From positions 742,920 through 806,919 of the forward strand of contig NW_024055852.1 in assembly GCF_902713615.1 (NCBI RefSeq): a stretch of DNA of 64,000 nucleotides, given 5' to 3'. A model generated the notes under the pieces. That model made no database searches and had not been told where the DNA came from. It saw nothing but the letters and a program-made list of their open reading frames with translations. The DNA is from Scyliorhinus canicula (Eukaryota). The translations under genes were made by a program, and so were the position numbers. Below are positions 1 through 64,000 of the stretch, piece after piece (the first letter of the stretch is position 1; every line of letters starts with the position of its first letter).

Positions 1-1110
1 GACAGACGTTTCACTCATGTTTCGGCATTCGGACAAGGGTTGAGGGGGTGCATACTAATCAACAGGACAATTTCATTTATGGTGATGAGCACCGTGAGGG
101 ACCCGATGGTAGAGGGGGGGGTTGGGGTGAAAGGTTATGGGGAGCGTGACCATGGAAGGGACTCTGGTTGTCTTGGTAATCATATATGCCCTGAACTGGG
201 ACGATGCAGATTTCGTCAAGAAAGCTATGAGCGAAATCCCGAACCTAGACACCCAGTGACTTATCACACAGGCAGACTTTAACTGTGTACAGGACCCGAC
301 AATGCACAGATCCAACCCCAGGACAGGACCGTGCCAGGCATGGCACCAGCATTGAACCCATTAATGGAGCAGATGGGTGAGAGGTGCGACCCCCAGGGTT
401 ACAATCACCCGAGAGTAAAATAATCAATCTTCTCCCATGAGCACAATGCCTACTCATGTGCAGACTTCTTTGTCGCAGGGGTAAAATGTGGGAATACTCC
501 ACGATTGTAATCTCCGACCACACGCCACAGGACGTGTCCATGAGGCTCGAGAAGGGTCCTGATGCAAAGGTGGGCAGGGCCCAAAGCCCCCTATGGAGGC
601 TGGACGCAGTTCCCTTCGCCGATAAGGAATTCTGTACAACGGTACCCAAGCCATCGACGGTTATGTAACCTTTAACCAGAACGGGGAGGTCTCACCTTCC
701 ACGTTCTGGAAGGCGCTGAAGGCGGTGGTCACAGGCGAAATCATAGCTCATGGGACCCTTCGGGTCAGGAAATACATGGCAGCCAAGCAGCGGCTGATTG
801 ACCCCATGCTGGGTGTTGATCGGCAGCGGATAACCGTGGAACTGCTGGTGGACAGTAAAAAGCTGCAGATGGAATTTGAGCTGCTCTCCAGAAGGAAGTC
901 ACTGCACCAGCTCCGCCACACACATAGAGACAAGGCCAGTCGCATGCTGGAGCACCAGCTCAGAAAACAAGGAGCCGCAAAAGAGAAAGCGCAAGTTAGG
1001 AACAGAAATTGTAGGATGGCAGCACACGTAATCGAGATTAAAGTGGTCTTTGGAAACTTTTACTGAGGGCTATACACCTCCGATCCCTCAGAAAGCGACT
1101 TGGGGATTCT
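1..1110 (+). mobile_element. Degenerate L1-clade LINE ORF2 fragment (endonuclease C-terminus and following region)
   Basis: Frameshifted ORFs 456-668 and 725-1066 (SDH, PLWRLD, DKASRMLEHQL) parallel the L1 ORF2 at 61.8-62.4 kb (SDHAPHW, PLWRLE, EKASRMLAHQL). Confidence 0.8.
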
Positions 1111-1779
1111 CTTTTTTAAAAAATAATTTTTATTGGAATTTTTTGAAAAATATATATCAACAGAACAATAACAATAATAAACACCCCCGGCACCGGTAAC
1201 AACGCAAATAACAACCCCCACCCCCCGAACAAACAACAAAATAAATTAACAAGAAGCAAATTAACTTAAACACTATCCTGCAACTTACTGCGGATGCGTC
1301 AATGGGAAGGAAAAACAGAAAACACAGGACAGTCTCAGCAGATCTGACAGCCGCCGTGGAGAGAGATGGCAAGTGTCGTTTCGAGTCTGGGTGACTCTTT
1401 GTCGAAGCTGGACATCTGGATCTTTGGTTAGGTTTCGATTGGGGGTCGGGGTGGGGGGGGGGGGGGGGAGCGTGAAGCATTGGGCCTCGACAGACGGCCA
1501 GCGATGGGTGGAGAATAACAAAAATGTGTTGGGTCGAAAGTAAAAGGGAATGTAAATGTTTCTAATCAGTGTTAAGAACTGTGCTGACAGAGGCGATTAG
1601 AAGATTAGAATGTGTTAATGGCAGATGACAATGAGGAACAAGGGGCGGATTTCCCAAGAGGGATGCGATTGGCTAGGGGAATGGGGAGGGGGAGACAATG
1701 GGAGAGGAAGGCATATCAATGGAAGCAATGAAAATAAGTTGATGGAAATAAACATGTGGTGAAGTGGGTGGAGTGATTT

Positions 1780-2100
1780 CACGGTGCGAAGTTGTTGAGC
1801 CTACTGTAAAATCCGCAAGGCTGTACCGTGCCTATTCGGAGGTTGGGGTGCTGCTCCTCGGCGTTGTGCTGAGCTACATGGGAATATTGCAGCAGGCCAA
1901 GATCGGACATGTGGACATGAGAGCAGGGCAGTGAGTTCAAGTAGCAAGCGACAGTAGAGTCTGCCGCCAGCTTGTCGATGGAGCGAAGGTGTTTTGCAAA
2001 GCGGTCACCCAGTCAGCATTTAGTCTCTCCAATGCAGAGCAGATGGCATTGGGATCAGCAAATGCAACAGGCCAGATTGAAGGATGTATTGTAGTAATGT
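1780..2100 (-). mobile_element. Penelope-like element, GIY-YIG endonuclease fragment
   Basis: Minus strand resembles a decayed C..C...IGET.RRLGDRFA..L motif (plus-strand gcaaagcggtcacccagtc...tctccaatg). Confidence 0.6.
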
Positions 2101-2659
2101 GTACTGAAAAGGACAGACGCAAATGATACTGTAACTGACTGAGAGGAAATGCCAGAGACTTAACTGAACCAGCTTTGGGAAAGAAAAAACGCTCTTCCTG
2201 ATGGTGAAACAGGAAAAGCCAGTGTGGGAATCCAGGCTCAAAGTTGATTTACAATTACCCCTCCTTTCTTATACATGAACGGTATTTAGGCTGCAGCATG
2301 TTACACACCAAAACACAAAGAGGTCAAATATTTAAAAAAACATAATTGTCAATTCTTAAACTCAACTCAAGCATTGAATAAGGAACAAATATTGTGTAAA
2401 GTCGGTTGCTTTTTTCTGTAGGATTTAAGAATGCTGCATTAATAATAGAAGAGAGCATTCCGCCGTTAGAGATTTGCTGAACACATGCTTCAGTTCAATA
2501 TAGGTTCTTCTTTTGGCTTGTAAGTTTAGACATCTATTTTTATGAAACAGACGTGTTCTTGGAAGAAGTGACATGGCCTCTCAGCCGAACCATGCGAAGC
2601 TGCAACAAGGCAGCTGAGTTGAAGGTGACACAGGTCCGTTGGAGTCTGCGCTGCCAGCT

Positions 2660-2732
2660 GTTTCTGTAGTGTAGTGGTTATCACATTCGCTTTACACGCG
2701 AATGGTCCCCGGTTCGAAACCGGGCAGAAACA
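2660..2732 (+). tRNA. tRNA-Val (TAC)
   Basis: 73 nt GTTTCTGTAGTGTAGTGGTTATCAC...TTCGC-TT-TAC-AC-GCGAA...GGTTCGAAACC...AAACA; A and B boxes and cloverleaf present. Confidence 0.92.
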
Positions 2733-2826
2733 CCTGGTGTTTCCAGTTTAGTCTGTCGCTAAATATTACCTCAATCTCATAACTGGTCTTCATCATCGAG
2801 GAATAGCAACAGCTTGTAACTGCTGT

Positions 2827-2878
2827 GGGCCAGTGACTACGAATCAGGAGATTCCAGGTTCGACTCCTGGCTGGCTCG
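2827..2878 (+). pseudogene. tRNA-Arg (ACG) pseudogene lacking the D-arm
   Basis: GGGCCAGTG joined directly to ACTACGAATCAGGAGATTCCAGGTTCGACTCCTGGCTGGCTCG; about 21 nt of D-arm and 5' anticodon stem missing relative to vertebrate Arg-ACG. Confidence 0.8.
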
Positions 2879-3149
2879 CAGTTCCTAGTTTTGGCGTCCC
2901 CTTTAGTTCAGTGGGTTGGACAGCTGGTTCCCGATGCAGAGCAAAGTGAGCAGGGCATCATCAATTCTCGTTTCAGCTGTGGTTACTTATGAAAGCCCTG
3001 CCCTCTCAATTTAACTTCAAGCAAAACAAACTTATCTTCAGTTCAGCAAAGTTCAATATCTGATCCTTTGATAAGTTGAGACATCAGTTTTAAAGAAACG
3101 GCTGCTTCCAATAAATTACATGGCCTCACACGAAATGCTAAATGTTCGA

Positions 3150-3222
3150 TGTTTCGGCCCGGTTTCGAACCGGGGACTTTTCGCGTGTAAGGCGAATGTG
3201 ATAACCACTACACTACAGAAAC
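3150..3222 (-). tRNA. tRNA-Val (TAC)
   Basis: Reverse complement GTTTCTGTAGTGTAGTGGTTATCACATTCGCCTTACACGCGAAAAGTCCCCGGTTCGAAACCGGGCCGAAACA, 73 nt. Confidence 0.92.
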
Positions 3223-3648
3223 CGCTGGCAATCAATGGACGTGCGGAATGTACAACCTCACTGTATTGCTGCAGATTCTGATGGTCTGTTTGAGAGGCCA
3301 GGTCCCTTGTTGCAAGCGACAGCTGTTTCTTAAATTATCAAATGTCTCAACATATAATGCCGTGAGATGTAGAAATTATATCGAAATTAACATAAATTAT
3401 ATTTTGCTTAATGTCGGTCTTAAATTTGTGCTCTTTGGTGTCGAGGTCTGGTTCTCGTTTAGGGATTTTCAATCAATGCCTATGGGAGTGGTCGTGGGTT
3501 TAAATCCAGGGCAGGCCCTTTACTCCAGGTCAGAGATTACGAATTGTTTGCGACGCTGACGGCGGGGTTGATTTACATTGGCCCACTCTGAAAAAGATTT
3601 CTCAGGACTCGGAATGTTTACGTCGTTTCTCTCCCCACAGATGATGCT

Positions 3649-3649
<1 letters not shown>

Positions 3650-3683
<34 letters not shown>
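3650..3683. repeat. (GA)n microsatellite
   Basis: Uninterrupted GA run. Confidence 0.95.
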
Positions 3684-3686
<3 letters not shown>

Positions 3687-4206
3687 TGTTTGAGCTGGAG
3701 TTCGTTTGGATAAAATTGATGCTCCAGATCTGTGTTAACCACAGGGACGTGACCCATCTAATCCACAGAGCCAAAGTGGAGAATTGAACTGACTGGGGAG
3801 CTGGATCTTAACGCTGACCTCCCGGACCTCGGCGTCGTGAAATGTTCCAAAGAAGCTCAACAGACACTCGAGGAACAGCAGCGCATCTTTCCACTGGGCT
3901 CAATACAGCTTTCACACTCAGTGTGTGTTCAGCAGTTTCACACTGTAAATGCTGCAACCATTTTGTGTGTCCTTCCATCGCAGATTTGGGTTTCAATCTT
4001 GTTTCCACTTGTTCTCTGTGTCCGGGCGGTAGTTGTTGATCAATCTGCCATCGATAGCTCCTCCAGACATATCTTTTGTTTCTTTGTTTCTTCCATTGCG
4101 CTAACAGAGAGCTGGCACAGACACGGCGGACTAAATGGCCTCATACTGTGGTGTCATTATTCTCTGATTTGATGCTAACCTAACTCTGATTTGGGTGCTT
4201 GCGAGG

Positions 4207-4298
4207 GGTTCCTTGGTCTAGGGGTATGATTCTCGCTTCGGGTGTTTCGGTGATGAAGTTTGCGAGAGGTCCCGGGTTCAAATCCCAGACATTAGCCC
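4207..4298 (+). pseudogene. tRNA-Pro (CGG)-like gene with an 18-nt insertion at the canonical intron position and a degenerate acceptor stem
   Basis: TTGGTCTAGGGGTATGATTCTCGC-TT-CGG-G [4243-4260] T-GCGAGAGGTCCCGGGTTCAAATCCC; followed by TTTT; acceptor strands pair poorly. Confidence 0.75.
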
Positions 4299-4798
4299 TT
4301 TTCTGTTTGTCACGCAGCATGTTTATTTCATTTCCTTGCCGCTCAGACGGCGGGATTCATTCACATTGGGGTTGCTTTGAGAAGCTGAGCTCACACTGCA
4401 GGGAATCAACGCGTTCCCGGGAAAATCGAAACATTTTCGATCAACTTGTCGATGAGTGGACATTCACTTATCTCTATTCACTAACTCTGGTGGATCAGGC
4501 AGCTCTCGGTCTGTTTAATTTTATTCTGCACACTTCAAACGTATTTTTTTCTATCAACTTATTTTCATTCCTTCCATTGGTATGTTTTACCCTTACAATT
4601 GCCCCCTCCACCCCCCCCCCCCCCAGCCTATACCATCCTACTTGATCAATCTGATCCTTGTTGCCAATTGTTCTCTGATACACTGCTTACCTTTGATCCC
4701 ATTCTGACGTCTGAATGCGCCACTATCAGCACCTTTCTCGGCCTTGATTAGCCTAATTAACATTCCCTTTTTCATTCTGTCCGAGACATTTTCGTCAA

Positions 4799-4838
4799 TT
4801 TCGCGTGTGAGGTGAATGTGATAATCACTACACTACAG
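4799..4838 (-). pseudogene. Truncated tRNA-Val (CAC) 5' half
   Basis: Reverse complement CTGTAGTGTAGTGATTATCACATTCACCTCACACGCGAAA; T-arm absent; flank 4840-5170 homologous to 3225-3460. Confidence 0.75.
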
Positions 4839-5330
4839 CAGTCAGCGGACGTGGGAAATGTGCAAACTGACTGTGTTGCTGCAGATTCTAATGGTCTGGT
4901 TGAGAGGCCAGGTCACTTATTACAAGACAACAGCTGTTCCTTTAAATAAACAGTAAGAAGTCTGTCAACACCAGGTTAAAGTCCAACATGTTTGTTTCAG
5001 CACTAGCTTTCGGAGCGCAGCTCCTTCCTCAGGTGAATCTCAGGTGAATTTGAAAAACAGATGTCTCAACATAAAAAAAGAGATGTAGAACTTATGTCCA
5101 AGTTAACATAAGTTATATTTTGCTTATGCTCGATCTTAAAATTGGGCTTCTTGGTCCGGAGGTATGGTTCACGCTTGGTGCCCAACTGTCATCAGTTTCG
5201 ACAGTTTAGTCTTTAGGAAACGCTCTTTCTTTTCCCAGTAACTGAAGCATTCATTCATCTGAATTTCCGCTTTAATACCAGAACATATTCAAAATCTGAT
5301 TGATTTCTGTCGGACTCTAATCCTGGCACC

Positions 5331-5781
5331 ATGTATTCTCCATGTTGGTGACTGGTGAATGGTGAGTCGATGTTCTAATGTTCACCGTGTGTAATCTTCA
5401 CTCTCAGATATTGAATACAATTTGTGTTTAATTCCAGGAAGAAATGGTGAAGACTCAGTGGCCCAGGATCGATCTGAGTTAACGGGTTCTGGAAGGACAG
5501 AGCATTAACCTGGACTGTAGATATTCCACAGCGGTTTTTGATACTCTGTTCTGGTACATTCAGTATCCAGGAAGACCTCCGAGGAATGTAATGAGAATCT
5601 ATTGTTAGGGCAGTTCAGATAAATCTCCAGATGTCCCAGCCAGGTTTTCTGCTGCTTTACTCAAAGAAAACCAAACGGTACCTTTAAATATCGCCGTGGC
5701 TGATCTCTCCGACAGTGCCGGGTATTTCTGCGCCATGGAGCCCACACTGCTGCAGAGGTATAGCGGGTCCTGTCCCAAACA
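5331..5781 (+). pseudogene. TCR alpha/delta-type V pseudogene (family C) with RSS
   Basis: Broken leader 5331-5361 (in-frame TGA, GTGAGT donor); V exon 5438-5742 with LDCRY, LFWYIQYPG and DSAGYFCA motifs, a 1-nt insertion near 5484 and an internal TAG; heptamer CACACTG 5743-5749 plus degenerate nonamer. Confidence 0.88.
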
Positions 5782-6556
5782 CTCACACTGGGTGTTCCAG
5801 TCATTTCTCGGCAGAGGGCGCTCTCACTTTGATAGACAGACACAACTACTCAGTCTGTGAGGGTCACTGTGTCATTACCAAACCATCAAAAACAAACACA
5901 ACACTCACTGAGAACAAGCGATCAGAAACTGAATAATTATATACGTTAGTTTATAACTTGCATTTCTACTAAAATGAATTTCACAACTTAATTTCCGGTT
6001 CGTTAACTCACATTTAGTCTTTTTATGATCTTTACATTGCTGTCTGAATTATTGTGTGAACGTTTCTCCCTCTCCGTTCCGCTCTTCTAGATCCCTTTGA
6101 TCAAAGCCGGGACACAAGGTCTATATGACGGGATTATTTTCATAGATTTCACAGATGTTACAGTGCAGAAGGAGGCCATTCGGCCGGTCGAGTCTGCACT
6201 GGCTCTTGGAAAGGGCACCCTGCAGAAGGTCCACACCTCCAACCTGTCGCCACAACCCAGTAACCCCACCCAACACTAAGTAACACCACCCAACACTAAG
6301 TTGGACACTAGGGGCAATTTAGCATGGCCAATCTACTTGCACATCTTTGGACTGTGGGAGGAAACCGGAGCACCAGGAGTAAACCCAGGCAAACACGGGG
6401 AGAATGTGCAGACTCCGCACAGACAGTGGCCCAAGTCGGGAATTGAACCTGGGAGCCTGAAGCTGTGAAGCAATTGTGCTAACCATAATGATACCCTGCT
6501 GCTCCGTGTACGATCTTCACTCCCAGATATTGAATACGTTTTATGTTTTGATCCAG

Positions 6557-6705
6557 GAATAAATGGTGAAGATTCAGTGCCCCAGGATCGATCTGCGATA
6601 ACGGTTCTGGAAGGACAGAGCATTAACCTGGACTGTAGATACTCGACAGCTGTTTTTGATACTCTGTTCTGGTACAATCAGTATCCCGGAAGACCTCCGA
6701 GGAAT
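6557..6705 (+). pseudogene. Truncated duplicate of the 5438 V exon (5' half only)
   Basis: Near-identical to 5438-5590 (EDSVPQDRSAITVLEGQSINLDCRYST..LFWYNQYPGRPPR), then unrelated sequence. Confidence 0.82.
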
Positions 6706-7904
6706 TTTATTGGTTGACAGGCAGTTTGTAGGAAATGAGCAAATTTCACAAAGCAGTGATTGCACAGTTTATAACAAACCCCAAGAACAGAGACCCCCCC
6801 CCTAGTGGTTATTCTCCTTTCCAGTGTCTATTTAATGTTTTCTGACACAACTGTGTTTCCGTCCTACAATAACCAGACCAGCAAACCCATTCCGACTCCC
6901 GTCTGGATCTATGCAGCGATTCTTCTTCGAAGGCACTGACTGTATCCCAGCTCGGATTGTTCACATTCACTGACAGACAGTTCGCCACCTACAGGTGTTA
7001 AACCACCTTTGGAGACGCAAGAAAGTGAAGTAAGAAAAACCTGCGAAAGACAGTCGATTCTTAATGGTGCGGAATAGAAGTTGTTGCTTCGAATTTCAAC
7101 TTTTACAGATCGACAGCGGTCAGCCAGTGTCTGGATTGTTTGGGGCTGGTGCAGGCGGGCATTTCGGAAGGTAATTGTGGAACAAACACATTTCATCGCA
7201 TTTGAAATCATGGTTTCAATCGGAATTGTAAACACATGATTATTTCCTGTTGAACATGTATTTCTGATCTGAGTGACGGAAATTCTGTTTCTCGGCTACT
7301 GTCCTCAGATGTTAAGACAGAAGTTGCTGTTTTTAGTTTAACCTTTGATGCTGCCTTCTTGAACCGCTGCTGTCAGGGAGGGAGTTCCAGGATTTCACCT
7401 CTGCTGCGTTACTCATGTCAGCAGACGAGCAGTGAGGCTAAAATAACAAAACAGCACCTCTCAGGCAGCTAAACTCTCTCTATCTCTGGGTGGAGAAAGT
7501 GGCCCTGAAGAGTTGATCAGAAGCAGGACTCACAGACTGAGTATACCATGGACAAGAGTCCCACTCCCTTACATTGCACTGTGCCTTAGAGCTCCAGTCT
7601 GTTGACGTTTCGACAGAAACTTGAGCAGATTCAGCCACATCGACCAGTGGCGATGTCAGCCGCTCAAACCCACACCGGGAGGAAGCCACCTTAACTTCGA
7701 ATCAAGCTGTCAACCACTTGTTTCCAACAACGGCAGTAAAAATACACTTCAGAATCCGATCCCACCGTCAGATCCGTCATCAAACCAGTCTCCAGGTTAA
7801 CCCGTCCTTTCTGTATCTGATCAGCTGTTAATTCTCTGAAACTCAGGGCTGGATGTTCAGATCAGCTCCGGCAAAGATGTTTCTGACCCTTCAACCAGTC
7901 CCAC

Positions 7905-7979
7905 TGACGTCACTCAGTTTACAGATCTACGTCACTAAATATGCAGGGAAACGTCACACGTGTCCTCAGTCTGACGTCA
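7905..7979. promoter_or_regulatory. Cluster of CRE/ATF sites upstream of a V gene
   Basis: Perfect TGACGTCA at 7905-7912 and 7972-7979 with two ACGTCA half-sites between; about 230-300 bp upstream of ATG 8207. Confidence 0.7.
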
Positions 7980-8206
7980 CAGTGACGGTGGTCTGCCGCG
8001 TGCGCATTCTCCTACCCACACTCCACCAATGCTGAAGCTCCTTCACAGCTTCACTTTGTGATCACACGTCTCAGAGACCTGGTTCGGGCGGGCACGGTGC
8101 AGTTGGTGTTGGACTCAGCTTGATATACAACAGCGCTGCCTCCGCAGCATTGTCTCTCGTCCTGAAAACTACCGAGAGTGCTTAACACAGATCGATAGGA
8201 TCCAAC

Positions 8207-8723
8207 ATGAAGCTGAGCTTCACTTTAGTGATTATCTCCCTGAATTTCTTACTCTTCTCTCCGTGTGAGTGTGATCACCGTATCTGGCAGGAATATGTCA
8301 CACATCAGTTATGTCATGTTGTAGTAACATATAGTTTGCTTTATTGTGTGTTTTGTTATGCCATTTTGTATTTGATTTTGCTATAGTATATTCTCGTGGT
8401 CTGTGCGATAATAAATTTATCATGTTATTTTACATCTACATGTTTCTCAGATGCTGCTGGCAGTGACGAGGTATCACAGTCTCCTCAGTCAGTGGTTGTT
8501 ACCGAGGGAGACATTGCATCCTTGGCCTGTTCCACCACAGTAGCAGGAAACATCCTACAATGGTACAGACAATACCCGGACCAAACCGTGCAGCATCTGG
8601 CGAGCGGTACCAGCGATCAGGGGAGGATCACAGCTCGGTTCAGTTTTTCAGACAAACACAGCTCTCTGAATGTTAGTGACGTTCGACTGACAGACACCGC
8701 CACCTATCTCTGTGCAGTGGAGG
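8207..8723 (+). CDS. TCR alpha/delta-type V gene segment, open (leader 8207-8264, V exon 8451-8723)
   Basis: Leader MKLSFTLVIISLNFLLFSP, phase-1 GT-AG intron, V domain with Cys (LAC), WYRQ and DTATYLCAVE; short CDR2 region. Confidence 0.92.
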
Positions 8724-8762
8724 CACAGTGAACTGAAAACCATTCAGCGCCGTACAAAAATC
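8724..8762 (+). promoter_or_regulatory. 23-RSS
   Basis: CACAGTG + 23 nt + ACAAAAATC. Confidence 0.93.
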
Positions 8763-9082
8763 TGCCGTGGTTATTCAGAAAGTGTGTCGCCTGTGCAGTC
8801 ATCAGAGAGCAGGCATTTTAGTAACACTCTTCCGTGGATACGTCCCAATGAGTGAGGCCTGTTCGTGATTTGAATTTCCTGTTTAGTATCAGAAAAGAAG
8901 GGCCAGAATCCATTTAAATTCAGTTTATGTTCTGTAGAAGTCACAACCAGAGAGCATGGGTTCGATGGTGCTTTAAGATAATAATCATTGTGCCGTTCGG
9001 TGAGTTAATATTCAAAGGTCGTTGTCTATTTCTTGTGTTAAATCAAATTCCTGACTTAGACACATTTTACGTTTTGTTACAG

Positions 9083-9240
9083 GAATGTGTGATGCACAAT
9101 GGGTCTCCCAGGATCCGGCCGAATTGAAAGCTCTGGAAAGACAGTCAGTAATGTTCAGCTGTAATCGCTCCACGTGCGAGAGCTTTCTCTGCCGATGTAG
9201 GCAGGTCAGTATTCTGTATAAGCTGCGAGATATTTACTGA
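9083..9240 (+). pseudogene. V relic, family C, 5' half
   Basis: After ttacag acceptor: WVSQDPAELKALERQSVMFSCN, then decays to TGA. Confidence 0.65.
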
Positions 9241-9427
9241 GGAGGCTTCGGCGGCGATATTGAGCTACGTCGCAACATTTCTCAGGTCGATTGATTTGAA
9301 CAAGGACAAATAAAATAATGCAACTGTTTGATAAACAAACCTGCTAATGTTTGTTGTCCGTGGGCCTGGCATGAAATTATCCCGGTTGATCAAGGCGCTA
9401 AAGAAGACTACACAAAGACTCGCAGAG

Positions 9428-9893
9428 GATTTTTGTGCGAGTTCTTGGTTATTATGTGAAGCTGCGCCTCAATACACAGTGTGGAGAGACCTCCACACTC
9501 AGCGTGTTTATATTATGAGCAACAGCCAGATATTGCCCTCAGATTCCATCTTTTTACAGTCCTATTACTTCATTAATAATCCAGTTTGGAGACTGTGCCG
9601 GTTTCTCTCCATACTAGTGGATGCCCGTTATTACCCGGGTTGTATATCCTCAATATAACGTCACCAAGGCACCTTCAAACACAGCTACTGTCACCGGAGG
9701 CTGCGTCACTGGATCCGCAAATAGTCCGCCTGTAAATGTAGAGGATCAAAAGAGCAGAAGGATAAACAGGATGGAGGTAAACCTCCATTAACTGTATGAA
9801 TTTGTGTAAATTCCCATCAATCTGTTAAACTGTTTTGATGAGGAAAATCCATTACTTAATGTGCAAGAGCCCCGCCAGTAATATTAAAAACAT
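9428..9893 (-). pseudogene. V pseudogene, family A, with degenerate RSS
   Basis: Leader MFLILLAGLLH (9860-9893; donor GT mutated to TT); exon 9729-9467 DPVTQPPVTVAVFEG with Cys->TGA and Trp->TAG; heptamer CGCAGCT + 23 nt + ACAAAAATC; paralogous to 14455 and 18384. Confidence 0.85.
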
Positions 9894-10342
9894 GTCTGAC
9901 TGAATCTCTCAGTGAATATGACTGGAATGATCCAGAGATTGAGAAGCAGAGAGGGAGCCCGGGCTCTGTTCAGCTCATTGTTCCACCCACACACTGCAGG
10001 GAGTCAGGCCCATTGTGACATCACTGAGGAGACTGGTTTTTGTCTCATGTGACTTTCTAATTATCATGGTTGGGCTTTGCGCCTCTGATGGTGGATTCTG
10101 TTCAACCCGGTTCAGAATGGGGGTTACTGAATGGACTTAAGGTTTATTGATTTCTATGTCAAAACGGAATCTAAATCTGGAATCTACTCATTATTTTCTT
10201 CTCTAGCGCTATCTGTCTTAAGGAAGGTCCAATCCATTGCACTGTCACTGGGAGGCAGGTCGCAACCACCCCAGAGCTGGAACAGGAACCACACCGTTCT
10301 GGCATTTCAATTCCCTGAGCTGTGCCCAACCGTCGTTCGCAG

Positions 10343-11220
10343 ACAACATGAAATTCGGCGGTGTGCTAAATAGCGAGGAGGAATGGATTAGATTGCAGGA
10401 TGATATACGGCGGTCCAGATAGGCAGAACAGTGGCAAATGGAATTTAACCCTGCAAAGGGTTGAATGATGCATTTTGGGAGGATGAACAATGGAAGAAAA
10501 TGCACAATAAACGCCAGGAAGTCAAGAAGTATAGAAGCAAGAGTGTTCAGGACCATGGTGTTCAGGCCCATAGATCCCCGCAGGCAACAGGACAAGTAGA
10601 TAAGGTGGTGAAGAAGACATGCGGGATACTTGCCTTTATTAGCCGAGGGATGGAATATAAGAGCAGGGAGGTTATCATGGGGATGTGTAAAACGCTAGTT
10701 AGCCCGCACCTGGAATATTCTGTGCACATCTGGTCGACACACTATGGGAAAGGTGTGATGCACCAGAGAGGGTGCAGAGGAGATTAATCAGGAAGGTTTC
10801 TGGGAAGGAGTTTCTCAGCTATGAAGAGAGGCTCGATAGGCTGGGATTATTGTCATTAATTGTCAAACGTTGTCAGGGAAGGCTGACCTGATCGAGGTTT
10901 TCAAAATTATGCGGAAAATAGATAGGAAGAAACCGTTCCCATTAGTGGAGGGGTCAACAACCAGAGGGAATACATTTAAGGTAAGGGGAGGAGATTTAGA
11001 GGGCATTTGAGCGTTGTGAGAACCTGGAGCACACTGTCTGTGAGGGTGGTCGAGGCGGGAACACTCACAACACTTAAGAAGCGTTTGGAAGAGCACTTGA
11101 AACGCCATTGCATACAAGGCTACGGGTCAAGTGCTGGAAAATTGGTTTAGACGAGACAGGTACTTGATGGTCGGGGCAAACGCGATGGGCCAAAGGTCCT
11201 CTTCTTCGCTGTAAAACTCA
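10343..11220 (+). mobile_element. CR1/HER1-type LINE, 3' RT fragment
   Basis: FAD..KFGG, WQMEFNP and RPHLEY motifs in broken frames; CR1-like 3' end. Confidence 0.8.
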
Positions 11221-11971
11221 GCGACTAAGGAGCCTGAGGCAGAGAAGCTGCCGATGGCGCCATAAGGCCGCTTCTCCTTCGGTCAAGGAAGGTAAAGGGG
11301 AGATTGAACTTAGTTGCTGAAATGTAAAGATCGCACTGAGCTGTTTCCACGAGCAGATCCTTGGATAACAGAAGGATTGAGGAGAAATAAAGCTCAGAAA
11401 AATTCTGTTCATTATCTACACTGCGATTTGTTAAACTATAAAAGGCGGAGTCTAAATAAAGGCGGCAGAAGATTCAACAATAACTTTATGAAGGAAATTT
11501 CACACAAATGTAAAGGCAATTACCGGGATATATAGAAAATGCAGTTTTTGAAAGAAGAATACGAAAACTCTTTCAAAGTGTCTCGGGAATTGAGATTGTG
11601 TGGGCTCGAAGATTCTAGATTCTAGTCCGTTCATGTCCCTCCCGATCTATTTCTTCTCAGTGCCTTGCACAGTGAGCAGGTGCATGATGGTCACGGTGTA
11701 GGGAAGATTGAACCGTCGCTATTTCGCTCCATCAGTTCCGAGTGCAGCTGAGAGTCACCGCACACTTCACTCAATATTCAGACTGCGGTATCCCCGCCCA
11801 CAGCTTCCGTTTGCTGCTCTCGCTCTAGCACCATAGTGTTATTGGAGAGATTGCTGCTGCTGGTTCATTCCTCTCATTTGCCGGATCCTCAGTGCAGTGT
11901 AACGGGGATCTGTATTTCTGTCTCTGACAGAGGATTTCTCTCATTGTAGAATTACAAACTCAAGAAGGATC

Positions 11972-12470
11972 ATGAGGAACCATCTCGCTTCGCTCCTCAT
12001 CATTATCCCACTTTTCAGTAAGTATTTCCTTCCCAGTAAAACCCCATTCTCTTCCTGACTGCAGTAACCCAGGTGTTGGTAAAATGACAGAGATTATTTT
12101 GCTGATGATTGTATTCCTTAATGTGATGCTGACTCTGATTGTCTTTATCGCTGTTACCTCTGTTAGAATGGAGCCACCAAGATACCGTGGAACAAAAGGA
12201 ACCTGAAATAACGCTTGAAGAGGAAAGGAATGTCACATTAACCTGCACCTTGAAAACAAGCGATCCTAACCTCTATGTGTACTGGTACAGACAGCAGCCC
12301 AGGAAAGCTCCAATGTACATGCTTCAATTTATTGGACTGACTGTGCAAAGGAACATTGACCTTGATATTCGGTTTTCCTCTACGGTTGATAAAAAGAACA
12401 AGACTACCGAGCTAACGATCAGTAACACAATGATCTCAGACAGCGCCGTGTATTTCTGTGCTCTGATGCC
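11972..12470 (+). CDS. TCR alpha/delta-type V gene segment, open (family B; leader 11972-12017, V exon 12167-12470)
   Basis: Leader MRNHLASLLIIIPLF, GTAAGT donor, ttag acceptor; VTLTC, YVYWYRQQP, RFSS and DSAVYFCALM. Confidence 0.92.
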
Positions 12471-12510
12471 CACATTGCTACAGAGATATGGGGGACCCCG
12501 TACAAAAACC
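12471..12510 (+). promoter_or_regulatory. RSS with 24-nt spacer
   Basis: CACATTG + 24 nt + ACAAAAACC. Confidence 0.85.
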
Positions 12511-14112
12511 CCACACTGGCAGTTCCAGCTACAGCTCAGCAGGGGGAGCCCCCCGCCATATTGTTCACTTTCCATAGTGAGTGTATCAACAATTGTAACA
12601 GAACACAACTCCCAAAAACATAAATAGTGAGACCCACCTGCACAGTTATACCAGTTTATGATTACAACTCGCATTCATAACAGATATTGTATTGATGAAT
12701 CTATCTGCGGTACCTTAACTCCTGCTTCTTGTTCTTATCCTGGTGCACAGACTCACTCACTCAGTAAACTATACAGACTCCCTCACTCAGTAACATATCA
12801 GGTCTCACTGAGTGACAATACATGCAGCAACTTAAATCACTTTCGAGGGTTTTCACACAATAACATCTGCCAAGGGGTGTCACAGGAACTATGAACATAT
12901 TCGGTCATATGATCACAAGTTTGGTCAAAGAGTTTGGTTATAAGGAGAATTTCAAAGGAACAATGACTGTCCTTCCTATGAGGGACATAGATGGGAAGAA
13001 ACTTTTCACCTTAGTAGATAACCAATAGGCATAGATTAAAGATAAGGAGTTGGAGATTTCGAGGGGATTTGAGGAAAAACGTTGTCATCCAGCCGGTGGT
13101 GGGAATCTGGAACTAACTGCCTTCACCTCCGACTTTAACCACTCCACCATCGCTGGCCGTGCCTTAAGCTGCCTCGACACAAAGCTCTGAAATTTCCTCG
13201 CTAGACGTTTTCACCTTCCACTTAGAGTCATAGAGCCATATGGCTTTACAGCTCAGAAAGAGGCCCTCCGGCCCAGTGTGCATGCGCTGGCCATCAAGCA
13301 CATTTCTATCCTAATTCAATTAACCAGCAGTTGGCCCATAGCCTTGTATGCTGTGGCGTTTGAAGTGTTTATTGAAATGCTTCTTAAATGTTATGAGCCT
13401 TCCCGCCTCTACCACTCCTTCATGCAGTGAGTTCCAGATTCCCATCACCCTCTGGGTAAAATTGTTTCCTCAAATCTCCACTAAATCCTGCCCCTTAACT
13501 TAAATCGCTGCACCCTGGTTATTGACCCATCTACTAAGTTCCCTCCTATCTACCCTATCTATGCCCCTCATCATTTTCTTACATAAATATCAACATTAAG
13601 GAAGACGGTGTCTAAAAAGCTGCAATTTAGATTTTTGAGACACATTTGTGGCTCCGTATGTATTTCGGTAAATCCTTAATCAACTCAACATCCGAATTCT
13701 CAGCTTTGACAAAGGGTCACTCAGACTCGAAACGTTAGCTCCTTTCTCCCTCCACAGATGCTGCCAGACCTGCTGAGATTGTCCAGGTTTTCAGATTCCA
13801 GCAATAATTTGCTTTTATTTACATTATCGATCGGCAAGTCGATTTGTATTCAAGCCTAAACCCGGCATCATCTGCTCCCCATGTTACGGACTGATAATGC
13901 CAGCCGTGTTGTGAGGTGAATTTCTGCTATTGTACATTTCATGTGTTAAGTATCGCAGGAATTTTTTTTTTTGGGTCATCGCGAATCGCTCTTGAGGGGG
14001 AAGTTAAGAGTCAACCCCATATCATTACTCTCGGTGTCTGCATTTCTAGTCCAGTGACAATACCACATTGCCACCGCCTCCCCCTGATCCATTCTGCATT
14101 TCGTTACATACC

Positions 14113-14200
14113 GGGTGTTGAGGAGTCGGTGTCCCTGGGCTCAGCTGAGTTAAGGCTTCTGGAAGAACAGTCCGTACTTTTCGGCTATACTAACTCCACA
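14113..14200 (+). pseudogene. V relic, family C
   Basis: EESVSLGSAELRLLEEQSV resembles DSVSQDSPELMVLEGQAV of the 23558 V; same cassette position as 9083 and 18016. Confidence 0.55.
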
Positions 14201-14415
14201 TGTGAGATCTTCCCTCTGCTGCGTGGTGGATATTCCGGGGTTAAAGGTGCTGTAAATATCGCAGCATGATAAGGCACAACATTCTCCAAACTGTTGATCG
14301 GCACAAGGGCGAAAGCATTAAAAAAACCTGGTAAATACACCTGACAGAGTTCGAACAGCGGGGATCAAATTCTTCGCGCATAATGAAACTTAGTAGAGCT
14401 GTACAGACTCGCTGA

Positions 14416-14454
14416 GGTTTTTGTACGGTGCTCGAGCTGCTATCTAACGCTGTG
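14416..14454 (-). promoter_or_regulatory. 23-RSS
   Basis: CACAGCG + 23 nt + ACAAAAACC on the minus strand. Confidence 0.9.
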
Positions 14455-14949
14455 CCTCACTGCACAGTAATAGACCGCCCCGTCCCCCACACTGAGGGCG
14501 CTTATACTGAGGGAACCGTTCTGTTTAGACTTGTCAGCAACCGCCAGATATCGTCCTGAAACTGTTTCTTTCTTCAATGCTAGGTTGTTAGTGATGATCC
14601 ATCTCGGTTGTTGTGCCGGTTTCTGCTGATACCATTGCATGAAGTCCATACTCTTATCTGTATATTTACAATTAAACTGCACCGAATCCCCTTCCGATGC
14701 GGTTAGTATCACCGGTGACTGAGTTACTGGATCTGTGCATATTCCGCCTGTGAAGGTAGAGGAATTAAATATCAACTGATGAAAACTTGCCAGTATCTGA
14801 GAGTTTGTGAAACCTCCCAACTGCGCATCATATCGATATTTTCGAGTGCAATTATATTGCCGTCGATCTGTATTAATATGCTAATCTGCCTCGATGGTTA
14901 CTATCCAGGACTTACCGTGCCACAGCGCCGCCAGTATTATCAGAAACAT
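14455..14949 (-). CDS. TCR alpha/delta-type V gene segment, open (family A; leader 14949-14916, V exon 14747-14455)
   Basis: Leader MFLIILAALWH, GTAAG donor; DPVTQSP, VQFNC, MQWYQQKP and DGAVYYCAVR. Confidence 0.92.
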
Positions 14950-15356
14950 GTCAGACTGAATCTCTCTCAAAGATTGTGAAGGAGAGAGGGAGCCCGGGCT
15001 CTGCTCAGCTCATTGAAGGTGCGGAGGGTTGGAGGGGAGCAGGAGTCTATTGTGACCTCACTGGTCCCCCAGCCAAACAGTCTTCAAAGAAAACATCACG
15101 TGGGTTTATGACGCCCGTGCTTGAATTCGGCGCCCTCTGCTGGCAAATTCTGTTAAATCGAATTTTTCTATTGAGTGGGTTCAGGGTTTGCTGCAAAACA
15201 TACCAAGATTCGAATGCAACCCAGCAATCTAAATTGGAGCTGTTTAGATACTGTCTTTGTTACTGTTAATGTTTATGCCTGAAAACTATGCTAAATCTCC
15301 GGAAACCATTGCTGGAATCTTCTGTCTCAATCCAGGGTATGTCAAATATTCAAAGG

Positions 15357-15412
15357 ACAAGACGACCGAGCTAACGATCAGGAGCACAATGATTTCCCAC
15401 AGCGCCGTGTAC
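15357..15412 (+). pseudogene. V relic, family B 3' part, abutting a SINE
   Basis: KTTELTIRSTMISHSAVY matches KTTELTISNTMISDSAVY of the 12167 V. Confidence 0.7.
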
Positions 15413-15417
15413 GTATG

Positions 15418-15735
15418 TGGGCGGCACGGTAGCACAGTGATTAGCACAATGGATACACAGCTTCAGGGTCACAGGTTCTATTCCCGGCTGGGTCACTGTC
15501 TGTGCGGAGTCTGCACGTTCTCCCAGTGTCTGCGTCGGTTTCTTCCGCGTGCTCTGGTTTCCACCAGAATTCAAAGATGTGCAGGTTAGGTGCATTAGCC
15601 GTGCTAAATGCCCTCAAAGGTTGTTTTAGGTTGAGGGGATGAGGTGGGATGTGTGCTTGGGTGGGATGCTGTTTCCAGGGGCATTGCGAACTCGATGGGC
15701 CGGGTGGCCTGCTTCTGCACTTTAGATTCTATGAT
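15418..15735 (+). mobile_element. HE1-like V-SINE with CR1/HER1-type TTCTATG tail (representative of about 18 SINE copies in the window)
   Basis: tRNA-like head GGCACGGTAGCACAGTG..GGTTC.ATTCCC, core GGTCACTGTCTGTGCGGAGTCTGCAC; other copies near 6160, 20095, 21445, 24160, 26857, 28920, 34810, 35430, 36740, 37570, 40020, 49985, 50290, 52140, 55770, 56325, 58703, 60300. Confidence 0.85.
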
Positions 15736-16079
15736 TGTACGAAATAGTGGCAGGGAGGTTCAGTTGTATCAGATCCCTTCTCGCTGGAGGGAAGTGTCTT
15801 CCCTCTATATTGTTCTCAGTGACTTGAGCAGTGAGCAGGTGCAGGATGGTCAACTGTCGCTATTTCCCCTCCCTCACTTGCGACTGCAGCTGCTAACCGC
15901 CGCACATTTTGAATCAACTTTGAGTCTGCAGTGTCACCGGTCACAGTTTCCGTTTGTTTCTCTCGCTCCAACACCATTGTGATATTCTAGACATTGCTGT
16001 CGCTGCTCGATTCCTGTCATTGGTTTGAGCAGCCGTGCATTGGCCCCTGAATCTGTATTTCTGCTCTGACGGGTAATTT

Positions 16080-16420
16080 CCTGAGAGTAGCAAATTCAGG
16101 AATTATCGCGGGAATCGCCTCTCCTCATCATCTCATCTCTCCTCATCACTTCTCAGTATTTCCCTCACTGCAAATCCCCCATTCTCCCCTCACTGTGTAA
16201 TCTGATATCACTGTTAAGTAAATAATAATAATGATGATGATGGGGGTGGCCTTTATGCTGGTCAATATGAGGCCGATGCTGAATTTTATTTTTCCTGTTG
16301 GTTTCTGTCTGTCTGGAGTTACCAGGACCCAGGTGAACAGCGGGGAGGTTGAAATAAGGGTTGAAGAGGACAGTGACGTCACACAACCGTTCACAGTTAA
16401 TACAATAGATCCTGACAGGT
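16080..16420 (+). pseudogene. V relic, family B leader, intron and 5' exon
   Basis: Follows a copy of the family-B promoter block; EIRVEEDSDVT..TVNTIDP resembles EITLEEERNVTLTCTLKTSDP. Confidence 0.6.
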
Positions 16421-16599
16421 ACAGTGAGCATCCGGGTACCCTGCACCGTTCATGTTTCATCTGATGGGAGGGAAACTGCGCAGCAGAAAGGGATAGATGA
16501 TCTTACTATGACTCACATACAGATAAATAAATCCCTGTACATAAGTATATCTTGTTACCGACCGAGGCACAGCACTGTTGAGCTGTCTGGCCGCATGAA

Positions 16600-17137
16600 G
16601 AGGTAGGATCTACAATGGTGTAAACAGCTCAATGTAGCAGCAGGATCAGGGTACTGACGACCAGAACAGGCTCTGTTTATTTCAGCAGAGCCGGTCAATC
16701 CTCTGTTTGCCAGCGATACTCGGGTGAAAGGCAAAGTCAGTAATATTGGATCCCCACACCCCACCCCGTGACAGTGCAGCAAAAATCTGTAAGGACGCGA
16801 CAAATACAAGGCTGTGGCGGACCTGGGCGTTCATGACTTAAGAACATAAGAACTAGGAGCAGGAGCAGGAGGTAGGATCTACAATGGTGTAAACAGCTCA
16901 ATGTAGCAGCAGGATCAGGGTACTGACGACCAGAACAGGCTCTGTTTATTTCAGCAGAGCCGGTCAATCCTCTGTTTGCCAGCGATACTCGGGTGAAAGG
17001 CAAAGTCAGTAATATTGGATCCCCACACCCCACCCCGTGACAGTGCAGCGAAAATCTGTAAGGACGCGACAAATACAAGGCTGTGGCGGACCTGGGCGTT
17101 CATGACTTAAGAACATAAGAACTAGGAGCAGGAGTAG
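16600..17137 (+). repeat. Tandem duplication, 2 x 269 bp, including a CR1 3' tail
   Basis: gaggtaggatctacaatgg starts at 16600 and 16869; copies near-identical. Confidence 0.92.
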
Positions 17138-17776
17138 GCCATCTGGCCCCTCGAGCCTGCTCCGCCATTCAATGAGATCATGGCTGATCTTTTGTGGACT
17201 CAGCTCCACTTTCCGGCCCGAACACCATAGCCCTTAATCCCTTTATTCTTCAAAAGACTATCTATCTTTACCTTAAAAACATGTAATGAAGGAGCCTCAG
17301 CTGCTTCACTGGGCAAGGAATTCCATAGATTCACAACTCTTTGGGTGAAGAAGTTCCTCCTAAACTCAGTCCTAAATCTACTTCACCATATTTTGAGGCT
17401 ATGTCCCCTAGTTCTGCTTTCACCCGCCAGTGGAAACAACCTGCCCGCATCTATCCTATCTATTCCCTTCATAATTTTAAATGTTTCTATAAGATCCCCC
17501 CTCATCCTTCTAAATTCCAACGAGTACAGTCCCAGTCTACTCAACCTCTCCTCATAATGCAACCCCTTCAGCTCTGGGATTAACCTAGTGAATCTCCTCT
17601 GCACACGCTCCAGTGCCAGTACGTCCTTTCTCAAGTAAGGAGACCAAAACTGAACACAATACTCCAGGTGTGGCCTCACTAACACCTTATACAATTGCAA
17701 CATAACCTCCCTAGTCTTAAACTCCATCCCTCTAGCAATAAAGGACAAAATTCCATTTGCCTTCTTAATCACCTGT
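17110..17776 (-). mobile_element. 5'-truncated CR1/HER1-type LINE
   Basis: ORF 17383-17772 (LVRPHLEYCVQFWSP, RMRGDLIE) and TTCTTATG tail. Confidence 0.88.
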
Positions 17777-18015
17777 TAGTGAACTACTTCTGGTAGTTTT
17801 TAGCGCTCACCGTGAGCCACCGTGAAGCAAGTCCCGTATCTGAGTGACTCCCTAGCAGCAGGCAATAGGTGTTTTCTAATGAAGCCTAAAGCAGACACCA
17901 TGGTCCTACATGATAATAATAATGTTGCTCTGTGATGTTCTGTTGAAATTCTTATTCTGAATTTCCTGTGTTAAATACAACAGCAGAGTTTGACTCATTC
18001 TCTGTTTTATTCCAG

Positions 18016-18110
18016 GGGCAGGCTCAGTGGGATTGGGTTCATCTGAGTTAACGGTTCAGGAAGAGCAAGCTACAATTTCTGGCTACATTATTTCCACAGC
18101 TGAGAGCTGT
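18016..18110 (+). pseudogene. V relic, family C
   Basis: ttccag acceptor then ggctcagtgg..tcatctgagttaacggttc, matching 5455-5490. Confidence 0.55.
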
Positions 18111-18344
18111 TATTAACCCTGCTGGTAGCCCGGTATTTCAAGTTTTAACTTAGCATGATCATCGCGGCGTGGAAATGTGTGTCATGATTTCCCAAATTGC
18201 TCCTCCGCTGACCTGTAGAAGAGCAGAGAGACCAATATAACGATTTGACAAATACACCTGGCTGTCTTCGTGAATCCAGAATCAAACAATTTCCGGAGAC
18301 AGGAGCAGGAAAGCAGTTTTAGTGGAGCTTTAAATACTCGCTGA

Positions 18345-18383
18345 GGTTTTTGTACGGTGCTCTATCTGCTTTCTGACGCTGTG
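18345..18383 (-). promoter_or_regulatory. 23-RSS
   Basis: CACAGCG + 23 nt + ACAAAAACC. Confidence 0.9.
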
Positions 18384-18898
18384 CCTCACTGCACAGTAAT
18401 AGACCGCCCCGTCATCCACACTGAGGGCGCTGATATTGAGGTAACCGTTCTCTTTAGACTTGTCAGCAGCCGCCAGATATCGTCCTGAAACCACGTCTTC
18501 CTTCAGAACAAATACATTGGTAATAATCCAGATTGGTGGCTGTGCCGCTTTCTGCTGATACCATTGCATGTATTCCATACCGGAGTCAGTATATTCGCAA
18601 TCTAGCCGCACCGAATCCCCTTCTGTCACGGTTTTTGTCATCGGTGACTGAGTTACTGGATTTGTGCTTAGCCCGCCTGCGAAGGTCGAGAAATGAAACA
18701 TCAATAGTTTAAACATAATTGATCGAAATGTGTTTGTATGTGTGTCAGTTTGTGGAAACTCAACTCTACTCATCATCTGGATATTTCTGATCGTTAATTA
18801 TATTAAATGTTATTGCAATCTATAACCTGCTAATCTGGCTTCATGAACATTATCCATTACTTACCCTCCAACAGCGCCGCCAGTATTAACAGAAACAT
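18384..18898 (-). CDS. TCR alpha/delta-type V gene segment, open (family A; leader 18898-18865, V exon 18676-18384)
   Basis: Leader MFLLILAALLE; NPVTQSP, VRLDC, MQWYQQK and DGAVYYCAVR; paralog of 14455. Confidence 0.92.
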
Positions 18899-21800
18899 GT
18901 CTGACTGAACCTGTCTGAGTGAATGGGAATGGAATGAGGCAGAGATTGAGAGGAGAGAGGGAACCCGGGCTCTGTTCAGCTCATTGTTCCACCCACACAA
19001 GCCCATTGTGACATCAGTCTGGCCGCAACACCTATTGGTTTTGACAATGCCGTCACGGAACTTCATCATCCCCATGTTTGAAGGTGGCGCCCTCTGGTGC
19101 CGGATTAGTTTCATTTCTGTTGGAATGCAGCCATTGAATGGATTGAGGGTGTATTGAAATACACAAGAAAACACGAAAATTTCCCAGAAATCTAAACTGG
19201 ATCTGTTAGGAAGCAGTTTTTACGAATGTTGATGTTTATGTCAGAAATGGATACTAAATGGAAGAAATCTTTGCTGGCCGTTTCTTTCCAAATCCTGTGC
19301 ACGCCAAATGAGAAGTAGTGTTAGATGTTGGATAAAGTGCGGATGTCAACTATTTAAATATTACCAGGGACGAGAGCCGTTTATGCAAAAGAACGTTGGC
19401 TTCATTTACTTGTAACAAAGGAGGTGGAAGGAAGTCGCAAACGTTTTACTGAAAAATATGCATTTTCGATAGCTTGATCGTCTGTAATTGTTCCCATTGG
19501 CAGCAGATCCAATGACAAACGATCCGTTTTGTGGGCAAAATATGACAGAGAATCATGTATTTATTAATAATATTCCGACTTGTTAACATCTGGAACACGA
19601 CACGTAAAATTTTGAAAGAAGATTGAATGGCAAATTTCAAAAGGGGATTGTCATAATCTGAAAAGAGAAAACAATGTGGAAAATGTGGGATGTGAAAGAC
19701 GATTGGGACAACATTTACAAATAGGCACGTGTACGGTAAACCGAATTCTCGTTCCGTTCCCTAATTTTCTATATTTCTGGGCGATTCATGTCAGTCCCCC
19801 GCTATTTGTTCTCACTCAGTTGAGCAGTGAGCAGGTGCAGACTGGTCACATGCCTCTAGAGATTCAACAGTCGCTATTTCCGCTCCACTAGTCTCGCCTG
19901 CAGCTGATACCAGCCGCATAGTGTGACTAATTTAGAGTCTGCGGTGTCCCAGGAAGCATTTCCGTTTGCTGCACTCATTCTGAAACGATTGTTCTGTTGG
20001 ACACATTGCTGCACATGGTCCATTCGTGACATGGAGTAGGTCAGCAATTCAGTGGTCTGGAATCTTGTATTTCTGCTCCACCTGATCACTTCTAATAATA
20101 ATAATCTTTATTGTCACAAGCCAAGCTGACATGAACACGGCAATGAAGTTACTGTGAAAAGCCCCTAGTCGCCACATTCCAGCGCCTGTTCGGGTACACA
20201 GAATTCAGAATGTCCAATTCACCGAACAGTACGTCTTTCGGGACTTGTGGGAGGAAACTGGAGCACCCGGAGGAAACTCACACAGACACGGGAGAATGTG
20301 CAGACTCCGCACAGACAGTGACCCAAGCCGGGAATCGAACCCTGGCATCTGGGGCTGTGAAGCAACAGTGCTACCCACTGTGCTACCGTGCTCACAATGT
20401 ACTGAAGAGGGACTAATTCAGGATCCGTCTGGTTCCACTCCTCAACATGATCTTACTTCTCAGAAAATATTTCCCTCACTTTAAAACTCAATTTTTCCCT
20501 GACTGATTTTTCTCTCTCAAATATCACTGATTCTACTTGTTTGTCTAATAGTCCTATTTTTCTCAAATCCTTGGAGCACTTCATATTTCATTTCAACTTT
20601 TGTAATTTACCACAATTTCCTCTTCAGTTACCTCATGGGACACTACGTGCCTCTTACCCCTCCTATTTGGGCTGTGTGCAGTTAAAATGGCAGCCAGAAG
20701 CTGGTCTCCTCAGAAACCCCGGAATTAACACACAGTAACATTGGCTTTTTCTCATCACTGCTTCCATGTGATAGACTGACCCCTAAAAGACAATGTACAT
20801 GCCCTTGTCTTTAAAAAACAATGAAGTCCTGATTCCACACAAGAAACCTGAGATCTTTGTTTTTTTCGAAGCATCTCTTGGTCCTCTATACGTGATATGA
20901 AACTAAGCATTGAACAAATAGCATCGAGCGTAGTTCAGTTGACCATTCGAACCTTCAGTAAGGTGACCAATGATCAGATTGGGGCTTGAGGTCCAATTTC
21001 CTTCATGACCTTCAAAAACGGGAACTCGTTTGAAAATCAGATGCTTTCTTAGAGATCAAAAGCGACATCGGTTTTTTTCCAATCAGGCACAGTTGAAAAT
21101 GTTTACCTTGAAAAAGCAGCAATGGCGGGAAGAGAGAAAGTCCCTGAATTCAGTTTCTCGCATAAACCTCAGGAATTGTCGTACTGGTTTGGAACCATTT
21201 TCCAATCTTTTTGACAAATTGCTGGATCCAATTAAAGAATTATCTGCATAGAGTCATCCCTTATTAATATTTGTGTAATTTGCAATATATGGAAAGCTGT
21301 CACTTGATTACAATAATGGTCTGTCTACCAATGTTTGTTTTGTGTTTGCATGTCTATGTGTGTGTGTGTTTGTGTGACAGAATGTATGTTATGTGTGTAT
21401 GTCTGTGTGTTGGAACTGCGTGCGTGTATGTGTGCATCATTGCCTTCCGTTTAGGCACACTGTTGCTTCACACTGCTAGGGACTCGTGTTCGATTCCCGG
21501 CTTGTGTCACTGTCTTTGCGGAGTCTGTTCATTCTCCCCGTGTCTGTCTGGGTTTCCTCCGGTTTCCTCCCACAAGTCCCCAAAGACATGCTGCTAGCTG
21601 AAGTGGGCATTATGAATTCTCCCTCAATGCACGTGAAAAGGCGCCGGAGTGTGGCGACTAGGGGATTTTCACAGTAACTTCATTGCAGTGTTAGTGTAAG
21701 CCTACTTGTGACACAAATAAAGATTATCATTATGTAGAAATATCTTTAATTTACGAACAGGTTATAAATTCTCCAAACACATATTTACAGTTTTTCATGT

Positions 21801-22003
21801 AAAATGAGCAGAAAACACTTTCCAATACCTGCACCTGTTTCTCTCGACTTTTTAATGATTTAGATATATTTGAAGTCAGACAATTTCTCTCGGCTTTTTA
21901 ATGATTTAGATTTATTTGAAGTCAGACGATCTCTGGGGTTTAAAAAGTTCAGACCCCCCCCCCCCCCCTTCCTACGTCATCTCTCACTTTTATCACTGCG
22001 GCA

Positions 22004-22347
22004 ATGTTTTGTACGAGGTTCCCCCTGGTTCTGTCACTGTGTCTCTCAGTCCGCAGTAATACACCGCGCTGTCAGACAGCCGCAGCTCCCGCATGCTGAA
22101 ATTCCCCTCACTCCTCGAAGTGTCCAAAGATGCTGAAAATCGACTACCCACACCCACTGCTCTGGAAACATGTCCATAATTAGGAATATAGATCCGGAAT
22201 GAGGGGGCTTTGTCCCGGTCCCGAGTTACAGCTGTGAATAATATGAAGCAGCAATGATCGAATAGATGTAGATAGTAGTCACCGACTCTCCTTCAAACTG
22301 TATCAATGTAACCGACTCCTGTGAGACTGAATCTGCGCCACTATGAC
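22004..22347 (-). pseudogene. V pseudogene with RSS
   Basis: Exon 22347-22042: DSVSQESVTLIQFEGESV, first Cys and Trp lost, TAA plus frameshift, then RFSASLD..LRLSDSAVYYCGLR; CACAGTG 22041-22035 + 22 nt + ACAAAACAT; CRE TGACGTCA upstream at 22753-22760. Confidence 0.88.
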
Positions 22348-23213
22348 CTGCACAAATTTAGAAACAAAGGGTATTTAAACAAAATATCATTCTGTTATAT
22401 CAATGTTATCAAGGTGCCGGCATATATTGCAAGTATGGAGAAATAACAGTTAAATGGAAGATTGCCATGCCAGTACACCATGAAAGGGCAGGTTTTGTAA
22501 CTTGGGCTCTAACCTGTTAAGAGAGCCGCAGCTGTGAGTAATGAGTAAAAAGTAACTCACAATATGTTCACCTTCCGGTGGCTTTGAATTTAATGAATTT
22601 CCCTGAATTATTTTAAGTCAGAATTCAGAAGCTCCGATCTTTCTGTCGATTGCCTCATTCCTGACACTCAACGGGTGACACCCAATCAGATCACTCTTCT
22701 TTTATCCTGCAATTCATCCAATCAGCGTAAAGTTCCTTTGTTCGCCAACACATGACGTCAGAGGAATGCACATGGAGCCACTTGGAACTGTTCTCACAAC
22801 AGCGAATTCGACAGAAGAACAAAAGAGAATAAAATGTGGATTTCGAGTGGGCCATTCGATTCTTCGAACCTACTCCGCCAATAAGGTCGTCGTTAATCCA
22901 TTTGATATCCACGTCCCTGCGTTGTCCCCAAATTCCTCACTTATCTTCATGTCTGCAAATGTATCGATATCCGTCTTGAAGCAGTTCAGCGACTCATCAA
23001 CAACTATTGTCTGATGTATCCAATTCGGAGAGCGGCTCGGTCACAATTAAACCGACGAAATAATGGCATTTTACATAGACCTACACATATTCAGCAACAT
23101 TAAAAGGGATTGTTCGGGTAAGCTGGTGTTTCGAATGCGCTTTTGGTTATATTAACAGTTCACAATCCAGGTTACAGATCTGATTCAGTGAGAGGAGGTG
23201 AGAGTGCCTTGTT

Positions 23214-23251
23214 GGTTTTTGTACAGGCTGACTTGCCTCTGAAGCAGTGTG
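23214..23251 (-). promoter_or_regulatory. RSS with 22-nt spacer
   Basis: CACACTG + 22 nt + ACAAAAACC. Confidence 0.88.
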
Positions 23252-23698
23252 GGTCTCAGAGCACAGAGATACACGGCGGAGTCAGAGACACGGACCTCGA
23301 CGATCTTTAACTGAACGGTTTTCTTGTGTTTGCCCAAATCAGCAGAAAAACGGTCTGGGACGTCTGAAGACTTATCCCACTGTCCCTTTCCGTAGATCTT
23401 CAGCAAATATCTCGGAGGTTCGTCGGGGTATTGGAGGTACCAGAAGAGAGTTGGCATAACGCTTTTAGTTGTGTAATTACAGTTCAATATTACCGCCTGT
23501 CCTTCCAGAACCATTAATTCAGGCGAATCCTGGGAAACTGAATCTTGGCCTCTGGTTCCTGTAACAACATATAGAAGGTGTCAGAAATCTGGGAGTAAAT
23601 ATAACCCATGAAATACAGACTGAGGATTTAAGCTCACGCTCACCGGGCAGCAAGACCTGCAAGACCATTATTATCAGTAAAGCACACAGGGAGCACAT
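23252..23698 (-). CDS. TCR alpha/delta-type V gene segment, open (family C; leader 23698-23644, V exon 23558-23252)
   Basis: Leader MCSLCALLIIMVLQVLLP, GTGAGC donor; VILNC, LFWYLQYP, DRFSA and DSAVYLCALR; CRE TGACGTCA at 23853-23860. Confidence 0.92.
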
Positions 23699-25092
23699 GG
23701 TTCCTGATTGGTCAGTAAACAGCGACACTGTTTCAAATATGTTGTTGTATCGAGCTTTATGTTGAAGAGTAAACTCAGATCAGAAACAAGTTTCAACTAT
23801 TGGAAAGATAAGGGACGTTTCTCAGTCCCGCAATTGGTTTTTCTCTCATATATGACGTCAGCTGTGGACCAATTGCTGTCCGTTGAGTATTAAATAGTGT
23901 TGGCTCCCACCAATCACATTTCACCCCTTGATGTGTTTGTCTGTCTTTCTCATTGCGTTGCTCTGTCTCAAATTATCAATCAGTCTGCCTCTTTCTCGTT
24001 TGAACTCACTTTCCTTCGAATTCAATGTCTTTATTTTCCTTAAGGTAGACTTTTCACTCGAAGTAAAATGAAAAGTAATAAAATTCAAAATCAGTTCAGT
24101 GAACATAAATTAGTGAATTCCGCCCAACGGATGAACATAATGAATAATTACTGCTGTAATTAATAATAACAATCTTTATTACTGTCACGAGTAGGCTTAC
24201 ATTAACACCACAATGAAGTGACTGTGAATATCCGCAAGTCGCCACACTCCGGCGCCTGTTCGGGTACACAGTGGAAGAATTCAGAATGTCCAATTCACTT
24301 AACAAGCACGTCTTCCTAGACTTGTGGGAGGAATCCAGAGCACCCGGAGGAAACCCATATAGACACGGGAAGAACGTGCAGGCTCCGCACAGACAGTGAC
24401 CCAAGCGGTAGTCTAACGTGGGGACTTGGCTCTGTGCAGCAGAGCCAACTCTGCCCAGTTGAACCGGGAATTATTATTCACCCAACTCCAAACTCCAAAC
24501 TCCAAACACCGATGCCGTTCCACTGGGCTCACTGCAGTCCTGCTGAAATGCTGATTTCACTCAGTCACTAATTTACGCCGTTAATACATTCGGACAGAGA
24601 TGAGGAGATTTTTTTCTATCAGAGGGTTGTGCGACTTTGGAACTCTGTCTTAGGAAGCGGTGGAGGCGCTGGGTCATTGAACATTTTCAAGGTGGAGTGA
24701 GATGTATTTTTGTGGGGTAAGGGAATTAAACATTATTGGGAGTAGATGGGAATGTGGAACTCGGTACAAAAACAGATCAGGCGTGAATTTATGGATTGGC
24801 GGAAAGGGCACGACTGTCAGAATAGCCAACTTCTGCTTCTATTTCGTATGTACGTTATTCACCTGGGAGGTCTGTAGGTGTGTGCCTCAGGGGGCCAGAA
24901 AATTATTCAATTTGATCCTGGATGAAAATGATCGCCAGATGTCACATTTCTCAGCTCCGGCAATCATTGACCTCAAGGAGACATAAACGTTAAAAAGAGG
25001 CTGTATTGACTTGTTTATTCTTTCTACATTTTCTCTGGGATACAACCCCACGTGTTATCCTGATACTGAAACCTTGATTGTCGACCTGCTCC

Positions 25093-25612
25093 AGTTTGTA
25101 TATGAGCCCCGCCGGGCCCTCATCCACTGTGGGTCTCAGCGCGCAGTAATACACGGCGCTGTCTATCATCTTCAAATCTATCAGGGACAAGTGAAAAGTG
25201 CTTTGTGTCGGGTTGAGTTTCCCGCTGAATTGTTCAACGCCGGGAGCCGTCTCGTTAACCCCATTATTATCGGCTCTGAGCAGATACAGAGGAGCTCGGT
25301 GTGGATACTGGCGACACCAGAACAGATAATATACTGCAGCTGAACTCGATACCGAGTAACTGCAGGGTATTGCTCAATCGTTCACCCTCTTCTGCTTCAA
25401 TTCCTTGTTCTGACTGGGTCACTGAGTCTTCGTCACTCATTCCTGAAAATAAACAACAAAAATACCGCGGGTTAGAAGGACTAAATGGCAGAGGATATGT
25501 ATCCGGAGATGAAACTGGAAAAATATGACAATTGGGGAATTTCGATAAAGGTTCAATATAACGCATCTGTGATCAGGATAATAACCAGAGACAGACAGAG
25601 TTTCACCCTCAT
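25093..25612 (-). pseudogene. V pseudogene with RSS
   Basis: Leader MRVKLCLSLVIILIT (ATG 25612, no canonical donor); exon 25442-25132 with a 1-nt frameshift just before the first Cys, WCRQYP and DSAVYYCALR; CACAGTG + 23 nt + ATACAAACT. Confidence 0.88.
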
Positions 25613-27164
25613 GGTTCCAGTCTGAAATTCAGAAACAGAGACAGTGGTCACTGAATGTACCAGAGCTGCACTTGTAAAAGTTGAAACAGTCAGAGGGAGG
25701 CTGTGAGGTCGAATGCGGTCCCCTCTCCGCCCATGTTCACGTCTTAAAACAGTCGCTTCCTCTCGAAGGGGATCGTGATCGTTCATAAGTGATCAGAGAG
25801 CGCCCTCCCGTGGCCAGCCCACCGCATATTGGAAACTGACACACGGGCACAGGGTAAGACCAACACGGATAGAGATATACAATAGTACAGATATATGCCC
25901 AGAAACTAAAATAACTTCCAACGTGAGTCCACATAAAGTTAGAAGTGTTCTGGAGATTTTTGATACATATTAATCTGAGCAGCTAACGACGAAAACAAGT
26001 GACTATGTCCGCCTCTCGTGTTCAGCGGAAGCCTCGTATGCAGCACAGAATCAACACAAACATAGACACAGTGACAAGTAAACACAGCGATAGATCCCGA
26101 AACTTATCTATTCACACAGACAAACACTGAAGACGATAAGCAAACAGATTATCACAGCCATAGACACAGAAAAGAGCAATGTAGTCAGAGACGCTGCCAA
26201 AAACCTTCGACAGAGTAAGCTTTCCGAAATAGAATTCCCTGAGGTTCTGTCGGTGTGGTAATGTCGTGTTGGATATCCATTGCTATTGAACTGTTCATTT
26301 CAGCAGTATTAACACCCGGAATGTATTTCCCATTAATCGTAATCAATGTTTTGTAAAAACGACCCGACAGTAGACCCTTTTAATAAAAGCAAATTATTGC
26401 GGATGCTGGAATCTGAAACGAAAGGGAAAATGCTGGAAAATCTCAGCACGTCTGGCAGTATCTGTAGGGAGAGAAAAGAGCTAACGTTTCGAGTCCGATG
26501 ACTTTTTTTCAAAGCTGGGAGTATTGAGAAGTGCATGATAAAATAGGACTGAGTCAGCATGGATTCGTCACTGCCTCACAAATCAGTTAGAATTATTTGA
26601 GGAGGTAACGAGGAAGTTAGTAATAGGAGAACCAGTGGACGTGATCAATTGGGATTTTCAAAAGTCCTTTGACAATATCATACAAGAGGCTGTTAAATAA
26701 GATAAGAGCCCATGGTGTTTAGGGAAAGATACTGGCATGGAGAGAGGACTGGATGACCACAAAAGGTAGAGAGTGTGGACACAGAGGTCTTTTTCAAGGA
26801 GGGTCTGCGTTAGAACCACAGATATTCACAATGTGCATTAATGATCTGGAACAATGAACAGGGCGACATGGTAGCACAGTGGTTAGCACTGTTGCTTCAC
26901 AGCGCCAGGGAATCGGGTTCAATTCCGGCCTTGTATGTCTGTGGAGAGTTCCATATTCTCCCTTTGTCTGCGGGGATTTCTTCTGGATGTCCCAGTTTCC
27001 ACTCACAGTCCAAAGATGCGCTGGTTGGGTGGGGTTATGGGTAGACCTCGGTAGGGTGCTCTACAGAGGGTCGGTGCAGACTCGCTGGGTCGAATTAGCT
27101 CATTTTGCGCTGTAGTGATTCTATGGTTCTACTAAGCGTTAATGGATGACTGTATGTTTTTCAG

Positions 27165-27370
27165 GAACGTACATTCTGAATGTTTCCGTGACATGAGTGG
27201 GGCCGGAGAGGATAAGACAGAATCTGCACCCATTCGAGGGCCGTCGAATCTGCACTGCCCATCCGAAAGAGCACGCTCTTTGGGTACGCCAAATAATGTA
27301 AATATTTTCACATTGAACGGCTGCAGCTCACTGACAGCGCTGTGTGCTGTGTGCTGGGGACAACACACTG
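27165..27370 (+). pseudogene. Internally deleted V relic
   Basis: ttttcag acceptor; FHIERLQLTDSAV-C-V followed by CACACTG at 27364-27370. Confidence 0.55.
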
Positions 27371-27799
27371 AGAAAGTCCCCGGAATAGCTCGATCCAGTA
27401 CCGTTTGCTGTGACCGTGATATGGACGGCGTGGGCCTGGGGAGGCACACTAAGAAGTCTTACAACGCCAGGCTAAAGTCCAACAGGTTTGTGTCCATCAC
27501 TCGATTTCGGAGCGTAGGTTCTTCCTCAAATCATTCACCTGAGGAAGGAGTTGCGCTCCGAAAGCTAGTTCGATGCAAACCTGTCGGAATTCAATGGGAA
27601 ATGCATGAAAGCCGACCACCAGGTGGCGCATCCCACCACATTTCACTTTGCAGGTACCAGCATTATTTTAACTGCTGCATTGTCTTTTGGTGGTTTTCTG
27701 TGCCCCTTGCCGCTTCTCACACATGGAAATGGATTAAATACTGTCCAGTTGCCTCACTTAGTGGCCGGGTGTTACATAAACAGTGATAGATTGGGAAAT

Positions 27800-28500
27800 A
27801 GTGACGTACAAAGTGACCTTGATATCATTAAACTTAAATCATTGAAAACAAGCATGCAGATGCATTGGGCAAGTGGTCTGTTAGCCTTCTTTGCAAGAGG
27901 ACTTGAGAACAACAGTAAGGCTCTTCAAAGCATTGGTAATACCACAACTGGAGTATTGTGTGAAGTTTTTGTCTCCTTAACTCAGAATGGAAATATTTGC
28001 CATCGGGGAGTGCACCGAAGGTTCATAAGATAAATTTCTGGGATGGCAGGGTTATTTGGAAAGATTGACTCGACCAGGCCTGAACTCAATGGAATTTAGA
28101 AGAATGAGGGGGTTCTCTATGAAACATATCAAACTCTTATAGAGTTGGACAGACAGGATAGAGGGATGATGTTTCCTATGCATAAGGAGTCTAGAACAAG
28201 GGATCACAGTCTCAGGGTAGACCATTTAGGACTGAGATAAAGAGAAACGTCTTCATGCAGAGGCTGCTGAACCTGCAACATTCTCCAACACGGGTAGCTG
28301 TGGAGGCCAAATCACTGAATATATTTAACATCAAATCGATTATTTTCTCTACTCTAAATGGGACAAGGCGTGTGGGGAGAGAGTAAGAGCAGGGTGCGGA
28401 GATAGAGGATCAGCCAACATATTACTGAATGGCGGAACACGCTCGAAGGGCCGAATATCCTACACCTGCTCCTATTGTCTATATTTCTACGTTTCTGTGT
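27800..28500 (+). mobile_element. Old CR1-type LINE 3' fragment
   Basis: Decayed LEYC/RRF/GHSL-type sequence and TTTCTA(C/T)G tail; further CR1 pieces near 24590-24845, 26540-26850, 29390-30310, 37200-37560. Confidence 0.65.
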
Positions 28501-31500
28501 TTCTCATATTCCGATGGAGCACGGCACCTTTATGTCATGTTAAGCAATTTTTCTATTATTTCTGCCCCAGATCTTACCCAAGAACATTGGAAGGTAACAC
28601 ATTGAGCAGGGGCAATGTGGGTTCAAGGTTAGTGTGAAACACGCTGGAGTGGAGCAAGTGTTTAATTCCTTTTCAAGCAAGATAAATAATCAATCGGGAT
28701 TTTAAGGTTGATCACCTTCACATCAGGTTTAGGTTGTTAGGTCAATTCACTTGCACACTTCATCACATTTCAAAGTACATCAGTGGAAATGGCTTCTTGA
28801 TCAATTGAGCCAGCAAGAATTTGTTAACGGGAAATCTCGTTTAATTAAGTTATTTGAGCTTTCTGATGAGGAGTACAGTGGTTGACATCAGTATTACAGA
28901 ATTCCAACTTTCGTAAAAACCCTACAGTGCGGAAGGAGGCAGGTCGGCCCATCGAGTCTGCACCGACCCTGCAAAGAGCACCGTACCAAGGTCCACTACA
29001 CCACTCTATGCCCGTAACCTGCATATACCTGGACACTAAGGGAAAATTTAGCACGTCCAATCCACTCCATCTGCACAGCTTTGGATTGTGGGAGGAAAGT
29101 GGAAGAAAATGGGGAGAAAGTACAAACTCCGCACAGACATACGCCCAAGGCCAGAATCGAAACTGGGTCCTTGGCGCTGTAAGATTGCAGTGCTAAACAC
29201 TGTTCCACCATGCCGTAATGGTGCGGCTGAACTTCCAAAAGTCATGTCATACCATACTGCACCACTGCCTTGTGAGCAGCAATGGAGATCCGGGGGTGAA
29301 ATGCACAGTTGCAATATGGATACAAAATTGCTATGAAACAACTCGCAGCGTTGATCATTGTTTTTGGAGTGAAAGGAAGTTTGAAGTGAAGTGAAGTTTC
29401 CAGGGATCGGTATTACGGCCCTATGTATTACAAATGAATGATCTAGACATGGTTGCGAGGGAAGATTTTCGAAATCTGCGGACATTACGAAAATTGGAGG
29501 TGTAGTGAACCAGGATAGTGTACAACGTTGGTGGAAAGGGCAAAAACATGGCAGATTGATTTAATGCGGAGAAGTATTAAGTAATTCATATGGGAGGCAG
29601 GATACAGAAAGGCAAAATAAAATAAAAGGAATGATTCTCAAGATGGTGCAGGAGTAGCGGGACCTATGCGTAGGTACATTATTGATGGTTAAAATGACAG
29701 ATTGAGTGAACGGTTGATATAGCACCGAATGAAGGTAATTATCAATGGGGATATAGCATACAGAGGAAAGGACGTTATGTTAAACCTGTCTGAAACTCAG
29801 GTTCGGACTGAACTGAGGTATTGGGGGATTCGCACATAAGGAGAATTCGGGTGGATGCAGAAAATATTTATGGGAATGGGTCCAGAGATTAGGAACTTCA
29901 TTCAGGAAGATAGATTTGAGAAGTTGCGACTGTTTCCCTTGACGAGCAGGTTAAAAGGTGACCTGAGAGAGGTATTAAAAATCACGAGTGTTCTAGACAG
30001 AGTAGATAAGAGGAATTGATCCCATTGGTGGGAGGGTCGAGTACCAGAGAGCACAGGTTGAAGGTAATTGGGAAAAGAGTCATGGAGACATGAGGAGAAA
30101 CATTTTCACCGAATGAGTGGTTAGGATGTGGAATGGACTGTTTGAGGGTATGTTAGAGGTCGGGTCAATTAACGCTTTCATAGAGGAATTGAATTGTTCT
30201 CTGAAAAGGGAAACCAATGCTAGGTTACAGAGAAATTAGAAGTATTGCATCAACCGCCCCTTTTGTTAGTCAGCACATGCATGCTGGGTGGAAGGGCCTT
30301 CGGCTGCATTGGAAACACTCTCAGACTATTTTTAAAGGGACGGCAGTGGGTTAGCTGCGATGTCACTGGGTTAGTAATTAAGATGCCCAACATAATTCTT
30401 TGAGGCCCTGTGTTCAAATCCTACAACAGCTGAAAGTTGAATTTTAAAATGCAAACAAGTGACCCAATAAGCTAATCAGCTCATGGATTTAGAGATGGCC
30501 AATAAATGTTGGCCTCGCCACTGAGGCCCACGTCGCATGACTTCTTTGTGTTTAAATCAGAAACTGCAATAGAACAGTTTGGCCAGTTGGTGGCTGTGTT
30601 GCAGCGAAAGATGGGTGGGCCTGGACCCAATCAGTGACACCGTGATTGCTGACACTACATGAAGCAGAGATTGTCTCAATTATTACAACAATGGACTCTG
30701 TCGGTGTTCAAGTCAAACGAGACACCGTCTTTGAATATATTCGGCTAGCTCAGTTGGTTAGACAGCTGGTTTCTGATCCAGAACCAGGCCAACAGCACTG
30801 GGTGAATTCCCATACCGGCTAAGGTTATACATGAAGGACTTGCCTTCCCAACCTTATCCCCAGCTTCAGGTTAAATCACCACCAATTAGCTCTCCCCCTC
30901 AAAAAGGAAAGCAACCTATGGTTATCTGGGACTATGGCGACTTTACCGATAATGCTCGGTCATGTTTCTGATTTTATGACTGCAGGTCTCAGTTGTTACC
31001 GTACTCGACTCAATCCCAGCTGTTAACATGTTGAACATGAATTTATATTACGCTCAGTACTCAGTAAGTTACAATTGCACTGAATCATCTCTCGGATAAT
31101 ATGAGAATGGTTCGTGTCCCAATTCTTACTTCACTGATACGAAACCAGAAAATGTTCCTGTTTGTATTACATGAGGCTCTGTCTCAGTTATTACTGTAAT
31201 ATAACCTGCCACATTCCTCAGGGTAGGGGCCGAGGCCCTACCATCTTTAGCTACATGGTTAATGATCTTCATTAACTCATAAAGTCAGAAATGAGGATGT
31301 TCTCTGGTGATTGCACAATTTAAACCACCATTCGCGACCCCTCACATACTGAAGCAGCCTATTACTAAATGCAACAAGAACTGAAGTATATTCAGGTTTG
31401 ACTGGCAAGTGACAATTACAGGCAATGTCCATCTCTGACAAGAGAGGATCGAACCATCGCCCCTGACATTCAATGGAATTACCATCGTGCAATCCCCCAG

Positions 31501-32389
31501 CATCATTATCCTAATGATGACCATTGACCAGAGACTGAAATAGAATAGCCCAATAAATACGGTATCTACCAGAGCACGTCAAGTCTAGGAACACAGGACA
31601 AAGTGGTTTCTTTGAGTGTCATCACTTCCACAAACATCCAATCCCTCAAGCACCGACAAACAGTGGCAGATTTTGTAATATATACAAGATGAACTCTCGA
31701 AAGTTACCACGGCAACTGAGGCAGCATCTTCCAAACCTACGACCACTGCCATCTAGAAGGACAATGCTACAATACGCATGTAATTGTGTGATCCTAATTG
31801 TAGAAATACTTTCTACAATAATAACCGGAATAGGTCAAAGGTAGCAATACAGAAAACAGCCTCACATTCCGAACTGGCAGGGATACAGATTCCAGAAATC
31901 CTAATCGAGAATTAGAGCATTAAAGCATGAATGAACGGTGGTCTATTGTACATACAACACCGAGGCAGCGTTTTTGACACTCGTATTTTATAAGACGTAA
32001 CTAAAATAGCGAAGTCATTGCTGACTATGAAGGTACAAAATACAGGGATTGATGCAATTTTAACAGTTGCAACCTTCAGTGTATTACTGAACACATCTCA
32101 GGATCGAGTCTGAGGATAACTGAGTCAGTATGTACTGCAGCCAATCGAAGTTGTGTCTCAAATAACCGTGTCTGTGTGAGAGACCGTGCCTATTGGAACA
32201 TAGAACAGTACAGCACAGAACAGGCCCTTTAGAACATAGAACAGTACAGCACAGAACAGGCCCTTCGGCCCTCGATGTTGTCCCGAGCAATGATCACCCT
32301 ACTCAAACCCACATATCCACCCTATACCCATAACCCAACATTGTCACTGGGTCAGTGTCTCCCTCCCCTGGTCTCTATGATGTTGTTTA

Positions 32390-32830
32390 TGGAGAGAAGC
32401 CGGAAGTGACGGACAGTGAGAGTGGGGAATGTTCATTGTTCGGCTCTGGGGCCGCACTGGGGTTTGTAAACCCCGCCCCCCGACAGACCTCTCACCTGAC
32501 ACCTCACAATGCGCGAAGTGATTGACGGCAGCACTGACCAATAGGTAAAGAATAGGTTGGAACGGAGGACCTGTGGGGAGTCAGGGGTCCTCCTACCAAT
32601 CAGCGTGAATGAGGGGGCGGGACTGGGCTGAGTGAAGCATGCGCAGTGTGATTAATGGCGACAAAGAAAAACGTTCGTTCTCGGATCCACAATCCGTAAA
32701 GGTGGGAATGACGGGACCGAGGGAGAGATGAATCAGGCGCGTCGTTGGACACACTACAAAAATATGTGATATAAACCGAAAACCCGTAAAAATAACCTAC
32801 CAGTACCGGGGGCCCTGAGCGAGGCCTGCA
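32390..32830. promoter_or_regulatory. CpG-rich housekeeping-type promoter block
   Basis: ETS CCGGAAGT 32400, GC boxes, CCAAT 32538 and 32596, NRF1-like GCATGCGCA 32637; minus-strand donor-like sites near 32492 and 32800. Confidence 0.6.
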
Positions 32831-32849
32831 GCTTTCTCACAGACGGGAC

Positions 32850-33722
32850 GATGGAGCCGCCATCTTTAACTTTATTTGACATCTTCTTCGCAGCCTCCAA
32901 CACATCATCAGCGAGGATGGACATCTTGCCAAGGTCATCCCCACACCCCCACTACTGGCCTTCAAACAACCGCGCAACCTCAAACAAACCATTGTTTGCA
33001 GCAAATTACCCAGCCTTCAGAACAGCAACCACAACACCACAAAACCCTGCCAGGGTAATCTCTGCAAGACATGCCAGATCATCGACATGGACACCACCAT
33101 TACACGTGGAAACACCACCCACCAGGTACGCGGCGCATACTCGTGCGACTCGACCAATGTAGTCTACCTCATACGCTGCAGGAAAGGATGTCCCGAAGCG
33201 TGGTACATTGGCGAGACCATGCAGACACTGCGACAACGAATAAACGGGCATCGTGCGACTATCAACAGGCAGGACTGTTCCCTTCCAGTTGGGGAACACT
33301 TCAGCAGTCAAGGACATTCAGCCTCTGATCTCCGGGTCAGCATTCTACAAGGAAGCCTTCAGGAGACGCGACAACGCAAAATTGCTGAGCAAAAACGCAT
33401 GAATGCGGACTCAACCGGGATCTGGGATTCATGTCGCATTACATTCGGCCCCCACCAACAAGCCTGGACTTGCAGAGGCCTACCGACTGAACTGGCTTGG
33501 GACAATTCACACCTCTTTAACCTGGAGTTACCTCTCTCTCTGCATCTTTGATGATTTGATTGCCTGCAGGTGCTCGCATTCCGGGGCATCTCTGACTGTG
33601 TCTATATAAACATTTCTGGAACAAGCCTTTCCATTCACCTGAAGAAGGAGCCGTGCTCCGAAAGCTCGTGTTTGAAACAAACCTGTTGGACTTTAACCTG
33701 GTGTTGTAAGACTTCTTACTGT
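32850..33722 (+). mobile_element. Penelope-like element 3' part (GIY-YIG endonuclease and terminal repeat)
   Basis: C..C (CKTC), NVVYLIRC..C, WYIGET, GEHF and AEQK motifs; ends in cacctgaagaaggag..gaaagct..gttggactttaacctggtgttgtaagact, also found at 4960-5040, 27460-27590 and 55255-55335. Confidence 0.88.
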
Positions 33723-34089
33723 AACTTTATTTGGGCATTAGTAGCAGTGCGCACGCGCACCCACCATTTTTATTGGGGGCAGCAGCAGCGGAGTTCAGGC
33801 TCAGTCGCCATCATTGTTGAGGGCAACATTTAGAATTGTTTCATTATTACAGACTGTTTCACTCTGAATTACAAATTCCTATTTATGAGTCAGAACAATG
33901 ATACATTTCCAGGGCTGTGACAATAATTCAAATTTATTTTGACAGAATAAAGCTTTTTGAGACATTTCAGAGAAATGTTACAAAATAACAATTGACACTG
34001 AGCCTCAAGAGGAGATATTAGATTTTTTTGATAATCGTAATAGAGGAAAGTGAGTGAGAGAGTTGGAGATTTTTAAGGAGGAAATTCCA

Positions 34090-34400
34090 AAACTAGTGTG
34101 GAGCATGCGCAGTGTCACTTTGCTCGGGCCCTGTGCGTGCGGGAGACGCTTTTCTGAACGGGTGAGAGTCGGTGGGCCGGAGGAATGGAGGTGGGGAGGG
34201 AGCCGAGGCTTCATAAACACCCAGTGCAGGTCTCACAACCTCAATAGGAACCTGGAGGCCCCGGGTTTGTAATACCCAGGCTTTTCCCCAGGAACAAGCC
34301 CACGTGACCGGCCGCCATCTTGGATCAGTGGGGAGTGACGGGCATGCGCCGTTATGTGACGCAATAGTGTGGGCGGGGCCTCAGGGTTCCGGTGACCAGG
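34090..34400. promoter_or_regulatory. Second CpG-rich promoter block
   Basis: NRF1-like GCATGCGCA, E-box CACGTG 34301, YY1 GCCGCCATCTTG 34311-34322, TGACGCAA and GC box GGGCGGGGC. Confidence 0.6.
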
Positions 34401-35771
34401 CGAGAGTCGCCTTTGGGACATTTCAGTTCTCAGAGCTGGATTCAGGTGGACGCAGAGGCAACACTGGTTCAGGTGGTGATGGGCATCCTGGTGCATCCTC
34501 AGGCACCGAGAGTAATTATGCAACATGTCGAGGATTTGAAAGAGAGAAACATGCCCCAATTTGATGGATTTTTATTTATGAGGCATCGAGGTGTCGCCCA
34601 ATTCTCAGCAACATTTGACACTGAGCCATACAGGGAGATATCAGAGCAGGTGGACAAAAGCTTGTATATAAGGTAGGTTTTAAGGAGATTCTGAAAATAG
34701 GAAAGTGAAGGAGTGAGCAGGAGAGGTTTAAGGAAGAATTTCCACAGCTTGGCTCTCAGGCAACTGAAAAAATAGGCACCAGTCATAGTGATTAATATTG
34801 CAAATGCTAAGTACAGCATTGTGGCGCAGTGGCTTAGTCCTGCTGCCTCACCGCGCCGAGGTCCCAGGTTCGATCCCGGCCCTGGGTCACTGTCCGTGTA
34901 GAGTTTCCACATTCTCCCCGTGTTTGCGTGGGTTTCGCCCCCACAACCCATCTTTGGTAGATTGGCCACGCTAAATTGCCCCTTAATTGGAAAAAATTAA
35001 TTGGGTACTCAATATTTTTTGCTTCTTTAAAAATAAATTTAGAGAATGCTCATGACCATAACATGTAAGATATAGAGCAAAGTAGGCCATTCGGCCCATC
35101 GAGTCTGCCCTGCCATTCCATGAAATGGTAGCTGATCTGATATCCTCAATTCCACTTTCCCGTCTTATCCCCATAATTCCCTTGATTCCATTCCTGATTT
35201 GCAATTGTCTATCTCAGTTTGAGTCCAGAATTAGATGAGAGCAAACATCTCGGTGGCTGGATGAGATGACAGAGATAGGGAGACACAACCCTGGAGGAAA
35301 AGGTGCTTCTTAAACAGGAAATTTTGTAGGTCACTGAGCCACTGGATTAACACAATATTACAGGGAGGTTGAATGTGGGAGATCTTCTGAGGGTGTGTTA
35401 GGATAGTTGGGTCTAGAGGAAATAAGAGAATGGATTGGGTAGCACAAGTCGATAGAACTGTGGCTTCACAGCACCAGAGTCCGAGGTTCGATTCCCCGCT
35501 GGGTCACTGCCTGTGCGGAGTCTGCATGTTCTCCCCGTGTCTACGTGGGTTTCCTCCGGGTGCTCCGGTTTCCTCCCACAGTCCAAAGATGTGCGGGTCA
35601 GGTGGATTGGGAATGCTAAATTGCCCGTAGTGTCCTAAACAGTAAGGTTAAGGGGGGATTGTTGGGTTATGGGTATAGGGTGGATACATGGGTTTGAGTA
35701 GGGTGATCATTGCTCGACACAACATCGAGGGCCAAAGGGCCTGTTCTGTGCTGTACTGTTCTATGTTCTAT

Positions 35772-36600
35772 AAACTAGGAGTCAGCCCCTCGAGCCTGAT
35801 CCTTACACACAAACTAGGAGTCGGCCCCTCGAGCCTGCTCCTTACACACAAACTAGGAGTCGGCCCCTCGAGCCTGTTCCTTGCACACAAACTAGGAGTC
35901 GGCCCCTCGAGCCTGCTCCTTAATACAAACTAGGAGTCGGCCCCTCGAGCCTGCTCCTTAATACAAACTAGGAGTCGGCCCCTCGAGCCTGCTCCTTAAT
36001 TCAAACTAGGAGTCGGCCCCTCGAGCCTGCCCCTTACACACAAACTAGGAGTCGGCCCCTCGAGCCTGCCCCTTACACACAAACTAGGAGTCGGCCCCTC
36101 GAGCCTGCTCCTTACATACAAACTAGGAGTCGCCCCTTGAGCCTGCTCCTTACATGCAGACTATGAGTCGGCCCCTCGAGCCTGCCCCTTACACACAAAC
36201 TAGGAGTCGGCCCCTCGAGCCTGCTCCTTACATACAAACTAGGAGTCGCCCCTCGAGCCTGCTCCTTACATGCAGACTATGAGTCGGTCCCTCGAGCCTG
36301 CTCCTTACACACAAACTAGGAGTCGGCCCTCGAGCCTGCTCCTTACATACAAACTAGGAGTCGGTCCTGCGAGCCTGCTCTTTACACACAAACTAGGAGT
36401 CGGCCCCTCGAGCCTGCTCCTTACATGCAGACTAGGAGTCGGCCCCTCGAGCCTGCTCCTTACACACAAACTAGGAGTCGGTCCTGCGAGCCTGTTCTTT
36501 ACACACAAACTAGGAGTCGGCCCCTCGAGCCTGCTCCTTACACACAAACTAGGAGTCGGCCCCTCGAGCCTGCTCCTTACATACAAACTAGGAGCCGTCC
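35772..36600 (+). repeat. 39-bp minisatellite, about 21 copies
   Basis: Unit aaactaggagtcggcccctcgagcctgctccttacacac with minor variants. Confidence 0.95.
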
Positions 36601-38106
36601 CCTCAATCCTGTTCCATCATTCAAAAAGTTTAACCTCAATTCCACATTCCTGCCGATCCCGATAACCTTGCCTATCAAGAATCTATCCATCCCTGCCTCA
36701 AAAATATTCAAGGACTCTACTTCCACTGCTTTTTAAGGGCGGTAGTTCCAAAGTCATAGAATTCCTCCAGTGCAGAAGGAGCGCAATCGACCCATCGAGT
36801 ATGCACCAACCTTCTGAAAGAGCACCCCACCCAGGCCCACACTATCCCACCCACTCCATCCTCATAACCCCACCCAACGTCCATATCCTTGGAGATGAAG
36901 TGGCAATTTCACATGGCTAATCCACCTAACCTGCACATCTAAAATAATAATCTTATAATAATCTTTATTGTCACAAGTAGGCTTACATTAATACTACAAT
37001 GGAGTTACTGCGAAAAGCCCCTTTGAACTGTGAGAGGAAAACGGAGCTCCCTAGGGAACCCACACAGATACAGTGCAAACTCCACACAACTACCCAGGGT
37101 TAGAATTGAACCTGGGTCCCTGGTGCTGTGAGGCAGTAGTTCTAATCACTTTGCCACCTCCTGTCTTACGAACCTCAAGAGAAAAGAAAATCCTCATCTC
37201 CATCTAAAATGGGTGACCCCTCTCTTTGCAATATTGCCTCCCTTGTTCTAGATTCTCCCACAAGAGGAAACATCCTCTCCACATCCACCCTGTCAAGACC
37301 CATCAGCATCTTATATCGTTCAATCCAGGTTTTACCCAAAACTTTAAATCTGTTTCCCGACTGCTTGTACGATCAGTGAATGGAAACAGAGTTTCTTTGT
37401 CCACCTGATCGAAACCTGGCATAATCTTGTGGACCTGAATCAAATCTCCCCTCAACCTCCTTTGCTGGAACCATTCTGGTAAATCTCCTCTGCAACTTCT
37501 CCAAGAACCTTCACATCCTTCCTGAAGAGTGGTGACCAGAGCTTTAGAAAGATTCATCGAATAGAATTAGAACTATAGAATTCCTACAGTGCAGAAGGAG
37601 GCCATTCGGTCCATCGAGTCTGCAGTGATTCTCTGAAAGGGCACCCTGCCTAGGCCCACACCCCTACCCTGTCCCTGTGACCCCCATAGCCCCATCTAAC
37701 CTGCACATCCCTGGACACTGAGGGGCAATTTATCAAGGACAATCCACCTAACTTTCCCTTTGGACTGTTAGAGTAAATCTGAGCACCGGGTGGAAACCCA
37801 CGCAGACATGGGGAGAAAGTTCAAACTCCACACAGACAGTCACCAACGCCGGAATTGAACCCGGGTCCCTGGTACTGTGAGGCAGCAGTGCTAATCACTG
37901 TACCACCAGAAGCATAGTTTATTTCTCAATATTACTGTTGATGAAGTTCAGATCGAATTTCCTTTGCCAACTACTCTCTCAGTATGCCTTGTAGACATAC
38001 AAAATCCCTCTTCACCTCTTTCACTCTCCTCCCAAAGAGGCCAGTTGGTTTTTTATAACAATCCAGCAGTTTTCATGGTCACTTTTTCCCAGAGCCGGCC
38101 CCACAA

Positions 38107-39177
38107 ATGACCAGATTCATTCAGCTCAATTTCACAACCTGCCTTTGTGTTTTTGTGCTTCTCTCTCACTCCCTATTTTCTGTTTTCAATCAGTTTCACA
38201 GGGTTTTCGAAGGGCAGGATTCAAAGATCTGGAAACTCAAACCAAGCATCACATCAGGATCTGACAGAGTCCTCAACTTATCACATCCTGAATATCATCG
38301 TACTTTGAACATGGAAGGAAAAAGCATTGTTCACAGTGGGGAGAAACCGAACACGTGTTGTGTGTGTGGACGAGGATTCGCTCGATCATCAGGCCTCACA
38401 AGCCACAAATGCAGTCACACTGAGGAGAAACCGTGGAAATGTGCGGACTGTGGGAAAGGATTCACTTCCCCATCCAAGCTGGAAACACATCGACGCAGTC
38501 ACACTGGGGAGAGGCCATTCACCTGCTCCAAGTGTGGGAAGGGATTTACTCAGTCATCCACTCTGTCCATACACCAGCGATTTCACTCCAGGGAGAGACC
38601 ATTCACCTGCTCCAAATGTGGGAAGGGATTCCCTCAGTCATCCGCTCTGTCTACACACCAGCAAATTCACACTGGGGAGAGACCATTCCCCTGCTCCAAA
38701 TGTGGGAAGGGATTCATTCAGTCATCCGCTCTGTCCACACACCAGCGAATTCACACTGGGGAGAGACCATTCACCTGCTCCAAGTGTGGGAAGGGATTTG
38801 CTATTTCATCCAACCTGCAGAAGCATCAGCGAGTTCACACTAATGAGAGACCGTTTCAATGTCCAGACTGCGGGAAGTGCTATAAAAGTTCTGGGGAACT
38901 GATGAGCCATCAACGTGTTCACACTGACGAGAAACCGTACACGTGCTCTTACTGCGGGACTGGGTTCAGACAATCATCTCACCTCACTGTACATCAGCGA
39001 ATTCACACTGGGGAGAGGCCATTCACCTGCTCTAAGTGTGGGAAGGGATTCATTCAGTTATCCAATCTGCAGAGGCACCAGCGAATTCACACTGGGGAGA
39101 AACCATTCACCTGTGAGTGTGGGAAGGGATTCACCACATCAATCCTCCTGCTGAGACACCAACGTGGCCATAAGTAA
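38107..39177 (+). CDS. C2H2 zinc-finger protein, 10 tandem fingers (likely ATG 38311 or spliced entry near 38194)
   Basis: Open frame with repeated C-x2-C-x12-H-x3-H and TGE(K/R)P linkers; no KRAB, SCAN or BTB domain visible in this exon. Confidence 0.92.
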
Positions 39178-39429
39178 TCACAGTGATTGAATTTTGCTGT
39201 TCCTCACATTCAGGACTGAACATGTTCATTTGTGTCTCTTTCTGCTGATAACAATTCCAGCCCATTTACAGGGGCTAACATTCTGGCTAAAAGTCAAATA
39301 AATCAGATTTGTGTTAAATCCGCAGTGTGTTGAAATATCTGACACAAGTTAGTTCCTTTTGAAGTTCTCTCGCTCTCCCCTCTCTTCCATCCTCACCTCC
39401 AACAAGAAGTGTGAGGAGCTTGTGGAGCT

Positions 39430-39905
39430 TCTTTGTGACTGAGATTGAGTCAATCCGATCAGCTGCCTCTGCTGCTTCCCTCCCTTCCACGAGCCCACCG
39501 GACCAAACTGTCTCTAAATTTCATCCTTTCCCGAGCCCTGAACCCACATCTTTCCCGAGTTTCTCTCCCATCTCCCCTCATGCCCCCTGAGCTCAACTTG
39601 TCCATGAGACCCAGCTCCTGCTCCATCGACCCTATTCCCACTGGGATACTAATCAGCCAACTACCCTGTGTCCATGGATATTGTCAACATTTCTCTCTCT
39701 TCAGGTACTGTCCCTCTGTCCTTCAAATCTGCCATCATCACCCTCTTCTCTATAAAACAAACTCTTGACCCTGCCATCCTTACAAATTACTGCCCCATCT
39801 TCAACCTCCCTCTCCTCTCCAAACTCTTTGAACATGTTGTCACCTCCCAAATCTTTGCCCATCTTTCCCAGAACTCCCATGTTTGAATCCCTTCAATCAG
39901 GTCTC
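39430..39905 (+). mobile_element. Old LINE (L2-like) RT fragment
   Basis: Decayed IDPIPT..L, NISLSSGTVP.SFKSAII and NYCPI.NLP.LSKLFE motifs. Confidence 0.65.
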
Positions 39906-39949
39906 TGCCTATCACAGTGAAATACAAGAGACAAACAGAATCTTACCCG

Positions 39950-40329
39950 GAGAGAAAGACAGACAATCCGGGAGCTTGGATCCAACACGGATACGTCCAG
40001 AAGACAAGGGTAGCAGCACAGTCATTATTTTATTTTTTTAAATTTAGAGTACCCAATTATATTTTTTTCCAATTCAGGGGCAATTTAGTGTGGCCAATCC
40101 ACTTAACCAACACATCTTTGGGATGTGGGGGTGAAACCCATGCAGACACGGGGAGAATGTGAAAACTCCACACAGTGGACCCAGGGCTGCGATTTGAACC
40201 CAGGTCCTCAGCGCTAAAGGAGCACAGTCATTACTGAGAAACAACAATACCTGCTGGAGACAAGACAGACAACTAGACAACACGAATCACAACACCAAGC
40301 TACCTGGACCCATATACGCGAGACAGGAA
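39950..40329 (+). mobile_element. Decayed Penelope-like RT, left part (target of the provirus)
   Basis: Joined across the TSD to 49742-49975 it reads DKG..V, FYLFPKIHK, RPI; contains a SINE with 13-bp TSD agcacagtcatta (40015-40027 and 40221-40233). Confidence 0.65.
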
Positions 40330-41388
40330 TGTTTTTCTAAATTCACCTCTCTGTTTTAGAATTCCCCTTATACCAAAGACCAAAAGGGCCAATATTCTAA
40401 AACGGCGAACAGGGATTCTCCCTCCCTGACTCCAGTACAGGCCTCTGTGAGTGCTATTCGGGTCAAACTCTCCTTTCAAGTTATCCCCCGGTATAACTCA
40501 TACCTTCACTGAAGAATTTTACTTACTTACCCCTTAATAGCATCGATGTCCCGGGTCCTGCGTTCTTAAGGAAGTGAAGTAAGCTAATAACCACTTTTTC
40601 AGGTTAAATTATTTTATTATTAACATACTCTTTTCTATTTCATTAAATTAAAAACATTATTTACTTTTGGATGTTGTCTGGTTGGTTGTTGAGGCCTTCA
40701 GACTCTCTCTCTCTCTCTTTCAATCCTCCTGGTCATCTCTCCTGGTGCTGTTTTCTCTTTTTCTCCTGGTCTTCTGTCTTCATTGGCTGCTGCTCCCTCG
40801 CATTCTTCTCCTGGGCCGTCTGCTCTTGGGTCTCTCCTGCCGCTGGGCCGCTCCTCTCCTGGGCCTTCCCGCTCCTGGGCCTTCCTGCCGCTGGGCCGTC
40901 TCGCTGCTGTCTCTTCTGCTTCTTCCTCCTTCTGGTGCCGCTGGTGTTCTGGTGCTGGTTTCTTTGTTCCTGCTGTTCTGCCTCGTGGGGAGAGAGAGAG
41001 GAGGAGCCCTGGAAGCCCGCACTGGCTGATCTCTTTGTTCCTGCTGTTCTGCCTCGTGGGGAGAGAGAGAGGAGGAGCCCTGGAAGCCCGCGCTGGCTGA
41101 TCTCTGGCGCGAGATCGGGACCTCCGATAAGGATCGGACTTCGGGTCTTAAAGGGGCAGTCCATCACAATTTTTCAACAGCACAAAGAAATTTTTTAAAA
41201 CTTTTTTCTTTTCCCTTTCTCCTGCTGCAGGTTGTAATAACCATTCTGATAGACTGAAATTGCTGCCCACAGTTTCTGTGCTCTTCAGCTGCCACCAACC
41301 TCTTGTGGGATCTTTCCCTGCACTCTCCCCGATCAGATATTGGCAGACCTCTATGTTTCAAATGACACATTCTGTATTTTCCAGAACA
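40330..41388 (-). repeat. 3' LTR (1059 bp)
   Basis: Matches 48683-49741; AATAAA at 40618-40613; TATA-like TTTAAG near 41150; internal 2 x 71-bp direct repeat 40961-41102; preceded by short purine tract AAGACGGGG. Confidence 0.96.
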
Positions 41389-42786
41389 CCCCGTCTTGAC
41401 ATTTGAAACATTACTATAATTTGGTTTATTGTCCCCCCATCCAATTGTACTAACATACATCCCTGATCATTGTCATTTGTATGCATATCACAGACCAGTG
41501 TCAATACGAGTCTTGTTTTCCGTTCCAGTCCAACTTGTTTTCCATTTCTGATTGGAATGTGGTAATTGTGATATCTTGTACCCCCCACTGATCCCCTTGT
41601 CTTATTAATTTAAAATGTTCAATTGATCCTGCTTGTATTCCTAACTTCCCCATTAATGTCTAACATTGTCGTGAATCATGTAAGTCTGCCAACCCCTGGT
41701 TTACATGAGAGAACATCTTTCTGACAACGTGTATATTTTTCATTTCAGCATTTACAAAACCACATTGAACCGTCTCTTTTTTTTTCTTCCCAAACAAATT
41801 CTCCCTATTGTTCTGTACATAGTAAAATTTTTATCTTATCTTAACACCTTATTCATTACCTAACCAATAGACTGTGTGTTACACTTTACGTATTTTCAAC
41901 TGTTAACAATTTAATATCAATATCGAAACATCGCTTCTTGGCTTTTTGGAACAATAATTATTACATACTAAACTAACCCTCTATTAAAACATTCACAGTT
42001 TAGAAATGCGGATCAAGTTATTTAACGACACACATACCCCCCGTATCATATATATACAACAGTCCCTATCAATTTACATGAAAATAAAAAAAATTTTCTT
42101 ATCAACGATTATAGCTCTTCAATGCAATATTGTTTTGTTGCATTGGTAACAATTTTCCCGCCGTAGTATCAAGCTACTAAAATTCTTAACCTATTATCAT
42201 TTATCATATTGGGGTTCCTCGTCAGTCGCTGCTATCTGCTGCCGAGACCTTAATGATTCCACCGCGTAGTACATACCCCATGGAGACCACAGATCATCCA
42301 TCAACTAATGTCCAGTTAGAGATGTCTGACCGGGGGTTTCACTGTCCAGTTATAATTTGATATTCTAATTTGTTTCTAACCCGTAAAGTTTTCCTCCGGG
42401 TTCTGTCATTTAATTCCCTCAAATTTGTAGCCAATTATATCATTAGTTTCCCCCCAATCCTGTCGAACAGATTCTTCTCTGGAGTGTAGTTCTCTTCCTT
42501 CTTGCGAACTGGTTTGTTATTGGAGTGTAGTTCTCTTCCTTCTTGCGAACTGGTTTGTTATTAATTTTTTCCACCTGAAAAAGCAAATGAACAGATCAAG
42601 GGTGGAGAGGGCCCTATTCTTTAATTCGGATTATCCCAGAAGTGCCCTCTCCAGGACTTCCGGATTCCTTTTGCCATCATTTCTTTTTGAACTGGTTTAT
42701 ATTCCATATCCTTGATGTACATCATACCATTAAGGCCTGTCAAGCCTCCTTCTGTCATTTCACCCCTGAGTGAGATTCGAAGAATC

Positions 42787-45700
42787 TCAAACTCCTCTGA
42801 TGCTCACTGGGTCGTGTGTTTCAAGCCTGAAACAATTTATTTTGCTCCAGACACCATGCTTCTCTAATTCAATTGTATGTGTACCCAGAATCTGAACAAT
42901 CTTGTCTTTACATTTTACAGTCTCACGAATGATTTTCCCCGCAGTCTTAGTTGGTAACTTTACCCAAACTTCGTCTCCTACTTGATAATTCCCAGATTCA
43001 CTTGGGTCTCCTTGTCCCTGGGGGACAGAGGTTCCAAGGTTGCTATTAAGATCAAATACTATTCTTTCAATGTCTTTATCCCAGCCTTTATTATTCTGAT
43101 TCTTTATGATCCAATCCTTTACTTTTCTTACAGACCTCTCAGCCATTCCATTACTCTCAGGTGCATATTTCACGGCCCAATTGATTGTTATTCCTCTGTC
43201 AGCACAAAAGTTAATAACAGTATTGTTTCTAAAGTGTGGCGCGTTGTCCATTCGGATCGATTCTGGTCTACCTCTGGAGGTCATCATTTCTGCCAATACC
43301 CTTTTGGTTGTGGCTCCATTTGCTTTGCTGGTTGCTCTAAGGTCACTTTCTCCCGTGCAGCTATCAGCTTTGACTAAAAAATACAAATTACCTTTGCTGC
43401 TTCTGGGAAAAAGTGGTCCTGCATAATCTAATGACCATTCCTGCATTGGTTTCTCAGTTTTTATGCTCCCATATGTTTTATTTCCTCTCTGTCCTCCACA
43501 GGCCATACATCTCTCACATTTTCTCCTTACTGCAGTTAAATGTTGTCTCCAATAGGCTATTTTAATTCCCAACTTCTTCAACTCCCTTGCGACTACAACA
43601 TGACCCCCATGTCCTGTGGCTTCATGTACTTGCTTAATTATCATTTGATGGTCGGCTGCTGAGTTCCCAAGAGTCCCCAAGATTATTGTCCTAAGTCTGG
43701 CTAATTCATCCACTTCCTGATTCCCCTTACACAGTTCCCCAATTCCTTTTGTGTGTGCTTTTTGATGAATTGTCTGGATCTCCATATCGGCTAAAATTTT
43801 ATCTATCTCTTCCCACTGTTCTTTCTGTTCCAGTAGTTTATTTCTACCGTTCGTCCAACCGTTTAGTTTCCAAAACTCCAAATCTTTCTCCAATCCTTGC
43901 TGCACGAAAAAGCTATCGGTTACAACGGTAACTTCCTGCAGCTTTCGCTGGTGACACTCCTTTAACCCTTGCAATACTCCCTCTACCTCAGCTGTCTGAG
44001 CTGATCCAATGATTATTCCCTGTTCCTCCACTACTATGTTTCCTGAATTTTTTAAAATGAATGCCCATCTGGCTTGTTCTTCGTCCTTCTTGACTTTACT
44101 ACCATCAGTATATAATACCCAAGCATTCACCAACTCCGTTTTACTAACTGGCTCATCAAGTTTCTGTCCCTTTTGAATGTTATGAACAAACATTAAGTCA
44201 GGGTTTAGAAGAATGGTTTCCCATCTTTCCCATCGAGCTGTATTCGCGCCTTGCTGGCAAATCTGTCTCTTGGTTAGCTCCTTTAACTCCAAAAACTCAG
44301 TTGTGACATAAATTTTCTTACCACCCGACAAGTTTTCTATCTCTGCTATTCTCTTTGTTATAGCTGCTAGGCATTTCTCGATGTTTGAAAACTTTTGTTC
44401 AGCTCTCGACCAGTTTCCTGTCAGATGTTTGATAGGTGTCTGATTGCTAAGATTAGCAAGTACCATACCATATCCATTTTTATAGATGTCTAATTTAATG
44501 CTTAAATCATCCTCTTCTTGTCTCCCAACTAATGACCCCGATATCGCAATTGCTGTCTTTAACTGATCTAACCCTCTCTGGGCCTCGCTGGTCCAAATAA
44601 AATCCCCTTTCAAGGTTTGATAAATGGCTTTAGCATAGAGGCTGAAGTCCTTCACTACTGGCCTTAGATATCCCAACATTCCCATTATTTTTTGAACCCC
44701 TTTTTTCGAAACAGGCGCAGTAATTTCAGCTATCTTCTTCCTCATTTCAATACTGGCCTCTCTACCTTCCTTCGATACTGAATAACCCAAATAGTTGACT
44801 TCGCTTCTCCCAATTTGACATTTCTTTAGCCCTATTTTAAAGCCTGCTTCGCTAAGTGTCTTAATGATCCTGGCCACTCTTTCCACATGTTTGTCCTGAT
44901 CGTCATCTCCAATTAATATATCATCGATATATACTAAAGCCAAATCATCTTGAATCAGCTCCCTGATTATTGCCTGAAAGTGATTTGGAGAATTAACATA
45001 TCCCTGTGGAAGTCTACAATATACATAATGCTTAGTTCCAAAGGTGAATGCTGTTTTCTCCCTGCTGTCTGGGTCTAATGGAACACTCCAGAATCCATTC
45101 GCCAAATCTATACTAGTTAAGTAAGTTTTTCCCGCGACTTGCTCTAAGGTAGCTTGTGGACTTATTAAATATCTCTTGTCCTTCTTTGTGACTTTATTTA
45201 AAGCTTTGTAATTTGTTACCATTCTAAATGTACCATCTGGTTTTCTTACTACCTGAAGTGGACTATTTGTTGAGGCATATGTGACCCCTTGAATAATCCC
45301 CTGCTGCTCCAATTCCTTGATTATTATCTCCAGCTCGCTCTTAGCTCCTCTAGGCAAAGGATACTGTTTTTGAGGTCTGTGTTGTCCCCCGTGAATTGCG
45401 TGTTGAAATTGCTGGCTAATCAAACCTGTGTCATTCTTACCTATCGCTAGGTTTGCTCCCATCAGTACTTCTTCCATCTTCTTCCAAGCTTCGTCATTTA
45501 AAATACTTTTCTCTTTCTGTTTCCTTATTTCCTCCATGTTATCAATTGGTTTTAATACCCTTATTTTTCCAGTATCTATTTTTATTAAATCTTTCCCTGC
45601 CATCAGATTATCAGTTCCTGATATTGCCAGTAATTCTCCCAATCTAACTTCTGGTCTAATATCCTTATTCCCTAATGCTCCTTCTACTATGTATTTCTTT

Positions 45701-45855
45701 CCTGTCGGATTTCCAGCTTCTTCCCTTATCATTGATATCTCAGCCCCTGTGTCCACTATAAATCTTTCCCCCTTGTATACTACTACTAATTCTCCTTTGT
45801 CTGTTTCTGTTGTTAGATTTTGTATAGCCTGTTTAAGGGGAGAAGCCGAATCCTG
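42787..45855 (-). CDS. pol: Pol polyprotein (protease, RT, tether/degenerate RNase H, RNase H, integrase); 1022 open codons following the gag stop
   Basis: DTGA; DLANGFW, RLPQGYVNSP, YIDD; LYTDGS/AEVE/TDS/VDELA; H-x4-H..C-x2-C; LDYAGP, MDN-x35-E. Frame open 33 codons upstream of the called GTG start. Confidence 0.96.
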   Translation of the reverse strand, partial: QDSASPLKQAIQNLTTETDKGELVVVYKGERFIVDTGAEISMIREEAGNPTGKKYIVEGALGNKDIRPEVRLGELLAISGTDNLMAGKDLIKIDTGKIRVLKPIDNMEEIRKQKEKSILNDEAWKKMEEVLMGANLAIGKNDTGLISQQFQHAIHGGQHRPQKQYPLPRGAKSELEIIIKELEQQGIIQGVTYASTNSPLQVVRKPDGTFRMVTNYKALNKVTKKDKRYLISPQATLEQVAGKTYLTSIDLANGFWSVPLDPDSREKTAFTFGTKHYVYCRLPQGYVNSPNHFQAIIRELIQDDLALVYIDDILIGDDDQDKHVERVARIIKTLSEAGFKIGLKKCQIGRSEVNYLGYSVSKEGREASIEMRKKIAEITAPVSKKGVQKIMGMLGYLRPVVKDFSLYAKAIYQTLKGDFIWTSEAQRGLDQLKTAIAISGSLVGRQEEDDLSIKLDIYKNGYGMVLANLSNQTPIKHLTGNWSRAEQKFSNIEKCLAAITKRIAEIENLSGGKKIYVTTEFLELKELTKRQICQQGANTARWERWETILLNPDLMFVHNIQKGQKLDEPVSKTELVNAWVLYTDGSKVKKDEEQARWAFILKNSGNIVVEEQGIIIGSAQTAEVEGVLQGLKECHQRKLQEVTVVTDSFFVQQGLEKDLEFWKLNGWTNGRNKLLEQKEQWEEIDKILADMEIQTIHQKAHTKGIGELCKGNQEVDELARLRTIILGTLGNSAADHQMIIKQVHEATGHGGHVVVARELKKLGIKIAYWRQHLTAVRRKCERCMACGGQRGNKTYGSIKTEKPMQEWSLDYAGPLFPRSSKGNLYFLVKADSCTGESDLRATSKANGATTKRVLAEMMTSRGRPESIRMDNAPHFRNNTVINFCADRGITINWAVKYAPESNGMAERSVRKVKDWIIKNQNNKGWDKDIERIVFDLNSNLGTSVPQGQGDPSESGNYQVGDEVWVKLPTKTAGKIIRETVKCKDKIVQILGTHTIELEKHGVWSKINCFRLETHDPVSIRGV

Positions 45856-48075
45856 TCAATATATACCGGGGCCTCCTCTGCCTCCTCCTCGGAATCCCCC
45901 TCGCAAGCGTCCCGGATACCCTTCTGGTGGTTGATATCTACCTTGCTCAATCCTCCCCTGACCAGCTGCTCTTCTTCTCCTATCCTCAATGAATCTGTCT
46001 CTTTCCTCCCGACTGAGGGCTAGGAATTGTTCCCTTGGTAAATAATCTAGATTTTGTGGTGGAGGTGGCCCTTGTGACCGCAAATTATACCCATGTTGTG
46101 GCATTGCTGGTTGTGCTGGATTCTGTTCCGATTTGTCAGGTATCTGTCGGTTTGGTGGTCTAATCTGAGCATTTTGTGTTGAAACATTATTTTGGGCAGC
46201 TGCTCTTTTTTGTTCCCCTTTTGTGTGTTTATCCTTAAATGCTTTGCCTGCCAAATCCAATTTAACCAGTTCTCTTCCTATTTCTCTTCTAGAGGTCGTT
46301 AACAGTATTGTTGAGAGGCTTTTTCCTCCTGGAATCTTGGATCCTAATTCCCTCAGGAATCTGACTACATCGACCCCCTCTTCCTTATTAACCTCATATA
46401 TTCGGTCGATATATGGTGTGAGGTGTTCCCCTGCATATGCTGCCTCTGTCATCTCTTTCATTAAATTAGCTCTCTCATTTCCCAAATCTAACTCATTTAT
46501 TAAATCTGAGACTTCGCCTGTAACTATTTCTCCCACTGTATGTAAATCAATCAATTTGGTGGATTCTCCTGATGCCCCCATTTTCTTCGCTAACTGTTTT
46601 AACCTCTGTGAATACTCAACTCTACTCTCCCCATGTTTCTTTGGGCCTGCTGTCTTCATTACGGCTGCTACTATTTTATACGGTACCATGCCTCCCTGTC
46701 CTTCCTCTGGACCTGGTGTAAATGACTGAACTATTTTCTCACTTCTGGGGCATGGTGTTCTCAAAGGGGCACCTCTATCTGGGTCCCTATATTCGGAGAA
46801 ATGTATCCGTCGTCGTACCGGTTCTTCCTCAAAATAGGGGGTACTATGTTGTGCAAACTCTTCCACCGATTCTATATATTCTTCAAACCTTGCACTTGGT
46901 ACTTGGCTATCTCGTGGAGCATAACTTGCCCTATCCATTGGAGTAGGAGCAGTTTTTTGGGGTCTTGGACGATTCTGTATCCTTTCCTGTGGTCTTAATG
47001 CTGCTATTATCTGGCCTTGTGTTTCTGTGCTGTTCCTTACCCTACTCATGGCTCTTCCGAAACTGTCATACCCTTTGCTCATTTGCCAAATTTTAGCTTT
47101 GGGGGTAACGTTTGGTAATTCTAGTAATTTCGTAGAATCAATTTGTTGACTTCCTCCTATTATTTCTCCTATTTTAAGTCCCCTAGCTGTAACCTCTCTT
47201 TCCCATCCTTCCTGATCTCTATGGTGTACCATTTCTGCTTCTGGATTATAAATATAATACGGTACATCCTTATTTACTGGTTGATAAGTGGAAGGTTGTT
47301 GTTGTTTCCAGTGATCGCTATAATCCCCTATTTCTAATGGTTTAGAATTTTTTCTATTCCCTATTCCTCTCTTTTGTTTGACTATTTCCTCATTCTCGGA
47401 TGAGGATGATAATTCTTCCTGTCCCATCACAGGAGGCGCCATAATCCCAACTATGCCTTGTTCCTCTTCACTTTCTTGTGGTTCAAAGAAATGATCGATA
47501 AACGCTTCTTTCTTATGTGTGGCAGATTGCTGAGGCCAATTTTCTTCCTGAAACAGACTTGGCTCTGGGTATTGAAAATTGTATCCCGTTGGGAAATTTT
47601 CACAGGGGTCCGAATTCTCTCGGCTATCTGATTCTAGGCCTGATTCCTCGTCACTTTCCATTTCTAATGGTTCATTTTTCTGCAGTTGTTTTATATATTT
47701 GCCTACCACTTCAGAGTTACTTTTGTGTTTACTAGGGATCTGTATTATTTCTGTCCTGTTTACTCCGTCAATGATTTTAATCAGTTTGGAACACACTTTG
47801 CCCACTTGAGCAGCTGCATGCTTCTGTCTGTGTCCAAATACGATTAGTGATTCAGCTCGCTTTTCAAATGCAAACTGACAAAGTGCTTTAAGGACCCTGA
47901 CAGAATCTGTATATTGCAGGGCTTTTGGCACTCTAACAAAGAGGGAGATATCTCCGTCTGGATACATATCTCTTGTCCAGGATTTCTTTTGCTCTTTTAA
48001 TTTCTTCCATTCCCTTTTCATTTCTACATTTCTCTTGACCGTATCCCAGGGCATGAGAATTACCCTAATTGCCAT
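45856..48075 (-). CDS. gag: Gag-like polyprotein, 739 aa from ATG 48075
   Basis: Long ORF between PBS and pol; AAAATGG Kozak context; acidic and proline-rich middle; Gly/Arg-rich C-terminus; no CCHC knuckle. Identity is by position, not a recognised motif. Confidence 0.85.
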   Translation of the reverse strand: MAIRVILMPWDTVKRNVEMKREWKKLKEQKKSWTRDMYPDGDISLFVRVPKALQYTDSVRVLKALCQFAFEKRAESLIVFGHRQKHAAAQVGKVCSKLIKIIDGVNRTEIIQIPSKHKSNSEVVGKYIKQLQKNEPLEMESDEESGLESDSRENSDPCENFPTGYNFQYPEPSLFQEENWPQQSATHKKEAFIDHFFEPQESEEEQGIVGIMAPPVMGQEELSSSSENEEIVKQKRGIGNRKNSKPLEIGDYSDHWKQQQPSTYQPVNKDVPYYIYNPEAEMVHHRDQEGWEREVTARGLKIGEIIGGSQQIDSTKLLELPNVTPKAKIWQMSKGYDSFGRAMSRVRNSTETQGQIIAALRPQERIQNRPRPQKTAPTPMDRASYAPRDSQVPSARFEEYIESVEEFAQHSTPYFEEEPVRRRIHFSEYRDPDRGAPLRTPCPRSEKIVQSFTPGPEEGQGGMVPYKIVAAVMKTAGPKKHGESRVEYSQRLKQLAKKMGASGESTKLIDLHTVGEIVTGEVSDLINELDLGNERANLMKEMTEAAYAGEHLTPYIDRIYEVNKEEGVDVVRFLRELGSKIPGGKSLSTILLTTSRREIGRELVKLDLAGKAFKDKHTKGEQKRAAAQNNVSTQNAQIRPPNRQIPDKSEQNPAQPAMPQHGYNLRSQGPPPPQNLDYLPREQFLALSREERDRFIEDRRRRAAGQGRIEQGRYQPPEGYPGRLRGGFRGGGRGGPGIY

Positions 48076-48500
48076 TTTCGGATTTTTAGTTCTGTTCCTG
48101 GTTGTCCCTTTCAGGTGCACTCTGAAATTAAGGATAAGTACCCTTTCTGGGCCCTATCCAAGGCTGACCAAGGCACTATCTTCCTGCTTTAGTTAAGGGT
48201 CGATTGATTATTGGTTTCTGAAGATAAGCGTCCCTATTTTCCAGAAAATGTCCGCACAATCTGCCTTACCCTGAGGATGATTTATTCTTTAGCCCCTTTT
48301 ACCAGTAATGGATGCAAGATTTTAGTGCTGTCACCAAAATGTCTTGCAGACTTTTCTCGGGGTCAGTATCTTCTAGTCTACTGATTTTCACACCCAACCT
48401 GAGCTTCTGTCCCCTCGATCCACAGAATATCCTTACAAAAGCCAATCACACATGACTTTCCAGACTAAACTCGGCAGGTAAAGTCTGACTCACACATAGA

Positions 48501-48663
48501 CTAGAAACTTCTAATATTCTAGCCTTTGTGCCGGTTAGAAACTTCTAATATTCCAACCGTTTCTTGGGAACTAGAAACTTCTAATATTCTAGCCCCTACT
48601 CTTCTTAACTAGAAACTTCTAATATTCTAGCCTCGCTTTACCTAGAAACTTCTAATATTCTAG
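48501..48663 (-). repeat. Five 22-nt hairpin repeats with invariant 10-nt loop, directly 3' of the PBS
   Basis: Copies at 48501, 48535, 48571, 48609, 48642; RNA CUAGAA-UAUUAGAAGU-UUCUAG; spacers 12, 14, 16, 11 nt. Confidence 0.92.
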
Positions 48664-48664
48664 G

Positions 48665-48682
48665 CCTCCACGCTGGGCGCCA
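48665..48682 (-). promoter_or_regulatory. Primer-binding site, tRNA-Lys(CUU)/Lys1,2-like
   Basis: TGGCGCCCAGCGTGGAGG directly after the LTR CA; 15/18 to TGGCGCCCAACGTGGGGC, and one difference is a G-U wobble. Confidence 0.85.
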
Positions 48683-49741
48683 TGTTTTTCTAAATTCACC
48701 TCTCTGTTTTAGAATTCCCCTTATACCAAAGACCAAAAGGGCCAATATTCTAAAACGGCGAACAGGGATTCTCCCTCCCTGACTCCAGTACAGGCCTCTG
48801 TGAGTGCTATTCGGGTCAAACTCTCCTTTCAAGTTATCCCCCGGTATAACTCATACCTTCACTGAAGAATTTTACTTACTTACCCCTTAATAGCATCGAT
48901 GTCCCGGGTCCTGCGTTCTTAAGGAAGTGAAGTAAGCTAATAACCACTTTTTCAGGTTAAATTATTTTATTATTAACATACTCTTTTCTATTTCATTAAA
49001 TTAAAAACATTATTTACTTTTGGATGTTGTCTGGTTGGTTGTTGAGGCCTTCAGACTCTCTCTCTCTCTCTTTCAATCCTCCTGGTCATCTCTCCTGGTG
49101 CTGTTTTCTCTTTTTCTCCTGGTCTTCTGTCTTCATTGGCTGCTGCTCCCTCGCATTCTTCTCCTGGGCCGTCTGCTCTTGGGTCTCTCCTGCCGCTGGG
49201 CCGCTCCTCTCCTGGGCCTTCCCGCTCCTGGGCCTTCCTGCCGCTGGGCCGTCTCGCTGCTTTCTCTTCTGCTTCTTCCTCCTTCTGGTGCCGCTGGTGT
49301 TCTGGTGCTGGTTTCTTTGTTCCTGCTGTTCTGCCTCGTGGGGAGAGAGAGAGGAGGAGCCCTGGAAGCCCGCGCTGGCTGATCTCTTTGTTCCTGCTGT
49401 TCTGCCTCGTGGGGAGAGAGAGAGGAGGAGCCCTGGAAGCCCGCGCTGGCTGATCTCTGGCGCGAGATCGGGACCTCCGATAAGGATCGGACTTCGGGTC
49501 TTAAAGGGGCAGTCCATCACAATTTTTCAACAGCACAAAGAAATTTTTTAAAACTTTTTTCTTTTCCCTTTCTCCTGCTGCAGGTTGTAATAACCATTCT
49601 GATAGACTGAAATTGCTGCCCACAGTTTCTGTGCTCTTCAGCTGCCACCAACCTCTTGTGGGATCTTTCCCTGCACTCTCCCCGATCAGATATTGGCAGA
49701 CCTCTATGTTTCAAATGACACATTCTGTATTTTCCAGAACA
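48683..49741 (-). repeat. 5' LTR (1059 bp)
   Basis: Same length as the 3' LTR; only differences found are 49262/40909 and 49374/41021; donor-like G|GTAAGT at 48883. Confidence 0.96.
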
Positions 49742-50739
49742 GGAAGGAGAATTGGAGACAGATTGGAAGAACTCAGACTCCAGGCACATTAACCAAAAAC
49801 AGATGGAATATCTGAGGGGACAACAGGTCGAACTAAGGAAGTTCTACCTGTTCCCTAAAATACACAAACACCCAACGCATGGACAGTACCAGGGAAATAT
49901 CCCCATACAGACCCATCAGATCAGACTGTGAGAGAGAAAAATCCTACTGAATAGCTGAAACATCAACACACTGCTACCTGTAGTTTTTAAAATAAATTTA
50001 GAGTATCCAATTCATTTTTTCCAATTAAGGGGAAATTGAGTGACCAATCTACCTACCCTGCACATTTTTGGGTTGTGGGGGCAAAACCCACGCAAACACG
50101 GGGAGAATGTGCAAACTCCACATGGACAGTGACCCAGAGCCGGGAACGAACCTGGGACCTCAGCGCCGTGATGCAGTAATGCTAACCACCGTGCTGCATC
50201 TGCTCCTGGTAGTTGATGGAATAGTGGTTCAATAAATATAATTTGTGGATTAAAAATGTGTGTAATATAGAGTAAAAACAGGAAATAATAATCATATTTA
50301 TTATTGTCACAAGTAGGCTGACATTAACACTGCAATGAAGTTGCTGTGAAAATCCCCTAGTCACCACACTCCGGCGCCTGTTCGGGTACACTGAGGGACA
50401 ATTCAGAATGTCCAAATTACCTAACAGCACGTCTTTCAGAACTTTGGGAGGAAACCAAAGCACCCGGAGGAAACCCACGCAGACACAGGGAGAATGTGCA
50501 GATTCCGCACAGTGACCCAAGCCGGGACTCAAACCTTGGACTCTGAAGCTGTGAAGCAACAGTGGTAACCACTGTGCTACGGTGCTGCCCGATGCTGGAT
50601 GAACTCAACAGGTTTGGCAGCATCATAGAATCCCTACAGTGCAGAAGGAGGCCATTAGGCCCATCGAGTTAGCACTAACTATACAAAAGAGCACCCCACC
50701 CAGGTGTACTTACCATGTCCTCTCCCCATAACCCCAAAA

Positions 50740-51680
50740 GGAGAGGCACAAGGACACCGGCACCATGGACAAACCGTGGAAATGTGGGGACTGAGGGAAG
50801 GGATTCCTATCCCCGTCTGTGCTGGAAATCCATCGGCGCAGTCACACCGGGGAAAGGCCATTCACCTGCTCCGAGTGTGGGGAGAGGTTCACTCGACTAA
50901 CCCCCACCTCACTACACACCAACTTGTTCACTCTGACACCAAACCTTTTAAATGTTCCGACTGTGAGAAGAGCTTTAAAAGAAAAGAACATCTGCTGACA
51001 CACCAGCGAGTTCACACCAGGGAGAGGCCGTACACCTGCTCTGAGTGTGGGAAAGGATTCACTCAGTTATCCAGCTTTCTGTTACACCAGCGAGTTCACA
51101 CTGGGGAGAAACCAGTTGCCTGCCCAAATGTGGGATGGCATTCACTCAGGTACGCAAACTGTTGGATCACCAGCGAGTTCACACTGGGGAGAGACCATTC
51201 ACTTGTTCTGTGTGTGGGAAGGGATTCACTCAGTTATCAATCCCGATGAGACACCAGAGCATTCACACTGGGGGGGGGGGGGGGGGGGGGGGGGGTTGGG
51301 GAAACCATTCACCTGCCTGAAGTCTGGGAAGGGATTCACTCAGTCTGCCCACCTCACTTCACACCAACGTGTTCACTCTGACACGAGACCTTTTAAATGT
51401 TCCGCCTGTGAGAAGAGCTTCAAAGGCAAAATGGATCTGCTGATTCACCAGCGCAGTCACACTGGAGAGAGGCCATTCACCTGCTCCGTGTGTGGGAAGG
51501 GATTCACTCAGCATTCCCTCCGGCTGAAACACCAGCGCATTCACACCAGGGAGGGAGCGTTTATCTGTTCCCTTTGTGGGAAGGGATTCATTCGGTCATC
51601 TACCCTGCAGACACACCAGCGAGTTCACAAGTGCCTCCAGGACTCTGCTGTTATTGATGTTAATTACATCCAGGACTGAG
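50740..51680 (+). pseudogene. C2H2 zinc-finger pseudogene (frameshifted)
   Basis: Fingers split across ORFs 50704-51249, 51045-51320 and 51047-51679; 26-G run at 51270-51295 within a linker; extra finger fragment 51900-52050. Confidence 0.85.
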
Positions 51681-53199
51681 CCTAAATCACATCCAGGACA
51701 GAACCATGTTCATTCTGACAGCTGGAGTTTGTTTGAGTTGATGTTAATAATCCCTGAAACTGAGATTGGTGGTTGATAGCCGGCACTGACCCAATGGGAC
51801 AAAGGGCCTTAGAACATAGAACATAGAACACTACAGCGCAGTACGGGCCCTTCGGCCCTCGATGTTGCATCGTTTTGTGCTGTAAAACTCTAGAACTCTA
51901 ACCCATCTCACTTCACACCAATATGTTCACTCTGACACAAGACATTTTGTGTGTTCTGACTGTGAGAAGAGCTTTCGGAGCCAAATGGACCAGCTTACTC
52001 ACCAACGGTGTTCACAGTGGAGACCGTTCACTGCTCCGAGAATGGGAGGGGATTGTTTTCCGGTTGCGCCCCCCCCCCCCCCCCAACTCGTCCTCAACCC
52101 GAGACTGGAAATTCCCGCCCAAGGTAAAGGACCTTGAAAGGGGCGACACAGTAGCACAGTGATTAGCACTGTTGCTTCGATTCCGGTTTCAGTCACTGTA
52201 TGTGCAGAGTCTGCACGTTCTCCCCATTTCTGCGTGGGTTTCCTCCAGGTGCTCCGGTTTCCCCCCCCCCCCCACAAATCACGAAAGACGTGCTGTTAGT
52301 TAATTTGGACATTGTCATGTGAGAGTACCTTTAAGAATTGGGTGCTTATCAAATAGCTGCAGTGATATCAGAGTGTGGGTGGAGCTGGGCTGTCTGTCTT
52401 CACTGCAGCTATTTGATAAACACCCATTTTTTAAAGGTACTCTCACATGACAATTCTGAATTCTCCCTCTGTACCTGAACAGACACCGGAATGTGCTGAC
52501 TGGGGCTTTTCACAGCAACTTCATTGCAGTGTTAATGTAAGACTACTTGTGACAATAAAGATTAGGATTATAAAAAAAATGTTCCAGCAAATCTCCATCC
52601 CACCCACGATGATTCCCACGGCTGGAAATATGACCCCAACAAATGGGATGAAGCCAAATCTTTAAAAGTCAAAGTCTTTATTTCAAATTGTTGCCGTGCT
52701 GTCATGGAAAGGGTTAACTTCTCTGCTTGTTTACAAAAGGGAAGAGGAAACATTCACAAAGCTTCCCACAGCTTGTGAGCTCCGAAACATAACTTCAAGG
52801 CTGAAGTTTACCTTCAGGGATTGAAACATTTTGGTTCCTTTTACAATTGTACCCATAAATTGTGATTCACACTGAAAGGTTTACTTTCACTCAGTAATTA
52901 GAACATTTCACTTTCTCAGTACTGACATTTTAGATCAAATCCCAATTGTTCTCTTCCCTTGTAGCTGGTGTGTGGAGAAGATCATGTTCACTGTAGATCT
53001 GTCAGCACAGAAACCGCACTGTGCTTCTGGATAAACTCAGTCTGCAAGTAGATGAATCTTTTAAACATCACCCAAGTGAAGGTCTTCCCCTGACTCTAAG
53101 GAGTGAGATGTCCCTGTAGTTGATGCTGTCTCCTCTGTCACTGCTGTTTTTATTGCATCACACATGTTCCATGGACCAGTCTCACAGCCCAAAAGGGGA

Positions 53200-53640
53200 G
53201 GGCAGGAAGGTGTGACAGTCGATGGGACTTTCTGTGTGTGAGCAGTTCAGCTGGAATTCCATCCTTGCCAGGCACCTTTCTGCTTGCTCAGCATCAATGA
53301 CCTTTTCCAGCTCAAATGATGAGGGTTCCTTGTCCAACTCAACCATGACAGGAAGCTGCAGGAGAGTCAAACAGAGACTGGGAGATGCCCTTCTCACAGG
53401 GGTACAGCTCACAGTTGTGTTCAACCCAGCTCCTCCTCACTCTCTCACCATGACTGACACTGAGCATGCTCAGAGCACACACCCACACTGCACCTGCGCA
53501 CTGGCCTCGTACACTCACTGATAGGTGACTTTCCGCAGCACAGGGGATTATGGGTAACACAGCCGCCACAGAGCAATTAGTAAACAGGAAGATTCTATTT
53601 CCCATTTAGCAAAACAGGAGATCCACAGTTAGGCAAGGTG
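53200..53640 (-). mobile_element. Old RTE-like LINE ORF2 fragment
   Basis: LD.EPS..ELEK.I then KVPGKDGIPAELL in shifted frames. Confidence 0.55.
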
Positions 53641-54004
53641 CTGGGCATGAAGCACAATGAGAGGTTTGGATACTTTATTTAAGCACATTATTCTGATATC
53701 ACTTGGACATGGGCAGCAACACCTGGGACATGGTAAATCATCTCGTAAAACCAGTGATAGGTTTGTTTACTGTTTTCATAATTGTGACTGGGTCACGCTC
53801 ACGATTCATGGGAAATGCAACTCCCCAGGTTCACTGACCCACTCCCTCCAGATCAGTTTTCACTCCAAGGGTCTTGACATCTGCCGTAGTCTTTATCCAG
53901 CCATGTATGTTCAGCTCACACTGCCCAACAACCAGCCTCTCCTGCACTGGGGCACAGGGTTTCCTTCACCAAAAATCTGTCCTGGTCCACGCACATCGAC
54001 GCTA

Positions 54005-54610
54005 CCACCAATAAAGCACAACAGCACCTATACTTCTTCAGGAAACTAAGGAAATTCGGCAAATCCACACTGACTCTTACCAACTTTTACAGATGCACCA
54101 TAGAAAGCATCCTATCTGGCTGCATCACAGCCTGGTGTGGCAACTGCTCTGCCCAAGACCGCAAGAAACTTCAGAGAGTAATGAACACAGCCCACTCCAT
54201 CACACAAACCTGCCTCTCATCTATTGACTCTATCCACACCTCCCGCTGCCTTAGGAAAGCGGGCAGCATAATCAAAGACCCCTCCCACCCAGCTTACTCA
54301 CTCTTACAACTTCTTCCATCGGGCAGGAGATACAAAAGTCTGAGAACACGCACGAACAGATTGAAAACAGCTTCTTCCCCGTTATTACCAGATTCCGAAA
54401 CAACCCTCTTATGGACTGACCTGATTAATACTACACTCCTGTATGCTTCATCCAATGTCTTTTTCTACATATTTACATTGTGTACCTTGTGTTGCCCCAT
54501 TATGTATTTTCTTTTTAGTTTACTTTCTTTTTATGTACGAAATGATCTGTTTGAGCTGCTCGCAGAATAATACTTTTCACTGTACTTGGTGCACGTGACA
54601 ATAAACAAAT
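54005..54610 (+). mobile_element. Rex1/Babar-like LINE 3' fragment
   Basis: KAQQHLYF.RKLRKFG, NFYRCTIESILSGCITAW, RKKLQRV; ends GTGACAATAAAC. Confidence 0.75.
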
Positions 54611-54964
54611 CGAGAGAGCAATCTGCCTCTCTTGCATTGGTGCACTGCATTTCCTTCATAACACAGTGACATAGAAAGGTGACAGCACAAAACAAAGGCA
54701 CTCAACAAATTGTATCAGTGCCAACTTTCTGCAACAGTCACAATCCCCTGTCATTGGCCCCGAACTCTGTAGATATTTTTCTCCCCAAAAGATACGAACA
54801 GATGAGCAAGGAGCTGGAGTTGGCTATTCAGCCCAGTCTGCTCCACCATTTAATAAGGTCATGGCTGATCTGATAGTAACAGATAGTTGTCCAATTCTCT
54901 TTTCATGGCATCAATTGAATCTACCTCCACCACATTTTTGAGCAGTGCATTCATGATCCCACAT

Positions 54965-56160
54965 GCAGCACAGAATATTTTTCTTCACATCATAAGACAT
55001 AGTTGCAGAATTAGGCCACTCGGCCCATCGAATCTGCGCCACCATTCAATCATGGCTGATATTTTTCTCATCTTCATTCTCCTGCCTTCTCCCTATAACC
55101 CCTGATCCCCTTATTAATCAAGAACCTATCTATCTCTATCTGAAAGACACTCAGTGATTTGGCCTCCACGGAATTCTGTGGCAAAGACTTCCACAGATTC
55201 ACCACCCTCCGGCTGAAGAAATTCCTCCTCACCTGTTTTAATTCCTCCTCATCACCTGAGAAGGAACTGTGCCCCTAAAGCTAGTGTGTTGAAACAAACC
55301 TGTTGGACTTTAACCTGGTGTTGTAAGACTTCTGACTCTTTTAAAGGATCACCCTTAAGTCTGAGATTGTGTCCTCTGCTTCTAGTTTTTCCTACAAGAG
55401 AAACATCTTCTCCATGTCCACTCTACCCAGGCCTCGCAGTATCCTGTAAGTTTTAATAAGATCCCCCCATATCCTTCTAAACTCCAAAGAGTACAGACCC
55501 AGAGCCCTCTACCGTTCCTCATACGACAATCTCTTCATTCCAGGGCTCATTCTTGAAAACCTCCTCTGGACCTTTTCCAACACATCCTTGCTTAGATACA
55601 GAGCCCAAAACTGCTCATAATACTCCAAATGGGGTCTGATCAGGGCCTTATATAGCCTCAGAAGTACATCCCTGGTCTTGTATTCTAGCCCTCTCGACAT
55701 GAATACATTGCATTTGCCTTCCTAACTGCCGACTGAACCTGCACGTTAACCTTTTGTTTTTACATTTTAAAAAAATTTATAGTACCCAATTCATTTTTTT
55801 CCAATTAAGGGGCAATTTAGCGTGGCCAGTCCACCTACCCTGCACATCTTTGCGTTGTGGGGGCGAAAACCACGTAAACACGGGGAGAATGTGCAAACTC
55901 CACACAGACAGTGACCCAGAGGCGGGATCGACCCTGGGACCTCGGCGCCGTGAGGCTGCAGTGCACCTGCACGTTAACCTGAAGAGAATCTTGAACCAGG
56001 TCTCCCAAGTCCCTTTGTGCTTGTGATTTCCTCAGCATTTTCCCATTTAGAAAATAGGCTATGCCTCCATTTCTCCTTCCAAAGTGCATAACCTCACACT
56101 TTTCCACATTGTATTCCATCTGCCACTTCTTTGCCCACTCTCCTAGACTTGCTCAGCGTT
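54965..56160 (-). mobile_element. CR1-type LINE 3' fragment with nested SINE and Penelope terminus
   Basis: ORFs 55509-55700 (LIRPHLEY) and 55835-56119 (MEYNVEKCEVMHFG). Confidence 0.75.
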
Positions 56161-56569
56161 GCTTCTTTTTCTAATCACTTTAAATGAATGTCCTCTGTTT
56201 ATAATCTTGCCCTAAAAATGACTTGCTAGATCAAACGTCTATTGCACATCCTGATCTTTAATGTGGTCAAGTGCCTTTCCATTTGAGAACTGTTCAATAA
56301 AGTTATTAAAATTATTTGTAGCTGGGGCAGCATGTGGAGCAGTGGTTAGCAGTGGGACTACAGCACGGAGGACCCGGGATTGAATCCCAGCCCTGGGTCA
56401 CTGTCCGTGTGGAGCTTGCACATTCTCCCCGTGTCTGCATGGGTTTCACCCCCACAACCCAAAGATGTGCAGGGTAGGTGGATTGGCCAGGCTAAATTGC
56501 CCTTAATTGGAAAAATAAATAATAATTGGTTCCTCCGAATTAAAAAAAAAACGATTATTTGTAGCTTCC

Positions 56570-58170
56570 CCACCAATCAAAAAGAACAAAGAACAAAGAA
56601 AATTACAGCAGAGGAACAGGCGCTGATCCAGATCCTTTATCTAAACCTGTTGCCTATTTTCCAAGGTCTACTTCTCTCTGTTCCTCACCCGTTCATATAT
56701 CTGTCCAGATCAAGGGTGGGCAAACTTTTCCGTGCAAGGGCCACATTCAGAAATTCACAATTTTAAAGGGCCGCATAGTATATTAAGTAAAATAATTACT
56801 TCACCCAGTTATGATTCTGGGCGCCTCATATAGAACATAGAACAGTACAGCACAGAACAGGCCCTTCGGCCCTCGATGTTGTGCCGAGCAATGATCACCC
56901 TACTCAAGTCAACGTATCCACCCTATACCAGTAAGTAACCCAACAGCCCCCCCATTAACCTTAAAAAAAAAAAAAAAATTTTAACTTTTTTTTAATGACT
57001 TGATCTTGGTGGGCCGCATAAAGACCTTTGGCGGGCCGCATGCGGCCCACGGGCCGTAGTTTGCCCATCCCTGATCCAGATGCATCTTAAATGATGCCAT
57101 CGTACCCACCTCTACCACCTCTGCTGGCAAAGCATTCCAGGCACCCACCACCCTCTGCGTAAAACACTTTCCAAGTACATCTCCCTTAAACTTTTCCCCT
57201 CTCACCTTGAAATCGCAACCCGTTATAACTGACACCCCCGCTCTTGGAAAAAGCTTGTTGCTATCCACCCTGTCCATACCTCTCATAATTTTGTAGACCT
57301 CAATCAGGTCTCCCCTCAACCTCCGTTTTCCAATGAAAACAATCCTAATCTACTCAACCTTTCTTCATAGCTAGCACCCTCCATACCAGGCAACATCCTG
57401 GTGAACCTCCTTTGCACCCTCTCCAAGGCATCCACATCCTTCTGGTAATGTGGCGACCAGAACTGCACGCAGTATTCCAAATGTGGCCGAACCAAATTCC
57501 TATACAACTGTAACATGACCTGCCGACTCTTGTACTCAATACCCCGTCCGATGAAGGCAAGCATGCTGTATGCCTTCTTGACCACTCTATCCACCTGCGT
57601 TGCCACCTTCAGGGTACAATGGACCTGAATCCCCAGATTTTTCTGTACATCAATTTTCCCCAGGACTCTTCCATTGACCATATTGTCTGCTCTTGAGTTA
57701 GATCTTCCAAAATGCATCACCTCGCATTTGCCTGGATTGAACTCCATCTGCCATTTCTCTGCCCAACTCTCCAATCTATCTATATTTTGCTGTATTCTGA
57801 CAGTCCCCGCCTCACTATCTGCAACTCCACCAATCTTAGTATCATCTGCAAACTTGCTCATCAGACCACTTATACCTTCGTCCAGATCATTTATGTAGAT
57901 CACAAACAACAGTGGTCCGAGCACGGATCCCTGTGGAACACCACTAGTCACCCTTCTCCATCTTGAGACACTCCCTTCCACCACTACTCTCGGTCTCCTG
58001 TTGCCCAGCCAGTTCTTTATCCATCTAGCTAGTACACCCTGAACCCCATACGACTTCACTTTTTCCATCAACCTGCATGGGAAACTTTATCAAATGCTTT
58101 ACTGAAGTCCATGTATATGACATCTACAGCCCTTCCCTCATCAATTAACTTTGTCACTTCCTCAAAGAAT
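56570..58170 (-). mobile_element. CR1/HER1-type LINE RT fragment interrupted by a hAT element
   Basis: ORF 57316-58071 with GVPQGSVLGP, FADD and RPHLEYC; frameshift into 56981-57319. Confidence 0.88.
56711..57073. mobile_element. Non-autonomous hAT (Charlie-like) DNA transposon
   Basis: TIRs CAAGGGTGGGCAAAC / GTTTGCCCATCCCTG; 8-bp TSD gtccagat / atccagat (7 of 8); GGGCCGCA subterminal motifs. Confidence 0.85.
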
Positions 58171-58559
58171 TAAACAACACGAAAGGGATCGTGCTGGATT
58201 TCAACCCAGGACCTCTCACAAGCTTCAACACTGAAATACCCGAAGCGGGACTCGTATTCCTCGACCAATGAGCCACTTTCTAACCCTAATCAGATTTTTC
58301 CATTATCCTGAAGTGACCTTATTTTTATCGGGAGTTAACAGAAGTGTGTTCCTAACCTCTCATTATCTAAATTTCCATTTACCAGTTTTCTGCCCACCTG
58401 ACCCAGTCCATGGCTTTCTCCCTCATTGTCTAAAACACATCAGCAACTTTTGTGTAATCCTGGTGCATACATTTAAGTCTAAATCATTGATATATACCGG
58501 AATCTGTGGAGCCCCACTGGAAACAGATGTCCAGGCATCATTCAGTCCTGGATGTGATT

Positions 58560-59281
58560 AACAGCAGCAACAACAGCTGAATCCAAACCCTGCTGTTACC
58601 TGTGAACTTGCTGATGTCTGTGTAGGTTGTTTGACTGAGTGAATCTCCTCCCACAAATGGAGCAGTTGAACAGCCTCTCCCAGTACCGCTCCCACGTGTG
58701 GGTGACATGGTAGCACAGTGGTTAGCACCGTTGCTTCACAGCTCCAGGGTCCCAGGTTTGATTCCCGGCTTGGGTCACTGTCTGTGCGGAGTCTGCACTT
58801 TGTCCCAGTGTCTGCGTGGGTTTCCTCCGGCTGCTCCGGTTTCCCCCCACAGTCCAAAGATGTGCAGGTTAGATGGATTGGCCATGCTAAATTGCCCTTA
58901 GTGTCCAAAAAGGTGAGGTGGGTTATGGGTTAGGTTGGAGGTATGGGCTTAAGTCAGGTTCTCTTTCCAAGGGCCGGTGCACTCGATGGGCCAAATGTCC
59001 TCCTTCTGCACTGTAAATTCTATGATTCTGTTTCAGTGTGAACTCGTTGGTGTTTCAGCAGATTCTGTTTACTTTTAAAGCTCTTCTCAGTCAGCACATT
59101 TAAAAGGTCTCTGATCAGTATGAACAAGTTGATGACTCAGGAGTGATGACCGAGTGAATCCCTTCCCACACACGGAGCAGGTGAATGGCCTTTCCCCAGT
59201 ATGACTGCGTTGGTGGAACAGTAAATCCTTTCTGCTTTTAAAGCTCTTCTCACAGTCAGCACATTTAAAAGGTCTCTCATC
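58560..59281 (-). pseudogene. C2H2 zinc-finger gene 3' part, disrupted by L1 (at 59282) and a SINE (58703-59030)
   Basis: [30 protein letters not shown]..; 3' end resembles 51620-51710. Confidence 0.8.
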
Positions 59282-62200
59282 GAGCTTCCGGTGGCGGCGA
59301 TGATCAGGTAAGCCGCACGTTCGGCGGCTCCCGCGGAGAACGGACTTTGGGGATCTTTTCAGGGCCCCCAACGAAGCTGCAGCGGCAAACCCCAACGGGG
59401 GAAGAAGGCAGGAGTTGACCCCGACGGTCCTATGGTCCGGACCAGGAGCGGGGCAGGAAGAAACCCGAGGAAAGTGCCTCTGAAAAAACGGGGGCAGGAA
59501 GAAAAAATGGCGGCCGGAGAAGGCCTCGAGGAGCTGAGGAAGTGGGCCCAGGAGCAGCAGGCGATTCTGCTGCGCTGCTTCCAGGAGCTGAAGTTGGAGC
59601 TGCTGGAGTCCCTGAAGGTAACCAACAGGGAATTGATGGAGACCCAGACAGCCCAGGGGGCTGCGATCCGGGAGCTGCAGCAGCAGGCCTCCGCAAGGTA
59701 GGATGAGGCCGTGGCTGTCGCGGGGAAGGTGGAGATGCACGAGGCGCTCCATAAAAGATGGCAGGAGCGGTTCGAGGAGCTGGACAACCGGTCGAGGAGG
59801 AAGAATTTGCGGATCCTGGGCCTCACGGAGGGGCTGGAGGGGTCGGACCTAGAGGCCTATGTGGTGATCATGTTAAACTCGCTGATGGGGGCTGGGTCCT
59901 TCCAGGGGCCCCTGGAGTTGGAGGGGGCCCACAGAATTCTGGCTAGGAGGCCCAAGCCAAACGAGCCGCCGCGGGCGGTGTTGGTGCGGTTTCATCGGTT
60001 CGTGGATCGTGAGTGGGTGCTCCGGTGGGCCAAGAAGGAGCAGAGCAGCAAGTGGGAGAACACGGAGGTGCGGATCTTCCAGGACTGGAGTGCGGAGGTG
60101 GCGAGGCAGAAGGACGGGTTTAACCGGACAAAGGCAGTGCTCCATAGACGGAGTGTGAAGTTCGGCATGTTGCAGCCGGCGCGTCTCTGGGTCACCCATA
60201 AGGATCAGTACCATTATTTTGAGTCCCCGGAGGAGGCGTGGGCCTTTGTGCAGGCCGAGAAATTGGACTCAAACTGAGGGTCTAAGATGGGGGATGCTGT
60301 ATTTTTTTTAAAAATTTAGATTACCCAATTATTTTTTCTATTAAGGGGCAACGTAGTGTGGCCAATCCAACTACTCTGCACATTTTTGGGTTGTGGGGGC
60401 GAACCCCACGCAGACACGGGGAGAATGTGCAAACTCCACACGGACAGTGACCCAGAGCCGGGATCGAACCTGGGACCTCAGCGCTGTGAGGCGGTTGTGC
60501 TAACCACTAGGCCACCGTGCTGCCCTGGGGGATGCTGTATAATACTGTATTTGTATTTGCTTGGTTTAATGTAAGATGTGGGTGGGTGGGTGGGGTGATG
60601 TCGATTTGTCTTTTCTATATGGGTTTTTCTGTAGGGGTCTGGTAGATGGGTTCGGGCTGGGGGTAAACGGGGAGTTCGGGGAGCTGATGGGGGGGACTGA
60701 CAATGGGAGTTGCCCTAGAGGATGCGGGGCCAGGCAGGGTGAAAGCATGGGCTTTCTGAGGGTTTCCCGCGCTGGGAGATGGTGGGGGCAGGGTCGGGGC
60801 TGAGAAGCGCGGGTTGTTGCTGTCTGTTTTCTTTTCCCGCGCAAGAGCGGGGGTGGGGGGGGGGGGTGGAGGAGGACCCATTGACAGGCTCGATGGAGGA
60901 GGGGTAGTCCCACGTGGGGAGGAGTCGGAGGTAGGGTGGGAGTCGCCGGGGTCAGAGGTTAGCTGGCTCACGGGAGTGCTTTGGAGGGAGGGGCGCGGCT
61001 AGGAGGGGTCCTAGCCTGGGGGGGGGGGGGTACAGGGTTGCTGCTGAAACGGTCAGGAAGGAGCTGGAGGATGCAGGGGGTGCTGGAGGGGGGGGAGTTG
61101 CCGCCGTGGGGAACTGGCCGGTGGTGGGCAGGGGATGGGTTATGGCTAATCGGCAGGGGAGGGGGGCAGGGAGCCCTCTGATCCGGCTGATAATCTGGAA
61201 TGTGAGGGGGCTGAATGGGCCGGTCAAACGGGCCCGGGTGTTTGCGAACTTGAAGGGGCTGAAGGCGGATGTGGCCATGCTCCAGGAGACACACCTGAAA
61301 GTGGCGGACCAGGTTCGGCTGAGGAAGGGATGGGTGGGCCAAGTATTTCACTCAGGGCTGGATGAGAAGAGTAGGGGCGTGGCGATCCTGGTGGGGAAGA
61401 AAGTGTTGTTTGAGGCGTTAAACGTGATGGCTGACAGTGGCGGGAGATATGTGATGGTGAGTGGCAAGCTGCAGGGGGAGCGGGTGGTGTTGGTGAATGT
61501 TTATGCCCCAAATTGGGACGATGCGGGGTTTATGCGGCATATGTTGGGCCGCATTCCGGACCTGGAGGTGGGGGGCCTGATCATGGGGGGGAACTTCAAC
61601 ACGGTACTGGATCCCCCATTGGATCGATCCAAGTCCAGGACGGGTAGGAGGCCGGCGGCGGCTAAGGTGTTGAAGGGATTTATGGACCAGGGTGGATCCC
61701 TGGAGGTTTGCGAGGCCAAGGGCCAGGGAGTACTCATTTTTCTCCCACGTACATAAGGCCTACTCGAGGATTGATTTTTTTGTCCTGAGCAGGGGGTTGG
61801 TTTCGAGGGTGCAGGATGTGGAATACTCCGACATTGCCATTTCAGATCATGCCCCGCACTGGGTGGACGTAGGGCTGGGGGAAGAGAGGGACCAACGTCC
61901 GCTCTGGCGCTTGGAGGTGGGGCTGATGGCAGATGAGGAGGTGGCTGAGAGGGTTCGGGGGTGTATCGAGAGGTACCTTGAGGCCAATGACAACGGGGAG
62001 ATCCGAGTGGGGACGGTCTGGGAGGCATTGAAGGCGGTGATGAGGGGGGAATTGATCTCCATCCGAACCCATTGGGAGAAGGGAGAGCAGAGGGAGAGAC
62101 TGATAGGGGAGATGGTGAGGGTGGATAGGAGATATGCGGAGGCTCCAGAGGAGGGATTGCTGGGGGAGAGGAGTAGCCTTCAGGCCAGATTCGACCTATT

Positions 62201-64000
62201 GACTACCAGAAAGATGGAAGCTCAGTGGAAGAAAGCACAGGGAGCGGTGTATGAGAATGGGGAGAAGGCGAGCAGGATGCTGGCACACCAGCTCCGAAAG
62301 AGGGACGCGGGCAGGGAGATTGGGGGAGTGACGGATAAGGCTGGGATGGTGGTGCGGAGGAGTGTAGATGTTAATGGGGTCTTCAGGGACTTCTATGGGG
62401 AACTGTACCGGTCGGAGCCCCCGGTGGAGGGGGGTGGAATGGGGCGCTTCTTGGACAAGCTGCGATTCCCGAGGGTGGAGGAGGAGCAGGTGGAGGGACT
62501 GAGGGCGCCGCTCGAGCTGGAGGAGGTGGTCAAAGGGATAGGGAGCATGCAGTCGGGGAAGGCACCTGGGCCGGACCGGTTTTCCGGCGGAATTTTATAA
62601 AAGGTATTTGGACCTGTTGGGCCAACTGTTGGTCCGGACCTTTAACGAGGCATGGCAGGGGGGGGGCTTTGCCCCCAACTATGTCACGGGTGCTGATTTC
62701 CTTGATCCTGAAGCGGGACAAGGACCCTCTGCAGTGCGGGTCATATAGGCCGATTTCGCTGCAAAACGCCGATGCTAAGCTGCTGGCAAAGATCCTGGTC
62801 ACTAGAATAGAGGATTGTGTGCCCGGGGTCATTCATGAGGACCAGAAGGGGTTTGTGAAGGGAAGGAAGTTGAATGCGAACATGCGAAGGCTCCTCAATG
62901 TCATTGTGATGCCGGCCATGGAAGAGGAGGCAGAGATAGTGGTGGCATTGGATGCGGAGAAGGCCTTTGATAGGGTGGAGTGGGAGTACTTGTGGGAGGT
63001 GTTGGAGAGGTTTGGGTTTGGGGAGGGGTTTATTCGGTGGGTGAGGCTGCTCTACGAGGCCCCGATGGCAAGTGTAGCCACGAATAGGAGGAGGTCGGAG
63101 TACTTTCGGCTGCATCGAGGGACGAGACAGGGGTGCCCCCTGTCCCCCTTGCTCTTCGCGTTGGCAATTGAACCCCTGGCACTGAGGGAGTCAGGGAACT
63201 GGAGGGGCATGGTGCGGGGTGGGGAGGAGCATCGAGTGTCACTGTATGCGGATGACCTGTTGCTGTATGTGGCGGACCCGGTGGGGGGGGATGCCGGAGG
63301 TGATGAGGATCCTTGGGGAATTCGGGGGTTTCTCTGGGTATAGGTTGAACCTGGGAAGGAGTGAGTTGTTTGTGGTGCATCCGGGGGATCAAGAGGAGGG
63401 GATTGGTAGGCTCCCACTGAAGCAGGCAGGGAGGAGCTTCAGGTACCTAGGTGTCCAGGTGGCTGGGAGTTGGGGGGCCCTGCACAAGCTCAACCTCAAA
63501 AGGTTTGTGGAGCAGATGGAGGAGGAGTTTAAGAGATGGGATATGTTAACGCTGTCACTGGCGGGGAGGGTGCAGTCCGTTAAGATGATGGTGCTCCCGA
63601 GGTTTTTCTTCCTGTTCCAATGCCTCCCCATCCTTATCCCGAAGGCCTTTTTTAGGAGGGTCAACAGGGCTATTACGGGATTTGTGTGGGCACATGGGAC
63701 TCCGAGGGTGAGAAGGGTGTTCCTGGAACGGGGCAGGGATGGGGGGGGGGGTTGGCGTTGCCCAACCTCTGTGGGTACTATTGGGTTGCCAACGCAGCGA
63801 TGGTGTGTAAGTGGGTAATAGACGGGGAAGGGGCAGCATGGAAGAGGATGGAGGTGGTGTCCTGTGTGGGCACGAGCCTGGAGGCGCTGGTAACGGCGCC
63901 GTTGCTGCTCCCTCCAATGAGGTATACCATGAGCCCGGTGGTGGCGGCTACCCTCAACATTTGGGGGCAATGGAGACGTCATAGGGGAGAAGTGGGAGGC
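59282..64000 (+). mobile_element. Near-full-length defective L1-clade LINE (continues beyond window)
   Basis: ORF1 59432-60277 (coiled coil, RRKNLRILG; in-frame TAG at 59699-59701); ORF2 from about 61190 with WNVRGLN, LQETH, SDH, QGCPLSP and YADD across frameshifts; SINE between ORFs with 14-bp TSD (60289-60302 and 60527-60540). Confidence 0.92.

Follow-up and report, generated by a model that had tools for sequence, protein, structure and literature searches.

We found a complete provirus of 9,412 bp on the minus strand (40330–49741) of the window, the whole 64,000-nucleotide stretch of catshark DNA that was analysed. It probably belongs to an env-less family of foamy-like endogenous retroviruses (ERVs; class III, fish-type FLERV) in Scyliorhinus, either the published ERV-Spuma.0-Sca or a sister subfamily of it, and is a full-length copy that integrated recently. 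Foamy-like ERVs of cartilaginous fishes underpin the argument for an ancient marine origin of retroviruses, and on the shark branch they were previously represented mostly by pol fragments (Callorhinchus) or by a consensus (catshark). A natural unbroken copy reveals the layout on that branch: a small genome, no env, and a pol that is apparently reachable only via gag. The positions of all features are collected in Table 1.

Table 1. Annotated features of the catshark provirus, with positions numbered along the window
Feature	Position	Strand	Details
Target-site duplication, left copy	40326–40329	none	GGAA, 4 bp
3' LTR	40330–41388	minus	1,059 bp, TG..CA
Post-pol region	41389–42786	minus	1,398 bp, 37% GC, non-coding
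Polypurine tract	41389–41397	minus	short, ending in a G-run
pol	42787–45855	minus	1,022 codons + stop, in frame with gag
Integrase	42790–43656	minus	zinc-binding N-terminal part, DDE core, C-terminal part
RNase H	43696–44124	minus	Pfam RNase_H; best solved relative is foamy virus RNase H
Tether (degenerate RNase H-like domain)	44209–44595	minus	Pfam RT_RNaseH_2 / RT_RNaseH
Reverse transcriptase	44596–45384	minus	pol residues ~158–420; Pfam RVT_1 203–359; YIDD
Protease region	45481–45798	minus	approximate bounds; DTG at pol residue 35
gag stop	45856–45858	minus	TGA, then C; proposed read-through site
gag	45856–48075	minus	739 codons + TGA, 0 internal stops
Gag C-terminal Gly/Arg-rich tail	45859–45978	minus	residues 700–739, RGG repeats
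Gag stretch similar to a marine-metagenome foamy-like element	45991–46602	minus	residues 492–695; pairwise BLASTP
5' leader	48076–48664	minus	primer-binding site to gag ATG
Primer-binding site, tRNA-Lys-like	48665–48682	minus	adjoins the 5' LTR directly
5' LTR	48683–49741	minus	1,059 bp
Target-site duplication, right copy	49742–49745	none	GGAA, 4 bp

The original prediction had described a 9412-bp provirus with 1059-bp LTRs and a 4-bp target-site duplication (TSD), and all three figures hold; the minus-strand orientation was absent from it. The two LTRs have TG..CA ends and are identical at 1,057 of 1,059 positions (2 mismatches), and GGAA flanks the element on both sides. The LTR divergence of 0.19% corresponds to an insertion age of about 0.5–1.9 Myr, a range set by the assumed rate. 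On this measure the provirus is a young, recently integrated copy, as had been proposed. AATAAA is found at LTR position 771, and no canonical TATAAA is present in the LTR. The insertion site lies in a zinc-finger gene cluster and otherwise looks like that of any young ERV. Neither a second copy nor a solo LTR occurs in the window, Rfam returned no real match within the element, and no relative of it was found among the viral contigs searched.

The cis-acting signals are of the foamy type: a 4-bp TSD, a probable Lys-type primer-binding site (PBS), and a GGGTG motif formed by the end of the polypurine tract and the start of the LTR. This junction is known from foamy viruses and fish foamy-like ERVs (PMC5210030). 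The PBS had been called Lys1,2-like. It agrees at 15 of 18 bases with the tRNA-Lys PBS printed for AciFLERV, and its first 8–9 bases are also common to the tRNA-Asn-type PBS (PMC5512871 supplement). Hence, a tRNA-Lys-like PBS is the best, though tentative, reading of the site, with the leading bases common to both types.

Both genes are open throughout, with no internal stops or breaks in pol and none in gag, and the expected catalytic residues are in place, as the original prediction had stated. The protease DTG and reverse transcriptase (RT) YIDD motifs are visible directly, the acidic residues of RNase H emerge from alignment with foamy RNase H, and the zinc-binding His/Cys and D,D,E residues of the integrase (IN) emerge from alignment with PFV integrase. 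Pol carries a dual RNase H, that is, a tether and a separate RNase_H domain. Gag lacks a CCHC zinc knuckle (Cys-His box) pattern and ends in a Gly/Arg-rich tail, also as anticipated: Gly and Arg together make up 55% of the final 40 residues, and three RGG/GRG motifs are present. Searches of Pfam, PDB sequences and a word-indexed protein set, and phmmer against all fetched relatives, found no Gag homologue. The sole Gag stretch with detectable similarity to a relative, residues 492–695, overlaps a predicted helical block and shows a weak, collinear match to a foamy-like element from a marine metagenome, at the C-terminal end of that element's gag-like ORF (BLASTP, 28% identity, E 9e–5). AlphaFold without an alignment gave a pLDDT of 44 for the whole of Gag and 59 for residues 440–640, and a Foldseek search of PDB returned nothing below E 0.3. 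No protein identical to the gag or pol product is on record.

The element is not a new lineage, because a foamy-like family of this kind is already catalogued in catsharks. ERV-Spuma.0-Sca is a published S. canicula family whose consensus derives from 293 catshark hits (Song et al. 2023, PMC10699275). In the available part of that publication the consensus and our provirus agree in layout: gag and pol share one frame, gag is of about equal size (2,259 versus 2,220–2,265 nt here), the pol ATG-ORF has 2,946 nt in both, the distance from the gag stop to the pol ATG is 123 nt in both, and neither an ORF nor an env domain is listed for the ~1.4 kb behind pol. The host genus also fits our nearest proteins, which are Scyliorhinus torazame fragments with 87–90% identity. 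At the nucleotide level the comparison covers the first 400 nt of the consensus, the coding part being matched by layout alone; the LTRs start with 17 identical nt, and by eye they can be aligned over the first ~80 nt and over a later 12-nt block. However, the sequences diverge strongly after ~80 nt, the consensus LTR measures 866–869 bp versus 1,059 bp here (193 bp longer than 866), and the total length is 9,220 versus 9,412 nt. The published sequence is also a consensus, whereas ours is a single natural intact copy. ERV families are usually delimited at ~80% nucleotide identity over the whole element. Since the LTRs differ (1,059 versus 866 bp), the provirus probably represents a separate subfamily. 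Near-identity to a catalogued family, which the original prediction had named as a ground for giving up its claim, is thus nearly what we observe: the architecture is that of ERV-Spuma.0-Sca and the LTRs are different.

The post-pol region fills the position that env and accessory ORFs occupy in relatives, and ORF and Pfam searches of the provirus found neither env nor genes of the tas/bet type. There is no ORF of more than 76 codons between pol and the 3' LTR (1,398 bp), which agrees with the predicted lack of env or tas/bet-sized ORFs; the short ORFs have no Pfam match, and stop density and the longest open stretch resemble those of shuffled sequence. The post-pol ORFs of three relatives match nothing in the element, a comparison of low power because these ORFs are unlike even each other. 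Judging from a post-pol region like shuffled sequence beside intact gag and pol and 99.8% identical LTRs, and from a consensus with a similar gap, the env-less state is probably old. Song et al. labelled this part of the consensus an 'env CDS' by position, while here it is non-coding, which corrects the positional annotation in the literature.

A different reading sees the provirus as what a deletion left of an infectious, env-bearing foamy-like virus, unable to spread alone and, in the manner of non-autonomous ERV derivatives, copied in trans by full-length relatives. Two distant relatives (L002 and L004) carry several large post-pol ORFs, one of 1,088 residues with hydrophobic segments near both ends, so an ancestor probably had env, and the 1.4 kb behind pol could be what remains of that region. 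However, gag and pol are complete and unbroken, which removes any dependence on others for those proteins, and neither env-like similarity nor a long open stretch is left behind pol. In the 293-hit catshark consensus the stretch behind pol is equally short, and the available part of its description names no ORF there; no env-bearing catshark copy is known. We therefore consider a deletion derivative unlikely. It departs from our preferred explanation only in how copies exit the cell.

The affinity of the preferred env-less foamy-like family is set by Pol. Against solved structures, the protease–RT–RNase H part scores 279 bits with foamy PR-RT, 151 with Ty3 and 100 with MLV-type RT; the integrase has PFV integrase as its best match (2e–15), and RNase H has foamy RNase H (5e–11). 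Among all proteins, protease, RT, RNase H and integrase are each best matched by pols of fish foamy-like ERVs. In a simple neighbour-joining RT tree, whose references include no lokiretrovirus, Odin, epsilon or gamma sequences, the element falls in a clade with feline foamy virus, a Callorhinchus pol and teleost foamy-like pols (92–95% bootstrap). The clade leaves out Ty3/gypsy, an ERV-L-like bird pol (P0014) and a frog NYNRIN-like pol. RT identity to exogenous foamy viruses is 31–33%. The prediction of a foamy-related, retrovirus-like element is borne out by these data.

The original prediction went further and suggested that the element may come from a deep-branching, uncatalogued lineage close to lokiretroviruses or Odin elements, and a foamy resemblance that is only superficial would have to be assumed for such a separate lineage. 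Several observations lean this way: the catshark pair is the earliest branch inside the foamy/foamy-like clade (74% support, neighbour-joining), some Ty3/gypsy-type integrases and the frog NYNRIN-like pol outscore feline foamy virus integrase, and Odin elements likewise have a dual RNase H and no env (PMC9040795), a layout common to any env-less retrovirus. However, a separate integrase group, distinct from that of tetrapod foamy viruses, is already described for fish endogenous foamy viruses (PMC7947760), and the top integrase, RNase H and protease matches are all fish foamy-like pols. The frog pol is itself a candidate lokiretrovirus, because lokiretrovirus integrase is reported to be closest to CGIN1/NYNRIN (PMC7947760), and it stays outside the RT clade that joins our element to feline foamy virus and fish foamy-like pols. 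Odin elements, whose RT, RNase H and IN are sister to those of lokiretroviruses, are reported from sea anemones only, while the nearest proteins here are from catshark. Lokiretroviruses themselves have an RT that branches outside all canonical retroviruses. Their defining env, related to Mononegavirales fusion glycoproteins (PMC9040795), is missing here. Song et al. group the catshark family with AciFLERV and AliFLERV in the part of their work available (PMC10699275). With the RT inside the foamy/foamy-like clade of a tree in which the frog pol is the candidate lokiretrovirus, and with an architecture matching that of ERV-Spuma.0-Sca, a separate deep lineage is very improbable, and this part of the original prediction is not supported.

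The provirus might also be taken for an ordinary LTR retrotransposon of the Ty3/gypsy type (Metaviridae). Such an element would share the gag-pol-only layout, Ty3 is the second-best solved RT, and most database matches below the top tier are Ty3/gypsy pols, but this identity is hardly credible and was rejected on domain content, bit scores (279 versus 151) and the RT tree: the tether is accompanied by a separate RNase_H domain, where Ty3/gypsy elements have a single RNase H; Pfam finds no Integrase_H2C2 (PF17921), typical of gypsy integrases, and no chromodomain, which they often carry; the TSD, the junction and probably the PBS follow the foamy pattern; and all sampled Ty3/gypsy pols split from the element at 99% bootstrap, so that nesting inside ordinary Ty3/gypsy clades, the other outcome held to count against the original prediction, was not seen.

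Within the foamy-like family, the junction between gag and pol deserves separate consideration. As had been predicted, pol lies in frame behind a single stop; it begins directly after the gag TGA. The pol frame has its first Met at residue 42, downstream of the protease DTG. Because no ATG precedes the protease active site, read-through or another form of Gag-Pol fusion would be required, and Pol is apparently producible only as a read-through extension of Gag. We found no stimulatory RNA structure after the TGA: the minimum-energy fold of 119 nt, modelled without pseudoknots, is no better than those of shuffled sequences (z = –0.74). Pol may therefore be made instead from a spliced mRNA whose ATG comes from upstream. 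The marine-metagenome foamy-like relative (fish type) similarly has no usable start before its protease, with pol in the –1 frame and a 280-nt gag/pol overlap, which suggests that Gag-Pol fusion may be usual in the fish-type foamy-like group.

Under the proposed mechanism, the 5' LTR would drive a full-length RNA serving as both genome and mRNA, from which ribosomes would make Gag and occasionally pass the TGA-C stop to yield Gag-Pro-Pol. The Gly/Arg tail of Gag would replace the zinc-knuckle nucleocapsid, a host tRNA would prime reverse transcription, and integrase would insert the new copy, duplicating 4 bp of the target. Lacking env, copies might spread in germline cells like a retrotransposon or borrow the envelope of another virus. 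Tentatively, we put forward as a possible reading that the provirus is a living or very recently living element of the foamy lineage, a fully intracellular retrotransposon with Pol made as a Gag-Pol read-through fusion. Taken with the gag/pol overlap of the fish-type relative, this would imply that Gag-independent Pol arose late, on the tetrapod side, and that early foamy-like viruses relied on Gag-Pol fusion, as retroviruses ordinarily do. The non-coding 1.4 kb behind pol and the lack of an ATG before the protease active site, with the fusion it implies, are both under-described in print. The provirus thus offers a concrete case for asking when separate Pol expression arose in foamy viruses.

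Apart from ERV-Spuma.0-Sca, the known systems close to the element include the fish FLERVs (AciFLERV, AliFLERV, DrFV and others), whose Pol is nearest in every domain and whose integrase is of the same fish type. The element has in common with them a 4-bp TSD, the GGGTG junction and probably a tRNA-Lys-type PBS, as well as a Gag that lacks a Cys-His box, ends in a G/R(Q)-rich stretch and has almost no detectable homology (PMC5512871, PMC5210030). However, fish FLERVs are 15–17 kb long, encode env and as many as four accessory ORFs, and have a gag of 1,100–1,400 codons, whereas the element has 9.4 kb, gag and pol only, and a gag of 739 codons. In the FLERV-type marine-metagenome relative pol overlaps gag in the –1 frame, while here it lies in frame behind a stop. 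Among solved structures, PR-RT-RH, RNase H and IN each match exogenous foamy viruses best (Spumaretrovirinae; for example feline foamy virus Pro-Pol and PFV integrase), and these viruses also share with the element the TSD length, the junction motif, a Gly/Arg-rich Gag and probably the type of PBS. They translate Pol from a separate spliced mRNA that has a start codon of its own, and they carry env, tas, bet and an internal promoter; none of these appears to be present in the catshark provirus. Gamma- and epsilonretroviruses resemble it in having gag and pol in one frame with a single stop between, which implies read-through, and in the 4-bp TSD, but their RT is far more distant (~100 bits versus 279 for foamy), and the element has no zinc knuckle, no env and no evident structure downstream of its TGA stop. 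The original prediction had regarded the element as a mosaic of foamy and non-foamy traits. The in-frame pol and the missing env stand, but the contrast is weaker than proposed, since the metagenome relative is also fusion-like and env-less class III ERVs such as ERV-L are well known. ERV-L pol contains a dUTPase, for which Pfam gives no match in the catshark provirus; ERV-L hosts are mammals, and the ERV-L-like bird pol lies outside the element's clade. In what is available of its description, ERV-L (MuERV-L / HERV-L) is nevertheless the closest functional analogy: a foamy-related, env-less gag-pol element that multiplied inside the genome (PMC5930517).

The provirus occupies 9,412 bp of the minus strand. 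Its two LTRs start with TG and end with CA when read on the element strand, differ at 2 positions over 1,059 bp (direct-repeat search and extension), and GGAA is found on either side of the element as a 4-bp duplication. A short G-terminated purine run abuts the 3′ LTR and, together with the LTR start, makes up a GGGTG junction. No internal stops or frameshifts were found in gag (0) or pol (0). The LTR divergence (K = 0.0019) corresponds to an insertion age of 1.9 Myr at 0.5e–9, the rate assumed by Song et al. for S. canicula, or 0.5–0.9 Myr at faster rates. Judged by its sequence, the element is a natural, intact and young copy of a catshark foamy-like ERV family.

Features of the provirus and its surroundings, in window positions
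Feature	Position	Strand	Description
3′ LTR	40330-41388	-	1,059 bp; direct-repeat search and base-by-base extension
5′ LTR	48683-49741	-	1,059 bp; direct-repeat search and base-by-base extension
Primer-binding site	48665-48682	-	18 nt, immediately 3′ of 5′ LTR
gag	48075-45856	-	739 codons, then TGA
pol	45855-42787	-	1,022 codons, frame shared with gag
ATG-initiated pol ORF	45732-42787	-	2,946 nt
Post-pol region	up to 3′ LTR	-	1,398 bp; longest ORF ≤76 codons on element strand
Purine-rich direct repeat	42531-42544, 42490-42503	-	14 nt, 41 nt apart
Antisense LTR ORFs	40671-41198, 49024-49551	+	175 codons, ATG start
C2H2 zinc-finger ORF	38107-39177	+	one side of provirus
C2H2 zinc-finger ORFs	50704-51679	+	two overlapping frames
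C2H2 zinc-finger ORF	59087-59752	-	
ORF with partial RVT_1 match	57316-58071	-	251 codons
Predicted tRNA-Val (TAC)	2660-2734	+	
Predicted tRNA-Val (TAC)	3150-3222	-	
GC-rich segment	60001-64000		GC up to 0.58, G-over-C skew +0.38

No second copy or solo LTR of the element was found within the 64-kb window. C2H2 zinc-finger ORFs flank the element on both sides, which puts it, in antisense orientation, within a zinc-finger gene cluster; the two overlapping frames have the appearance of a single gene with a frame change. The ATG ORF running antisense through each LTR has no Pfam match and is probably a chance ORF. Elsewhere in the window, a further ORF partially matches RVT_1 (profile 89–194), shows no similarity to the provirus in the window self-comparison, and is probably a fragment of another, unrelated retroelement. 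The two predicted tRNA-Val genes, in opposite orientation and ~400 bp apart, could be real genes or tRNA-derived repeats. The last 4 kb differ from the remaining window in base composition, and Pfam recognizes none of the several long mechanical ORFs located in this stretch.

Fish FLERVs have a tRNA-Lys primer-binding site, 4-bp duplications, a GGGTG junction, and a Gag that lacks Cys-His boxes and ends in a Gly/Arg(/Gln)-rich stretch (PMC5210030, PMC5512871). The duplication, the junction and both Gag traits recur in the element. Its primer-binding site matches the published AciFLERV site at 15 of 18 positions, and the leading bases are also common to Asn-type sites (PMC5512871 supplement), which makes the tRNA-Lys assignment less certain. 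The anatomy in the original prediction (LTRs, duplication, unbroken gag and pol, no env- or tas/bet-sized ORFs) was borne out, with the minus strand to be added and the primer assignment to be softened.

Gag contains four cysteines and no CCHC pattern, and 55% of its last 40 residues are Gly or Arg, with RGG repeats. No Gag homologue was found in Pfam, among solved structures or in the protein database, or by phmmer against the fetched relatives. Residues 492–695 align weakly and collinearly with the C-terminal end of the gag-like ORF (1,387 residues) of L002, a 15.4-kb foamy-like contig from a marine metagenome (28% identity, E-value 9e–5), which suggests a shared origin for these segments. 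Structure prediction without an alignment placed a putative helical block at ~464–631 with low confidence, and a fold search with the predicted structure returned nothing meaningful.

Pfam recognizes RVT_1, an RNase-H-like tether, a true RNase_H and an integrase core in pol. Against all solved structures, the PR-RT-RH portion scores 279 bits with foamy virus PR-RT, versus 151 for Ty3, ~100 for MLV/XMRV-type RT and 50–68 for HIV RT. Searched alone, the integrase is closest to PFV integrase (2e–15, next retroviral integrases ~1e–4), to which it aligns at the zinc-binding and D,D,E residues, and the RNase H is closest to foamy RNase H (5e–11), with aligned acidic residues. Across 1.84 billion representatives, an exhaustive HMMER scan returned two close matches, fragments of 501 and 184 residues (90% and 87% identity), both annotated in the cloudy catshark, Scyliorhinus torazame; this points to a Scyliorhinus species or a very close relative as the host. 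The next tier reaches only 28–39% identity and comprises teleost pols (Coilia, Zoarces, Nothobranchius, Scortum, Xyrichtys), a Callorhinchus milii pol, marine-metagenome and read-archive pols, and feline foamy virus Pro-Pol. When protease, RNase H and integrase were queried separately, the fish foamy-like group was the best match for each. Feline foamy virus ranked only 107th for the integrase query, which fits the separate integrase group formed by fish endogenous foamy viruses (PMC7947760). Overall, the domains agree in typing the element as a fish-type foamy-like ERV.

Neighbour joining on the RT-plus-tether region (82 sequences, 414 columns) pairs the element with S. torazame (100%). Feline foamy virus, Callorhinchus, teleost and metagenome pols join this pair in a clade (92–95%), within which the pair is the earliest branch (74% support). 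This clade, together with a bird ENS-3 pol (whose PDB ranking makes it ERV-L-like) and a frog 'NYNRIN-like' pol, is separated from all sampled Ty3/gypsy pols at 99%. The earlier suggestion of a lineage near Odin or lokiretroviruses is not supported by the present evidence and the sequences sampled. Two dozen 'NYNRIN-like' frog proteins (P0179 cluster; Aquarana catesbeiana, Lithobates pipiens) are full retroviral pols with RT, RNase H and integrase. Gamma-type, Ty3 and foamy RTs match them with roughly equal scores, and they may be lokiretrovirus pols. Several marine metagenomes (L001, L002 and L003; Tara Oceans and other contigs) also share a recurrent foamy-like genome, 15.4 kb or more in length. 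All its ORFs are open, including the gag-like one, which has a weak Macro-domain match, and a 1,033-residue pol, and seven cluster members have equal-length pols. This genome represents either an ERV carried by some abundant marine fish or a fish foamy-like virus in circulation.

How Pol is expressed can be approached from the gag–pol boundary. gag ends in TGA with C as the next base, and C after UGA is a leaky stop context in eukaryotes. The frame remains open past the stop, with the protease DTG (pol residue 35) ahead of the first methionine (residue 42). A product initiated at this methionine would miss the active site of the protease, so Pol must be reached from gag. Read-through of the TGA, yielding Gag-Pro-Pol as in gamma- and epsilonretroviruses, would be the simplest route. 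We lean only modestly towards it, because no convincing RNA structure was found 3′ of the stop (z = –0.74, fold without pseudoknots) and a splice might possibly lend pol an upstream ATG. Exogenous foamy viruses make a separate spliced pol mRNA, unlike the route through gag that we infer here. In L002, pol lies in the –1 frame relative to gag and stays open for 280 nt into gag, and the called pol start codon immediately precedes DTGA. By this parallel, Gag-Pol fusion may be the rule among foamy-like elements of the fish type. In that case, the mosaic of foamy and non-foamy traits seen in the original prediction, with pol in frame behind one stop, would rather look like the ordinary state of the branch. 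That Pol is probably accessible only through gag is a point worth keeping.

The foamy-like ERV family that the element represents is already in the literature. Song et al. (2023) mined 12 cartilaginous fishes, with 293 hits in the small-spotted catshark, and grouped the 9,220-nt consensus ERV-Spuma.0-Sca in the foamy clade alongside AciFLERV and AliFLERV (PMC10699275). Its annotation gives LTRs at 1–866 and 8352–9220, with gag (1538–3796) and pol (3920–6865) both assigned to 'frame 3'; the 'env CDS' (6989–8314) does not appear among the listed ORFs, and the domain table shows no env domain for it (PMC10699275). A search of the supplement showed that the first 17 nt of the element LTR are the exact start of this consensus. 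The two share one frame for gag and pol, an ATG-initiated pol ORF of 2,946 nt, and 123 nt between gag stop and pol ATG. However, LTR lengths differ by 193 bp, and similarity between the LTRs is confined to the first ~80 nt and a small number of blocks further on (by eye, first 400 nt of the consensus). Compared by layout and these 400 nt, we place the element in the same family, probably in a different LTR subfamily. The S. torazame proteins GCB70404.1 and XP_072373651.1 (P0121 and P0135), which carry host-protein annotations ('hypothetical' or 'ribonuclease H-like'), are fragments of the pol of this family. No hits were reported in S. torazame (PMC10699275); hence, the host range is wider than published.

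The post-pol region holds 93 stops over three frames versus 111 ± 7 in shuffles, and its longest open stretch is 73 codons versus 63 ± 15; it thus behaves as non-coding DNA. It also contains a purine-rich direct repeat. No env remnant was recognized by Pfam in its short ORFs. In more distant relatives, large post-pol ORFs are present: of 514, 1,088 and 472 residues in L002, the 1,088-residue one with hydrophobic segments near either end, and of 527, 243 and 358 residues in L004. The element region shows no similarity to these ORFs, a weak test as they are also mutually dissimilar. Env was probably once present in the lineage. Its loss predates the making of this copy, given unbroken gag and pol and 99.8% identical LTRs, and the ERV-Spuma.0-Sca consensus has a post-pol region of similar size. 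That the supposed env region is non-coding here is also worth keeping. Env-less ERVs multiplying within a genome are well known, and ERV-L, likewise foamy-related, is the closest analogue of the element (PMC5930517).

Follow-up and report, generated by a model that had tools for sequence, protein, structure and literature searches.

A candidate stem-stimulated UGA readthrough junction between gag and pol in a foamy-like endogenous retrovirus of the catshark

Textbooks characterize foamy viruses by the separate expression of Pol from a spliced message. Their pol has its own ATG, lies in another frame than gag, and is translated from a spliced mRNA that carries no Gag sequence. A different arrangement is described for XtERV-S, SSSV and a zebrafish ERV, which belong to other lineages (ERV-S class III; epsilon-related). 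In these elements gag and pol share one frame with a UGA between them (hexanucleotides UGAAGA, UGACGA and UGAAGU), and readthrough is presumed; in the available part of the reviewed account, neither a downstream element nor a stop/sense polymorphism is named for these junctions. Here we describe a shark element that resembles the foamy viruses in its Pol, its Gag tail and its integration features, and the second group in the layout of its gag-pol junction.

We analyzed 64,000 nt of the Scyliorhinus canicula genome (GCF_902713615.1, contig NW_024055852.1, positions 742,920-806,919 of the forward strand; hereafter the window, in whose coordinates all positions are given). The window holds a provirus of 9,412 nt on the minus strand. 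Its two LTRs (5' LTR, 48683..49741, 1059 nt, TG...CA; 3' LTR, 40330..41388) differ by only 2 mismatches, and the element is flanked by a 4-nt target-site duplication, TTCC (40326..40329 and 49742-49745). The primer-binding site (48665..48682) directly follows the CA of the LTR and resembles the tRNA-Lys type. The gag ORF (45856..48075, 739 codons from the ATG; 45856-48153 from stop to stop) encodes a protein with a Gly/Arg-rich tail (GR/GQR-rich), no Cys-His box, and a YNLR motif (46089-46078) that we take to resemble the foamy chromatin-binding motif. The pol ORF (42787..45855, 1022 open codons) encodes protease, RT, tether, RNase H and integrase, with Pfam matches to RVT_1, RT_RNaseH, RNase_H and rve. 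A polypurine tract with a GGGTG border to the 3' LTR lies at 41386..41398. Between pol and the LTR, the would-be env region (41389..42786) has no sense ORF above 73 codons and contains a strong splice acceptor at 42575. No Pfam match was found there in any of the three frames (stops read as X), and neither the ORF search (>73 codons) nor Pfam detected an env or accessory (tas/bet) ORF after pol in this copy. The provirus is a young, recently inserted, foamy-like catshark element without env.

The foamy-like affinity is most evident in Pol. The best solved relatives of the window Pol are foamy virus PR-RT structures in the PDB (E 6.6e-82), its RT is 41-47% identical to fish proteins in which a motif of Aci/AliFLERV recurs, and it is 90% identical to a protein of Scyliorhinus torazame (P0121). 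In a FastTree phylogeny of 25 sequences, which took in no orthoretrovirus and no lokiretrovirus, the window and S. torazame sequences form a deep branch beside the foamy viruses and the fish foamy-like ERVs (FLERVs; support 0.93). Lokiretroviruses, whose mark is an Env like the fusion proteins of Mononegavirales, have not been reported from cartilaginous fish. The provirus also has several traits of FLERVs that it shares with PFV and FFV, namely the 4-nt duplication, the Gly/Arg-rich Gag tail lacking a Cys-His box and the GGGTG border, a motif described in foamy viruses and fish foamy-like ERVs (PMC5210030). It departs from strict Spumaretrovirinae in having pol in the gag frame, no ATG before the protease active site, and no env or accessory ORF. 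Gag itself was less informative. Pfam gave no match, the only Atlas lead was Retrotrans_gag at 0.85, and no homolog was found among 2517 longer candidate proteins or among 7431 of near length. The C-terminal part of Gag folded poorly as a single sequence (pLDDT 56), without a Foldseek match at E below 0.001. Searches further afield recovered no relative among viral contigs and no match to the junction pattern in metagenomes; a second metagenome scan returned 4 loci at 27-29% identity, which we set aside, as we did the Gag fold.

Judged from its sequence, the provirus belongs to ERV-Spuma.0-Sca, a published catshark family that its authors grouped with Aci/AliFLERV (PMC10699275). The two share the frame, the TGA, the junction text and, counted from an upstream CTG, a gag of 2259 nt; the spacings from the stop to the first ATG (123 nt) and from the stop to the end of pol (3069 nt) are also identical. 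The family consensus differs from the window in its shorter, different LTRs and in having an annotated env. We checked the consensus text with nine motif look-ups, four of which matched at the homologous place; the 3' arm of the helix described below lies outside the visible text. Within the visible part, the consensus carries the TGA although it differs from the window at other places. Because the consensus has the same stop at the same spacing, the junction stop is inherited and not private to this copy, and we dropped a private nonsense change as an explanation. The authors of the family annotate pol from the ATG 123 nt past the stop, which leaves out the catalytic Asp of the protease, and the words 'stop' and 'readthrough' do not occur in the main text of that paper.

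At the junction (minus strand, GGT ATA TAT TGA CAG GAT TCG), gag and pol adjoin in a single frame and are separated only by the TGA at 45856..45858, as the preliminary description of this DNA had stated. It was also right that pol cannot begin at an in-frame ATG ahead of the protease: 33 codons precede V-D-T-G, the active-site D-T-G (45745..45753) occupies pol codons 35-37, beginning with the catalytic Asp, and no in-frame ATG occurs until codon 42. Related Pol proteins that begin near the DTG/DSG motif have it at residue 11-80. The chance that a random nonsense change lands 15 codons or fewer from the junction is about 1.6%. The base after the stop is C (UGA-CAG), which we count in favor of readthrough. 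The novelty that the same description implied for UGA over UAG was overstated, since in-frame UGA junctions are already listed for SSSV, the zebrafish ERV, a frog ERV and XtERV-S. What appears to be new is that such a junction occurs in a foamy-like lineage, that it has a predicted extended stem, and that members of one retroviral family switch between stop and sense.

Downstream of the UGA we predict a long-range helix of 16 pairs. Its 5' arm (45834..45850, +9 to +25 from the U of UGA, containing an 11-nt pyrimidine tract) pairs with a 3' arm at 45712..45728, closing a 139-nt domain with a duplex energy of -22.9 to -23.4 kcal/mol. The outer 10 pairs form with probabilities of 0.79-1.0 and the inner 6 with probabilities of 0.52-0.61, and the centroid structure holds this helix alone. 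Only 0.1% of 2000 synonymous resamplings matched its energy (synonymous-codon null P=0.001). With arm windows that were picked once the helix had been seen, it is the best among 32 windows for this arm and ranks 4 of 1693 codon positions; over five window choices, 1-9 of about 1700 positions beat the site. Two results weigh on the other side. With the 5' arm held fixed, an equally good partner arose in 5.8% of resamplings, which we count against readthrough, and the region as a whole does not stand out in its folding (z -1.09 over 150 nt; z -0.33 to +0.99 when compared with synonymous resampling). Among the diverged copies one change (45727) hits an inner pair. The tract on which the preliminary description based its stem (45844-45835, 11 nt past the stop) is there and can pair with 45774-45766 (-13.0 kcal/mol), but shuffled sequences fold as well as the corresponding 105 nt (z -0.10). 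Both partners that it proposed, 45774-45766 and GGAGAA, are weaker (-13.0 and -8.3, against -22.9 for 45728-45712).

The predicted helix has its closest counterparts in the unrelated alphaviruses (VEEV, SINV and CHIKV), where a UGA-C stop is followed by a long-range stem (start +9 to +16, 126-177 nt closed) and where natural stop/sense variants are known at the readthrough site. For instance, one tabulation gives a stem start and size of +9 and 133 for CHIKV and +12 and 126 for VEEV (PMC13517186). The window helix, as predicted (+9, 139 nt), falls within the type II range (start +9 to +16, about 80-180 nt closed), although the hexanucleotide is UGACAG and not UGACGG or UGACUA as in alphaviruses. 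The stems of VEEV and SINV are conserved and tested, whereas ours is a prediction from one sequence. As in MoMLV, an in-frame stop would yield Gag plus a little Gag-Pol, but the MoMLV signal consists of UAG-G, an 8-nt spacer and a compact 50-nt pseudoknot, while the window has UGA-C and no pseudoknot was seen. An Rfam search returned one weak chance match, and none of the gammaretroviral pseudoknot kind.

The reading that best fits these observations, to which we assign a probability of roughly 0.57, is that Pol is made as a Gag-Pol fusion by stem-stimulated readthrough of an inherited in-frame UGA. Translation of gag would end at this UGA, and a minority of ribosomes would pass it to make Gag-Pol. 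The 16-pair stem, a few bases past the UGA, would form and stimulate this passage, and the protease would subsequently free itself from Gag. Readthrough aided by a 3' stem had been suggested in the preliminary description; it stands as the best-supported reading, with a modeled stem that differs from the one proposed and is longer. A UGA junction with a predicted structure need not behave in this way: in the available part of the account of Tca2, such a junction did not by itself bring about readthrough (PMC2194720).

The pyrimidine tract of the helix arm also belongs to the best splice acceptor in gag-pol, and a spliced pol mRNA, an alternative that the preliminary description had raised and that is stronger than it allowed, is a serious rival, although we consider it rather unlikely. 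It would join a donor at 48063 or 47040 to an acceptor at 45829, removing gag and the stop and placing the gag ATG in frame with pol. The first candidate donor, AGG/GTAATT (48060..48066), lies four codons past the gag ATG in phase 0 and in frame; it ranks 9 among the 152 GT sites that precede the junction and is seen in the available part of the published consensus text. The candidate 3' splice site (45829..45859) comprises a branch-point-like TTGAC overlapping the stop, the pyrimidine tract, and CAG/G in phase 0 with pol. This acceptor, CTTCTCCCCTTAAACAG/G, lies 27 nt past the stop. With ad hoc matrices of approximate values, it scores highest of 562 AG sites in gag-pol and joint highest of 720 in the internal region, the sole equal being after pol, at the would-be env start. 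Only 3 of 559 AGs are phase-0 sites between the stop and the Asp, and the null probability of an acceptor of this kind is 0.009, that of a donor of this kind 0.048. The spliced product would place the protease Asp about 30 residues from the N-terminus (21-24 in foamy Pol), and foamy viruses do splice pol via a suboptimal site. Against this, the pol mRNA of foamy viruses carries no Gag sequence and has its own ATG, and splicing leaves unexplained both the shared frame with nine open codons (about 0.33 x 0.45) and the helix, whose formation would hide the pyrimidine tract. No joint into 45828 was found among 15 of the 16 joints listed from four presumed-RNA runs. This joint search is weak: the env splice is equally unseen, contigs drop rare forms, and the copies concerned carry the sense codon.

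Stop and sense forms of the junction both occur in the family. The preliminary description had proposed checking whether other copies have a sense codon here, and most short-read contigs do, although the stop is not private. Among seven runs with contigs covering the site, six have the sense codon at about full depth (about 99-100%) and the seventh is split; run X15 does not extend over the junction. In run X1, an 80%-identical low-depth contig does not go with the majority letter there (676.4 of 682.6; a single contig), which we count for readthrough. In all four presumed-RNA runs covering the site the codon is sense at full depth. Stop-bearing copies were thus not seen to be expressed, and we count this against readthrough. 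One may therefore propose that the working form is a single fused Gag-Pol ORF and that the TGA is a nonsense change passed down in a Gag-only subfamily that is copied with Pol supplied in trans, the stem and the acceptor being due to chance. The prevalence of the sense codon favors this proposal, as do the internally deleted copies (skipping 42897-45585), the fused ORFs of relatives (P0160, 1687 aa; P0125, a gene model of 2206 aa), and lamprey elements annotated with a single ORF spanning gag and pol. The 24 listed sites that distinguish the window from the majority contigs (14 nonsynonymous, 10 synonymous) give a dN/dS of about 0.37, which means relaxed selection and makes a single nonsense change no surprise. 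We nevertheless regard the proposal as improbable, given the position of the stop exactly at the Gag/protease border, its presence in a consensus not identical to the window, and the rarity of the helix under the codon null. The S. torazame outgroup also agrees with the window at four of the six amino-acid differences covered, so that the sense-codon lineage cannot simply be taken as ancestral, and at 45761 the window residue is found in three of four aligned distant homologs. Under stem-stimulated readthrough, the sense-codon subfamily would instead be a derived form that makes only Gag-Pol and would depend on cleavage, or on Gag supplied by stop-bearing copies.

That Pol starts separately past the stop, whether from a cryptic junction promoter or through reinitiation at the near-cognate ATA of pol codon 11, is very improbable: near-cognate codons exist at pol codons 11, 33 and 34, and the available part of the Tca2 account describes minor promoter activity at the junction and, in part, a cryptic-promoter route (PMC2194720), but the start context is weak, promoter support is absent, and the helix is left unexplained.

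More tentatively, and at somewhat less than even odds, we suggest that this shark foamy-lineage retrovirus combines alphavirus-style readthrough over a long-range stem with a natural switch between a leaky stop and a fused Gag-Pol, both forms having been amplified in one genome. If readthrough is true, the element would differ from the known foamy viruses, which make their enzymes from a spliced message. It would also define an RNA element that stimulates readthrough at a retroviral UGA junction, where the available part of the reviewed account does not name one, and it would parallel, in a retrovirus, the opal/sense switch of alphaviruses. If splicing were true instead, the element would show a new start for a foamy-type Pol, borrowing the gag start codon. 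A foamy-like element that branches deeply, has its stop in frame and lacks a Pol start is directly relevant to whether spliced Pol is ancestral or derived; with readthrough and the switch both true, spliced, Gag-independent Pol would not be universal, and perhaps not ancestral, in the foamy-like clade.

The junction lies inside a minus-strand provirus of 9,412 nt (40330-49741) that is flanked by a 4-nt target-site duplication. It carries a primer-binding site, which we take to be of the tRNA-Lys type, and its 3' LTR is bordered by GGGTG. The gag frame (739 codons, minus strand) runs from an ATG at 48075 to the TGA at 45858-45856, and its product contains a YNLR motif that resembles the foamy chromatin-binding motif. 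Directly after the TGA, on the same strand and in the same frame, pol continues for 1022 codons encoding reverse transcriptase (RT), tether, RNase H and integrase domains. The provirus has no env ORF; a strong splice acceptor lies past pol, at 42575. The U3 of both LTRs contains a 71-nt tandem duplication (40954-41105 and 49307-49458). The two LTRs, 1059 nt each, differ at 2 positions, which under the rate adopted in PMC10699275 corresponds to about 1.9 million years.

Foamy PR-RT are the best solved relatives of Pol, and its nearest protein, from Scyliorhinus torazame, is 90% identical. The supplement of PMC10699275 places gag (1538-3796) and pol (3920-6865) of the ERV-Spuma.0-Sca consensus both in frame 3. 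Three spacings are identical in the window: 2259 nt between an upstream CTG and the gag stop, 123 nt between that stop and the first ATG of pol, and 3069 nt between the stop and the pol end. The available consensus text has TGA at the junction. Elsewhere in its visible parts that text departs from the window, so the consensus represents more than this one copy. In a small RT tree of 25 sequences, with neither orthoretroviruses nor lokiretroviruses among them, the provirus falls provisionally on a deep branch beside the foamy viruses and fish foamy-like ERVs. Among relatives, fused Gag-Pol frames are also seen in P0160 (a Logan protein), in the gene model P0125 and in two elements annotated in lamprey. 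P0160 is a 1687-aa single ORF in which a Gag bearing YNLRPR is fused to Pol, and in the RT tree it is sister to the true foamy viruses (support 0.98); it is a second candidate for non-spliced Pol within the foamy clade.

To compare copies, we used contigs from 8 of 24 runs, seven of which covered the junction. In four presumed-RNA runs, each from a different study, a single contig spans the junction, with a sense codon at full depth. The sense codon also accounted for 676 of 683 depth in run X1 and 2119 of 2119 in X16. In run X5 the sense form reached 391 of 804, and a contig begins at 45859, as expected of a second allele; we infer that this allele is the stop. A comparable split occurs in X5 at 45761, and at both positions the published consensus (PMC10699275) agrees with the window. 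Divergence between the majority contigs and the window is about 1%; of 24 coding differences drawn from 40 of 409 listed rows (junction excluded), 10 are synonymous and 14 are not, and S. torazame proteins agree with the window at four of the six amino-acid differences covered. Given the contig depths, the published TGA and the S. torazame agreement, we conclude that stop and sense forms coexist in the family as a polymorphism and that the stop has been inherited; the sense lineage seems, at least in part, to be a derived one.

The contigs also suggest other rearrangements. Skips of about 2.6-2.7 kb in pol (42897-45585 and 42976-45574) and very deep diverged contigs across 45580-45696 point to abundant internally deleted relatives. 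A loose end at 45896 in X16 continues into sequence like gag further upstream, which suggests a copy that has lost the Gag tail, and loose ends at 42197 and 42618 in several runs, running into other sequence, perhaps represent copies retaining more env. Within the leader, a ~22-nt repeat is present five times (48290-48589); in contigs of all four of four runs these 300 nt are skipped between 8-nt direct repeats, which looks like a template-switch deletion rather than a splice. LTR pieces in the contigs are ~5% from the window LTR, compared with ~1% in gag-pol.

The pairing suggested in the preliminary description, of 45844-45835 with 45774-45766, was no better than shuffles (z -0.10). Folding of the 150 nt from the stop instead predicted a helix of 45850-45834 with 45728-45712, which has 10 + 6 pairs about one mismatch, starts at +9 and closes 139 nt. 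The centroid structure contains no other helix, and pair probabilities for the outer ten pairs of this one are 0.79-1.0. With arm windows chosen once the helix had been seen, its duplex energy was matched in 0.1% of 2000 synonymous resamplings (5.8% with the 5' arm fixed) and placed it fourth among the 1693 gag-pol codon positions; across five window choices, 1-9 of about 1700 positions beat it. Overall folding of the region is ordinary (z -1.09). The predicted geometry agrees with alphavirus stems tabulated in PMC13517186. Low-depth diverged contigs have 11 differences within 45727-45785 and none within 45712-45726 (among 40 of 46 listed), a hint that end effects weaken; one change falls on an inner pair.

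We consider stem-assisted readthrough the most likely mechanism: ribosomes would read through the in-frame UGA, assisted by the predicted stem. We assign readthrough a probability of roughly 0.57. In foamy viruses, Pol is translated from a spliced mRNA that carries no Gag sequence (PMC3705302, PMC7828637). Here a spliced Pol, using an acceptor at 45829 and a donor four codons past the gag ATG, is a credible though less likely rival. The acceptor (CAG|G, after the pyrimidine tract of the helix) is the top of 562 in gag-pol under an approximate matrix and is in phase with pol; the donor is also phase 0, and splicing would account for it (codon-null probabilities 0.009 for the acceptor and 0.048 for the donor). 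A TTGAC that we take to be branch-point-like overlaps the stop, and the spliced Pol would carry Asp ~30 residues in, as foamy Pol does. No joint into this acceptor appears among the 15 of 16 joints listed, but in these contigs, which have the sense codon, splicing is absent altogether. Because the pyrimidine tract is common to both readings, the evidence for readthrough and for splicing is not independent. Readthrough would also explain why the frame is common to both genes, why the codons are open and why a fused subfamily has succeeded. That the TGA is an inherited nonsense allele is improbable, and a separate Pol start is very improbable. As had been correctly described from the sequence, gag, TGA and pol share one frame, and the first in-frame pol ATG (codon 42) falls after the protease Asp (codon 35).

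The provirus sits inside a zinc-finger gene cluster, with C2H2 arrays on both sides (38059-39177; 50659-51679, plus strand; 59087-59848, minus strand), and is antisense to the two nearest. The surroundings also include disrupted frames for a LINE-type endonuclease and reverse transcriptase (57316-58086, minus; 60935-63343, plus), a minisatellite with a 39-nt unit (35708-36596), a 269-nt tandem duplication with 99% identity (16600-17137), and a probably repeat-derived frame (53890-54570, plus) matching Pfam ALKBH8_N (E 1e-09).

An in-frame UGA junction is not in itself new: section 4.1.2 of PMC13517186 lists such junctions for SSSV and for one ERV each from zebrafish and frog, and another is described for the class III XtERV-S (PMC8278194). 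The literature covered, which included PMC5210030, PMC5512871 with supplements, PMC10699275 and PMC4422223 and few subscription journals, described neither readthrough nor this stem in a foamy-like ERV. The in-frame UGA junction is real, at the family level, in an already named foamy-like family, and was overlooked in the annotation of ERV-Spuma.0-Sca in PMC10699275. Section 4.2.3 of PMC13517186 contrasts a fixed retroviral junction stop with alphaviruses that have sense variants; the stop/sense polymorphism at this junction is unexpected.

Follow-up and report, generated by a model that had tools for sequence, protein, structure and literature searches.

Downstream of the primer binding site of an LTR element in Scyliorhinus canicula, a vertebrate with a 4.2-Gb genome, lies a series of short inverted repeats. 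This raises the question of whether the repeats form an RNA structure under selection, and of what would read such a structure. We analysed a 64,000-nt stretch of contig NW_024055852.1 (positions 742,920 to 806,919, assembly GCF_902713615.1), here called the window, and all coordinates below refer to it.

The host element is a young, foamy-like retroelement

The element lies on the minus strand (49741-40330) and is bounded by a 5' LTR of 1059 bp with TG...CA ends (48683-49741) and a 3' LTR (40330-41388). Pairwise comparison of the LTRs showed identity at 1057 of 1059 positions; these 2 mismatches, together with a 4-bp target-site duplication (TTCC), indicate that the element is very young. The primer binding site is of the tRNA-Lys(CUU) type (48665-48682, minus strand) and sits directly 5' of the array. 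It matches the version in sister copies at 15 of 18 bases, and three of the four host loci whose genes fit the complement of the copies' primer site are called tRNA-Lys(ctt). A motif scan found a consensus-like candidate splice donor, G/GTAAGT, in the LTR (48878-48884, minus strand), about 200 nt upstream of the primer site.

The gag ORF (45856-48075, minus strand; 739 aa from its ATG) is followed by a pol frame (42787-45855, minus strand) with RT, a degenerate RNase H-like tether, RNase H and integrase, which is the retroviral domain order. Both genes share one frame across their junction (45853-45858), whereas foamy viruses make Pol from its own spliced mRNA; among 19 pol-bearing copies, a stop at the junction is absent in 11, present in 6 and unresolved in 2. 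The best solved relatives of Pol were foamy virus PR-RT (265-279 bits), followed by Ty3 (151) and MLV (100). Gag has a Gly-Arg-rich tail and no Cys-His motif, in agreement with the initial annotation, which had described a Gag without zinc knuckles. It also carries HGYNLR, similar to the foamy chromatin-binding motif GYNLR (PMC6669568); here and below, statements on published systems follow the accessible portions of the cited papers. Searches of Gag against Pfam, PDB and Atlas assigned nothing, a fold search returned no match, and a single-sequence structure model reached a pLDDT of 44. No env-sized ORF was found between pol and the 3' LTR. By similarity and features, rather than by an RT tree with named references, we classify the element as an env-less foamy-like ERV, with lokiretrovirus as a formal alternative. 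Spumaretrovirinae proper was rejected because there is no env-sized ORF and pol is in frame with gag.

Contigs covering the element came from sequencing runs of which three were guessed to be RNA and one DNA, giving nothing firm on expression. No related locus was confirmed in viral contigs, and metagenome contigs gave 9 short, distant matches (25-48% over parts of Pol). When the host genome was searched with a distant Pol (P0005), this ERV family alone was recovered, so that no more remote leaders were found.

Five predicted hairpins follow the primer site

Five copies of a 22-nt unit core, CTAGAA-TATTAGAAGT-TTCTAG, were located 3' of the primer site on the minus strand, at 48663-48642, 48630-48609, 48592-48571, 48556-48535 and 48522-48501; the span first annotated (48501-48682) takes in the primer site as well. 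Counted from the primer site, hairpin 1 (48640-48665) has an 8-bp stem and the loop UAUUAGAAGU, and shares the last primer-site base. Hairpin 2 (48607-48632) has an 8-bp stem with two G-U pairs, hairpin 3 (48567-48596) a 10-bp stem, hairpin 4 (48532-48559) a 9-bp stem with a U-A swap and a G-U pair, and hairpin 5 (48492-48531) a 9-bp stem that extends by a further 5 bp beyond one mismatch. Two more hairpins lie downstream on the same strand: hairpin 6 (48461-48487), with a different loop, and hairpin 7 (48363-48384), with the 10-nt loop GACUAGAAGA and three swapped stem pairs.

These details bear out most of what had been noted for the window. The loop is identical in all five units, and the spacers (11-16 nt), although dissimilar, lengthen the stems by 2, 2, 4, 3 and 3 bp, within the 2-4 bp described. 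The unit at 48556-48535, which had been called copy 2 and is the fourth from the primer site, does read TTGGAA/TTCTAA, with C-G replaced by U-A and A-U by G-U. This compensatory change is, however, a single inherited event within the window.

Folded on the sense strand, the array reached -57.7 kcal/mol (z -4.93), a value that none of 200 shuffles matched, and the antisense fold was weaker (-36, z -3.66). Core pair probabilities were 0.71-1.0 in a 950-nt context, and an alternative fold with a small AGUU tetraloop was much weaker (-1.4 to -2.7 versus -7 to -12).

Unit number varies across the family

An 18-mer from the unit had 2,166 exact matches in the genome versus 0 for the reversed control, indicating that the array sequence is not due to chance, and a primer-site pattern had 338 matches. 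We fetched 57 loci from the first 100 primer-site matches listed (28/30 on contig 1); loci fetched later were chosen to favour primer-site variants. Arrays of 2-12 units, pol-less copies included, were present at 53 of the 57, and the other four comprised one sister-family locus with a single hairpin and three loci without internal family sequence. Every main-family copy with internal sequence in the fetched set had at least two units. The whole range of 2-12 units occurred inside the 17-row clade that contains the window copy, and copies with identical LTR ends differed by 7 versus 12 units. The array had been described as multivalent, which suits the 2-12 units of the family, but the number is labile and falls to one unit in the sister family. 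Some units are chimeric, combining 5' and 3' flanks of different types, which suggests template switching. Left out of the counts were L045 (an error-rich near-duplicate of L044) and L055, L075 and L080 (no internal family sequence); fixed-length matching misregisters an old terminal unit (GGAA/TTCC, 9-nt loop) and misses the 21-nt sister units.

Among 44 two-LTR copies, most of pol was kept in 18 and not in 26. The main-family pol-less two-LTR copies had lost nearly all of gag and pol, and every one of them (24/24) retained 4-6 units; this retention in non-autonomous derivatives is not specific to the array, since these copies also kept the remainder of the leader and the sequence beyond pol. 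At least 7 units were found in 9 of 18 pol-bearing copies versus 0 of 24 pol-less copies, a comparison in which the lineages are non-independent and the direction is unrooted. Seven young copies lost hairpins 6 and 7 and retained 5-7 units.

Stem changes favour pairing on the sense strand

We tabulated stem pairs in a young set of 35 copies with LTR pairs about 97% or more identical (193 units, with 3 units bearing small deletions left out). The six core pairs comprised 1106 Watson-Crick, 45 G-U, 0 A-C and 7 other cells, and the two flanking pairs 136 Watson-Crick, 236 G-U, 0 A-C and 14 other. The earlier observation that the wobble works on the minus strand only thus extends family-wide in young copies, where G-U is seen and A-C is not. 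For 66 of the 67 elements, the sense fold was better than the antisense fold. A>G and T>C changes outside the array were about equal in 44 copies (pol, 55/1147 vs 24/692; gag, 43/839 vs 35/441), indicating that the G-U-only asymmetry of the stems is not a general strand bias.

Pairing was then compared with shuffles, whose figures are not probabilities, and whose counts overstate events, because the rows are related. In 28 non-redundant unit types, 82.9% of cells paired versus 74.7% after shuffling (0/500), slid registers gave 23-54%, and cells changed on both sides numbered 20 versus 7.7 in shuffles. Pairs with a two-sided change numbered 4, a count reached by 50 of 500 shuffles and so not above them. 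For the 27 flank types common to at least two elements, the first flanking pair formed in 89% versus 50% shuffled and the second in 93% versus 90%, the latter not above shuffles; together they gave 25 Watson-Crick, 24 G-U, 0 A-C and 5 other cells.

Several compensatory swaps were identified. Core pair 1 changes from C-G to U-A, core pair 4 from G-C to A-U (L069 and L168) and core pair 3 from A-U to C-G (sister family). Hairpin 6 differs between lineages as CAGACT/AGTCTG versus CAAACT/AGTTTG, its two commonest forms occurring in 17 and 22 copies, and hairpin 7 shows two further swaps among copies. The claim of covariation in a selected RNA element thus gains support from the family-wide data, not from the single unit on which it had been based; the proposed comparison across copies showed pairing kept by several swaps, with the number of covarying pairs within the range of shuffles. 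Some evidence points the other way: a G-A break of pair 1 has spread to 5 young copies, and old singleton stem changes are of the G-U and A-C types alike. All recurrent A>G stem changes fall within sense-strand UAG triplets. ADAR favours a 5'-UAN context (PMC11994451), and some of these changes could be fixed RNA-editing events and not selected wobbles; even so, fixed edits would still imply an RNA duplex. Given the G-U/A-C asymmetry, the several swapped pairs, the sister hairpin and the likely diverged sixth unit described below, we consider on sequence grounds that the array very probably forms a selected sense-strand RNA hairpin.

The loop persists on changed stems

The loop had been described as invariant, and this held in the window and in 190 of 193 young units, but not in older subfamilies. 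There, loop identity per element was 0.70-0.99, values that repeat shuffling inflates, in leaders that are 72-79% identical to the window after the array, and quite different loops (AGUUAGCUGU, AAUUGGGCAU) occur on the same stem.

The sister family, a distant one, has one hairpin, whose loop UAUAGAAGU is nearly that of the main family. In L154 the hairpin reads CTCGAA-TATAGAAGT-TTCGAG; the stem is intact in L155, has wobbles in L160 and is degenerate in L051, L156 and L157. Gag of the sister family is 36-48% identical to that of the main family. Over 700 nt of sister leader, the best DNA match consisted of the primer site and the hairpin, and most of the leader was unalignable. The loop of hairpin 7 has the same A-Y-UAGAA-R register as the units on a stem with three changed pairs, so hairpin 7 (48363-48384) is likely a diverged sixth unit.

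Candidate functions of the array

The initial annotation had proposed a Gag-binding packaging or dimerisation signal. We give about even odds to the first of these, namely that the array is a multivalent Gag-binding packaging signal of a zinc-knuckle-less Gag. Each unit would fold in vivo on the genomic RNA as a stem holding a 10-nt purine-rich loop with the core YUAGAAR, and the loops would be repeated sites at which the element's own Gag selects unspliced RNA for packaging. Stems change without loss of pairing, and the loop recurs on stems that differ; this points to the loop as the part read by a protein, presumably Gag, with the stems as scaffolds. Unit number would rise or fall when reverse transcription switches template from one core to another identical one. 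The array lies, as a packaging signal would, between the primer site and gag, and is sense-structured with covariation. Because it is 3' of both the splice-donor-like site and the primer site, its position corresponds to that of foamy CAS-I, a region with dimer-linkage and Pol-encapsidation sites in which Gag-specific motifs are undefined (PMC5035957). A looped purine stretch serves as a Gag site in MMTV (PMC8096270). The higher unit numbers of pol-bearing copies (at least 7 in 9/18 versus 0/24 pol-less) also allow a more speculative extension, which we think doubtful, in which a foamy-type Gag RNA motif was amplified from one to twelve hairpins as pol-bearing elements and pol-less parasites competed for Gag.

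The main rival explanation is a dimer-linkage switch, in which the hairpins would shift register into intermolecular duplexes and zip two genomes together. The loop repeats the 5' arm (UAGAA), and together with the 3' arm it makes a pseudo-palindrome of 14-16 nt (UUAGAAGUUUCUAG). In the dimer register, pairing holds in 95.9% of cells, and in one older lineage two loop changes turn both dimer wobbles into Watson-Crick pairs (CTAGAAATTTCTAG). Both unit arms hold CUAG, as does the centre of the foamy SII palindrome UCCUAGGA (PMC5874298), and MoMuLV DIS-1 and DIS-2 shift register in this manner (PMC7599994). An arm-swapped homodimer was predicted to be 6.6 kcal/mol better than two monomers, but arm swapping is possible for any hairpin. 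Moreover, the dimer register shows 0 two-sided changes and its covariation was equalled in 327 of 500 shuffles, and two hairpins (-14 to -25) are more stable than the palindromic duplex (-10.6 to -12.2). The palindrome is A-G-broken in the sister family and absent in hairpin 7, both of which keep the loop, and the recurrent loop changes A8C and G6A also break it. A dimer switch seems unlikely, if worth keeping in view. Binding of the loops by a host RNA-binding protein, which would help to export the unspliced RNA from the nucleus, suppress its splicing or control its translation, shares the structural evidence of Gag binding. The loop contains UAG and GAAG motifs, for which hnRNP A1, Musashi and SR proteins have affinity. 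That the loop was kept while Gag diverged (about 40% identity) would suit a host partner that evolves slowly and somewhat favours this explanation, and export of foamy genomic RNA needs host factors at unknown elements (PMC5035957). Against it, the array abuts the primer site in all subfamilies, as packaging regions typically do, and we regard a host reader as rather unlikely.

The same proximity could point to Pol recruitment or initiation of reverse transcription. Foamy PES and PARM are purine-rich motifs that bind Pol and dimerise protease, PES elements occur in CAS-I and CAS-II (PMC5035957), and here purine-rich loops adjoin the primer site and hairpin 1 overlaps its last base. Since gag and pol share a frame, however, Pol would enter particles with Gag and would need no RNA bridge, which makes this function improbable. 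At the DNA level, every one of the five units contains a heat-shock-element dyad, aGAAgtTTCt, and one older variant matches CnnGAAnnTTCnnG, so a transcription-factor array could be imagined; leader repeat arrays bind DNA proteins in other LTR elements, for example the gypsy insulator. A heat-shock element consists of three in-phase nGAAn pentamers, but the units have two and no in-phase third, the 5' arm covaries with the 3' arm although it is out of heat-shock phase, hairpin 7 lacks the dyad, and a G-U-only asymmetry is meaningless in duplex DNA. We judge such an array highly improbable. Just as poor a prospect is one functional hairpin with neutral extra copies homogenised by template switching. 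It would account for the chimeric units, the differing numbers among near-identical copies and the single unit of the sister family. Yet each of five unit types, whose spacers are unrelated, rebuilt a stem extension of its own, and main-family copies with internal sequence never drop under two units.

Comparison with known leader elements

The array resembles foamy CAS-I in lying between gag and a primer site of the tRNA-Lys1,2 type, and its element resembles foamy viruses in a related Pol, a GYNLR-bearing Gag without zinc knuckles and a CUAG-centred symmetry as in SII. It differs in being a tandem array of 2-12 units where single sites are described for foamy CAS-I, in the absence of the exact UCCUAGGA palindrome and of env and accessory ORFs, and in having gag and pol in one frame. 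The MoMuLV core encapsidation signal, with its DIS-1/DIS-2 pseudo-palindromes (PMC7599994) and tandem SL-C/SL-D, likewise places several hairpins with repeated protein sites 3' of the primer site, and shares with the array a possible register shift into an intermolecular duplex; there, however, a zinc-knuckle NC binds UCUG, the hairpin number is fixed and the sequences are unlike. In MMTV, purines are shown in a loop near the primer site, but at a single site and with a zinc-knuckle Gag (PMC8096270). By its features the element is like the FLERVs of fish and sharks, which have a foamy-related pol, mostly a tRNA-Lys primer site and a 4-nt target-site duplication (PMC5210030, PMC5512871), whereas fully described FLERVs have env and often accessory genes, both absent here.

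The accessible main text of PMC5210030, PMC5512871, PMC8922424, PMC8672886 and PMC5035971 describes no leader hairpin array, and in the literature covered, mostly outside subscription papers and repeat databases, we found no tandem leader hairpin array in a foamy-like ERV. Rfam gave no family: the best hit scored 17 bits (E 2.8), where the threshold was 57. Retroviral leaders are known to carry structured, repeated hairpins; what is new is an array expandable from 1 to 12 units with a candidate motif for a knuckle-less Gag. Which RNA motifs a foamy-type Gag reads is an open question, because foamy Gags without zinc knuckles appear to bind RNA unselectively (PMC5035957). The family offers a defined 22-nt candidate with natural stem swaps, loop variants and a dosage series of 1-12 copies. 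If the array were instead a host-factor or dimer element, an aquatic foamy-like lineage would still have a clearly delimited cis element in it.

Other features of the element and its surroundings

A short island near the start of pol (about 45530-45700 in the window) survives in about 40% of pol-less copies, and many such copies keep the 3' end of pol with the downstream region (42500-43000). This suggests either additional cis elements comparable to foamy CAS-II or a single deletion that the copies inherited. The 1.4 kb between pol and the 3' LTR (41389-42786) has no long ORF and is kept in most pol-less copies; it is possibly an env remnant or a cis region. In L033, L048, L058, L082, L161 and L162, two or three primer-site-like sequences stand in tandem before the array, and some of the first primer sites in these tandem leaders reach sequence complementary to the tRNA T-arm. 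Within the LTR, a 16-bp repeat in five copies and a 71-bp duplication (49164-49458, and in the 3' LTR) vary between copies of the element.

The element is flanked by C2H2 zinc-finger arrays of 84-bp repeats (38300-39200 and 50650-52000), and the array at 50659-51679 appears frameshifted. Nested inverted repeats at 50288-52571 are likely oppositely oriented short interspersed elements.
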